From contig CM060733.1 in the NCBI GenBank assembly GCA_030704615.1, positions 39,432,001 through 39,496,000 of the forward strand: a stretch of DNA of 64,000 nt, written 5' to 3'. The notes beneath the pieces were generated by a model. That model had not been told where the DNA came from. It saw only the letters and a program-made list of their open reading frames with translations, and made no database searches. This stretch comes from Takakia lepidozioides (taxonomy: Eukaryota; Plantae; Bryophyta). A program made the translations under genes and the position numbers. Shown here in pieces: positions 1 through 64,000 of this stretch (within the stretch, counting starts at the first letter, position 1; each line of letters begins with the position of its first letter).

Positions 1-1469
1 ATCCGGTGATGGAGGCGCTGGTGAGGAAGGTGCTAAAGCCTTGGCCGCGCGTGAGTACTCGCCAACGTGGCCTAACATGAGACTATGACGAAGTCGCCTG
101 TGGTGAGGGTGGCTGCGTGGAGGAAGCGGGAGGGGCGCGTGCCGCAAGGGCTAGTGCCCGTAATTGATGCTCATCTTGCAGACTCTCCCAATCTCCAGAT
201 AAAAAACGGTGAAGACGGATGCGCGTCTCTCTGTGCCCTGACTGACCGCCACGAGGGGGCAAAACCAAACACCACTGAGGAAATAACAAGAAAATATACC
301 ATGTTGGTATATCATCAGGATCACGAGCCAGCCTGTCTAAGGGTAGACGGAGTGCCAGTTGGACCTCATGACGTAGTGCCACCGGAATTCTTGTATAAAC
401 ACGAGGCCTTGGCAGTCCTAGCTGAAATGCGCCCAGAACATCTAGCGCTGAAAGCCAATGCCAAGCAGAGGCAGGAGGTGGCGCGTGCAAGACACTGGGC
501 TGAAATGGAGAATTACCATTTGTGTGGGACTGATGAAGAGCCGCACACGTGCGCTGGTGTCGCGCAAGCCCTCTGATGCGCGCAAAAAGACGACCGCAAG
601 CTGGGCATGGGGTACGGTCTGATGGGAGAGGCTCCTGCTGTTGGGGTAAGAGTGATGGGGTCGGCAATGCAGGCTGCACAACTGGAGAAGAAGGCACGTG
701 GAGAGGCTCATGACCAAGAGGAGTTGGGCTGCCTTGAAGCCGCTGCCGAGAATGGGATGGAGAACCTGGAGGAGAAGTGACTGGCGTGGGACCTCGAACC
801 CTACCTGAGAGGCGCAGTGGGGGAGGGCTCAACAGACATTGTGGGAGTTCTTCGGTCGGTGGGGCGCCAATGGAAGAACCTGGAATCAGCGGTGGAGAAG
901 ACCGTTGTGAAGATGACGACTCTTCTTGAACTTGGTGTCTGGAGCTTGGACTCTGGTGCGCATCAGGAACATGTGAGCTAGGGGTAGGGGTACGTTGGCG
1001 TTGGGGTCTTCCAAGAGGAGCAGGTCTTCCAGTAGGAGCAGTTGCGGTTGTGTTCAACACCTCTCGTTGCTCTGGGGAGCGAACTGCCAGGGATGGTGGA
1101 GTAGGCAGTAAAAGGGTTGTGGTGAGGGCTGGAGTTGGCTGCCTGTACGGCGTCGGGGCTGAACGAGCTGGGGGACAAGCCGATCGAGGCCGCCTGACCG
1201 GCGTGGGGCCCACTGTTGCACAGCGGCCGCTTGCTCGCTTAGCGCTGCTACCGCTATCGCTACTGCCAACACCTCCACTAAATTGGCGGCGCTGCAGGCC
1301 TTGCCGAGGTTTGGCGACGACGCCGCTCATCGTACTTCTCGTGTCCACGCTCGTCAGACTCAAAAAGCCCCGAAGCCGCCTTTTATATATTCCATGTCAT
1401 CCCACTTCACAAATAATAGCCTTCATGTTCATAGAAGTGGCACTTTCCCTGACCAGACTACTTATGCAA

Positions 1470-1471
<2 letters not shown>
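1..1471 (-). mobile_element. 5' part of a CRE-like (RLE-type, early-branching) non-LTR retrotransposon; runs off the left edge
   Basis: ORF 83..1363(-): Pro/Ser-rich N-terminus, C2H2 finger CPACGRLFARIRGLARHQRTC, then W..FLLFPQWCL..PPRGG...RL.RF..GDW. After a frameshift near 100, the reading continues RLRHSLMLGHVGEYSRAAKALAPSSPAPPSPD, the G..SRA...L....AP segment that precedes the RT in CRE-type elements. Confidence 0.7.

Positions 1472-1549
<78 letters not shown>
1472..1549. repeat. (AG)39 microsatellite
   Basis: Pure dinucleotide run read directly. Confidence 0.99.
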
Positions 1550-1551
<2 letters not shown>

Positions 1552-1628
1552 GATTTTACGTACGGGAAATGAGAACGCGTCGGCGGGTCTTTGCAGGTGC
1601 AGGATCTCGAAAACAAACACGACATCAA

Positions 1629-4476
1629 AGATTTGAGAAAGCCTTTGACTCAGTAGACTGAGCCTTTTTGCTGGAAGCGTTGCAGAGAACTGGATTGGGA
1701 GGTCCATTTTTGTCTTGGGTTCGCATTTTGCTGACATCTGCATCCAGTAAGGTCATGGTGAATGGTGTCATTTCCAGCTCCTTCCCCATCTCGAGATCTG
1801 TCAGACAGGGTTGTCCCCTCGCCCCGTTTCTCTTCCTTATTGCAGCGGACTCTCTTGGACATCTGCTGGACAACAGACATGACATCATTGGGCTTCATCT
1901 GCCTACACATGAGCAAGAAATGCTCAAGGACTCTATGTACGCTGATGACACAGTGCTGTTGCTAGACAACACCTCCCGAAGCAACATCGATAGGGCTCTG
2001 CAGGCTTTGCAGACTTTCTGTATGGGCTCTGGACTGAAGATCAACTGGAGAAATCGGTCGGAATTTTGTCTCTCTTGAAGAACGATGCCACTGCAAGCCA
2101 TTGCCAGCCATGGGGGGAAGATATCGGGCTGCACTGGCTTCGGGAGGGTCATGCTCATACACTACTTGGTCATCAGATAGGGCTCAACTTATCCCAGCAA
2201 GACATAATGAAACAGGTCATCTCCAAACTCAAATGGAAGCTGGCTTTTTGGAGTTCTGCCATGTTGTCCATTGTCGGACGAGCCTTGGTGGTGAATCAGG
2301 TGCTGCTCGCATCCATTTGGTTCTTAGCTGCTATTTGGGATCCTGGAACCACCTTGGTTAAGGAGACTAAAGCCCTCATAAGGAATTTTCTTTGGGGTGC
2401 AAGCCCAACAGCCCCGGTACGGCGGACCCTGGTTTCTTGGGAGCAATTGTGCCAGAAGAAAAGTGAAGGGGGCTTGGGGATAATTGACCTAGGGGCTCAA
2501 ATTACAGCATTGCTTGCAAAGTGGATCCCAAGGGCCCTCATTCACCGCTACAGTCCCTGGAGTAAATTGATCCAGCCCTATCTCATGGACTCATCGCCAC
2601 CCACTTCATCGGCCCTATGGGCAAAATCTCTGAGGTGGATTGTTCAAGGGCGAAATGCGGGTGTCAAGTTGGGATCTTAGCCATGGCAATCCATTTGGAA
2701 AGCCTGGCAGACAATCAGAGGCTCTCTCTTTCAGACTATGCCACGCAATTTCCAGGAATGCATACGCAACCGCTCTTTGCAAATTACAACATGGACTCTG
2801 AAGTTCTTCTTAAGCAGTCACCGAGATGGGCTCACTAGGAAAGTTCAGGCTTCACACACATGGCCAGCATATGGGAGAACGGACTGTTCCTTTCTGCTTC
2901 GCAACTCATGCTAGTTCTCTCGTTCGATGAATCCATGGCTTCTGGTCTGCAGTTCGCAGGAGATACTGAGGGCTACCTAGCTTTCATGGGAGCCATCTCT
3001 ATGGATAAACTATCGTTGTGTCACATCAGAGTATTTGATGGACAAGGGAATATGAATCCAGTACCTCCAATGGCACAGGAAGTGCAGTGGGCACTACACT
3101 CCACCATTTGCTGGTTCCTCAAATGTCCACTGACAGACCTGCAGTTCGATCTTTCTTAATGGAAATGGAGGGATTCTAAGCATACTTCCTTTTTGGCTTA
3201 CAAGGTCAAGCTAGGATACTCACTGCTGAACCCTTCGCGCTCTTTCATCACAAAATGGACCGCAAAATGGGGCCAACAGCTTCAATCCAAGGCTCAATGG
3301 AGCAAGATATGGAAGGATGTTTGGAGAAAGGACAGGGTTGCCAAGGTTTCGGGATTCTTGTGGAAACTGGTGCATAGAGTGCTTCCTGTCAGGGCAACAA
3401 CGCATACTGATATGCTTGTTTGCACACTCTGCAATTCGCAGCCAGAAACAATTGAACATTGTTTGACTTCATGCAATTTGGCTTGCAAGATTTGGCATGA
3501 AGTGTTACGCTTTTATACTAACTGGAATAGTTTTTCTTCCCCCCCCCGCTGCCTCATTGTTGCTTCTCAATCTAGTGCCTAGGCAAACCCAGATCTCTTG
3601 CCCGGTATGGGCCTCACTTAGAGCCCACACCTTATGGAATATGTGGAAAGCTAGGTGTACCTGGTTTTATGAGGGTAAACCCCCCAGAGGCAGGTCAGTG
3701 CTATTTCATGTATTGTGTGCAGCTTTTCCCAAAGCTTCGGAGCATTAACGCTACAAGAAGCTGCTCCAAGATTTCGACCTCTCCTGGGGCAAAAGCAACG
3801 TGCTCGGAGCCCGTCTTCCCAACCTTCGATTTTTCATTGGCACGACTCCATCCCCCCTCAATGGGAAGTCCCCTGGTGAAGGGGAGGAGCCTGCCTTCAA
3901 TTGGCGTCACAAGAAGTCCCGTGTTACGAAGTTCAAGACCCAGCTCAAGTTCTGAGTGCTCGGCCACTGTTGTAGGGTTACTTAGACTCATGCTTCATGC
4001 ACCTTATCATTGCTGGACGACTTATCTGCATTCTCTACTTTCCACTCTCGGTTCTTCTTTTCTTTGTGGCGGTTTCTCCAGGTTGTGGCATTTACTGCAG
4101 CACTAGTACTATAGACTGCAATCTTCGGCTTCTCCAGGTCATGGCATTTACTGCAGCATTAGTACTATGGACTGCAATCTGCATTGTTTATCTGAAATGT
4201 GTAGTCTGCAGTATTGGTATGCTACATCCCCCGCCCCCCTTACTTGCCCTTTTCTTCCTTACCTACTGGCTTCCCTTCGCTTTTGCTTCTCTCATCTTTT
4301 CTCTATTACTTAGCTATGTTGCTAGAGTCACAGGGGAGTTTCCCCAGAGTAAGCCTTCATGGCCCTTGGGGTGGTTATTTTTTCCACCTTATGTGACCTT
4401 TATTTCATTTAATTTGATTAAAAGGGCCTCTGTCCCCTTTCCTTTCTAAAAAATAAATAAAAATAAAAATAAAATA
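1629..4476 (+). mobile_element. 5'-truncated degenerate L1-clade LINE (copy 1): RT C-half, CCHC zinc knuckle, 3' UTR, A-rich tail
   Basis: DFEKAFDSV, VRQGCPLAPFLF, MYADDT, EGGLGIIDL, CTLCNSQPETIEHCL; several stops and frameshifts; tail AAAAAATAAATAAAAATAAAAATAAAATAA at about 4448-4477; homologous to copy 2. Confidence 0.93.
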
Positions 4477-4549
4477 ACTGTACATATGATCCATTACGTC
4501 TATAAGCCATTCGCATGAACTGCACAAAAATTTCGACACGCAAATCTGT

Positions 4550-7500
4550 ACCTGCTGCAACTGAAACAAAGGAGCACGCCGTTGGAGACATACAAGCTAC
4601 AAAGAAGAGAAAATGACATGCAAACCCCGCGCCTGCAGTCATCCCCAAGCGTCCAACTGGATCGGGTTTCTTCCCGGTGAGAATAATGGGGGCATGGGGC
4701 TCTTTTCCCTTCACTGAAGCGGACTTACAACAGTTGGATGGTACCAGCCTGGCAGTCTCATTCTTGGAGTTGCACTCTTTCAAAAGCAGACCACTCACAG
4801 GCTGGGCACCTGGATCCACTTACGCGAGGGAAAAGGCAACAATCTGCATCACCCCCTTGCTGTATGCCTTCATTGATGACTACACAAATTTCTTTTTGCC
4901 AAGTATCAAGCAAGGATTTCAATCAGCGTGGGTGACTGAAGCCATGGCGCTCCAATATGGAGTGGGGAAAGAAAGAGACATCACACTCGCACTTTCAAAA
5001 GGCGTTCTCCATGAATTCTTTCCTAACCTGAACCTCTTTTTGTCGCACATACAACATGTTGGAATCATGGTGGAGAACAATGAATCTCATGCAGATTTGG
5101 CAATAATTCATATGCTGCCGATTATTTGCGGGTCGGATCTGGACACATCAGGTGCTCATGACTCACGGCTTTGGGTGTGTAAGTACTTTCTATCTTGCAG
5201 GGTTAAGGACCCCACGGAATAGGCTCGCAGCAGAAAAATCTTCAAGGAGGGGATTGGGCTGGTGGATGAGCACTACAAGATGTACAAGATGAAGGATGTC
5301 GCAGTATCCCCACAAATTTAAATAGAGAATCGGTGCTGGTGGGCAACACCAACTTCAATTTCTCCTCCAACGCAGCTGCAGATCACTCCATCACATTCCT
5401 GCTTCCGGAGGAGACGGTCGACTCCCCACCCCTGGTAAGCATGGACTCGCATGCCTCCTCCTCTCCCCTCATTTTTTACGTACCTCATGCTACAAATGGT
5501 AAAAGGGTTTGGACCCTAATGTTAGACAGCCATCCCTCTTCCTAGCGAGTTCTCCCTGGCTAGCGGGATGCTTCTGTCCTTCCTTCTTCCCCTTCTGCTC
5601 TCCTCTTTCTATCACAAACTTTATCCTGCAACATCTCTGCTGATCTTCTCTCAGTTCGCAGGGACAGTGGAAATCAATTCATGCCTTTAAATTGCAAAAA
5701 CAAAAGGAAACGTGCCAAAACAGTGTTTACCTGGCGGCTTCCAGCTATACCTCTCTCGCTTAAAGGTTTCAAATGGGTTTCCACTCTGCCCATGTCGGAT
5801 AAGCGCACTAAGTTCTTCTTTGACCCCATCTGGCCATCAAATCGTGTAGAACACACAGGCCTTTCTGTCTCCCCCAAATGAATCTATCCCTTTGCTCTTG
5901 GAATGTGAGAGGCCTGGGCTCCCACCACTCTGCCCCAAAAGGGCCAGAGTTAGAAGCTGGGCCTCCACATTTGTTAGGGGTTCTAATATGCTATTTCTGC
6001 AAGAATACAAGTTAGATCAACACAAAATTGCCTCCTTGGGTGCTTCCCTATGGCCCTCCGCCACTACATTTTGGAACCCCACGGTGATAGATTCAAGAGG
6101 CGGCACAACTATTCTTGTATCCCCTTCTCTCCTTCATTCCATTACTTCCAACGCTGTCTGGATCCATGGTAGAGTCCAGTTTCTAGCTATGAATCTGGGT
6201 CAATCTCTTGGTGAAGTAGGGCTTCTAAATACCTATGTCCCCAATGGGAAGGAGGAAAGAGTTCTTTTTAGGAATCAGATCAGGGACAAAATGCTGCAGC
6301 ACCCGCACATCCAACACTGGCTCATGGGAGGAGACTTCAACATGGTGGAAGAGAAGACGGATAGGCTGGGAAGGTCAGCTCATGGGCTCTCCACAGCGGA
6401 AAAGAACTCCTGGGATGCGATGTGTTTCACTGTGGGTCTCCTTGATGCAACTACTCCACGGCAGGGTGACTTGAAATTCTCTTGGAGCAACAACAGGACC
6501 CGCCTAATCTGTGCCAAGCGCGCTTGGATAGATTTTATTGCTCACCTACTCTGCTGGCTTGGACCATGAGCATCCCACTGCAACCAGTTTTATCGGAGTT
6601 TGATCATGCAGCTGTTCACATCCTCCTTAGTGCTCCAGGGTATAGGTTGAAGGGCAGAGGTTTCTTCAAAATGAATCCGTCTATTCTCCTAGTCCCAGAG
6701 GTGGTTACTGCCCTGCAGAAGGCTTGGACCTTGGCAATTATCCCTTACACCTCCCCCACAGTGCGGTTCCTGGAAAAGCTGGACATGCTGAGAAACATGT
6801 GTAAATTAATCTCGAAGGAAAAAGCAGTGGAAAACGGCAGAAGGCTGAAAGCTCTTACAAAATGCTTGGAGGTATGTCAGTTCCAATTGCAGTCCGGACA
6901 TGAGGGCCCTCAGACTTTGGTTTCTTACAAAACAGCCAAGAGGAACCTCTTTTTGTTGCTAAACGCCAAAGAGCAGTTCATAAAGAACAGGGCTGGGATG
7001 AATTGGTCCCTTAAAGGGGAAAAGATGACCAAGTATTTCTTTGTAAAGGCAGCACAAAGACGAGCAACAACGCTGGTTCCAGCTCTGAAAGACTCAGCAG
7101 GTCAAACCATTGACAAACCAAAAATCATGGCATCAATAGCTGAAAGATATTTTCACACTTTGTTTGAAAGGCAGCAGTCAACAGAGGAAGGCAGCCACTG
7201 AAACCCTGTTACATCACATTCCGTGTTCTCTCTCTCAGTCCGATAAAGCCAGCCTGGCGGCCCCTTTCACCGCTAGGGAATTGGGTCAAGCATTGAACTC
7301 TATGGCTTCTCATAAATCGCTTGGTCTAGACGGACTTCCGATTGAGTTGTTCAAGGCATTGTGGCCAGCTATTGGTGAGGACTTCCTAATGATGGCGATT
7401 GACATTCTGCAGAAGAAGATGATGCCCTCACAGATGTCGCAAGGACTTATCACCCTCATTTTAAAAAAAGGAGACAGGGAAGACTTAGCAAATTATCGCC

Positions 7501-10500
7501 CTATCACCCTATTGAATTGCACATACAAGATTATTGCAAAGGCCCTTGCATTGAGGTTACAACTGCTGTTGCCAAAGATCATTAGGAAAGAGCAAACGGG
7601 TTTCCTAAAGGACCGAATGATCCTGACAACATCCTTCTCGCCCATGAAGCCCTTCATAGAGCTGAACTCAACAATCAACCGCTTGCATTTTTAATGCTCG
7701 ACTTTGAGAAGGCGTTTGATTCCATTGACTGGAGTTTTCTGTTGGGGGCTCTTCAAAGAACTGGGCTGGAGGGGCCCTTCCTGGACTGGGTTCACATTCT
7801 ACTACACTCAGCGTCAAGCAAGGTTATGGTGAATGGGGTGGTTTCCAAGGTTTTCCCAATATCCAGATCTGTGAGGCAGGGCTGCCCCCTGGCCCCGTTT
7901 CTCTTTCTCATCGTTGCGGATTCGCTTGGCCATTTGCTGGAATCAAGACATGATATTCTCGGTCTTCAACTGCCCACCCACCTTGCATACTGAAATGCTC
8001 AAGCTGTCCATGTACGCAGATGACACTTGCCTTCTCCTTGATAACTCCACATGCAGCAACGTTGACAGGGCACTTCAGGCCCTTCACACTTTCTGCCTAG
8101 GTTCAGGGCTTAAGGTCAACTGGAGGAAATATATGGGAATTCTGTCTCTACTACATAGTGGAGTAGGTACTGCTCACTGTCAAGCCTGGGGAGCTGATTT
8201 GGGCTTAAATTGGCTACAGGAAGGACAAACTCATACTCTTCTGAGTCACCAGATAGGCCTAAACATGTTGCAGCAAACCACATGGAAAGCACTGATCACA
8301 AGATTCAAAAGAAATCTCGCTTTCTGGTTTGCAGCCATGCCATCAATTGTGGGAAGGGCACTAGTGGCAAACCAGGTGCTTTCCAACTCTATCTGGTACT
8401 TCGCGGCGGTGTGGGATCTAGACAAGTCCATGGTCAAAGAAATTAAGGCCCTCTTACATAACTTCATATGGCGTGCCACTACGGCGGCACCCGTGAGAAG
8501 AGCGTTGCTCTCCTGGGAGCAGTGGTGTCAGAAGAAAATACAAGGTGGGCTAGGCATTATTGACCCGGCTGCTCAGATCAAGGCCTTGCTAGCAAAATGG
8601 ATTCCAAGGGCAATAACACACAGGGATGCGCCATGGAGCAAGCTCATTCAACCTTACTTGATGGGGTCCCTACCCACATCCTCTCATCTCTGGGCTCAAT
8701 CACTAAGATGGATTGTTCAAGGCAGAAATGCCGCAGTCTCATTGGGCTCTAGACCCTGGCAGTCCATCTGGAAAGCATGGCATTGCATGAGAGACAATCT
8801 CACACAAGGAATGCCAACAAACAAGCAAGAATGCTTGCGGCAACCTTTGTTTGCCAACTACAACATGGACTCTGGAATTCTACTTACCCAAACCCCGAGA
8901 TGGGCTTTATGGGAAAGACAGGGTTTCACTCACATTGCCAATATGCGGTTGGATGGTCAGTTCATGAGTGAGGCAATGGTGGCTGAAATGATGGGTCGGA
9001 GGAGAGCCAGGGCCTGGAACATCATACTTGCCAATGTGCCGCAATATATGAGCCCCTTGCTTGATGAAGATGATCACACATCCAAAACCCCTGCTTGGAT
9101 GGCATCTTCACAAAGGAATCAGATTCCGGTCATGCTTGTTTTGTCATCTACAGAACTGGTGGTGTCTGGTCTAGGTTTCTTGGATGACCAGGAAGGGCAT
9201 CTCACATATTCAGAAAGAGTGGAGATGAATCGGTCTTTGCTGTTCCACATCAGGGTGCTGGACAACCTCGGAAATCCCAACCCCATGCCTACTCCGGATT
9301 TGGAAGCTCAATGGGCTCGACAAGAAACTCTAACCTGGTTTCTCAAATGCCCCTTGACTGATCTGCAATTTGACCCGGCGGAGTGGAGGTGGATGGATAA
9401 GAAAAAAACACCATTTTTTTCGTACTCTGTCAAGAAAGGTTATGCTCTCATCAACCCCTCGCGCTCATTCAAAAAGAGGTGGTCCAGCAAATGGGGCAGC
9501 CTGCAACTTGGCCAGAACACATGGAACAACATTTGGAAAGACATATGGAGGAAGGACAGACCATCCAAGCTATCGGGTTTCCTTTGGAAGCTCACACATA
9601 GGATCCTCCCTGTCAGACAGAAGACACATGAGGATGATCCAACTTGCACTCTCTGTCATGCAAACCCAGAATCTATTGAACACTGCTTACTGCTCTGCAA
9701 TATGTCAAACAGAATCTGGAGTTTGGTCATCAGTTTCTATTATCACTGGGACATCTTTCCAAACCCTCCTCCCCAATCTCTGCTTCTGCTTAATTTTCTA
9801 CCTGGCCAGCCAAAAAGTGTCTGTCCAGTTTGGGCAGCTCTTAGAGCTCTTACATTATGGAATTTGTGGAAAAGCAGATGTGCTTGGGTTTTCGAGGGGA
9901 AACCCCCTAGAGGCAGATCAATATTATTTCATACTTACCATGACCTGCTTACTGAGGGGAGGAAAGCATGGTTTACTGTTTGTGCAGCTCCTCCCAGAAC
10001 TTTGAAGCAACGGGGCCGGAAGCTGCTTCAAGACTTCTATGATTCATGGGGAAAAAGCAACGTGCTCGGCTCCGGTGTTTCCAACACTCGCTTTACCTGG
10101 CAACAATCCATCCCCCCGCAATGGGAGGTCCCCTGGTGATGGGGAGGAATCAGAATTCAATTGGCGTCAAGCGAGCTAGAGACATTAAATCCAGAACGTT
10201 CTGATTTTATTACCTGCGGCTCTGCTACGAGGCCTCACCTCCCTCAACTCCTTTGCAGCTTTGATTCTCCACGATTTACGCTTTAGAATGCTGCTTCAGT
10301 GTCCATCTTCCTAAACCTTGCGTAAAGGGCCCCTCCCTCCTTGCTTAGTTCCAGATTGTTTTTCGACTGCCTGGACTTTCCTCTTACTGTTCCTTTTCTG
10401 CACCTCTCTCTCTCTCCCCTTCTGCTTAGCAGGTTCGCTAGGGTAACGGGGAAGTCCCCCCTCTGTTAGCCTCCACGGCCTCCCTAGGTGGTTATTTTTT

Positions 10501-10580
10501 CTACCTTTTGAACCTTTGTTTAATCTAATTTGATTAAAAGGGCCTCTATCCCTTTCATTAAAATAAAAAATAAATAAAAA
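4550..10580 (+). mobile_element. Near full-length degenerate L1-clade LINE (copy 2)
   Basis: Upstream coding remnant (4677..5880), ORF2 EN-RT-CCHC, 3' UTR motifs shared with copy 1, tail AAAATAAAAAATAAATAAAAA at about 10560-10580. 5' boundary uncertain. Confidence 0.9.
5878..10139 (+). pseudogene. LINE ORF2 (APE endonuclease, reverse transcriptase, zinc knuckle), frameshifted
   Basis: Starts MNLSLCSWNVRGLG at 5878; FLQE, GGDFN, ARLDRFY, (S/F)DH endonuclease motifs; NYRPITLLN, DFEKAFD, RQGCPL, YADD RT motifs; CTLCHANPESIEHCLLLC; spread over five ORFs. Confidence 0.95.
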
Positions 10581-11393
10581 TCTGTCACCAAGGTTTTGTG
10601 ACCCATTCAAAATCCTAGAACGCCATGACAGAGTGGCCTATGAGTTAGATCTGCCTCCAACGTGGAAGATTCACAAAACTTTCCATGTCAGCCTTCTCCA
10701 AAAGTATATTATGCAACCCATCACACATCCGGCCCACGTTGCCTCAAGCTATGAGCGATGGTTAGTTGATGGCTGAACCCGAAAATATTCTAGACACGCG
10801 AGTAAAGCACCCGTGCAACTTGGAAAGAACATTTGATTAAGTGGTTCCATTACCCGAGACTGAGACTACTTGGGAGAAGGAAAACCAACTGGCATTGAGT
10901 TGTCCCTTGTATTCTGTCTTTGGGAGGGTGAGCTTGTTAGGTGCCAGGAACGAAGGTCTACCAGTCAACCAGTTCGGAATGACCAGTTCAGAATGACAAA
11001 AGATTGCTAGAATATCGACGGAACCGACAGTTGCAGGTTAAGTGAGGAAAGCTCGTGAGCATGAAGAAAAGTGAAGACTAGGGATTTGTGATGTGGTGGA
11101 GTACAAGGCAAGATGGCTGGAGTAGAGACGATGGTGTAGAGGCACCTTGAGCAGATCTGAATTAGCAGGCAATGTGCATAGATAGCATGGTGCGGCGGTT
11201 GGGTGGACTGGGAGTGTAGCCTGGTATTGTGCTTTTGTGAATAGCTTGAAAGTGACTGAGATCGTAGCTGGTTTTCTTGGTTGTCAGCGTGATAGGCCGT
11301 GGGCCCTTACCTGTAGTGATCACAGATCTTGATTTCCCCTGTAAATTCTTGTGAGTTGGGACCCAGGCAAAGCACACTTTGATTTTTGTCACA
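10579..11393 (+). mobile_element. Chromovirus (Ty3/Gypsy) 3' remnant: integrase GPY/F tail, chromodomain relic, PPT, putative 3' LTR (about 10935-11393)
   Basis: Manual translation NLSPRFCDPFKILERHDRVAYELDLPPTWKIHKTFHVSLLQKY, then EPENILD..IKW...ETTWE; purine tract GGGAGGG at about 10922; TGTTA at 10935 ... TCACA ending 11393 (LTR end tentative). Confidence 0.75.
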
Positions 11394-11449
11394 ACTGAAC
11401 TGAAGAAGGTGAGAGTCCAAATAAGTGAGAGAGGCCAACCATCTGAACT

Positions 11450-12205
11450 GCCTGAAACTTGTCGAGACTGAATGAGGAAAGAGAGATAGATATTTCACAC
11501 TTAGTGTTTTGCACAACGCACGATGGCGATGCTAAGTTATCGTGGATTGTGTGCAATGCTCTCTCCATGAACACTTCCAGACAATTGCCTGCCTTCCCTC
11601 TCGCCAATTCAAAGACATTTGTTCCATGTGGACATGGTGAATTTGATTGTGGATAGATGCACCAAGACCTACAAGGTCATTGTGATAACAAACTCTGGAG
11701 ACAACGACGGCAAGATTTAAACGTAAATGCACTTTTCGACAGGAGGAGACGTTGGAGAACACACATCTATGATTCAATTTGCGAGTGTTGGACCAAGACT
11801 GGCAATATGCTGGAGTGTGATTGGTGCTGGTTCTGTGCAGGAAGTGTGATCTGTGGCCCCACTCTCTTTGCTCTATTTTATGGACGAGACTACATTTTTA
11901 TGGCTTATGACATTGGTACTGGTGTGTGAACTCAAGTTGCTGTAAAAATGCCTTATCTTGGTGGAGGTGGTAGTGTATCAGCTCATCCAAGGCTCCTAGA
12001 GAGTGACGGGCGCCTATTGCTAGCTGGGGCTGTCGATCTTGGGCGAGATGATCGACTCTTCATAATATGGGAGTTCAGAGTTTCTACAAAGACTGCAGAG
12101 TTGCTAGAGATTGGAAGGACTAATTTGACCACCATGTACGATTTTCAAGTGGTGAGCCATGGCAATCTCATATCATATGGCCCAGACGCAATCTACAAGT
12201 TGTGA
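11450..12205 (+). pseudogene. F-box/kelch-repeat protein C-terminal beta-propeller relic
   Basis: LVFC...WIVCNALS...RQLP, TYKVIV, THIYDS..ECW, AYDIGTGV*, PRLLESDGRLLL, IIWEF: the typical plant F-box/kelch motif order; stops and frameshifts; no F-box domain seen. Confidence 0.8.
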
Positions 12206-12374
12206 TGAAGCAACGCAGATGGACACGAACTAGGACCTGGGATTGCAGGAGTATTAGATTGGTTCGGGGTCTTAGTTTAGGTGCAAAAGTCTAGACAATG
12301 CTTTGTTTTCTTTCAGAATATGTTCCAATTCCGTCGGCATCTTGTATGATTTCTGGTTTTCCCTCCTTATTTCC

Positions 12375-12860
12375 CTTCCTTTGCATCCTCTATGCTCCCG
12401 CATTTGGCATACTTGTCCACGAGGGTAGTAGTCAGAATCATATGGTACAATTCCAGCTTTCACAATGTCAGCATGGACCTGTTTGCTTAAATTCTAGGGC
12501 TGTCAGGCAAGCACATTCAAATGAATGTTACCTGGTTGGGCATCATCCCTTCCTGTAGATCATTGATCATAGGCCCGGTCTCCAAGGCATTCCTATCTCA
12601 ACCTGCATGTTTGGTAGATCCTGCGATCATTGTATTCCACAGATCAAACCTCGTTCAGGCAATTTTGTCAAATACTCGAGATCGTGCATCCACGATGCTC
12701 CCGCATTTGATATACATGTTGACTAGGGTGTTGTGTAGAAACACGTTTAATTTCATTCAGAACAAAGTCTCTGCAAGTGCTCAAGCAGTTGTGGACATCC
12801 AGGTGATGCGTGTCTCCCAATGCATAACATCCAGAGCTTCAAGTACTTGAATGAATTTCC
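12375..12860 (-). pseudogene. PLS-class pentatricopeptide repeat (PPR) gene relic
   Basis: Manual minus-strand translation: NVFLHNTLVNMYIKCGSIVDAR, VFDK, WNTMIAG, EGMMPNQVTF, QVHADIVKAG, TTLVDKYAKCGSIEDAK; heavily frameshifted. Confidence 0.88.
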
Positions 12861-13899
12861 GGGAGAGGTCCGGGAGAGGCTCGAGTTGTTGGAACTGATA
12901 ACTCTTTCAATTTGGGCTTGATCAATGACCCATGTGCGCGGAAATTACCCTTTTGCTCTGAGCTGATGTGTGTAGACGCTGAATCGCTTACATTTTCCGA
13001 TCCCAGAGCTTTGTTTTCTCTTAAACTCGGTGTGCTTTTTGGGCACGTAATATGATCCAGAAGTTCGAAGTGGGCAGCTTCGCTGATGATTTTGTGGCCC
13101 TCTCATTCTCGGATGGCATGCGTGGAAATTTCCAATTGATGATCCTCCGAAGCGCAGTTTAATCGTTTCATTTAGAAAGTTTCGGGGACCTTCGGTATTA
13201 GGGAAGGGCCGTGGGAACGACCCTTCCCCAACGTGAAAAACTGGGAAATTCTTCTTTCCCGCTCCTTGCCCCGGGGGGACCCTTCCAAAAGCGGAAGGTA
13301 CCTCCCGTAAATCGGGGGAACCTTGCGGCCAGGGGGGCTCCTTGAATTACAAAGAAAAAAATTTGCCAGTGTTTTACGCATGGCCACAACTCTTGTTGCC
13401 CACTACTAGGATACATTGTGGAAGCGGGTTAGACTTATGTGCAGCAAGTTGCTGTTATGCATCTGCGGTGTCTGGTAGAGCTGCCAATTTTGCGTTATCT
13501 ATTTTGATGAGGATTTGAACTCAAATTTTGTGGTCAAATCCTTATGCTGCATCTGAAGGTGACCGTAAGCGGGGGACTTATGGGGGACTTTTAGACTGAG
13601 TATGATCATAGTTCTGCATGTATACATGGATTTTCTCGCCGTCCGAGTTTAAATGACTGTACATATGATCCATTACGTCTGTAAGCCTTCGCATGAACTG
13701 CACAGAAATTTCGACACGCAAATCTTTACATCCAAATTTCGAACGCTACAAAAGAACACCGAAAGACCCGGTTTGAAATCAAGTGATATCAATTGGTGAA
13801 AGATAACCGACCGTCTCTATACACATAATGCTAGAGTTTGCTGTGCGAAAAGCAAATAACACGTACACGTGTGCAGCAAGTTTCTAGAGAATCAACAGG

Positions 13900-15520
13900 A
13901 TGAAGAAATTGTCTGGAAGCTGCATGACCTAAAAACTTCAGGCAGCATCCCCCCTTGTGAATGTGCCTTGCTGGATAATGTTGGTAGGATTCGCCAGCAA
14001 ATTAACTAGGAAACCTTCGAGCAACAGAGCGGCGTGCACATCAATAGATTTTCGCTGTCTTGAACATTGGACTTAGTTTGAGATCCATTGCCGCATAAGA
14101 AGCACTGGACTTTGAGTCCTACTCAGCCTGGCTTCAGCAGCAAGATCACAGCGTACTCCGCCTGCCAGTTGTACTCTACACAATTTCCCACCGATGTGTT
14201 TGACTTTGCATCCTCATTCACGTCGGACGTTATCCCACATGTACCTACACAAGCGACGATTCTGGAAAATTCATGACCTCGCTACCTAAGATTGCCACAA
14301 TGATATGAGATCTCCGTGAAACCTCTTGAACCTCAGAATTCTGCGTACAGCAACAATCAATTGTGTCTCCTCCACCCACAAATCCCTGCTCCAAATGTGA
14401 AAATGATGTGCGGACTTTACAGTGAGGATCATACGATCTGATCGGATTAAGATGTGCGTGTGGATCTATTTCTGTCTCAAGTTTTCATGCTAGTACCCTG
14501 GAGGTGCTAAAGAAAAGATGTGGTCTAAGTACCTTTACATGTAGCATGCACAAAGCTATGCACCTGCAGAGAAACTGCAGCGTTTCGGCAAAGAGGTCGA
14601 ATTAGGATCATCGGAGCCCGAGCACACACACATGTACATTTTTGAAGATGTTCACCCGCAATGGGTATGTCGGAGGTGCAGGCCAGTTGTAAACTCTGTT
14701 GATTCCCCATATAAAGGTCCCAGGGAATCCATACTGCTATGACCAGCATGGTCTGCTCCAGTTCGCCATGTTGAGTGATATATATCAGGCTACCAGGCTT
14801 GGCACACTTCTTAACGAAAATCTCCAGGTTGGAGTTCCAACATTCAAGTAAGCACGGCGGTATCTGACTGCTTTCCATTGCTACCCACTGCCGTGAAGGA
14901 CCTAATTTGTGAGAACGTGGTTGTGTTTCATCGCTGGTTGCAGGCAGCGAGTCACTCGTGAAGGGTCCTTTCGTGTGCCGTAATTTATGTGGCGCGATCT
15001 AAGCATGCTGGACAATATCGAAATACTTTGTGTGAGGCAAGGAGCCTCGGATATCTGGCTTTAACTTTCCCTCCGAATTATCAAGTGGATCTCAAGGGGA
15101 TTCGGCCTTGAGACATGAGTGTCGCCTGGAAGTGTCTGGATCTCCTTGGGGCCGCACTGACAGGATCCCGTGTAGGTGTCCACGTACAAATCAACGAATG
15201 CTACATCCGGTGGTGTATTCGATGAGCCAAACTTGAGTGTTGCTGCAGTTGCAGAGTACGCAGAAAAGTCTACTGTGCATGTACTTGCAGATTGTGCCAC
15301 TCCTGCATCTCTTATCCTGATCTAGGGCAGGTGGTCTTCTCTTGCTTTCCACATTTATCTGTGGACCTGCACGCTGTTGTGAGGCTGGTCGGGAGCCCGA
15401 AGCATGACTGCAGGCCTCATACAGCAGACGTTGTGAATGTCCCTAGCCTGAACACTTCGATTATCCTGCGCAGGATAAGATCCGGTCGATGCTGCGCTGT
15501 GCTCTGTCCCGAGAGGTCAT
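13900..15520 (-). pseudogene. Degenerate gene of unknown family, copy A
   Basis: Collinear similarity to 16880-17650 at peptide level (LKFGS/IKFGS, HKLRHTKGPFTSDSLP/HKLWHSKGPLISDSLP, YITQHGEL/YIKCGDL). Confidence 0.5.
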
Positions 15521-16012
15521 GAACATATACTCTCTCTCTCTCTATATATATGTGGTTTTTTGAAGGTTAAGAGAACTTCACTCAACCCCGTTCTGCACTG
15601 CCGCTTTCATCCTTCTTCTATCAATTCCACAGAGTAACTAAAAGTCTCAGTCTCCTCTAGCCAGCTTGGCACCTCCTTAAAACAGCGTCTTCTTGATCAC
15701 ACTAGCAAGACTAGCTAATTATAAATATGATCAGCTACAACACCGTGCAAGCATCCCGGAGTATAAACGGTCTGGGTTTGACAGCAATATTGGACAGGTT
15801 CCGGGAGAGCTTTTTGTACAAGTTTAGGCTCTCAAATCTCAAAATGCAGGGTTCCGTGGACGACTTGGAGTAGAGCAGTGAACTTCCCTATACCGGGCAA
15901 TACAGTATAGGATCCGGTGAACCATGATAATTACAATCAAAAGAATAGAGACTAACGGAATCGCAATTGCACGCAGCTTGTGCAGAACGATAGGCGACAT
16001 GATTGATTTCTC

Positions 16013-16565
16013 CGAGAAAAGGGCCCTGGCCCGACAATTGCCGATCCAGTAAAAGCTAAACTCTAGTAGATCGAGAGAGACTTAGTGGGACGTGGTACAG
16101 CTTTTGTAAGGCTTTCAAATGTCAGCAATCAGAAATGGGCGCTCTCCGCCTGTGAATATAGCAGAGAAGAGCTACAAGGATAACACAGAGAAGCACGACT
16201 AACCAAACCCCACCTAAAGCAAGTTCATAAGGATCGGCTTCAAGCAGACGTCCATGCAGAAGTCCTAACGTCTGATCAGAGAAAAGGCCCCGGCCCAACA
16301 ATTGCCGATCCAGCAAAAACTAAACTAGGAGATCGACAGAGACTTTAGTGGGTGGTACAGTTTTCGTAAGGCTCTCAAATCTCTCCTAGTCAGTGATCAG
16401 CAACGCGCACTGATCTCCGATTGCAAATATAGCTGAAAACAGCTACAACGACCAAACAGAGAATCACGACTAAAAAAACCCCACCTACAAGCAAGTTCTC
16501 AATGATCGGCTTCATGCAGTCGTCCGTGCAGAAGTCCTAACTTCGGGCCCTGGGACAATTGACGA
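16013..16565. repeat. About 265-270 bp diverged tandem repeat (2 copies plus a partial)
   Basis: GAGAAAAGG..CC.GGCCC.ACAATTGCCGATCCAG at about 16013 and 16279; GCAGAAGTCCTAAC ends both units. Confidence 0.85.
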
Positions 16566-16879
16566 GCGAAAACAAGGAGAGGAAGAGCTCGACTCTGTAA
16601 ACTTAGCGAACATGCGTTTATATACCGTCAGGCTGGAGAGACGACACAGCCCTGGGCAGATTAAAAGTTTCTAGAGTGAAGGCAACGTTCACATAAATTT
16701 GAATTCAAATTGCGACAGTGACGTATCATGATCCCATGTTGTCCAGAGACTTTACTGAAACTTATCGGCTTGATTAACCACGGAATTTTTGCTCTGATTA
16801 GAATCTAACCTGCAGCATCGACCATTTATATCATTAATTTTCCCTGTGACCCAACTTTCCAAATTGGAGTAGAAGTGGA

Positions 16880-17650
16880 CTCGAATCCTAGGTACGCACT
16901 AGAGTCCAACTACTGGCTTCAGCAGCAAGATAACATAGTACTCCGGCCTACCAGTTGTCTACACTAATGTTTCTTCCCAATGATTTGTTTTGACTCTGCA
17001 TCCTCATTGTGAACACGTTGGACGTCATGATCACATGTGTGTATGTATAATTTGGAGCAATTTGTGGGTGGAGGAGACTCCTGGAATAAATGTTGCTGTA
17101 TGCAAAACTCTGTGATTAGGGTCAAGATGTCGCGTGCTAAACAGTATCAATCATAGATCATGAATTTGTTCAAAACTGTCATATAATATATATGTTTATA
17201 TGGGAATGATTCCGTCGTAAGCACTGTTGACGCCCCATAAGGATCCCAGGTAATCCATATTGCCATGTCCAGCCTTGTCGGCTCTAGATCGCCACATTTA
17301 ATATAAAAGGCAGGCTTCTGATCTCTTTCATAGCTACCCTACCCAGAAGGACCTTCATGAGAACGTTGGTATTGTTCCATTTGGCAGTGAGTCACTAATG
17401 AGGGGCCCTTTTGAGTGCCATAACTTATGCATGCTGGACACTGTCATGGAAATTCTGTGTGTCACGCAAGGAGTCGCAAGGAGTCTCGCAGGATCCCGTG
17501 TACGAAAATGATCCACCTGGAACACCATATCCCGTGGATCTGTCTTGTCATGAGCTTCTGGTTCAGCTGAGCCAAATTTAATTTGAGACTTGCAGTTCAG
17601 TGTACGCAGAATGTGGTCACTGGGCATTGTAGGTTGTGCTCACCCTGTCT
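16880..17650 (-). pseudogene. Degenerate gene of unknown family, copy B
   Basis: CTGGCTTCAGCAGCAAGAT, TGCATCCTCATT and other blocks match copy A (14110-15250). Confidence 0.5.
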
Positions 17651-19501
17651 CCTGTCCACATTACACGGGCTGGTGGTCTATCCCATATTGGACATTTCTT
17701 TCTATCACAGGGTGATTTCTCGTTCTTCTCCTTCCGGGCTACATTTGCCACAAGGGCCAAACAAAAACTTTTAGAACGGAACGGAAGGGGAAGAACAGAA
17801 GAATAAAAGAACAAAAGGGGAAGGATGATACTCCCAAGCTCCAAAATGAGTCCAACAAATACAAGTACATAACTATAGACCTAATTATCACTGATTATAT
17901 AACGAGATATGAGTTTGTCTATAATGGACACATTGATATTGGGGTGATCAGCTTGCATTTCTCCTTTAGATGGACCTTCCATTTTAATTACAGGTGGTAT
18001 TTTTTTCTTCTGTCTCCTGGAATCTGCTCCAAGATAGCCAAAACCCAATTAAAGCTTTCAACAACAAAATAAGCAATCAACATTAAACTGAAGACCCCAA
18101 GACCCCACATCTCATCAAAAACTTGATTGTATTAAGAGACTAATTTGGTGATACATGAAATTAACCTCAACAGGCCGCAACTTCACCAAGCCCAAAAAAA
18201 CAACACCAAGCTAGCAAACATACTTACAATTGGTGGGAGCAGAGACCGATTTGTTCTGCATAGTAATTTGTTGTTCTGCTTTGTCTATGTCTTTCTACAA
18301 ACACCACAAGGGGGCTCATGAAATATTCATTTGTGGAAAATCCAACGTCGTTCCCCTTCAAATTGGTGTTCAATTGTGTCAGAGAAATGTTTACTAAAGT
18401 CCATTCCTTATTCAAGATGAATGTGTCTTGCACTCTATCATTAATCCAAGTGGAATGTTTATTGTGCATTCCATTCTCTTAGTCCAAGTTTGAGAGAAAT
18501 TTGTTTAGCATACTTCTATCGTAGGAAATGAAATGTTCATCCCAAAAGAATTGTCCTAATTGTTCTCATCTACTGTCTTGTATGTTTGCTGCACTGAGGC
18601 AAATTACTCCATCTCCCTCTATACAACATCCACCAGATCAGTAATTCTCCCTCCTAGCGCCCACTCTACTACCATGTCTAAATCCCACAATCGTTGCATA
18701 TCATGGGCTGATAGCTTCTTTCCTTTGTATTTCTTTTTGGCCACAGTACACATTTGAGCAACCATTGCAGAAATCCTAGGCATGGAGATTTTATAAACCC
18801 ATCACATGCATTGCAATGGTTTTTTTTTAGCTAGGTGATAACATTCCAGGAGCTGCACTGTACATATTGCAAAGAGTTAAATAGAACTTGAATAGAAAGA
18901 CAAGCACAACAAGGTACACACATAATCTTAACTCCACAACCTCCTATAATGCAAGTTGGTCTGTCCTTCTGTTGATTATAAAGAACCCAAATCTGAACCA
19001 AAGAAAAAACCAAACCTGAACTTGCTCAGCTTGTGCACTACCCAATGTTCACTTTGTCCGTCCTTATTGAATCTTGTGTACTGGAGTTGATTTGTGGTGT
19101 GGCCCTACAAATTCGATGTATCTCTTTGTATGAGCTCTTCAGAATAGTGAAGATCGTTCAACTTCCTTTTCTGTTGGACACATATTAAAAACTCCAGCAA
19201 ATACTTTTATGAGTAGTTGCTCAATGCCCATAATCTTGAGTGTAAAAATAAATAAAACACAAGCTAGAACCACCTTCTCACTGCTCGCAATATGATCTTA
19301 TCCGCAATTACTAGTGCTCTTAGTACTACTCAAAGCAAAGAGTAATATCATGTAGTTTTAGAAATAACTACCTCTAGTAGTACGCATCACTTCAATAGTC
19401 ATTCAATTAGGATAAAACATACTATCATGCTCTTTCAGTACACTCCTTCAGTAAAAAGTGACAACATATTCCATACTGCACTGGTAATCCAAAACACTGA
19501 A

Positions 19502-20009
19502 TATCAAGAGGGAGGCAACTACGCTAGTAGTAAATACCTTACATAAAAATTCTTGTAATATTTGTTATGCTACCAAAGCAGTTTTTTCACTAACTCCTAC
19601 AATAAAAGCAACGACCACACTGTATTGTATGTAACTATAAAAGTAATTGACGATATAAACTACTCTTAGCCTCTTTAGATCATGGGATGATTGGAGAAAG
19701 CAAATATATTTTGTATATCGTACTATATGTAAAGTATTTAAAAATTATGTGTATGATGTCAGAAGAATTTTTAAATACTTTACATGTAGTACAATATACA
19801 AAATATATTTGCTTTCTCCAATCATCCCATGATCTAAAGAGGCTAAGAGTAGTTTATATCGTCAAATTACTTTTATAGTTACATACAATAGTGTGGTCGT
19901 TGCTTTTATTGTAGGAGTTAGTGAAAAAACTGCTTTGGTAGCATAACAAATATTACAAGAATTTTTATGCAAGGTATTTATTACTAGCGTAGTTGCCTCC
20001 CTCTTGATA
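19502..20009. repeat. Long inverted repeat (foldback): about 245-bp arms, 19-nt loop
   Basis: 19502-19746 is the reverse complement of 19766-20009 with only a few mismatches or indels. Confidence 0.97.
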
Positions 20010-21671
20010 CTTATATAACAATGCGACTAAGATGCTATTTACATAATGACATTGTATACTAAATGAGTATTACAATACCTATACCACTTCAAGTTACTTA
20101 TTTTATTGGTACCTCCCTAATAAATGTACTGCACACTACATTAATAATGAAATATTTGTGGAGTAAGTTACCATGCACGCCCCCCCAAACAGCACCCCCA
20201 CCCCACCCCCACCCCCAATAGGTCGAGCCTTATGGAAGCATTTGTGCAGCGCCCAGAACTCAACCTCAGACTCCGGATGAATTGTGACCAGCCCAAAGCC
20301 CATGGGGGCTATTTGCATTTACCCCTAAGAATCCAAATGAGGTACCAAGAAAGACAACCCTGATCTCAGTGACAGGATCATACTGGGCAAGGTAACAAAT
20401 CATACCCTTCGCAATTTGCACCTTGTTATTCTTCGTAGTGTACCAAATGGACGTGTCCTCCGACACCCGCAGAGGCACACCGGCAGCATGGGACCCTACC
20501 AAGGGGGCCAAGTAAGATTTGCAAGGCGAAGGGTCATTCACCTCAGAAGAAAAAACACCACACGTTTTGTAGAAGCAATCACTATACATGTTCGTCATCT
20601 GCACTGTCAGAAGGAGTGAGTCAGAACTGTCCAGATTAGATAAACCACACTTTCTCTCTCATCGAATGTCCATCGCACCTACGTCAAACATCATCGAGAA
20701 CCTCACAACCTAAACACAAGAAAACAACAAACGCCTAAACACGCGCGCAAAGCCTCTGAGCCTCTACTCGGATGCAGTTGCATTGCACAAATATTGCATG
20801 GATAAACCAATCTCATCACGGCACACCTCAACACCAAATCTGAAACCACAAAACCTCCATCACATACAAGCCACGTACAAACCGCCTATCCTTCCACCTC
20901 TCCCACCACATTATTCTAATGAGTGTAGCAATTTCTTGTGACATCGCAACCCTTTCTATTTCATAATTTTGTTGTCGATTTGTGTGGTGGGGTGCAAAGA
21001 GTTGAGAGAAAACGAAGCATTTCTATAACAAAACTTGTCATTGAAGCAAAGGTGGACAATGAGTTTGTCAAAGTACTAGGTTGTTCTTGTTCTGACCCGT
21101 TCCAGGAGCTGTAAAGGATAGCAAGACAAAGGCTGATGTTGTATACGACACTACCAATAAATGGTTGGCACTAGAAAAGGCAATCCCAACAAAAATTCTA
21201 GCAAAGAAGATCTGAAAATCATCTTTCTAATGTGCATAATTCAATTTTTGTCTGTCCAAGTTATAATCCACTTATCTAGAGTCTTTTCGTGGATATAACT
21301 CATGGTATATTTTGCATGGATTAGGGATGTGCATGGTTTTTAGGATGAGCAAAAACAAACATATACTTTGAAAAATATTTCATTAAACGCGCCAGTTCTT
21401 GGATACTGTAGACAATGTCATAAGTTTGCAACCGATGCGATCAAACACTCGACGTCAAGCATCTGTGCATCTACTGCTACTGAGATTCCAAGTGAACATC
21501 AGTTCTCAATTATGACGTGACGTGGTGCAAACACGTCAGGTTACGTCCCAAACCGACTTTATATCAAGTATTTTTTTTGTAATTTTATTTTTACGCGACC
21601 AAATTTATCTCATTGACAATGTGGCGGCCTAAGTGTATTACACAAGTGTTTTTTTTTTTTAAAATGAGCTG

Positions 21672-24440
21672 TAGGGCGATCGGCGACCGGCGACCGGCGA
21701 CCGTCCAGCTTGGACGACCGCAACGTCCAAACGACGGCTAGATGACCGTGGTTCACCCGTCCGGCAACAAGCAACCGTCCGGTAACCGTACGTTGACAGA
21801 CGACTGTGAGGTGACCGTCAGACGAAGGTGATCAATTTTATTGATTTTTTTTAAACTTATTTTATTAAAGACAGTCAGTGCTGAGAGATCCAATTGATTT
21901 TTGAGTCTGTATATATTTAATAATATCGGGACTGTCAGAGCTGATAGTCTCAAATTTGTTTTATTTTTTATTAATAAATTTGGCCCCGCAGTCGCCCAGC
22001 GCCGCACCTAGCTCAGTGGTCGCCTAAAAAATAAATAATAATTATTTTGAGAATATCGAGACCACCAAAGCTTACGGTTTTTTTTTTAATATCTTTTAAT
22101 TTTTTAAAGGATAAAATCGGGATCGCCGGAGCTGACGGTCCATAATCTCACAAAGAATCATTGGCAATTCATGTTTTTGAAAAATTCAAGCAACGAAGAC
22201 GTTGCTTCTTGAAATATGAGAGGCTTGTAACATGGTAAAATAGAAGGCTTTAAGTGGATGAGGAAAGTTCTTTATAAGCTTTCAAAAGTGATTAAGAAGG
22301 TTCATAGGAAGTTTGACTTGAGATGACATGGGCAAATTTTCCATTGTCACATCAAAATCCAAGTAGTTACCTGCAAATACAGATTTACAAGTACAACTTA
22401 TATCCCTTCTATCACAGAAAGAATCATGATAATCCTAGGTCATTCAATGATATGGTGATAAAGTGAATTAATGAATGAAATGACTGTTTTGTAAATTCAT
22501 CACGATTTGTTTTTCCACATAGACTTTTTCAGAAAATCAGAATTCTGAAACAGATGATGACTTTTCAAAATTTGAAGATGTTCATCAAAGTTCCACGTTC
22601 CGGAGCTCATGGTCCTTCAGGCATGACGTACAATCGAAGGTTTAAAGCTTCATGGAAAATTGGGATGAAGTGGCTTATGCACTTGAAACCAACAGGTGGG
22701 CTATCTACTGGTTTCATGAAATGCGTTATTTGTGAGGAATTTCGTATCAAGTCGTTGTGGGGTCATGGACCAGGATGTAAAACAACTCCTCCATATCCAC
22801 TCATAGACCTTGTTAGCAAATTAATCCAAGAGCTGCAACTTAGGAACTATTCTCAATGCATCACTTGCTGTCAAAACCTCACGATGAGTTATACAATGTG
22901 TATTTATCAAAGTAAGAACATCTTCTTGTAAACGAGCAAATAACCCTTGATGGCACCCTACCATTTGAAGATGCTCAATCAGTAGCAAGAGCCACTAGGT
23001 TTGATGGATTCCAACCCAACCTTTCCAATAATGATGATGTCGCAAGATACATGTTTTCTCCTATCGCATCTTTGATTACCAATAATTCCACGAAGGCAGG
23101 GGTTTGAGGACCTTTCTTTTCCAAACTTAGATGACAAGAATATACAATCAGTGTGTTGTTTCATAGTCCGGATGGTGGACTCGTGAATCATAAATGAAAA
23201 TATGAGAGAGTATAAGTTCCATATTAGTCATTCTTAGGAATGTCATGGGTTTTCAAAGACCCTTAGGCATTGACGTTCACTCTTATAACTTATAATAGAA
23301 CAGTCTTACGTTACAATGAAGAACAAGATCTTCATGCAAGTGATCACCCTTGCATGTTCTTTCTCAATTGCATTTTCAATATGTCGGGCAATAGGAACCA
23401 AAACACATTGAGGAAAATGAATAGTTTCCTATAAAAGCAATGCGGTTTTGTGATTGAAGATTTTTTCATGATCACGAACAACTGATATTTGCTGAGAGGT
23501 CAAGTGTTGGAGCAAATTTTGTATTACATGGCCTCCATATTGGATACTCTTCAAGTGTCCGAGACTTATTGGTATTGACAACCTATCACTTTCCAATTTT
23601 AATTCATGCTTCATGTGATGGTTGATGTTTTAGACTTTAGTGGAGTTGAATAAATTGAATCGAAATTTTCAATATGACATGATTGATATTTCAACGGTTG
23701 GATGTACTTTGGATGCATCCATATCCATATTAAAGAGACATTTTATGTGTGGTCATGGTCCCAATTTTGGTTGACTAACAAAGCATTTGGGACCACTTTT
23801 ATCTCGAGCTTGGTTTGATGGCGCCTTAAGATGGAGGACAAACAATAGCCTTGAGGTACATATTATCCTATGCACCATGGATGGATTTTTGATCGAGAAG
23901 ACACGTTGCAAGAATGCAAGGTAATGAGAGGCGCTGAATACGTACAAGCGGTTGTGGATAGCTTTAATGAGAGATTTCTTGACCTTCCACTTTTTAATGC
24001 ATCAAAGTTGTTCAGTCCAAAATATTATCTAAGTGATGAAGAGGCTCATATCAATATGTCAAATCAAATGGTTGGAGAGGTTGATCTTGAAATTTGGATT
24101 AACAGAGGCTAAAAGTGATGTGCAAATAGAGTTGAGTTGCTTGAGTTTGTGGAAACCTTGATGCATGAATGTGAAAACAAATCTTTGTTTGAGGCATGAC
24201 GATTGTGTGGAGGTACCAACGAGTGACATACTAATTTGCCACACTTTATGCATCCTGGCAAAAAGTACTTGTGCAAAATGCTATCAAAAGCCATTTGCGA
24301 GCTCGCTTGAGGTTGGATACTTTGGATGCTTTGATGCGAGTGTCATTGTGCAGGATTGAGATGGAGAATATGGATTGGAGGGCGGTCTTCGAAGTATGGT
24401 GCAGCCTGAAAAACAGAAGGGTTCCTACTTTGGACTAATT
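21672..24440 (+). mobile_element. Degenerate hAT DNA transposon (TTF zinc finger, ZNF862-like transposase); 22785-23492 is inverted
   Basis: Plus strand: RRFKASW..WL...MKCVICEEF. Minus strand: FSFMIHEST, LVALATD*AS, THCITHRE. Plus strand again: RGQVLE, FNERFLDLPLF, IKSHLRARL..LDALMRVS. GACCG-rich subterminal-like repeats at 21680-21800. TIRs not confirmed. Confidence 0.85.
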
Positions 24441-26727
24441 GTAAGTTCACACTTCTTTTCATTTTTCATTTTTAATTTCATATGACATGGTTGTGTGAAA
24501 GGTCAAAAATTTGTTAACCTATTATATGAAAGACATTTTCTCAAAGTTGTCTGTCACAGTGAAAATAAAAAAAGAATTAACATGTCACCAAAAAAATAGG
24601 GCTACCTGTCAAATGTTATGTTAGTAAAGTTGCTTCACCATATATCTCCGTTTGGAGAACGAAGACCTGTTCTCTAGTTCAGAAGTATGTGTATGGCATG
24701 TTAGTCCAAGAACAGACTTCTTTGTCTAAAGTTGGAAGTCTCAAGTAGGAAGACTTTTTCAGTCCAGTTGTGTCAGTTAGGTTTTCTCTGTCTCTGTCTG
24801 CCCAAACTGCGGGGCAAATGTCTTGTGAGTATATTTCTGCCTTTGTGCCTACTTTCACATATTTCCAACAACAGAGTAGCTTGGTTTTACTCTTTTGGGA
24901 GAAGGGCTCAGTCCTTGTGCTTGTGCTCCCAAAACATCAGACATGGTGGCTATCAACACCCAGATATAAAGGATTCCAACTGATCATATCAGGACCAGTT
25001 TGGTATTAAAAAATGGACATACCAGTCTAACACTGGTTCAAACCTCGAAAAATGCGGTACATACACTAGATGATTAAATACCTAAAAGTACCCGGTCCTC
25101 TGCTCCCCTATTCCCACATATATTACATTGCTGAAAGTGGGACGAGGGGACTCAAAGCGAAACCCGGGGGAGCGATCAGGCTTGGACAAGAGGGGTTGGG
25201 AAGTTGACATCGGGCCCTTAAAGACATTTAGTACAAGCTCTCGCATCCCGATCCGTAAGTCTCCAAGTGAACTCTTATCCTAAGTATGCCAAGTGTCACC
25301 TAAGTGTCAACCATGGATAACAGTTAAATATTCTTCTCATCTATCTAGCTACCGTGGATAAATAAGTTCATGATTTCTATTAGTCATTTTATTTATTCTT
25401 CTCAAATATGAATCATGGTAATGGCTCGGGGTTTTAGTTTCTTCCCCTTTATCAATAAAATTTCTTGAGGACTGTTCCTCCTCTTTGGGAAAGAGAAAAA
25501 AAAAAAACGCCCATGATTTACAAATATTATGAATTAAGTGATAAGTGCCAAATCTTGCTATGAATGGCTTTTTTCCTCTCCATGAAAATGCCTATGGTAC
25601 TCGAAGCTCATGTAGAGACACTTGGAATATTTGCCTCGTGACATAATTGGATATACCCCTGACATGCGCGACGATTTAATTTCCTTCTGTCCGCTTTCGA
25701 CACTGCATAGGCGGCAATCAAGATTACTATAGGCACAACTGCTTCGACCGAAGTCGCTTCACTAAGATGATACTGACGAGGTAGATACTAAAAATATGAT
25801 ATACCCGCCCAACATTGGTAATAACTCAGTTTTAAGTAAATGTGGACAAAAGGATGAAATCTGGACATTTGATAAATAATAATAAATAATCAATAGATAT
25901 GGAAATAATATTATATTCAGTATTGATAATTAATTAAAAATTATAATTTGGATTTTCAAGGATTGTTCGGAAACTAGCATGTTGTTCTTTGCAAAATAAA
26001 TAGCGAGACAGGGACTTGGCATTTGAGGAGGTCGCTTGTGATTACATTGATGGAGGGGAGATCTCCCATGCACTTGATAGGTAGTTTCTCGCAACTTACG
26101 CGAAACGTATCATTCGATTACTACATGATGGTTTAGGGGAGAGAAGACGAGAGGAGATCTCGTGAAAACATGACAAATGCATGTAAAATAAAAGCTTAAA
26201 AACCACAATGGCTCGTGCCTTGGAGATCTCCCGTCCTTGTTTTGAAGCACGCCTAGGTTTAGGAGTTAGAAAGCACATTCGTCATGTTGTTGGTTGTATG
26301 GTTTGCTGATCACCGGAGATCTCCTGTCCTTGTATTGAGTCATACCTCCATATGGTTCTGAAAGATCGTTCTGTTGGTTGTGCTCTGGTGTTTTATATTA
26401 ACGCTATCTCTATGTGCTTCCAGAGAGCAGATTCCGATCATGCATATTGTGCCTAGTTGAGTCATGGGCATGACTCCTTTATTATCCACATGTATTACAA
26501 TTACTGGATTGAATTATTACTATATATTAGGTAATATCTTTAAGGATTGTTTTTTTTTAACATTTTAATTTTAATTTTAAATTATGTAATTGGTTTTATT
26601 ATGTTTGAACTTTGTTGTGAATATTAATAATATCATTGTACATAATATGTTATCTACAAAATATGTACTCAAATAAGTAGAGCCCAAATGGGGAAGAGGC
26701 TCTTATTTTCACTAGCTTCGGCTGGCG

Positions 26728-26730
<3 letters not shown>

Positions 26731-26764
<34 letters not shown>
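26731..26764. repeat. (TA)17 microsatellite
   Basis: Read directly. Confidence 0.98.
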
Positions 26765-26765
<1 letters not shown>

Positions 26766-27525
26766 TCAAATAAAGGGCACTTGACCGCCTCTCATTTTTA
26801 ATAATTGGGAGTTTATGTCGCGCGTGTGGGACAGGGCGCACAGACGCGGGGTCGCCCTCCCCCGCCCTGCCCACCCCCACCTGTCAGCCGTGCACCACGG
26901 TCGGCAGCCCCGCAGCCGCCCGCGGCCCTGCCCGCCCGCCCTCGCCGTTGGGTTCGCCCGCCATCGGGTCCCTAGTGGGTCTGCCCGGGATGGGTCTACC
27001 CAAGATCGGTCTGCCCGCTGCTGGCGCATGTCGTCTGGCAGACCACCCTAGACCGACACAGCAGACCCAGACCTACGTGGCGCGCATCTGCCCGTCCAGA
27101 TCCGGTTTTATCCAAACCGTCCGGATTTAGGGCATGCCATCGCACTTGCCAATCTCCTCAGACCCCCTTGTTTGTTTGTTTTTTTTCTCTGTTGTCGGTG
27201 TTGCTTGTTGTTGTTTGTTGTTTGACTGTTTAGAACCAACAGACTCGCCGGTTGTGAAGAATCCCTTTGCATGACTCCATGGACTCTCTGGCCATGTTAG
27301 AGTCCATCGTTTCAAGCCACAGCCTCTTTTGTTCATATGCTTCTACTATTTTTGCTTTGTTGTTCGCCTATTCGTGGGACTGTTTGAGCGCGGGGAAGTG
27401 AGTTACATTGAGTTTACAGTGCAGACTTGAATGGAAGTATTTAGGTCTTTGCTAATAAGTACGACTCATTTTAGCGGACAACAATTGAGAATTGGCCTTT
27501 CCTAACACCATTGCAATTGAGTTAC

Positions 27526-30500
27526 ATGAGTGAAGAAGAAGAAACCCAAGGGCAGAACTTGGAAGTTGAAAACAGTTTGCAAATCTGGAAGTACAGGTTG
27601 AACGGTCCTCCCTTGGAAAATACATTTGTCCGGAATGAGGTTCGTGGTATTCGTGACTACATCCTGAGTCTGTATCCACGGTCGGCTGATCCCATTGCAT
27701 CAATTCAGGATGGTACCGCTGGCCGCGCAGCAGGCCTCCCTCCTGCTGCTGTAAAGGCTTTTGAGAGCGCCGGTCAAACTAGCAGAGCCAGCTCAGTGGA
27801 CATTTCTTCCGTGACCCGTCCTCCAGCGGACCTTTGTACCTCTTCAGCAGACCCTCAGCAGACCACATTGCGTGGTCGAACTGATTTCCCATTTGGCAGA
27901 CCATGGCGACCTCCACAGCGGTCTGCAACTGATGAGGACGACCCCACTCTTCCGAAGTTTCATTGTGGGGAAAGCAATCAGCATCTGGACTGGTACAATG
28001 AGCTTCACCGCATCGTCGTCTCTCGGTGGACCGTTGCTCCGCAGCACTCCTCAATGGAGTTCACGGCGGAGGAGGCCACCCGTGTTTTGGACAAAGCCCG
28101 TGAGTATGGAGTGACGCTTCTGGCAGAGGAGACTGAGCCACCGCTTATCGCGCAGCTCTTTCTCATGCACGACCCACGCCCACTGGAGATAAAGCACATG
28201 GCCATCGCCCACCCAATATTTGTCCGAAGCACTTAGCGAGCTTGACAGAGAGTGCTTTTGAGGAGATGGCAGATTGTTTCCTCCGTCGTCAATGGATGCA
28301 ATTTGGCAATTTCAGGTCTTACACCAAATTAAAAAAAGACCTACACAACTTGCGGATGGACCTGCTGCATGGAAGCGAAGAGGCTCGGGAAAGTATCACG
28401 CAAGACGCCATGATGTGGTTTGTGACTGTGCAAGAGCGTGCGATTTTCGACATTGCATGCAACAAACGACATGCTTTCCAAGTGCTCTGGAGCGGGTTTC
28501 CAGCAGAGGACCGTGTTGCAGCTCTGGGAGAGCTTGACGAGGCCTTCATGGATCGGCTGATGAAAGATATTGGGCTGTGGACCACAGTCCTAGATCATGG
28601 TAAGTCATCAGACCTAACAGACCTTTATTAACAGACCTTTAAACAGACCTTGTCGTTCACCACGAACGCAGACCTTCTGGCAGACTTTATGAACCATGAC
28701 CATGTATTCTTCCATTTGTTAGCAGACCAGGGATGAGTGCTTTGTTTTTGACGTGTTTGTGATATGTTGCAGAGTATAATCCAGAGGACGAGCTTGTTCG
28801 GAATGCTCTTGACCAGTACGCCAATGGCGCAAGGTTCTAGGAGTCCTCCGTGGCCATACTGGAGTCGAGTCACCCATTAAAAGTAGGCTCATTGGAGTTC
28901 GTACAACAGCAAACACACAGAACCCAACTCCCATGGAGACCCAGGAGGCCCGCAGCGAGCAGACCCTTCCCAGCAAACTCCCAAATACCGACATGTGAAC
29001 CAGCAGACCCCCGACTGGATTACGGAGAACAAGGAACAGCAGACCCCCGACTGGATTGCTAGTGATCCCAAGCCCGAGAATGTAGGTGACAAAAACTTTT
29101 CGTTGCCAAAACAGACTTTCGTGGAGGCATTGCACACCTTACCTGAAATTACCGGGGAGACCTTGGTTATGCAGACCTTTCCAAATAACAACTTCCACAA
29201 CACCGGACATGAGCAGACCTTTCCAGATCAGCGGGCACCCATCACCTTCCCAAAACAGACCGCTGCGGTGGAAAACAGACCTGGGCGGACCAGTGCAGGC
29301 CAGAGCACACCACAGCAAACCCGACAAGACCAGACAAGACCAGACCACACCAAATCAGACCAGACCACCCCACACCAGACAAGACAAGAGCAGACCACAG
29401 AAGACCATACCACACCAGACCAGACCAGAGCGAAGGACTCCAGACGATCCGAGTGCACAACAGACCATACCCCAGAAGACCAGACCAGACTGTATCAGAG
29501 CAGACATTTCCTGACCAGTGCAGACCTGATCAGATCTTGCTGGAGCAGAGGAAAGAAGATCAAACCTTGCAGGAGGACACCCTGCCTGGTACATTGCTTG
29601 ACAAATGCACCGCAGAAGTGCATCGCGACGCAGGTATGGACGCCGACACCTCACCATTCCAACATCAGCAGACCTTGTCATTGCAGGACATCAGACCATC
29701 TGAAGACCTGGCGATAACCCAGGAAGCAATGCCGATCCTCCCTGGCACTTACGAGTTGCCGAAAATGAGAGGAGCAATTCCTTTCCCCCCCACTGCAACA
29801 TCTGCTGAGAAGCAGAGAATGGTAGTGGACCTTATCTTTGCCACCAGACCTTCTAACACAGCACAGCCTGAACAGAACCGAGAAGGTGTCAGTGCTCATT
29901 TATCCATAGTACAGACCAATTCTGCAATTGCATCTATAGACTATGACTGTGACAGTTTGGTCGGTGACCTTCCCCATCTATTAGAGGCAGGGTCTACAGC
30001 AGATGACGATGCATCTTTGGCCGTTTTGCCGCTTACTTTTGTGGACCCCGACTCGTCTATAGACCCACTACTGGCAATAGACCAATCCGTTGATAGGGTG
30101 CTCCGCATGTTCGACCCCACAGCAGACCATTTATCAGACCTTGTCGAAACCCATGCCCATGTTTCTGTCCCTTCTCATTCTCTGGAACTAGTCACTGTAG
30201 TTGAAGATGTACCTGCCACAGGAGTGGCGCAATTGCAGACACCCACAGCGCCCACAAAGGTCTGATTCCATTGCATTTTTGCAGTGCATTTTTTTTTTCC
30301 CAGTGCATTTGGGTGGTCATTCCTAATGTTTTGTGGTCTGATATTCGTGTGAAGCTTATGGCGTCTGAGGTCTCAGCTTGTGGTCCATTGCAGGTGCTCA
30401 ACTTGGGGTCAAGCACAAAGGGTGTACCAGTAGTGATAACCCCCATCGTAGGGGCCAGTTCAACCCATGGGGTGCAGGAAGCGTCTAGAACAGGACCACA

Positions 30501-32016
30501 GAGTGTTAATAAACCCCAAGACAAAATCTTGTTGCGAAGCCGAGCTAGCCAGCTCCGGGAGGGTATGAAGGAGACGGCTGTTGCATTGGAAAAGAAGTTG
30601 GAGGAACCTGCTTCACCAAATAGAGCTGGGAAGAAGCGCATACCAGATGGCGTGGCAGACCCGAGGCTAAAAACAATTTCCCCCCAAAAAGCCGTTGCAA
30701 AAAAACCGAAGTCCGGAGTATACATAAGTGCTGACCGGAAGGTCTGCTTGGGAGTGGAGAGCGAAGTTGCGGAGCTCCGTAACAAACACAAGTAAGTGTC
30801 GATGGTCTGCTTGCGATGCTCTGAACACACCAACTCCATGGGTCTGCAGCAAAAAGGTTGTTTGGGTCTGCTTCATGGGTCTGCTGGGTCTGATGTGGCT
30901 GCCGTTCGTCCGCTCCATTGGCCTGCTCCATTGGTCTGGTCCTTGGGTCTGGTACTGTATCCGTTGTAGGTCTGGTCCTTCTGGCTGTGGTCCTTCTGGG
31001 TCCGCTAGCCCAGTTCTGTCGTGGTCTATCTTCGTAAAGGTTTTTTCCGAATTTGTGCAGGTTCACTGCCCGATTTGGCCCCACTTTCAACGCACATATC
31101 TCTGAGGGAAAAGCAATGTTGTACTTTTTTGAAAATGACCCACAGTTTGAGTGCAGTGTTGCCACCGAGGACCTCAAAGCCCTAGAGAAACAGGAATCCG
31201 AGGCTACAGACCAATTGCTTGAGTTGTGGTGTAGGTTTTATCAGAAGGATCTGGATGTTCAAGACATATAATGATGTTGTTATTTTGCCGACGTGGGTTT
31301 GGAGTGTAGTGAAGATTCACTAGAGTGCAGGTCAGGAACGGGTTCGCTCGCAGGTGGAGCACGGATTGACAATGCATCGTATGGGGAAGGACTTGAAGAC
31401 CTGCAAGTACATACTGGTACCAATAGTTGATGGGTAAGTGTTCTGCGTTCGTGCGTACCATTGTTTCTCTGCCCTTTATCATTGGTCCACCATCACTGGT
31501 CTGCAACATTGGTCTGCCCAGGTCTGCCCAGGTCTACCAGTCTGCTCAATGGGTCTGCGATTTTGATTTGCAGCTGTTCCCTTGTGCTGATGCGCTATGC
31601 GTTGTGGCAGGTCTCATTGGAGTTTGGTGATTATTGACCGGGTGCTCCGTTTGTTCACTCATCTGAACTCAATCAAGGAGATGCACAAACCCGTGGAGAT
31701 ATTGCCATGGGTTCGAAATGTGTATGGAGCATGTCTCGGCTTGGAGCCGCACACTGCGTCGTGGGACAAGGCCACTGCATTCAATTTTCATGTCCCTGAA
31801 GTGCCACAACAACCCTTCTCGTGGGAATGTGGCTTTTACGTCATGTCCTTTATCGAGGGGTTCTACGACTGGTTGAAGGGCGATCGTGGCAAAGGACTTA
31901 GAGAGAGATGAAAGCCGTTTACCTCAAAGTGGTTTACATTCCGCTATGCTTGCAGGCAACGCCTAAAGTGTGTTGAGTACATTTTGAAAGCACTCAGTAT
32001 TATGGAGAAGTTGTAG
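27526..32016 (+). pseudogene. Multi-exon TE-borne gene ending in a Ulp1-like (C48) peptidase domain
   Basis: Splicing GTAAG(31435)..CAG(31610) joins KYILVPIVDG to SHWSLVIID, followed by HLNS and VPQQPFSWECGFYV. Further GTAAG donors at about 28599 and 30792. N-terminal exons are of unknown or low-complexity type. Premature stops present. Confidence 0.8.
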
Positions 32017-32109
32017 AGAGGCAGTTGTCATCTAGGAAGATGTCGGATGTGTTAGACTCTTCCGATGTCCGGGTTATTTCATCTAGGCCGAGCAATAAAT
32101 GAAAATTTA

Positions 32110-33000
32110 CTCATGTGGTCTGTGGTGCAGGTCTGTTCATTTTTATATATGATGTGTCTATTCACTTTTGTGGATCATTTCATTAGTCTGCTGTCGTGGT
32201 CTACTGCTAAACATTTCTGGTCGATGTTTTGTATTGAGGAGTGCTCCACGTGGTCTGCTTGTGAACCGATGTATGCAGTACTCCTGGCCGTGGTCTGCTG
32301 CTGAACTGATGTTATTGGTCTGCTACTTCCACGGAGTCGAGTGTACTGTCTTGGTCTACCCCTGTACTGTATTGGTCTGCTTCATGTGGTCTGTGGTGCA
32401 GGTCTGTTCATTTTTATATATGATGTACAATTTTGTGGAACATTTCATTAGTCTGCTGTCGTGGTCTACTGCTTAACATTTGTGGTCGATGTTTTGTATT
32501 GAGTACTGCTCCACGTGGTCTGCTGGTGAACCGATGTTATTGATCTCTCGATGTATGCAGTACTCCTCACCGAGGTCTGCTGCTGAATTGATGTTATTGG
32601 TCTGCTACCTCCACGGAGTGGACTTAGTTTGGACCATGGTTGTTGGTCTGCTCCATGAGATAGTGGTATACTAAATTCGGTGGTCGTCTGAATGTGGGGC
32701 ACAGGTCAGACCCATCGTTAGTCGAGTGTACTGTCTTTGTGTACCCCTGTACTGTATTGGTCTGCTTCATTGAGCTATGCTTGCTTCATTACTTTACTAC
32801 ATTTGTTTACTGGTTCTCTTTGGCTCATTTATTGACTTCATTGGTCTCCTTCATCAAACCTTTAAAAAGCACATTAAGGGAGTCGCAGATGCTCTGCCGC
32901 ATTGGTCTACTACAAGTGAGTGTTGGTCTACCGCATGGTCTGCATTGGACAACTGCAGGTGAGAATTGGTCTACCACATTGGACAACTGCACGTCCTTTC
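32110..33000. repeat. GGTCT-rich degenerate tandem repeats (about 271-bp duplication)
   Basis: CATGTGGTCTGTGGTGCAGGTCTGTTCATTTTTATATATGATG at about 32112 and 32383. Confidence 0.85.
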
Positions 33001-33001
33001 C

Positions 33002-34255
33002 TTAGTTAGATTGATCCTTCTTTCTCAGTTCTGGACGATGAGACACCCGCCTCAGAGCCGAGTAAATATGGCTAACAGGGGGAAGGGTAGACACACGTTT
33101 CCCCCCATTTAGTTTCATTTTCCGCTGAGCTTGAAAATGTTCCGCAAAATCTTTTTTCCTCTTCAATGACATATTGTTGTTGTCTTTTACACGATTGAAC
33201 GCTCGTGCTGCAGCTGGGTGTAACATGCCGGAATCTTTTTTGACGAGGATGTCCTGCATCTACCCTCGGCAAACACGCACCGCAGACAAGCAATGGTGTA
33301 TAAGGTATGCGTCGTTGTGTACAAGGTCAAGCTAGTCGGTTATCTCCCGTTTCAAAATAGCTTCCAACAGGTCTGACGTGAGCAACAACTTTGCCGTGTT
33401 CGGGGTTGCGCTTGCACGCACATTGTCATTACCGCTTTCGAGCTCTGCCATGTCGTCATGTTCGTCCAAATTCTCCAGCCCACCGTGAACAGTACCGAGA
33501 TGGGAACCACATGTCCGGACAATGAGACCGTCTTGCAGGTCTGGTTTTAGCAACTTTATGACCCGAACCTAGTGCTTGCACAGATTGCCTTTTAGCGCCC
33601 ACGGGCAGGTGCAGCAGGCCCACTGCGACTCTGGATTGAACACGGTGTACGTTGTATGCGGATCGGAGGAACTGATCACGTATGCAGGCTGCCCAGGCGC
33701 TGCAGGCAAAGTCGCACGTGAAAGAGGTATGTCACGGGCTGCACATATTGCACTGGAAATGTGTTTTTCCTGTTTATCGTTGCGAATAAACCCATGCGTC
33801 TTCAGATGAATGTTGTACCAGTAGTGGACCAGTACACACCCAGTCAACTCCCATATGAGCCAATCGGCTCTTCGACCGGTCATTTTGCCTTTGCCCATAT
33901 TAAGTCTCGCCTTTAAGTTTCCATGGTATGCCTCGATGTTTGCATTAGTATCTTGGCTTGCATGTGGAATGTTGCGGGCAGCCGTACACCACATAGCGAT
34001 TTTGGGAACCCAGTACACATGAATGTAGTGGAGGAACAACTGACCAGCAGGATATTTCTTTTTCATTGCCTTCAATTTTTTCTTAACCCATTTCACAGCT
34101 TCGTCTTCTTTTTGTGGTCCACCTCTGCAGTACATAAGGTCGCCCATATCTGCCAACAGTTTCGAGGATGTTCCCGGATCACTGATTTTCTGGCATGATT
34201 GCTTGACCTAGGCCTTCCGTACATGCCAAAGGCAAAGGAAAATGCATACTCCTGT
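33002..34255 (-). pseudogene. MULE (Mutator-like) transposase C-terminal half with SWIM zinc finger
   Basis: IFLCLWHVRKA* (CxxH motif, about 34206-34240), QDTNANIEAYHGNLK (catalytic E region), ACCTCPWALKGNLCKH (SWIM); the first two catalytic D regions are not seen. Confidence 0.88.
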
Positions 34256-36951
34256 GAACTTCATATGACCCTATTTCCATGCCTCCTAACCCTATTTCCG
34301 TGGACACACAATGATCCGCTCATGCTTTTTTTTTTTTCCACTCATGCTCATGCCGCTCATGAAATAGCAGCCCCCCCCCTATGGTCTGCCCTATGGTCTA
34401 CCCTATGGTATGCCTTATGATCCGTTCTAGGGTCTGCTATATGGTCTGCCCTATTTGGTCTCACGCTTGTGGCAGTGCTGAATACGAATGCCCGGTTCAG
34501 GCACTTCAGACTTTGTGGCCGCATGCAGGTCTTTCTTATCGTAAGGATCGGTTGCTCGCTCACCTCGGCTATAAAGGTGTGAAGAGCGCTGGGGTGGGTT
34601 TATGCCCTAAAGCATCTATGCGGGTAAAAAGCCACTTTGCCGAGTGTGGAAGCAATATTTCAATGTCTTTGGATCTGGACATGACCTCTGAGCAAAACAC
34701 TCAATCTTCCCGTCAGGATGCCCCGATTAGTATCCAGGGCGACTCTTGTGAGGCTTCAGGTGTCTTTGGACAAATGGGTTGTGCCGGAGCAACACCTGCT
34801 TCAACACCTCTTTGTACCCCTACACTTCAACGGAGTACAGGATTACGGCAGCAATCCATGCAAGAAGGTCTTAACTTGTCTGCGAAAAGACAGTTGGATG
34901 CATTTCTGTACTTAAATACTTATAAATATTTGAAATATTGTGTTCATAAAACTTAGAATGTTTTGTATTGCTAGATATGCAATGCAATGTTATCAATAAA
35001 AAATCACAAGGATGCGATAAACGAAATATAAAAGATTATATAACATCATTTATAAATAGGTATAAGTTCTAACAATTTAATTTTCATTTCTACAATGTAC
35101 ATGACACATGTACCCCCAATTTATAATAAGTATATCATATAACCAAGATGAAGTACTTATACAAACAAGCAACATCACAAAATATATAAATATGTATACA
35201 TATTGCAAATGACAACATGTCACTTGTAAATATTGTGTGCTTTTTCTTCATGGAGTTATTGTCTCCTCCACTAGACTACACAAAGCAATGCCCAACCACC
35301 TAAATCCCAAAAATAATGTTTCTTTGCACATAGAAGTACTAAAACCCAAAAGTAAATGAATGGGCGGGGTCTACCTATATCACATGGCTAGAAATGACAT
35401 ACAGTTCAATTTAAAAACTCTTCTTCAATTAATGTTTACCTTATGGCCCTGTTTAGGTTAATTTTTTCCTCTATCTTTTAAATTTGAGTAACTCGACCTT
35501 TGTCCCGTACATTTTATTGCAAATTTTATGGCAAGCCACATCTATACAAGTGTGTCCTAACTGTCATAGCCGGAATGGGCACTACTCTCCTACACCCTCC
35601 GAGGAACTTGCCCCACCTTCCTCCTCATCCCCCTCATCCCCCCTATCCTCCGAGCTCTTTGATGCATCAGTTCCACTATGCCTCTCAAAAATTCCGTCCT
35701 CTCCTTGGGGGACTGTCCACCTCACCTCTTGGGAATCTTCTGCCTCTTCTCCCCCACTTTCCTCAGCAGAATCCAAGACAAATCTACGAGCCTGACGGGC
35801 TCTAATAGCTGCTGCCTCCTCCCTCATCTTCATTTTCTTGAGGCTTGCCTCGTCTAAAATCTGTTGTACACGACTAGGTTCGGAAGACCTCCTAATGGAC
35901 ACCGAAGCAAGCCGGGCAGCATAAGTAGGAAGGATGTAGTCCCTTCTGGACTAGGCATGAAATCCCCCCTGGCAAAAAAATGCACGTTCCTCCTGCCCAT
36001 GAACTGCGGTGTAGACGTCCCTCCTGCAGTACTTGGCATCCTGCGGTAAGAACAAATCCACTTTAAGAATGTCAATACCAGCAGAAGCAAAAAGGGTCTT
36101 TCAATGAAATAAGAGCGCGAAGGGAGGTGCCTCAGGAAATCAGGAAACAACTTACAATGCGACCACTCACTCGTAAACCAGGGGCTCCTCGGCCTCGATC
36201 CCAACTTGTACCTCCCCCTGCTCCTTGTCGGATTCTTCCTCATCCTCCGAGGATGCCTCTTCCTCTTTCGGCAAACGGTCAGCCGCTGCATGTTCGGAGT
36301 TGTGGAGGGCAGTATCTAGCTTGAAGGCGAAGACATGCCTGTCGGACAACGTCCCTGCCCACATTGAAGCACCTGAGGGACAAAGCGGGCGGTTAGTAGC
36401 ATGCGGCATGCAATTGCAATCGGGCCAGGGGACAAACCGTGCACGTGAAGGCTTACCCGTGCCGCATGCCTCAAACATGGGTAACAGGGTCCACAACGGC
36501 ATCAACAAGACGATCCTCGTTGTGGAATTTGAACGTAGACCCTCTCTTCACAAAACAATATGCCTCAAACACCAATGTCTGCACATCCAACAAAAGAGGG
36601 ATCAACTCCAGGGTCTAGTTCAGATACACCACAATATGAAGTGAATGCAATAGTTTGATAACTTACACTCTAGCCCTCTGTTCGCAACCCCTGCGTATTG
36701 ATGCATAACCATTTTTTGAGGAGGACCGGGGTGACACTTTTCGGTGTCAACCTTGCCACAACATTGTCTGTGGTCTTCCCTCTTGTGGCAAGGACCACAA
36801 ATACATCCACCGTCATCCAGGAGCATCCCCGCCAACCCAAACCCGGCTCTCTAGTAGTCCTCAGTAAACCTGTTCCAGGTGGGCACACCATCCAGGCCCT
36901 CCAGCAGCTCCCCATCTGGAATATCGAGGAGAATCATATCGCAGGCTCTCT

Positions 36952-36977
36952 CCCCCCCCCCCCCCCCCCCCCCCCCC
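36952..36977. repeat. C26 homopolymer (G26 on the coding strand) inside the MTase exon
   Basis: Read directly; the frame is maintained across it. Confidence 0.95.
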
Positions 36978-37895
36978 GAGTGCTCTTGCAATCCGTGCTC
37001 ACAGCCGTGAAGAATTCCATCATGGATTCGAAACCAGGGGTGTCTTTAGGCTGTACTAGGAGCCCTCTTCTTGGCTTTCCCCTTCAGCTCCTCCAGAGAC
37101 TTGTTGTGTGCCACCTTCTTCGCCCTGGCAGCCAGAGCGTCAAGGAAGCTCTCATTGACACATTGGATGATGGTTGGGGGTCCTAGCTTTGGCCTCTGCG
37201 GAAACATCACAGCCGGATACCGCCGTGTAGGCTCGCCCTCAAATGCCAACTTCTTGGCAGAGCCAGTCCCAATCCGAACTGACTTGGGGACCCGGACGAC
37301 CGGTGACTTGGTAGCAGCAGCAGCACCAGTAGTCGCAGGACTTTGCACAAAGTTGTCATCAGAGTCACTCCCTTGGGGCCCCTCCTGCGCCTCCTCTGGT
37401 GCCCCGGTGGTTTTCTATTTTTCGGGGGTAACTGTACTCCCCTGTTTCCGTGTCCTTTTCTTTTGTCCTTTATTCTTCTCATTCAATTTCTCCTGAATAC
37501 CTACCTGAGCAAGTTCTGCCGCTTTCCTGGACTTGGCAAGCGCTTTTGCCTCCTTTGGACCCAGCGGAGGCAGCGGAGCCCGGTTTCGTCGGGCCTCAGC
37601 ATCCAGCTTCAATTGAAACTCGGATGAGTCGAGCGAGCCGGGCGGAAGGTCCACATACCAAGGGCAGTCGCCCAAATGTTCCAGATGCCACTCCTTCACG
37701 ATAACGTCAGTGTACATAGAGTCAGCCCCAGGGTTCCTCCATGCGAGGAAGAATGGCGGCTCGAAGGACAGATGACCTTTCTCCAAAAGGGAGAACTTGC
37801 AGTACCTGCATTCAAGAAACACACACAAAATGAGGTCCCGAGAACGAGGTAAATTTTAGGGAATGAAACTACAAAATAGACGTCGAATAGACGCC

Positions 37896-38450
37896 GAACT
37901 GACTAGGCCCGGAACTGGAAAAATGGCGCCGAATTTCCAGTTTCGATGCCAGCCACCCCAGGGACTCAGCCATTTTCGGGGCCCTGAACTGGAAATTCGG
38001 CGCCATTTTCCCAGATTGGGGCCAAAAATGGCTAAGTCCCAGAACTGACTGGGCCCCGGAACTGGAAAAATGGCGCCGAATTTCCAGTTTCGGTGCCAGC
38101 CACCCCAGGGACTTAGCCATTTTCGGGGCCCTGAACTGGAAATTCGACGCCATTTTCCCAGATTGGGGCCGAAAATGGCTAAGTCCCAAAACTGACTGGG
38201 CCCGGAACTGGAAAAATGGCGCCGAATTTCCAGTTTCGGTGCCAGCCACCCCAGGGACTTAGCCATTTTTGGGGCCCTGAACTAGAATTCGGCGCCATTT
38301 TCCTAGGTTGGGGCCGAGAATGGCTAAGTCCCAGATCTGCCTGGGCCTGCAACTTGAAAAATGGCGCCGATTTCTAGACCGAGTGCCAGCCACCCCCTGG
38401 ACAGCCATCCCCCAGGGCCCGAATCCAGAAATTCGGCGCCATTTTTCCAA
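37896..38450. repeat. 147-bp tandem array (about 3.7 units), each unit holding two opposed copies of the TGGAAAAAYGGCGCCGAATTTCCA quasi-palindrome
   Basis: Unit starts 37911, 38058, 38204, about 38349; lies within intron 37806-38496. Confidence 0.92.
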
Positions 38451-39041
38451 GGACTTCTTCACAACTAATTTTCATGTGCCACATAAGGCCTCTTACATCC
38501 TCGAAATGTAGGGACTAAAAAGAAAGGCATCGCGTATGTACTTGTACAGAAGGCGCATTGCCGCTTTGTCCGCGTTCGGCTGGTCGGTGAACTCGTGGCT
38601 CCGGCGGGCATGGGGTATCTCTCGAAAGAATAGGTCGGTTTTGTAGAGCAGAAAGTACCTCGTCACATAGTAGCGTAGGCTCTCTGCTTCACCATAAATC
38701 TCTAGCTTGAACTGATGTGCTTGTGTGTCAAGCTGCTCTTGCGCATTCGTCGTCACCTGTGGAGATTCTCCATCAGACCGCTTTCCTCAAAAAATACAAT
38801 AAATCCATCTGATACAAGAGTAGAAGCCCCAAATGAAGCGTGGGAAAGTACCTGAAACCACCATGTCATGCGGTTCATCCACATGTCGAATGTGGGGTCG
38901 AACAGTTTGTCGGGTTGGGGAAGCACATGTCCCTTGTACTTTGGGAACCATTCCAGATTTGGAGCCACCGGGTCTGTCCAACCCCCCAGCATATTAATAA
39001 GCGCCAAACACCACAAAAACGAATTGCTGCCACAACAAATT

Positions 39042-41476
39042 CAGGGGGTAAAAATTCAAGTTTTTGTTTGGCATCAGGTTTCGGCACTACTACAAAGGGA
39101 GTGCCCTTCGTGCTAATGAAGGGGAGGAATTGTCCATAACTTGAGGTAATTCCATGGAAAGACTATGCTATTGATCTGCCAAGAACAAAATATGGCTAAG
39201 TTATGACATGCGCCTTTTTCATCCCTAGGATGAATGATTTTCATCCATGATGTTGAACCCTAGAAGCAAGATGTGAAATTCGAAGGGGAAGAGTGCGTGT
39301 ATCTTTTCGCAGCTGCTGCAGTGGTGTTGGCAGCACAGGATATCTGAGAAAGTTCCACCTACGCAAAGGGTATCAGCTTGCTTTTAAGAGAAATGTTAAG
39401 AGCTCCTGCTTGGCTTTCTGTGCAAGAAGAGTGCGTGTATCTTTTCGCAGCTGCTGCAGTGGTGTTGGCAGCACAGGATATCTGAGAAAGTTCCACCTAC
39501 GCAAAGGGTATCAGCTTGCTTTTAAGAGAAATGTTAAGAGCTCCTGCTTGGCTTTCTGTGCAAGAAGAAGCGGTGCCGCCTTCTTCGTAAGCAATGATCA
39601 AACCAGAGGGATCAGGTTTGTGATAAGGGCGGTGCACCACTGATGTCGCCATTGTCTTGATGAGCACATTAATGAGGAGATGGAGCGGCTCAGCAGGTGT
39701 TGGGGGATGAGAAATGCAGGCTGGTGTGTATAGCGCCTCAGGTTGTCTGTGATCAAATCTTGTAGCTGCTGTCTGTTTTTGAGCTTTAGGACCAGATCAC
39801 TTTGTAAGGGAATCAGCTTGCCTTAAAGAGCGACGTTAAGGGATCTGGCTTGGCATTCTGTGCAAGAGGAAGCGGTGCCGCCTTTCTGGTGTGTATGGCG
39901 CTTAAGCTATCTATAATTAAGTTTTGTATCTGCTCTCTGTCTTAAAGGCTGTAGGACCAGATCACTTCATAGGGAAGAAATGCACATGTAGAAGGATAGG
40001 GTAGAGGTTGGCAGACACAAGGATGTGCCAGCAGCTGAAGCAGAGCCGTCATGCCTTAATGAGGACTGGAATCACGATAAGAAGAGACGTCGGAAATGGC
40101 TGACGAGGGAGAGGACAAGGTGCCTTCGTGACAGGCAGACCCACCGCTTCAATGAGTATAAGACAGATAAGTTTGAAGAGTGGCCTTCTCTTTTTTGGTG
40201 ACTTAGAAATCGCTTTGTGAAGTTTTGGACTATCTCTTGTATGTAGTAAGAGACACTGACATGTGAGGAAGAAAAAGAGCTTTGGAAATGGAATGAAGAC
40301 ACTGGACTTCAAACCAGGATGGACTGGAGATGGATGCACCTGCTGTTACATTGTACAGTAGGAAAAATGAATGGAAACAAGGTTGATTCGTTGCTGGGAC
40401 AGAATGGTTGCTGCTGTTGTATTCTTGTTCCTTTGTTCAGCGTCATGAGCTTGTACAAACAATAGCCTGGGATGTTGACACATTGCAGTCAATGTGGAAA
40501 CTAGCTTAGTAGGTAGAGGAAACCAGTGAGAGTTAGATAGAACTGTTTGGAAACAACAAGAAGGGATGATGTGGATGGGGCAGAAAAACCAACATCTGTT
40601 TGGGTTTGGATCTGATTCTCAGGGTGCTCTCAGCAGCATGTGAACCACTGAGGTTCACAGTTGATGGGAAAAAGAGAGCTGTCAGGGTGTGTAAATTGAG
40701 ACCTGTAGAAGGGTTGAGAGCTGTCTTGGGCAAATGGCTACACCTGGGAAAAGTGGAGTGTGAAGCATTTGTCATTGGCAAGAGAGGGACTGATAAAAGG
40801 GCTGATTATATCTTGTGTGACCAAGGTTGATTTCAATGCTGGGTGCACTGGATGCTTGGCTGAATGCGCATTGCATTGCATCATAGACATGCTACAGTGG
40901 AAAGAGTGAGGAACATACTCACCCTGAAAGAAAGAGAGAGAGAGAGAGAAAAGAGAAAAGGGGAGAGAGCTGACCAGCAAGAGGGGATGGAGAGGAATGG
41001 ATGATTGGGGCGGTAAGATAAAGAAAGCATGAACCCATGAAGGGCCAAACTGGTAGGCCTGCAACTCATGGCAGATCTGAGTTGCCTCCTTCCAAATCGT
41101 GATCTTATTACAAAGGGGATTCCACTTGTTGCTGACCAAGGGAGCTGCCCACAAGGGCAGTGGTCATCACTGACGTAGGGCTGGTTGCATCACTGAAGAC
41201 AGCATGGTAACATGGCTGGTGCAGTGTACCAGGGAGAGGATGTCGTGTAGAAGTAGAACCACGGGTGAAAACAATACAGACTCCCCATCCATGTCTTCTC
41301 TTCCGCTGCGGCGTGGATGAGGATTGTGTGAACTCTGATCATGAAGGACCTGAGGGAAACCCACACCGAGTGACGATGGTTGGATCACCTGAGAGGAGAG
41401 CTCCTTTCCTTCCCTCCAATTGACCTGGGGAGGAGCACAACTAGACTTGCACAGAAGGGGATTCACGCCCTTCTTT
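39042..41476 (+). repeat. 5' LTR (first 13 nt missing; 138-bp internal tandem duplication at about 39289-39565)
   Basis: Aligns with 48080-50435 from CAGGGG onward. Confidence 0.93.
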
Positions 41477-41488
41477 TGGTATCAGAGC
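41477..41488 (+). other. Primer-binding site, tRNA-iMet
   Basis: TGGTATCAGAGC. Confidence 0.95.
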
Positions 41489-41949
41489 CTGAGGATGTTA
41501 AATCTTGATTTCTACTAGCTAGGGATCTTGACTGGTATTGGATGGTTTGATGGCAGGAAGAGACCACACACTGATTCCTGATGAACCAAGCATTGGAGAT
41601 GTGCTGATTTGCTTCAGCAGACGCACACCAAATGCACACGCAGACCCTTGTTTGTACTTCTTCAACCCTGCTTGGAGAATAGCGAATGGTGATTTATGTC
41701 TTAGAGTGATACATACTGGTGGAAGAACAACCATAGCACTTTGGATAAGAGAGTTAGGAAGGTGGGTGAAGATAAATACCATGGCACGAGAGGTGACATG
41801 GGGAGGTAGAGTAGAGATGTTGCGAAATGGACAGTGGGAGTGGTATAGAGGTCAACATTAAGGAAGTTGCGGGAAAAAATAGAGTCAGAATTAGGTGTTG
41901 AAACAGTTTGAACTTTGACTAGAGAATAGAAGGATGACCAGTCCAACCA

Positions 41950-44900
41950 GCATAGATGCGCCTTATCATGGTAGGAATAGTGAGGATGTAAATGACTGGC
42001 TGGAGAGAATTCAGATGGAGGCAGATGTCAGGGATTTGAATGAGGACAAAACTTTCAAGGTAGCAGGCTCAACCTGAGAGCCAAGGCTGATGAATGGTAC
42101 CGTAAACAAAACCCTAGACCAAACAACTGGGTGGACTTCAGGGCAGCAATTTCAGCCAAGTTTGGTATCGTTGACTTGGCAGAAATTAGGCTAAGAATGG
42201 ATACCATTAAACAGGAGAGTAGACAAAGGGTTCAAACATACTTTGATAGGTTGAACCGGTTATTTATAAGAAGTGGGGCGTCTGATTTGGAACAGAGGCG
42301 TAGATTTGCAGCAGGTTTGAGACCAGAAATAGCAAGAGTAATGCTGGGCAGGCGCTTCCTTGATGTAGAGGAAGCACTTGACACAGCCATTGAGATTGAA
42401 AGGGGCCTGGGAAAGTTAGGGGAAATACCTCTAGAGCCATTGGAAGGAGATGATACAGATGAGTCAGTTGTGTTTGTTAACCCTGTGGACAGAAGACTTG
42501 ATCAGCTGAACACTACCCTACAGAAGTACTTTGATAGGGGACCAGTCATAGGAGAAAGCTCGGGATCTAGAACACCTCGTGTTCGCCTTTGTAATGTTTG
42601 TCACAAAGAAGGTCACATAGCTGCATATTGTCCTGAAGGAAGAACCCCAGCTAAGTGTGACAAATGTCACCGGTTCGGGCATTCCACGGAAATGTGTGGT
42701 GTGAGATGCAACTTTTGCAAGCTACTCGGGCATACGGAGAGTGAGTGCAGAAAACTTGACCAAACTATGATGGGAACTCCGGGAACTAACTTTGTAGACG
42801 TGTTCTATGATGATGAGGATGATGTACTCGCAGAGATGACAGATCTGATGTCACGAAATAGTATCAATGAAGTCAGACTTCCAAGGACACGCATACCTGT
42901 CCAGAGTCCGATTGTTGAACCTACAGGGTCACCAGAAAGGAATAGTGAGAGCAGTGAACAGCCAAGCAAGACCAAGAGTGAAATCTACCCAAAGAACAAT
43001 TTCAAGAATGCTATAGAAGGAGGTACGAAATCCAGAATCTTGAACCACTTCTACAAAGGGAGAATATCGTTGTCGCCCATGGACCTGATCATGACTGTGC
43101 CCGGAGAGCTAGACAAATTGAAAGGGCTGGTCAAAGTGGTGGAAAGAGCAATGGTCCAACAAAGGGAGACAACTCACAGTGTAGAAGTTGTGAAGGATGT
43201 ACCAAGGCCTTTGTACTCAGCACACGCTGAGCCCACGATCTCGTATGCTTATACTGGTAAGGTTAAAGCGCTTCATGTAATGATTACAATGGGAGATTAC
43301 CAAGTATTAGGCCAGATTGACAACTGGTGCCATGCTTTCTGTAATATCAGCTAGTACAGTCAGGGATCTTGGTTTGATGATGGGATCTGTCATTACTAGT
43401 AAGGATGTGAATTACAGAGTAGCCTCAGGTGCTCTTGAGACTGCAATGGGCAGACTTGAGGACATCAAGGTCAAGTAGTAGGAGAACTGACCAATCGTTT
43501 GTCCTTTATGGTGGTGAACACGGATACATATCCATGCTGCTGGATTGGACTTTCTCAAAAAGTTTGGCGCTGTAGTGGACACCGAAGCTGAAACAATTCG
43601 CGTACGCTATGGGCCAGGAAAGGATTTTGCTCACTTCCCTTTGCACACCATCAATTATAATGAGCCTGCAGTTACCAAAACAGCCTACCATAGAGGGGTC
43701 GAGAGTAGAATGAGATATGCAAGCAGTACGTCAGCAGGTAATGTCCTAACCCTGACGTCAGATGAACAGTACCTAGGCTTGTGGGAGAAGAAAAGAAAAC
43801 CAGAGGAAGAATATGAGGACACGGAGGAAGCATCCTCAGGTTCTGACACCTCTAAATCTGATAAAGATGAGGAGATGGGAGGCTCTGAGGAGAGTAAGGA
43901 GGTAGAAACAGCACTGAGGGATGTTGAGGAAATAATAGACGATGTCAACCTAGGGGAGGACTTGTTCGAGGACCAAGGGATGTCTGAACTCCTTCAGGAA
44001 GAGACCCATAAGAGCATGGCTGCTGCCATAATACAGGAAGCTTATCAGAAAGCTTGGAATGGTGAACTAGGGAACAACAACCTAGAAATAGAGGATGACT
44101 TCCATGATTGGAATCAGGTTGTCACACAAGAGGAACGACAGAGAATGGCTAACTCTGTAAGCCAGGTGGAGGGAAAGAATTGGGAACCCAGTCAAGAGGA
44201 AGAAATGGAGAGTCGTTGGAGAAGTCTGAAATCCAGACTGCACATCAACCCAGAACTGGCCCCAGAACATAGGATAGAGCTTGAGCAAGAGCTGAAAGCA
44301 AACCAGGAATGCTTTGCTCTTAGCAAGGCTGACTTGGGATGCAGTGAGGTAGAACACACAATTGACACACAAGGTTTTCCCCCTTGCAGAAGTCGTCCCA
44401 GCCGCCTATCAGAATGGGAGGAAGACGAGGTCCAAGGACAAATTGAGACTTTGATCTCACAAGGCAAGATGAGAGAGAGTAGTTCAGAATGGTCGTGTCC
44501 AGTTACCCTTCCACCAAAAAAGGATGGATCCAAGCGGTTTTGTGGTGATTTTAGGCCAGTAAACCGTTTGACCAGAAGGGACTCTTACCCTATGCCATTA
44601 ATTCAGGATGTTTTAAACCAGTTGGGGAAAGCCAAGTGGTTTTCTGCGCTGGATTTACAATCTGGTTTTTGGCAGATCAAAATGGACGACCGAGACATAG
44701 GCAAAAACAGCAGTGATCACAAAGAAGGGATTGTATGAATGGCTAGTCATGCCATTCGGGCTAAAAAATGCCACTGCTACCTTTCAGAGAACAATGATAG
44801 AGTGCTCAAGGAAGAAATCAAAGATTGCGCTAAGGTTTTGTAGATGACGTCAATATCCATAGCAAGGACTGGGGAGATCACGTGGGACATATAAAGAGAG

Positions 44901-47900
44901 TATTGAGCAAGGTTAGAAAGGCCAATCTTAGGCTCAATCCGGACAAGTGTTACTTTGCCAACTTACAGTTGGTATTCCTTGGGCATGTGATCTCTGAAGA
45001 GGGAACGTGGCCTGATCCAGATAAGATAGCTGCTATTGAAAGGTTTCCCTTGCCCAAAAACCACACTGCTCTCAAAAGCTACTTAGGCATGACAGGGTAC
45101 TATAGGCCCTATGTCAAAGGATATGCTGGAGTGGCAGTACCCTTGTTCACTCTAACCAAGAAGGATGTGAAGTTTATCTGGAGTGCAGAGGCACAAAACG
45201 CCTTTTCTGCCTTACAGGTGAAGTTGGTAACTGCTCCCATCCTGGCAAGACCAGATTTCTCAAGACCGTTCGTCTTGGATGTTGACTGGTCCATCAAAGG
45301 AGTAGGGGCAGTCTTGTCACAAAAGGAGTATAAAAAGGAGAGGGTCATTGCATACGCCAGTAAGGTACTATCTGATGCTCAGCGCAAATATCACCCTATG
45401 GAAGGTGAATGCTATGCCCTGGTGTGGGGAAGTATTACACTTTCGGCAGTACCTGTATGGAACCCCTTTTGTAATCAGGACTGATCACAAACCACTGGAG
45501 TGGTTGGCAACGTAAGTGACGCATATGGACGCAGGGGTAGATGGATCATGATGTTACAAGATTTTGAGTTTAAAATTGTTCACAGAGCAGGTGCTAGGCA
45601 TGCTAACGTAGATGCACTAAGCAGGTATCCAGTGGGACCAGCTGAGGAAACCGAGGAAATCGAGGTATACTCTACTTCTCTGTACAGTCAGAAAAGAGAA
45701 GGGAGAAAGAGGGATGGAGCCTATTCTTAAGCTAGCTTGGGATAGGGGTGCCATCAATGCTTCGTTATTTCAATTTAAGGAGGGGAAGGAGGAGTTGAGA
45801 GAAGAAGCTCATAGGCAAGTAGGGTATAGCAGTGAAAAAGGGGAGATGATTTGCAAAAGAGAAGAGTACTATGCATGTGTATGGGGCCTTTGGCACTTCA
45901 AGAAAATACTGTTGGGAAGTCATTTTTTCTTTGGAAACAGATCTAGATCCATATTGGTGGCTATACTCAGAGCACCACATAGGCATAGACTTACTTGGTG
46001 ACTTTTCATTTGAGTTCGTTCCGGGCATAGTAAGATCTTCCACAGATGGAATGTTGACCAAGGATCATGGCATATTGAAGGGAGAACTGAAACCAGGCAT
46101 AATGCCAGATGGAGAAGGAAAGAGGGTGACTTTTGCTGCACAGATTTTTGCTAAAAAAAAAAAAAACAAGGAAAGGGTATTGATCAATCAAGCTCTGTCA
46201 ATCTGGTGAGGGAGGGTATTTGGAAGGATAAGGGTGCAGGAAGGATAGAGGCTACTGCAATCAGCAAACAAGGAAGGGAGCATCTGATGCCTCTTGTCCC
46301 CACATCCATGTGATTACCCGAGGATCTGTGCTCGTGATAAGGAGCTAAGCGAGGTACATCCAGCCTGTGAACTTGTGGAAGAGAGATCGAACAATGAAAA
46401 GGGAAGCTTGCAAGAGACACCATTCCTTCAACACTTGACAAGCACTCCAACAACAAGAAGAACGCGGGTGACTTCCTCATCAGAATGCCCAGCCAAGGAA
46501 AAACATGGGGGGGTGAGTGTTCCACCAAGACGTTTTGTTCTTCAGACAGTGATGGAACAAGTGGTTCAGAACAAGACACTTCTTCTTGCAACAAGATTGA
46601 TGAAGGGGACTGGGTACCATGGACCGCACCCACCAAAGCTACTCAGATGTCATTATTACGTGAGGCTGAAAGATGGGGGAAAAGCTCTCTCATCAGCTCT
46701 GACCATCATACAGCAGCTGTTAAGGAGGAAAAAGCAACCTGATGTGCTTGATGATGTGGAAGTCATGCACCTCTTATGTTTTGGAGAAGTCAATGACTAC
46801 CTGACAAAAGAGGAGAGCAAGAGAGCCAAGAGGCGGGCAAGGCAGTACTCCTATCTCAAAGGTGAGGTCTACTTTGATGGAAGGGTAGTTCCACCAAGAA
46901 CTGACAGAGCGGCAATAATCACTGAAGTACATGAAGCCACTGGCCACTTTGGAGTCAGAAGAACACAAGAGAGATATGCCGACGTTATTTCTGGCATGAT
47001 AGAACAAAACTCATCAGGCAAGTACTCAAGGGCTGTGGTAAATGTCAGATGGCCAAACAGAACGGAGTGTTGCGCTCAGGTAGCTCAAAACTTCACAGCA
47101 TTCCAGTAGTGGATCTGTTTTTTCAGAGTTGCAATTGACACGGCAGGACCATTACCTATAACCAGCAGGGGCAATCAGTACTTTCTGGTGGCAATCGATC
47201 ACTTCTCAAAATGGATAGAAGCTGCACCAGTGGCAGATCATACAGCAGCCCTTGCTGCCCGCTTTCTTGAGGAAGAAGTAATTGACAGGTATAGCTGCCC
47301 ACATACGTTGCTCACTGACAATGGCACAGAGTGGGGGAGTTTGAAGATACATGCCACGAATACGGTATAAAGAGGGAGCATAGCGCCCCCTACTGGCCTC
47401 AGTGTAACGGTATGGTGGAAAGGGTCATTAAGTCTCTCAAACAGAGCATCACCACCCTAGGAGTTGGAAACGACACTGAGTGGGATCAGAATCTCTATAA
47501 GGCCCTGTTTGGTTACAGAATGGGTGTCCATGCTTCCACTGGATTCTCACCTTTTCAGGTACTTACTGGTAGGATTCCCAGGCTGGGAATTGACAACAGG
47601 TTACATTTTCTTACAACACCAGTAAATTCTGATGGATCTGTAGCAGAGGTCACACTTATGATGCAGCAGAAAATCCAGCTTCTCACAGAGATGAAGGCAA
47701 AGCTACGAAAGAGTGTGAAGAAAGGGCAGCGTCAACAGGCAAGAGATTATGAAAGAAGGCATCAAACAGGGCATACCTACTGCACGTTGATGGAGAACAG
47801 CAAGGTAATGATGTTGAGGCCTGGAAAGAGGTCTTCCATGACATCTCCATGGGAGGGACCCTATGACTTTTTGGGATACAAGGATGCAGGAAGCACAACC

Positions 47901-48044
47901 AAGACTGGAGAAGCTGCACGAAGATGCAGGTTGAGAGATGGAGCAGACAAGGAATGGGTAAGAAGTAGGAGGGATTTAAAACCCTTCATACCACCAATAG
48001 GTGTTCAGCCGTTAAAGGTGGTCAGTGAGGACCCTGACACTTAA
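41950..48044 (+). pseudogene. gag-pol (Gag-PR-RT-RH-INT) of the 11.4-kb Gypsy, frameshifted
   Basis: ORFs 42131..43354, 43545..44738, 44882..45484, 45500..45730, 46294..47109, 47188..47370 and 47331..48044 carry consecutive domain motifs; no chromodomain. Confidence 0.93.
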
Positions 48045-48055
48045 AAAAAAGGAGG
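48043..48055 (+). other. Polypurine tract
   Basis: AAAAAAAAGGAGG overlapping the pol stop codon. Confidence 0.85.
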
Positions 48056-48075
48056 CACACTACATATGTAGTGTG
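48056..48075. repeat. Perfect 20-bp palindrome CACACTACATATGTAGTGTG (att-att junction-like)
   Basis: Self-reverse-complementary; its halves equal the two termini of the 3' LTR. Confidence 0.97.
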
Positions 48076-50445
48076 AGTGCAGGGGTAAAAATTCAAGTTT
48101 TTGTTTGGCATCAGGTTTCGGCACTACTACAAAGGGAGTGCCCTTCTGCTAATGAAGGGGAGGAATTGTCCATAACTTGAGGTAATTCCATGGAAAGACT
48201 ATGCTATTGATCTGCCAAGAACAAAATATGGCTAAGTTATGACATGCGCCTTTTTCATCCCTAGGATGAATGATTTTCATCCATGATGTTGAACCTAGAA
48301 GCAGGATGTGAAATTCGAAGGGGAAGAGTGCGTGTATCTTTTCGCAGCTGCTGCAGTGGTGTTGGCAGCACAGGATATCTGAGAAAGTTCCACCTACGCA
48401 AAGGGTATCAGCTTGCTTTTAAGAGAAATGTTAAGAAAGAAGAAAATATCTGAAAGTTCCACCTACGCAAAGGGTATCAACTTGCTTTTAAGAGAAATGT
48501 TAAGAGCTCCTGCTGGCTGTCTGTGCAAGAAGAAGCGGTGACGCCTTCTTAAGCAATGATCAAACCAGAGGGATCAGGTTTGTGATAAGGGCGGTGCACC
48601 ACTGCTGTCGCCATTGTCTTGATGAGCACATTAATGAGGAGATGGAGCGGCTCAGCAGGTGTGGGGGATGAGAAATGCAGGCTGGTGTGTATAGCGCCTC
48701 AGGTTGTCTGTGATCAAATCTGTAGCTGCTGTCTGTTTTTGAGCTTTAGGACCAGATCACTTGGTAAGGGAATCAGCTTGCCTTAAAGAGCGACGTTAAG
48801 GGCTGGCTGGCCTTCTGTGCAAGAGGAAGCGGGTGCCGCCTTCTGGTGTGTATGGCGCTTTAAGCTATCTATAATTAAGTTTTGTATCTGCCCTCTCTGT
48901 CTTAAAGGCTGTAGGACCAGATCACTTCATAGGGAAGAATGCACATGTAGAAGGAATAGAGGTAGAGGTTGGCAGACACAAGGATGTGCCAGCAGCTGAA
49001 GCAGAGCCGTCATGCCTAATGAGGACTGGAACACGATAAGAAGAGACGTCGGAAATGGCTGACGAGGGAGAGGACAAGGTGCCTCGTGACAGGCAAGAAC
49101 CCACCGCTTCAATGGATAAGACAGATAAGTTTGAAGAGTGGCCTTCTCTTTTTTGGTGACTTAGAAATCGCTTTGTGAAGTTTGGACTGTCTCTTGTATG
49201 TAGTAAGAGACACTGACATGTGAGGAAGAAAAAGAGCTTTGGAAATGGAATGAAGACACTGGACTTCAAACCAGGATGGACTGGAGATGGATGCACCTGC
49301 TGTACATTGTACAGTAGGAAAAATGAATGGAAACAAGGTTGATTCGTTGCTGGGACAAGAATGGTTGCTGCGTGTATTCTTGTTCCTTGTTTCAGCGTCA
49401 TGAGCTTGTACAAACAATCTAGCCTGGGATGTTGACACATTGCAGTCAATGTGGAACTAGCTTAGTAGGTAGAGGAAACCAGTGTGAGAGTTAGATAGAA
49501 CTGTTTGGAAAACAACAAGAGGGATGATGTGGATGGGGCAGAAAAACCAACATCTGTTTGGGTTTGGATCTGATTCTCAGGGTTGCTCTCAGCATGTGAA
49601 CCACTGAGGTTCACAGTTGATGGGAAAAGAGAGCTGTCAGGGTGTGTAAATTGAGACCTGTAGAAGGGTTGAGAGCTGTCTTGGGCAAAATGGCTACACC
49701 TGGGAAAAGTGGAGTGTGTGAAGCATTTGTCATTGGCAAGGAGGGACTGATAAAAGGGCTGATTATATCTTGTGTGACCAGGTTGATTTCAATGCTGGGT
49801 GCACTGGATGCTTGGCTGAATGCGCATTGCATTGCATCATAGACATGCTACAGTGGAAAGAGTGAGGAACATACTCACCCTGAAAGAAGAAAGAGAGAGG
49901 GAGAGAGAAAAGGACATAAGGGAGAGAGCTGACCAGCAAGAGGGGATGGAGAGAATGGATGATTGGGGCGGGTAAGATAAAGAAAGCATGAAACCATGAA
50001 GGCCAAACTGGTAGGCCTGCAACTCATGGCAGATCTGAGTTCCTCCTTCAAATCGTGATCTTATTACAAAGGGGATTCCACTTGTTGCTGACCAAGGGAG
50101 CTGCCCACAAGGGCAGTGGTCATCACTGACGTAGGGCTGGTTGCATCACTGAAGACAGCATGGTAACATGGCTGGTGCAGTGTACCAGGGAGAGGATGTC
50201 GTGTGTAGAAGTAGAACCACGGGTGAAAACAATACAGACTCCCCATCCATGTCTTCTCTTCCGCTGCGGCGTGGATGAGGATTGTGTGAACTCTGATCAT
50301 GAAGGACCTGAGGGGAAACCCACACCGAGTGACGATGCGTTGATCACCTGAGAGGAGAGCTCCTTTCCTTCCCTCAATTGACCTGGGGAGGAGCACAACT
50401 AGACTTGCACAGAAGGGGATTCACGCCCTTTCTTTTCACACTACA
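48067..50445 (+). repeat. 3' LTR with 10-bp terminal inverted repeats TGTAGTGTGA...TCACACTACA
   Basis: Termini read directly; homologous to the 5' LTR. Confidence 0.93.
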
Positions 50446-51151
50446 CCCTTGGCCTCCTCACTACCTCTTGCCTCCTCGCTAGCCTTATGTCTAGCCTGTT
50501 CCTTTGCCCTCTCTTTTGCCCTCTCACAGGCCTTCTATTTCTTACTAGTGTATTGCGTCTGCTTGGCTTTCTTCTTCTTCTTCGCGTGGGCGGGCCCTAC
50601 TGCATGTGCATCAGCTTCCTCCATTGTTGGATTTGCTGTCCTCATCCGACGCCCTTCACCTGCCATGCCGCCTGCACCAACCTCCCGAATGCCTATTCTG
50701 TCGTACTCTCGCTGCAGGTCCTCCCGTCCACCAACAAAAGGCGAAAGATTTAGTTTGCCCTCCCGCCCCAAGTTGGGCGATCCAAACATGCGATGAATAG
50801 CGGCTTTTGGAGTGACTGCTCGAGCAGTTGGAGCTGTCGATGATACCACCAGCGTGTCGGGCTCGTCGTCACTCTGTCATCCCCAACAATCGTGAGAACC
50901 AACATCGCAATGAAAACCACCATCGCAACCACCATCGCAACAATCGTGGAACAACAATGAAAACAAACCCAAGCAATGCCTAAGAATCACATGCAGAAGC
51001 AGCCTTCTCCAGAGCTGCCGGCTTTGCACACGCATTGCAAACTATCTAAGGTTCACTCAACCAGTAACTTGCAGAAATGAACATGAAACATGATGAACAA
51101 ATGAACACTATTTCGATAAGACGGAAAATAGGGTGAAATGTTTTGAAGGCA

Positions 51152-51320
51152 CTTCATCTGCCCAGACAATCTTCTTAGCTCAGCATGGATTTCCTTAATT
51201 CCGGGATGCAACCTGTCATCTACAGCAAAGGTGTGCACCCTGTTGCAAATCTCAGTGCAACAACGACCTGTCTCCTTTCTAACCCCTCTGACCTTGATCA
51301 TTCTTCTCACCAACTCATGC
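51152..51320 (-). pseudogene. PPR E2/E+ (pre-DYW) domain fragment
   Basis: VRRMIKVRGVRKETGRCCTEICNRVHTFAVDDRLHPGIKEIHAELRRLSGQMK matches the PG-box/E+ consensus. Confidence 0.85.
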
Positions 51321-51872
51321 TTTTGCGATGCAACCATGCACTTCCCGGGCTGCCAGGCTGAAGATGCCAAAACAAACAAAAAAAAGCGAAGAAGACCGCA
51401 CATGTTACACAAAGCGAAAGAGGAAGGGGCTTGCCTGAGAGTGCTCGGCTTCAGTTGGCGCGGGCTGTGAGCAAGACAATGGAATCTCCTGCTGGAGCTT
51501 CAGTTTGGCCATCCGAGAGGTTGGACGCCGCCCGTAGTACAAAACCTTCAGCTTCTGCCGCGGTCTGGATGTGGGGTTTCTCTCAGGAGAGCCACGCCCT
51601 TCTCCACGCGGCATAAGTCCCAGCAAAAGAAAAAATCTCTTGCCGTATGCGTGCGTACATGCCTCGAATGGAACTTCATCCAAGCGTCACATCAGGTGTC
51701 GAAGGCGTATCCGGGAAGCAAGCAAGCGCGGATCCCTGTGGAACATCCGGTTCAAAACCGACGGCGGAGGACATTTAATGCGCAACTGCGCCATTAAATG
51801 TCATAGGTATGGAGGTCGGCCACAGGCGCCGACTGGCCCACCCTCCCCCCAAGACTTCATCAATCGCCCGCT

Positions 51873-52315
51873 GGATGGAAAAAACGGCGCCGAATTTTCA
51901 TCCAGCGGATGAAGTAGGACGCAACGTGGCCCTCCCTCCGCCCAAGCCGTTCTCATCCAGGAGACGTCGGATGGAAAAACGGCGCCGAATTTCCATCCTG
52001 CAAGTAAGTCGGAGCGCGGTCGGATGGAAAACCGGCGCTGAATTTCCATCCTACAGGTAAGTCGGAGCGCGGCCGGATGGGAAACCGGCGCCGAATTTTC
52101 GTCCTGCAGGTAATTCGGAGCGCGGCCGGATGGAAAACCGGCGCCGAATTTCCATTTAGCAGTTAAGCGGAACCGCGGCCGGATGGAAAACCGGCACCGA
52201 ATTTCCATCCTGCAAGAAAGACGGAGCGCGGCGGATGGGAAACCGGCGCCGAATTTCCATCCTGCAGGTAATTCGGTCCACCTCATCGATGGAAAATCGG
52301 CACCGAATTTGTTTT
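51873..52315. repeat. Array A: 8 copies of GGATGGAAAA(A/C)CGGCGCCGAATTTCCATCC, mostly 53-bp period
   Basis: Copies start at 51873, 51969, 52022, 52075, 52128, 52181, 52233, about 52287. Confidence 0.92.
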
Positions 52316-52445
52316 TAGCGGATGAGAATGGTGGGAATAACGTGCCAAAAGTGGCCTGCAAGGAAAAAACTCCAAGTTTAGTGTGTAACCAACAAAAAAA
52401 ACGCGAAAAACTTGATGGAACGACTAAAAATTGTTGGTGAAGGGC

Positions 52446-55400
52446 ATCGAATCCTTTTGACAGCGGCATAGCAGTCATAAAATCCATCGAGACACTTTCC
52501 CAAGACCCCTCTGGAATCGGCAAGGGTTATAACAGCCCCGCTTGCTTTTTGTACTCGCTCTCTGGTTTTGTTGGCATGTGGGTGCATGTCTTGACATACT
52601 CCTCGGCCTCCTCCCTCAGTTTGGGCCAGAAATACTCTTTCTTCAAGAGTGTCGCGGTGCGCTTGGCTCCGCCGTGGTCCGCAAGTGGGCCATCGTGGCA
52701 TTATCTCAAGAGACTATCTCTGATCCATCCATTCGGCACGTAGAGACGTTTTTGCTTATACCGGAGCAGTCCATTTTGCAAGTGGAACTACGATTTAACC
52801 CCCATCCTCAAGTCCCGCATCACGGACTTCGCCATCTCATCATTTCGGTAAGCCTTCCGGATCTTCTCGCCCCTGTACACCAACATAAGTTGTTGCTTTC
52901 TACTTAAAGCATCGGCCACCACATTGTCTCGTCCCGGTTTGTACTGGATATCCACGTCGAAGACGCCAAAGTATCTTGCCACCTAAGTTGTTTTGGGGAT
53001 AACTTAGGTTACGTGGCAAAATACTTCACCGTGACATTGTCCGTGAACACCTTCACCGGGTTGGAACCAATATAGTGGCGCCAAAGCTCAAGGCAATGCA
53101 CCACCGCCTTCATTTACTTCTCATGCATAGGCCACCGTCGCTCTATTTCATTCAGTTTCTTACTTTCGTAAATCACTGGACATCCATCCTGCATGAGTAC
53201 ACCCCCTATAGCGAAGTCCGACGCATCCGTATGAATCTCAAATGGACGGTCGAACTCCGGGATTTTGAGGACTGGAGCTTCCGCCATCCGCTGCTTCAAC
53301 TCGGCAAAAGCTTGACCACAAAAGGTGTTCCATACCCAGACTTTGGATTTACACAGAAGGTCTGACAACGGCCCCGCGATCTTGGCAAAATTTCTCACAT
53401 ACTTCCGGTAATAGGAGGCGAGTCCTAGGAAAGATCGCACTCCTGGGACCGAAGTCGGAGGCTCCCAGTCCAAGATCGCCCTCACCTTTCTGTCATCCAT
53501 TTTGATCCGATCCTGTGTAATCACATGCCCCAGGAACTCCACTTTTGTGACCCCGAATTCGCACTTTGAGCTTTGGCATACAGCTTCCCTTCCCGCAATT
53601 TCTGGAACACCCTTTTGAGGTGCTCCAGGTGCTCCTCATTTGTTTTCGAGTATACCAAGATGTCGTCGATGTACACGATCACAAAGTCATCTAGCCACTC
53701 CTGGAAAAGGCTGTTCATCAGCGTGCTAAAGGTCGCGGGTGCGTTGGTGAGTCCAAAAGGCATCATCAAGAACTCATACGAACCATATCTTGTCCTGCAC
53801 GCGGTTTTCTCCTCATCTCCTTCCGCCACTCGGATTTGATGGTAGCCAGAGTGCAAATCAATCCGGCTGAAATACTTCGCTCCTACCAACCGATCAAAGA
53901 GGTCGTCGATTCTTGGCAAAGGGTACCGGTTCTTGATAGTCACCTTATTCAGAGCCCTGTAGTCGACACACATCCGCAACGTCCCATCCTTCTTGTCTGC
54001 GAATAGCACCGGGGCTCCGTAAGGTGACTTACTCGGCCGGATGTACCCCTTTGACATTAGATCCTTGAGCTGAGTCTTCAGCTCGACCAACTCTCTGTGG
54101 CTCAACCGGTAGGGCGCTTTGGCAGGCGGCTCTGATCCCGGTATCACCTCAATCTTGTGGTCAACTCCCCTTCGCGGTGACAAGCCACTTGGTAAATCCT
54201 CCGGCATCACATCCCAGTATTTCTCCAAGATCCCCTTGATCCAATCTGGGCTCGGCTCCCCATCGCCTTCTCCCTTCACTTGTCTTACATAGAGCAAAAA
54301 CAGGGGCTCGTGTGACTCCTCCACAGCCCACTCCCTTGCTGACAGAAGGTTTATTCACCCTCCCACGGGGTTGGGCGTTTCCGACACTCGTAAAACTTTG
54401 CCACCATTCCCACACGGTAGCGTGACTACTCTCTTGCGGCCATCTATGACCGCTCCGGATCTGCTCAAAAGGTCATCCCCAAAATGAGATCCACTCCATC
54501 TATCTCGCAAATGGTGAAGTTCTCACGTCCCTCCCAACTCCCGAGTTGAAGAGGAAACATCGAACGCCAACCTCGTCGCCAATTGTGGTTCTCCTTTAGC
54601 AGAACGCACCTCAATAGAGGCCCCCACATCACTTGTCGGGAGTCCCGGCTTCCGTGCCGTTGCCGGTGTCATGAAGGAGTGCGACGCTCCTGTGTCCACC
54701 AACAACGACACGTTAGTTCCGGAGATTATCCCACTCACAAACATTAAGTGACTCCCTTTATGCAAGGCGCCAGTTTCCTGATACAACTCACAAGAGTAGT
54801 TGCCTACCTTGCAAGTCTTGGTGACCACCGCCTCCATCAAGCGGCTAATGGAAGCTTCGGACAACTCCGTGGTTGCCGAGTCATGTTCAATTGTCGGGGA
54901 TTCGTACACTTCTTGGCCAGGTGCCCGGGCTCCCCACAATTGAAGCACACTCCATCGAAGGTCGCCTTTTGTCCGCCATAAGGCGTCGCACCTGATTTTC
55001 CTTTCGGAGCACTAGGTGTCGTCTTGGCGTGTGAAGGCCCTCCCTTCGATTTCCACGTGCCATTGTCGCCGCGTGGCCTATCCCACTTCTTTTCCGATCG
55101 AAAGGAGTCACCCTCCCGCCGGGTCTTCTTGTGGTTCAGCTCTACGGCCTTGTCTTTCGCCCCTAGGGACATCCGAGAAAAATTCAGCCCTCTCAATTGC
55201 CTCGTTCAAAGTCTTAGGTGGCTTCTCCTCCAACTTACGTCTGGCCTATGGGGCCAGTCCCGCCACAAAGTTGAAGACCATTTTTGGTTCTGCCATGTCC
55301 GTGACTTCGAGCAACAGCACATTGAAAGCCTGAACATATCCCCGAATGTCATCCGTTTGCTTCAGATTCCTCATCTTGTCCCGGGCGAGCCAGGACGCGT

Positions 55401-56729
55401 TGAGGGGCACAAACTGTCTCTTCATCAGTTCCTTGAACCCACTCCAGTTTAAGGTTTCCGGGTTTGGACCTCGGTTGTGAAGGCCTTTCTGCCACCATTG
55501 TTGAGCATAGCCCCTCAAATAGGTGGGAGCCACTTCCACCCGATCCTCGTCACTCAACTTGGCCGCCCGGAAGTATTGCTCTAGCTCCAAGAGCCAGGTG
55601 TTGAGTGCCTTCCGATTTCGGACGCCCTCGAAGGTGCCGGGTTCCTTAGGCTTCACCTTAAACTTTGCCTTAGTGGAAGTGGCATTAGCCGCCTTCAACA
55701 CGTCTTTCAACGTCCCGCCAAACTGCACCAACAACCCTTCCCAAAAGGCTGCTGGCATAGGAGGCATCTGTTGGTCTGTCGGAGCTCTCAGGGATTCCTT
55801 GGGCTCCGACTCCTCAGATTCATCCCGTTCTTGAGAGGCCTCGTTTTCAAAAGCTTGCTTCCTCAAATGGTCACTTCGGTGACAAGTCGCCCCCATCGGG
55901 CTCACCAAGATCATCATCTTTCGGGCCGTACCGCTTTCGCTTTGGCTTGCCCGACTCCATGATGAGGCCGATCCCAAGGACGATCCCGTACTGAACTCTA
56001 AGCTCTGATACCAAGTGTCGCGCACCTCACTGCGGTAAGCTCCCCTTCAAGTCATAGTTACTCGCTTTGATACGCACGCCTAACTCCCAACCTGGCCGCC
56101 GGGCCAACTCGGAGCTTCGGCTGCTCACCAGGAGATAACGGTCCCCCTTTACTCTTCCAAGAAACCCTCTACCAATTTGGGCCTAATACAAATTCCCTTT
56201 GGTAGATGGCAGTCCGGAATAGCTCCCTATTCCTTGGTCGCTTTCCGGCTCGCTCACTTACTCACTAGTTTTTTGTCACCAACGGGCTTGCACCGTTCTC
56301 GGGGTTACTACTCCCCTATATATACTTCTGTGACTGTCCGCGGGGGTTTCACAAACAACCATGCCTTTTTATGGCAAACCACCACGAAGACCCTCGATTC
56401 CCGTTGATGAGTCGCGGTGAGTCTTGGCCCACCCACCACGGCCCCATTGGACCGTGGTGAGTCCCACGACTCCCACCACAAGGTCTCCGCCCCATGGTGA
56501 GTCCTATGCCACCCCCACTAAGTCCCACTAAGCTACCACCACCCCTTGTGGAGCCCCCCCCACCGCAACCCGGGTGTGGGCTCCACCTAGTGAGTGCCTC
56601 CGCCTCCTTGAGTGCCTTGGGCACTCAAGGGTGCTTCAGCCCCCCGTACCTATTGTTGCCACCGCCCCCACCACAGGGGCAGCCCCTCTGCGTCCCGACC
56701 CCCTGCCCTCAAGGCAAAGGGCCGCGACA
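52446..56729 (-). mobile_element. 3'-truncated Galadriel-like chromovirus (LTR 56016-56729, PBS 56002-56013, degenerate gag-pol ending inside the integrase)
   Basis: Highly similar reverse complement of 58320-62640; LTR TGTCGC...GCGACA; stops at SKGFDA. Confidence 0.95.
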
Positions 56730-56845
56730 AAAAACGTGGCCCGCAGGCGAAAAACTCTAGTTTAGTGTCTGATTAGATTAAAAAACGCGAAAAACTTGAT
56801 GCAACGACTGAAAATTGTTAATGAAGGGTCGATACGGGCGTCTGT

Positions 56846-57727
56846 GGATGGATATTCGGCGCCGTTTTTCCATCCTACAGATGATCTCTGTCGACCTCTC
56901 CCCCCAAGACGACTTCGTCCGTGCGGCCTTGGACGGAAATTCGGCGATGTTTTTCCATCCGGGGGATATTCTCTGTCGGCCAGATGTCGGCCTCTCCCCC
57001 CGAGACAACTTCATCCGGCCGGCCTCGGATGGAAACTCAGCGCCGAATTTCCATCCGGGGGATGTTCTCTGTTGGCCAGGTGTCGACCTCTCCCCCCGAG
57101 ACGACTTCGTCCGAACAGCCTCGGATGGAAATTCGGCGCCGTTTTTCCATCCGGGGGATGATCTCTGTCGGCCAGGTGTCGGCCTCTCCCCCCGAGACGA
57201 CTTCGTCCGGCCGGCCTCGGATGGAAATTCGGCGCCGTTTTTCCATCCTGGGGATGTTGTCTGTCGGGCAGGTGTCAGCCTCTCCCCCCGAGACGACTTC
57301 ATCCGTGCGGTCTCGGATGGAAATTCAGCGCCGTTTTTCCATCCGGGGGATGTTCTCTATCGGCCAGGGGTCGGCCTCTCCCCCCGAGACGACTTCATCC
57401 GTGCGGCCTGGGATGGAAATTCGGTGCCATTTTTCCATCCGGGGGATGTTCTCTGTCGGCCAGGTGTCGGCCTCTCCCCCCGAGACGACTTCATCCGTGC
57501 ACCCTCGGATGGAATTCGGCGCCGTTTTTCCATCCGGGGGATGTTCTCTATCGGCCAGGTGTCGGCCTCTCCCCCCGAGACGACTTCATCCGTACGCCCT
57601 CAGATGGAAATTCGGCGTCGTTTTTCTATCCGGGGGATGTTCTTTGTCGGCCAGGTGATGGACTCATCCCCTGATACGACTTCGTCCGACCAGCCTTGGA
57701 TGCAAATTCGGCGCCGTTTTTCCATCC
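56846..57727. repeat. Array B: 96-bp tandem repeat with 10 copies of the same quasi-palindrome, opposite in orientation to array A
   Basis: Copies at 56846, 56931, 57027, 57123, 57219, 57315, 57411, 57507, 57602, 57698; 32-aa periodicity in the ORF track. Confidence 0.95.
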
Positions 57728-57964
57728 GGGGGATCTTCTCTGGCAGGCACGTGGGGCCGTCACCCTCCGATTGGACGTCCCTGGGTATGGTTATATTAAA
57801 TGGTGCTCTTTTCCTTTGCCACTTGCCCGACCTTCGCTCGTGACCCACGCGTTTCAAACCGAGATAGCAACAACACTTCCTCGCTCCGAGCTCCTCATCT
57901 TCCCCACACTCCCCCTTCCCTGTGCACCCTCTCTGCTTCCTGGCAGCCCTTTCAATAGTCCTCG

Positions 57965-58319
57965 ATGGCGTGCCGGGATCCCATAAACTGCCCAAACAAA
58001 CATTGCACCCCGTGGGACTTCTTGCCCAAGTCAGGGGATATTTTCATATACCTGCAGGATTGGATAGACCACTCTCAGCAGAGGAGGGTGCACGTGTCCG
58101 CTCTTGAGTACCTTCCTGGCTTCCACGATCAGCCTCGCGGGGACGGGCTTGCGCGGCTTTGGTGCCTGCGAATCGTTGATCTGCAGTATCCACCTACTTG
58201 GAACATCCCCAAAAGCCGCACGACCTTCCTACATCATTGGAGGTGCTGCCAGTGGGCCTACGAGGATTGCATCGGGTGTACGTACATGCTAGAGAGGATT
58301 CCATCGCAAACAGTGTATG
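57965..58319 (+). CDS. Orphan Cys/His/Trp-rich ORF interrupted by the LTR at 58320
   Basis: ATG at 57965, open up to the LTR; upstream GATTGG (about 57769) and TATATTAAA (about 57792). No recognised domain. Confidence 0.3.
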
Positions 58320-61300
58320 TGTCGCGGCCCTTTGCCTTGAGGGCAGGGGGTCGGGACACATGAGGGGCTGCCCCTGTGGTGGGGGCAGCGGCAGCGATAG
58401 GTATGGGGGGCTGAAGCACCCTTGAGTGCCCAAGGCACTCAAGGAGGCGGAGGCGCTCACTAGGTGGAGCCCCGCACACCGGGTTGCGGTGGAGGTGGCT
58501 CCACAAGGGGTGGTGGTAGCTTAGTGGGACTTAGTGGGGGTGGCATAGGACTCACCATGGGGTGGAGACCTCGAGGTAGGAGTCGTGGGGAGTCTTGGGA
58601 CTCATCACGGTCCATTGGGGCCGCGGTGAGTGGGCCAAGACTCACCGCGACTCACCACCGGGAGTCGAGGGTTTTCGTGGTGGTTCGCCATAAAATGGCA
58701 TGGCTGGTTATGAAACCCCCGCGGACAGCTACAGAAGTATATATAGGGAGTAGTAACCCCGAGAACGGTGCAAGCCCGTTGGTGACCAAAAACTAGTGAG
58801 TAAGCGAGCGAGCCGGAAAGCGACCAAAGAGTGGGGAGCTGTTCCGGACTGCCATCTACCAAAGGGAATTCTCCTAGTCCCAAATAGGTGGAGGGTTTAG
58901 AGGGAAGCGGAAGGGGACCGTTATGTCCCGGTGAGCAGCCGAAACTCCAAGTTGGCCCGGCGGCCAGGTTGGGAGTCAGGCGCGCGCATCAAAGCGAGTA
59001 ACTATGACTTGAAGGGGAGTTTACCGAACTGAGGTGTGCGACACTTGGTATCAGAGCTTAGAGTTCAGTACGCGATCGTCCTTGGGATTGGCCTCATCAT
59101 GGGGTCGGGCAAGCCGAAGCAAAAGCGGAACGGCCCAAAAGATGATGATCCCGGTGAGCCCGATGGGGGCGACGTGTCACCGAGGCGGCCGTTTGAGGAA
59201 GCGATTAATGTTTCCGAAAACGAAGCCGCTCAGGAGCGGGAGGAATCCGAGGAGTCGGAGCCCGAGGAATCTTTGAGAGCTCCGACAAACCAAGAGATGC
59301 CTCCCATGCCGGCAGCCTTTTGGGAAGGGTTGTTGGCGCAGTTTGGCGGGACGTTGAAAGACGTGTTGAAGGCGGCTAATGCCACTTCCACCAAGGCAAA
59401 GTTTAAGGTGAAGCCTAAGGAACCCGGCACCTTCGAGGGCGTTCGAAACCGGAAGGCACTCAACACCTGGCTCCTGGAGCTAGAGCAGTACTTCCGGGCG
59501 GCCAAGTTGAGTGACGAGGATCGGGTGGAAGTGGCTCCCACCTATTTGAGGGGCTATGCTCAACAATGGTGGCAGAAACGCCTTCACGACCGAGGCCCAA
59601 GCCCGGAAACCTTGAACTGGAGTGAGTTCAAGGAATTGATGAAGAGACAGTTTGTGCCCCTCAACGCGTCCTGGCTTGCCCGGGACAAGATGAGGAATTT
59701 GAAGCAAACAGATGACATTCGGGGGTATGTCCAGGCTTTCAATGTGCTGTTGCTCGAAGTCGCGGACATGGCAGAACCAGAAATGGTCTTCAACTTTGTG
59801 GCGGGACTGGCCCCATGGGCTAGGCGGAAGTTGGAGGAGAAGCCACCCAAGACTTTGAACGAGGCAATTGAGAGAGCTGAATGTTTCTCGGATGTCCCTA
59901 AGGGTGAGAGACAAGGCCGTACGGAGCTGAACCACAAGAAGACCCGGCGGGAAGGTGACTCCTCCCGACCGGAAAAGAAGTGGGATAGGCCACGCGGCAA
60001 AAATGGCACGTGGAAATCGAAGGGAGGTCCTTCACACGTCAAGGCGGCACCCGGTGCTTCGAAAGGAAAAGCGGGTGGAGCGACTTATGGCGGACAGAAG
60101 GCGACCTTTGATGGAGTGTGTTTCAATTGCGGGGAGCCCGGGCACATGGCCAAGAAGTGCACGAAGCCCCGGCAATTGAACATGACTCGGGCGACCACGG
60201 AGCTGTCGGAAGATACCATCAGTCGCTTGGTGGAAGCGGTGGTCGCCAGGACTTGCAAGGTAGGCAAATTTTCTTGTGAGTTGTATCAGGAAACTGGCGC
60301 CTTACGAAAAGGGAGTCAGTTATTGTTCGTGGATGGGATAATATCCGGAACTAATGTGTCGTTGTTGGTGGACACAGGAGCGTCGCACTCCTTCATGACG
60401 CCGGCGGCGGCGCGAAAGTTGGGACTCCCGACAAGTGACGTGGGGGCCTCTATTGAGGTGCGCTCTGCCAAAGGAGAACCTCAGTTGGCGACAAGGTTGG
60501 CGTTTGATGTTCCTCTTCAACTGGGGAGTTGGGAGGGACGTGAGAACTTCACTATCTGCGAGATCGATGGAGTGGATCTCATTTTGGGAATGACCTTTTT
60601 GAGCAAATCCGGAGCGGTCATAGATGGCCGCAAGAGAGTAGTCACGCTGCCATGTGGGAATGGTGGCGAGGTTTTACGAGTGTCGGAAACGCCCAAATCC
60701 GTGGGAGGGCGAATAAACCTTCTATCAGCAAAGGAGTGGGCCGTGGAGGAGACACACGAGTCCCAGTTTTTGCTTTACATTAGAGAAGTGAAAGGAGAAG
60801 GCGATGGGGAGCCGAGCCCAGATTGGATCAAGGGGATTTTGGAGAAATACCAGGATGTGATGCCGGAGGATTTACCAAGCGGCTTGCCACCGCGAAGAGG
60901 AGTTGACCACAAAATTGAGGTGATACCGGGATCGGAACCGCCTGCCAAGGCGCCCTACCGGTTGAGCCACAAAGAGTTGGTCGAGCTGAAGACTCAGCTC
61001 AAAGATCTAATGTCAAAGGGGTACATCCGGCCGAGTAAGTCACCTTACGGAGCCCCGGTGCTATTTGCAGACAAGAAGGATGGGACGCTGCGGATGTGTG
61101 TCGATTACAGGGCTCTGAATAAGGTGACTATCAAAAACCGGTACCCTTTGCCAAGGATCGACGACCTCTTCGATCGGTTGGCAGGAGCGAAGTATTTCAG
61201 CCGGATCGACTTGCGCTCCGGCTATCACCAAATTCGGGTGGCGGAAGGAGATGAGGAGAAGACCGCGTGCAGGACAAGGTATGGTTCATATGAGTTCTTG

Positions 61301-63693
61301 GTGATGCCTTTTGGGCTCACCAATGCACCAGCGACATTTAGCACGCTGATGAACAGCCTTTTCCAGGAGTGGTTGGATGACTTTGTGATCGTGTACATCG
61401 ACGACATCTTGGTGTACTCGAAAACAAAGGAGGAGCACCTGGAGCACCTCAAAAGGGTGTTCCAAAAATTGCGAGAAGGGAAGCTGTATGCCAAAGCTTC
61501 AAAGTGCGAATTCGGGGTCACAAAAGTGGAGTTCTTGGGGCACGTGATTACACAGGATGGGATCAAAATGGATGACAGAAAGGTGAGGGCGATCTTGGAC
61601 TGGGAGCCTCCGACTTCGGTCCCGGGAGTGCGATCCTTCCTAGGACTCGCCTCCTATTACCGGAAGTATGTGAGAAATTTCGCCAAGATCGCGGGGCCGC
61701 TGTCGGACCTTCTGTGTAAATCCAAAGTCTGGGTATGGAACACATTTTGTGGCCAAGCTTTTGCTGAATTGAAGCAACGGATGACGGAAGCTCCAGTCTT
61801 AAAAATCCCGGAGTTCGATCGTCCGTTTGAGATTCATACAGATGCATCGGACTTCGCAATTGGGGGTGTACTTATGCAAGATGGACGTCCAGTGGCTTAC
61901 GAAAGTAAGAAACTGAATGAAGTGGAGCGACGGTGGCCGACGCACGAAAAAGAGATGAAGGCGGTGGTACATTGCCTTGAACTCTGGCGCCACTATGTTG
62001 GTTCCAACCCAGTGAAGGTGTTCACGGACAATGTCACGGTGAAGTATTTTGCCACGCAGCCCAAGTTGTCCCCAAAACAACTTAGGTGGCAAGATACTTT
62101 GGCAGTGTTCGACGTGGATATCCAGTACAAACCGGGACGGGACAATGTGGTGGCCGATGCTTTAAGTAGAAAGCAGCAGCTCTTGTTGGTGTACAAGGGC
62201 GAGACGGCGCTCCAAAGGAAGATCCGGAAGGCTTGCCGGAAGGATGAGCTGGCAAAGTGTGATGCAGAACTTGAGAATGGGGGTTAAATCGCAGTTCCAC
62301 TTGCAAAACGGACTGCTCCGGTATAAGCAAAAACGTCTCTATGTGCCAAAGGGAGGGATCAGGGATAGTCTCTTGAGAGAATGCCATGATAGCCCGCTTG
62401 CGGGCCACGGTGGAGCCAAGCGCACTGCGGCACTCTTGAAGAAAGAGTATTTCTGGCCCAAACTGAGGGAGGAGGCAGAGGAGTATGTAAAGACATGCAC
62501 CACATGCCAACAAAACCGGAGCGAGTATAAAAAGCAAGCGGGGCTGTTACAACCCTTGCCGATTCCAGAGGGGACTTGGGAAAGCGTCTCGATGGATTTC
62601 ATGACTGCTATGCCGCTGTCAAAAGGATTCGATGCAATCATGGTGGTGGTAGATAGGTTCAGTAAAATGGCCCATTTCATCCCCACCAAGGAGACGGCAA
62701 CTGCGCAGGAGACAGGGCGACTTTACTTCGCCCACGTCTTAAAGCATCATGGAGTCCCGAAGGATATTGTCTCGGACCGCGACCCAAAGTTTACGAGTAA
62801 ATTCTGGAGAGCACTTTGGAAGAAGATGGGGACGAGGCTGAAGATGAGCACCGCCTTCCGACCTACGACGGACGGCCAAACGGAAAGAGTGAATTTCGTA
62901 GTGAAGCAATTCTTGCGGAATTACGTGTCGGCAGACCAATCAGACTGGATGGAACACTTAGACGCGGCAGAGTTCTGTTATAATAACACAGAACACTCCG
63001 CGACGGGAGTTTCCCCTTTTGTGTTGGTCTATGGAAAAGCACCTCTGGTGCCGACAAGTTGGGCCGCCCAGGACGTTGAGGAACCGGCAGTAGCGGCGGT
63101 ACTGGAAGAACGCGAGCGTTTGTTGAAGCTCGCAAAGTACAACATTGCCAAAGCTAGGAAACGGTATGAAAGGCAGGCGAATCGGAAGCGGAGGGAAGTG
63201 AAGTTTGAGGCAGGCACAGAGGTCTGGTTGAACATCAAGAATTTTCGACTACCTCCGGAAATGAGTCCGAAGTTCGTACCTCCGTATGCGGGTCCCTTTC
63301 GCATTCGGAGGGTTATGAATGAGGATGTGTATGAATTGGAGCTGCCAGCAAACAGCAAGGTGCACCCAGTATTCCATGTCTCCCTTTTGAAGCCTTACTT
63401 CAAAGATGAAGCACGTCCGAATCGGCAGCAAGTGTTGCGTCCGCCACCTATGCTGTTGGATCATGAAAATGAACCCGAGTACGAGGTGGAGGCAATACTT
63501 AAGTCGAGGAGGTTCAAGAACCGAGAAACAGAGTATCTCGTCAAATGGAAGGGCTATCATCTTGTGGAGGCATCTTGGGTGCGTGCCTCAGAAATGGGAA
63601 ACGCATCCGAGGCAGTTGCAGCGTTCGAAGGGCGACCTCAAAAGCGAAAGAAGCGTTGATGGGGACATCAACCTTGGAGCGTGGGGGAGGAAA
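58320..63693 (+). mobile_element. Galadriel-like chromovirus Ty3/Gypsy element (5' LTR 58320-59043, PBS 59046-59057, gag-pol, PPT about 63683-63693)
   Basis: LTR TGTCGC...GCGACA; TGGTATCAGAGC; GGGGGAGGAAA downstream of the pol stop. Confidence 0.95.
59099..63659 (+). CDS. Gag-Pol polyprotein (Gag, CCHC, PR, RT, RNase H, INT, chromodomain) with one frameshift near 62265
   Basis: [81 protein letters not shown]. The single frameshift may be a sequencing error. Confidence 0.95.
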
Positions 63694-64000
63694 TGCATGC
63701 TTAGCCCGGTTTAGCTAGCTCAGGAATCCGATTGCAAAAACTTGTATTGTACAAAAATTTGTGATAAAGGAAATGGGTTCCAAATATTGTGCGTCCTATT
63801 GTGTTTGGAATGGTGATGCATGGTGTGGTTGGCTGGTGTGTAGAATGCATGCTAGCTTACAAAAGTGGGAGAGGTAAATTGGGTTAATCGTGTGTTTACG
63901 CAGTGCCGAAATCGGGTGACTCCCATCCAAGGGGCAAGGAAACTTGCGCCTTATTTGGGAGTTCAAGTGCTAGTGCGCACCTGGCGCGTGCGCGTACTAT

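Follow-up and report, generated by a model that had tools for sequence, protein, structure and literature searches.

How does an LTR retrotransposon acquire at its right end a sequence that is missing from the LTR end next to its primer binding site (PBS)? In retroviruses, synthesis of the minus strand by reverse transcription begins at the PBS, and one stretch templates both the junction of the 5′ LTR with the PBS and the right end. Because this template is shared, a tip that is present at the right end yet missing before the PBS requires a later step. Such a tip is found in an element on the + strand (39042..50445) of the window, the 64,000-nucleotide stretch of Takakia lepidozioides DNA analysed here (GCA_030704615.1, contig CM060733.1, positions 39,432,001-39,496,000).

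Anatomy of the window element

The features of the element are collected in Table 1. Its layout, found in a lineage of Ty3/gypsy elements, is A-PBS-gag-pol-PPT-B-TA-A-T-B, where A is the LTR body, B the right att tip and PPT the polypurine tract. A sequence-only reading of the window had drawn attention to three junctions, each of which we confirmed. The 5′ LTR ends in CGCCCTTCTTT at 41476 and meets the PBS, TGGTATCAGAGC, at 41477 without a CA; we take this PBS to be of the initiator tRNA-Met type. A 20-bp perfect palindrome (48056-48075) lies immediately 3′ of the PPT and is, one (AT)n run aside, the longest in the window; ten pairs at one given centre are expected by chance at about 1e-6. 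The right end reads TTCTTTT-CACACTACA and closes at 50445, so that it carries nine nucleotides missing before the PBS and found again after the PPT. The domain order (gag, RT-RNase H, integrase) is that of Ty3/gypsy elements, and the motifs of a DDE integrase were found. The element is 11.4 kb long, compared with 7.5-8.7 kb in its relatives, and B measures 7-9 nt across the lineage.

Table 1. Features of the element, in window coordinates
Feature	Position	Strand	Remarks
5′ LTR body (segment A)	39042..41476	+	initial 13 nt gone; pyrimidine tail at end, terminal CA absent
Primer binding site TGGTATCAGAGC	41477..41488	+	adjoins LTR directly; identical 12-mer in 38 lineage junctions
gag region	42044..43354	+	Retrotrans_gag; zinc-knuckle-like stretch by eye
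RT + RNase H	43518..45667	+	frameshifted in assembly
Integrase	46741..47726	+	zinc-binding domain and DDE core; DTAG, TDNG and GMVER motifs across two frames
Polypurine tract (PPT)	48043..48055	+	GGAGG at its end; relatives end likewise
Internal copy of right att tip, segment B, CACACTACA	48056..48064	+	counterpart in 53/57 relatives
Central TA, CA on one side, TG on the other	48065..48066	+	predicted shared 2-nt overhang
3′ LTR body (segment A)	48067..50435	+	starts with TGTAGTGTG
Joint T linking A and B	50436..50436	+	number of Ts variable in relatives
Right att tip (segment B)	50437..50445	+	not present before PBS; flanked in relatives by 4-bp target site duplication (TSD)

As the earlier reading had stated, this copy has lost its left tip and its TSD: the LTR match starts at 39042, and a fuzzy search of the window detected no left tip moved to another place. 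The LTR pair shows 15 mismatches in 2330 aligned columns, yet 59 gap events. The window is thus noisy for indels, and the element's own extra T is weak evidence, in agreement with the caution already attached to it. A G>A change at 48055 was found in 2, 11, 5 and 5 contigs of four public runs (at most three samples, the best of which may be the window's own source), 26-31 letters before the contig end, and a single diverged public contig covers 47903-48085. By our bridging rule of 31 letters this contig support is borderline, and at that strength it suggests that further copies of the window's family share the PPT-palindrome junction. The PBS junction and the right end were tested on relatives, beyond the window copy.

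The layout in related loci

We compared 82 related loci with an RT/RNase H identity of 55-63%. These are short-read metagenome contigs, partly repeat-collapsed (L011, L012, L081), and since their families are akin, the counts below represent non-independent events. The tip was absent at all 38 PBS junctions of the lineage (39 matches, one excluded as an unrelated element in L029). The arrangement PPT-B-TA-TG was present in 53 of the 57 loci having sequence beyond the integrase; of the other four, L026 lost B, and L034 and the near-identical L074/L077 lost the entire junction, which we read as deletions. Fifteen independent full insertions had the form TSD-TG…T-tip-TSD, with 4-bp TSDs that were perfect in 13 and carried one mismatch in two. 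Perfect duplications occurred at the B boundary in 13/15 cases and at offsets of -2 to -10, the A/B joint included, in 0/15, and cross-paired flanks matched in 9/210. These positions place B within the element. Throughout the sister clade the layout recurs with another tip sequence. In the relatives, all four junctions read as had been predicted: the left end is TSD-TG and the right end tip-TSD, the PBS is not preceded by the tip, and the PPT-palindrome is internal. Judged by these junction sequences, the permuted layout is lineage-wide.

Single-LTR insertions ending in PPT-tip-TSD and permuted insertions, which had also been predicted, were not found: each of the 53 PPT-tip sites was followed by TA-TG or by a version of it changed at one base. 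In L011 the 3′ LTR is followed by the PBS, which we attribute to a collapsed assembly (123-bp end overlap) instead of a single-LTR form; L066 is probably a similar case and was left uncounted.

The right tip follows the internal copy of B. At three variable bases, the right B equalled the post-PPT B in 27/27 deduplicated ends (near-identical L019, L048 and L058 omitted), and where the post-PPT B and the left end differ, the right tip matched the post-PPT B in 19/19 cases, which rejects copying from the left end. In two separate starred clades, the TG variant was accompanied by an agreeing right end, and the right and post-PPT copies of the window's distinct 9-nt B agree as well. At the joint, an extra T was present in 5/13 copies, compared with 1/111 other A/T runs of the same LTR pairs (Fisher p 3e-5), and the number was never one fewer; we regard this T as a mark of the joining step. 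The count omits L028 and L062, whose 5′ LTRs are rearranged; L062 likewise has an extra T. The left and right att share an A at att position 10 in 24/27 cases and at position 12 in 19/27, compared with 3/27 and 0/27 for the PPT-side copy. The resemblance of the U5 tail to the PPT reverse complement was considered as a template for B; by reasoning its orientation is wrong, and it is better read as subterminal att sequence.

Possible routes to the right end

The reading to which we incline is that the lineage integrates after its cDNA ends join into a 2-LTR circle, which the integrase cuts at CA^TA^TG. The linear cDNA would be B-TA-A...PPT-B-TA-A(T), its final T probably derived from the retained 3′ A of the tRNA. 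Host end-joining would close it to tail-T-B-TA-TG; the integrase would then nick both strands 3′ of CA, leaving two CA-3′ ends with 5′-TA overhangs, and these ends would be inserted with a 4-bp stagger. The PPT-side palindrome would stay uncut, as it is without the subterminal A bases that the left att has in common with the right att once joined. The circle model needs this sparing because single-LTR and permuted insertions are absent, and that absence would be explained if the joint restores the subterminal bases missing from the PPT-side copy. The 2-LTR circle of the sequence-only reading thus gains support from the junctions, the covariation of the right tip and the variable T, and loses some through the missing single-LTR and permuted forms. 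An exact-pattern search of viral contigs gave 0 matches to the joined junction, nor did this junction occur among the motifs resembling the right end in the 82 loci. For HMS-Beagle, 2-LTR circles made up 1/73 circle reads, and they are scarce for canonical elements. We infer the covalent circle from junction sequences, and an end-to-end jump of the reverse transcriptase (RT) would yield an identical junction.

Such a jump is the main rival and a real, if distinctly lesser, possibility. After completing the plus strand, RT would switch from the right end to the minus-strand 3′ end at the left and copy B-TA-A; the result would be a nicked circle-like junction within the particle, formed with no host ligase and cut by integrase at the same site. 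The jump predicts the same layout and covariation. PMC3035444 describes retroviral RTs that clamp overlaps of 2 nt and exploit non-templated additions during strand transfer, and the joints, which are very clean and carry 0 or +1 T, fit a jump equally with host end-joining. In the relatives, B and the PBS both start with GGT, which fits a jump as well and would allow the ends to join by microhomology. However, B and the PBS of the window have zero bases in common, the clamp described in that paper requires C or G within the overlap, and the +1 T copies misfit a fixed microhomology.

Head-to-tail joining of two separate cDNAs, with unit lengths excised from the concatemer by integrase, would leave a junction sequence identical to that of the circle model. 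We consider it unlikely, as it requires two joints per insertion and none of the 82 loci contained a tandem that had integrated with its joint uncut. Somewhat less probable again is a right tip handed down from that of the parent element by a transcript that reads through the 3′ LTR and is primed away from the PBS, with the palindrome merely a left overhang. This would make a joining step unnecessary, and the right end of the relatives does resemble the PBS start (TGGT), but the 12-nt PBS is kept in the 38 junctions and the window, and neither the tracking of the right tip with the internal B (27/27) nor the +1 T bias is explained. Panhandle repair, in which the plus-strand 3′ tail folds on the left terminal inverted repeat and takes it as template for the tip, draws on a right tail mirrored by left subterminal sequence in some families (L018); it is very improbable, being contradicted by a right tip that follows the left end in 0/19 informative cases. 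A private rearrangement or misassembly of a single ordinary element, suggested by an indel-rich window and a lost left end, is hardly credible given the same layout with another tip in the sister clade and the family's PPT palindrome in other contigs; nothing was found of the private deletion, missing palindrome or misassembly that the sequence-only reading had named beforehand as fatal to it.

Relation to known elements and significance

With a PBS after the 5′ LTR, a PPT before the 3′ LTR and, in the relatives only, a TSD, the lineage has Ty3/gypsy features. It resembles canonical Ty3/gypsy elements (Metaviridae) in gag-RT-RH-IN order, DDE integrase (D-34-E spacing in 22/22 motif-matching locus frames of the relatives), TG/CA termini and short TSD, whereas canonical LTRs are co-terminal and each close with the att CA, and here B is stored after the PPT and is missing at all 38 PBS junctions examined in the lineage. 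Among 21 LTR pairs of outgroup gypsy elements, which are more distant, came up in the search made for the PHD-bearing sister proteins P0126-P0129 and served as controls, 16 were canonical with CA before the PBS and none was permuted; CA likewise precedes the PBS in the window's own chromoviruses. No chromodomain was detected, the final ORF of the window element having no Pfam match, and the lineage forms a 100/100 branch separate from the window's chromovirus, so we rejected a chromovirus identity. The REXdb non-chromoviruses Phygy and Selgy are similar in their 4-bp TSD and undetected chromodomain, as far as the relevant sections of PMC6317226 describe them. As described there, Phygy has a tRNA-Trp PBS and NCGN targets, and Selgy a tRNA-Ala PBS and a length of about 5 kb; the lineage is set apart from both by its Met-type PBS, from Phygy by its flanks (NCGN at 0/27 right flanks of relatives) and from Selgy by its length, 7.5-8.7 kb in relatives and 11.4 kb in the window. 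Among the matches there was no named reference sequence by which to place the lineage relative to Phygy, Selgy, Athila or Tat.

The split direct repeats of PAT/Ngaro and the internal circle-junction region of DIRS-1 recall the A...B-A-B topology with its internal junction copy, and a circular intermediate has been proposed for these elements (sections of PMC7192593). They encode a tyrosine recombinase, unlike the present lineage with its DDE integrase, tRNA PBS, PPT, TSD and B of 7-9 nt; no recombinase match was obtained in the five ORFs scanned in the window element, and a DIRS/PAT/Ngaro identity was rejected. Closer in chemistry, prototype foamy virus and HIV-1 integrases also cut a palindromic LTR-LTR junction 3′ of CA on both strands (PMC1180852; PMC4372172, in part); in vitro, the foamy virus enzyme cuts the circle junction where CA and TG are 2 nt apart, leaving 5′-AT overhangs (PMC1180852). 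These viruses can do without the circle route, and their proviral LTRs are co-terminal, whereas the layout found here would make end-joining obligatory. In the copy-out/paste-in elements IS3, IS30 and IS256, a DDE enzyme nicks the abutted-end junction of a double-stranded circle and then inserts the circle, producing a TSD (PMC7780238, in part); these are bacterial DNA transposons whose transposase builds the junction from donor DNA, whereas here the substrate is reverse-transcribed. The junction covariation suggests a circle-integrating DDE element, with a joined-end intermediate that would be cut by the element's own enzyme. The lineage was absent from the prokaryote genome contigs searched, and the sister group from the viral contigs searched.

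We found no published description of this permuted-end layout in the literature searched. Linear cDNA is the accepted retroviral integration precursor, the 2-LTR circle model having been dropped in the late 1980s (PMC11054761, in part), and PMC4372172 and PMC1180852 report that the integrases of HIV-1 and foamy virus use circles only as a side route. We hold it somewhat probable that a covalently closed 2-LTR circle is the obligatory integration precursor of this whole Ty3/gypsy lineage, whose genome would have been rebuilt for it. The circle route has long been regarded as a dead end for such elements. Here, in a successful lineage, the right att would be impossible before end joining, which makes the circle question directly testable, since 7-9 internal bases, if marked, should reappear at the right end of every new insertion. 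Annotation tools that assume co-terminal LTRs would likely place the ends of this lineage wrongly. Its integrase could serve as a natural model of how circular donors are cut and inserted. If the circle route is true, the 1984 circle-junction model, given up for retroviruses, would have a natural example in this lineage, which would also be the counterpart among retroelements of insertion sequences of the copy-out/paste-in type.

Layout of the window element and its family

The element reads A-PBS-gag-pol-PPT-B-TA-A-T-B in the window sequence, where A is the LTR body and B the short right att tip (9 nt here). All three junctions from which the sequence-only reading had proposed integration through a 2-LTR circle were located where it had placed them. 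With its gag, RT, RNase H and DDE integrase the element belongs to Ty3/gypsy, and its PBS presumably corresponds to initiator tRNA-Met. The LTR pair shows 15 mismatches in 2330 columns and 59 gap events, indicating a young copy in an indel-noisy assembly. The copy has lost its first 13 nt and its TSD, and no displaced left tip was found in a search of the whole 64-kb window.

Features of the window element and other repeats in the window
Feature	Position	Description
5' LTR end	41476	pyrimidine tail directly against PBS
PPT	48043-48055	followed by CACACTACA-TA-TGTAGTGTG
3' LTR end	50445	tail-T-CACACTACA
Tandem duplication	39288-39568	138 bp, inside 5' LTR; shorter version in 3' LTR
RNase H-integrase spacer	45700-46740	~1 kb; exceeds relatives' length, weak similarity to theirs
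Right flank	50446-50700	repeat of higher copy number; run X2 has a loose end that may be the uninterrupted sequence upstream of it
Chromovirus-type Ty3/gypsy copies	52444-56729, 58320-62635	91% identical, inverted around tandem array 56845-57770; both with canonical CA-CT-PBS junctions
LINE-like diverged fragments	1632-3909, 5850-10169	endonuclease and zf-RVT matches
Imperfect palindrome	19502-20009	~510 bp, 95% arms; MITE- or foldback-like
Tandem repeats	37896-38449	~146 bp, internal inverted symmetry; short motifs common to array 56845-57770

For other copies of the same family, contigs from 4 of the 11 listed runs were compared over 47900-50700. A G>A change at 48055 was present in 2, 11, 5 and 5 contigs of the four runs, in which 26-31 letters remain before the contig ends; a single diverged contig covers 47903-48085. 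Together these indicate that the PPT palindrome also occurs in other copies, a call that is borderline by the 31-letter rule.

Junctions in relatives and outgroups

A search with the RT/RNase H frame identified 42 proteins at 57-63% identity, the next full-coverage matches reaching at most 47%. A tree of 48 rows placed the window element together with 13 sampled members on one 100/100 branch that excludes the window's chromovirus. The lineage integrases share D-34-E spacing (22/22 locus frames and 4/4 proteins), and 75 of 87 other matches have a spacing of 35. A PHD finger is present in the nearest outside proteins (P0126-P0129), of which the three checked also have D-34-E spacing.

The relatives' DNA comprised 82 loci, 80 of them retained among at least 525 confirmed. 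Of 39 PBS matches, 38 were lineage-owned; all adjoin a pyrimidine tail without B, and the predicted lack of a tip before the PBS held in 38/38 lineage junctions. The palindrome expected after the PPT was likewise present, as PPT-GG(T/C)(T/G/C)ACA-TA-TG, in 53 of the 57 loci with at least 350 nt after integrase, and the four exceptions look like deletions. Both element ends were seen in 17 loci, representing 15 independent insertions. As anticipated for the right end, perfect 4-bp TSDs lay outside B in 13 of these, with one mismatch in the other two; shifting the right boundary 2-10 nt inward gave 0/15 matches, and cross-pairs gave 9/210. One locus (L026:6200-6240) lacks B between PPT and TA-TG; a right att is not expected to form from this copy. 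Another (L068, about 8750-9870) holds a solo LTR of the lineage, TSD-TG...tail-B-TSD, whose canonical appearance is as expected from recombination between two A segments.

As controls, we used 36 outgroup loci with long flanks, picked from 78 at 34-48% identity to a sister-group query. A repeat pair was obtained in 21; by eye, 16 had CA 1-6 nt before TGG, five were ambiguous and none was permuted. The window's chromoviruses are likewise canonical. Several outgroup elements show PPT-TA-TG and TGTAAC/GTTACA termini, from which we speculate that the palindrome may have originated when a circle junction was captured behind the PPT. The outgroup set (L083-L160) includes eukaryote-type Ty3/gypsy elements in many prokaryote genome bins, likely host contamination.

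Source of the right tip and probable joining of cDNA ends

Under the established course of reverse transcription, the 5' LTR/PBS junction and the right end are both copied from the stretch beside the tRNA primer; B can therefore only be a later addition. B and the left end vary between families, and in 27/27 deduplicated right ends the three variable bases of B were those of the post-PPT copy. Where the post-PPT copy and the reverse-complemented left end were different, the right tip followed the former in 19/19 cases and the latter in 0/19, although these represent three independent groups (two starred clades and the window) rather than 19 contrasts. The TG variant occurs with a matching right end in both of these separate clades, and in the window's unrelated 9-nt B the right end and post-PPT copy agree. 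This covariation argues that B derives from the cDNA's left overhang. Retention of the tRNA primer's terminal A is known from retroviral circle junctions. One extra T, never one fewer, was found at the joint between A tail and B in 5/13 LTR pairs versus 1/111 for the remaining A/T runs of these pairs, which points to a joining step.

From these junctions there is strong though indirect evidence of joining, and joined cDNA ends are very probably required before integration. Joining would yield tail-T-B-TA-TG, and integrase would nick after CA on both strands, which would produce two standard ends bearing 5'-TA overhangs; the same cut geometry is reported for foamy virus integrase on a circle junction (PMC1180852). 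An A occupies positions 10 and 12 in 24/27 and 19/27 cases for the left att and joined right att, and in 3/27 and 0/27 for the PPT-side copy, a difference that might let integrase ignore the latter.

As to the form of the joined ends, we lean towards a ligated circle. Against this, neither a circle nor a joined junction turned up in the 82 loci or, by exact pattern, in viral contigs, and the single-LTR and permuted insertions that the sequence-only reading had predicted were absent (0/53); 2-LTR circles are described as rare for canonical elements (10.1101/2022.09.25.509424). Also on this side, B in the relatives starts GGT like the PBS, making a microhomology join possible there, which the window's family does not offer. 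Rather unlikely, though with a described RT clamp activity in its favor (PMC3035444), is an RT jump that leaves a nicked circle instead. Supply of joined ends by concatemers is highly improbable.

Relation to known elements

Phygy and Selgy were ruled out by PBS and target as given in their descriptions (PMC6317226), and chromovirus identity by domain search of the ORFs and tree placement. The lineage resembles PAT/Ngaro split repeats in topology (PMC7192593) and copy-out/paste-in insertion sequences in its predicted chemistry (PMC7780238). In the openly accessible literature searched, we found no description of the A-PBS...PPT-B-TA-A-T-B layout; the element-level table of REXdb might list members. 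On the sequence comparisons made here, the permutation of att sites in this Ty3/gypsy clade is real and lineage-wide.
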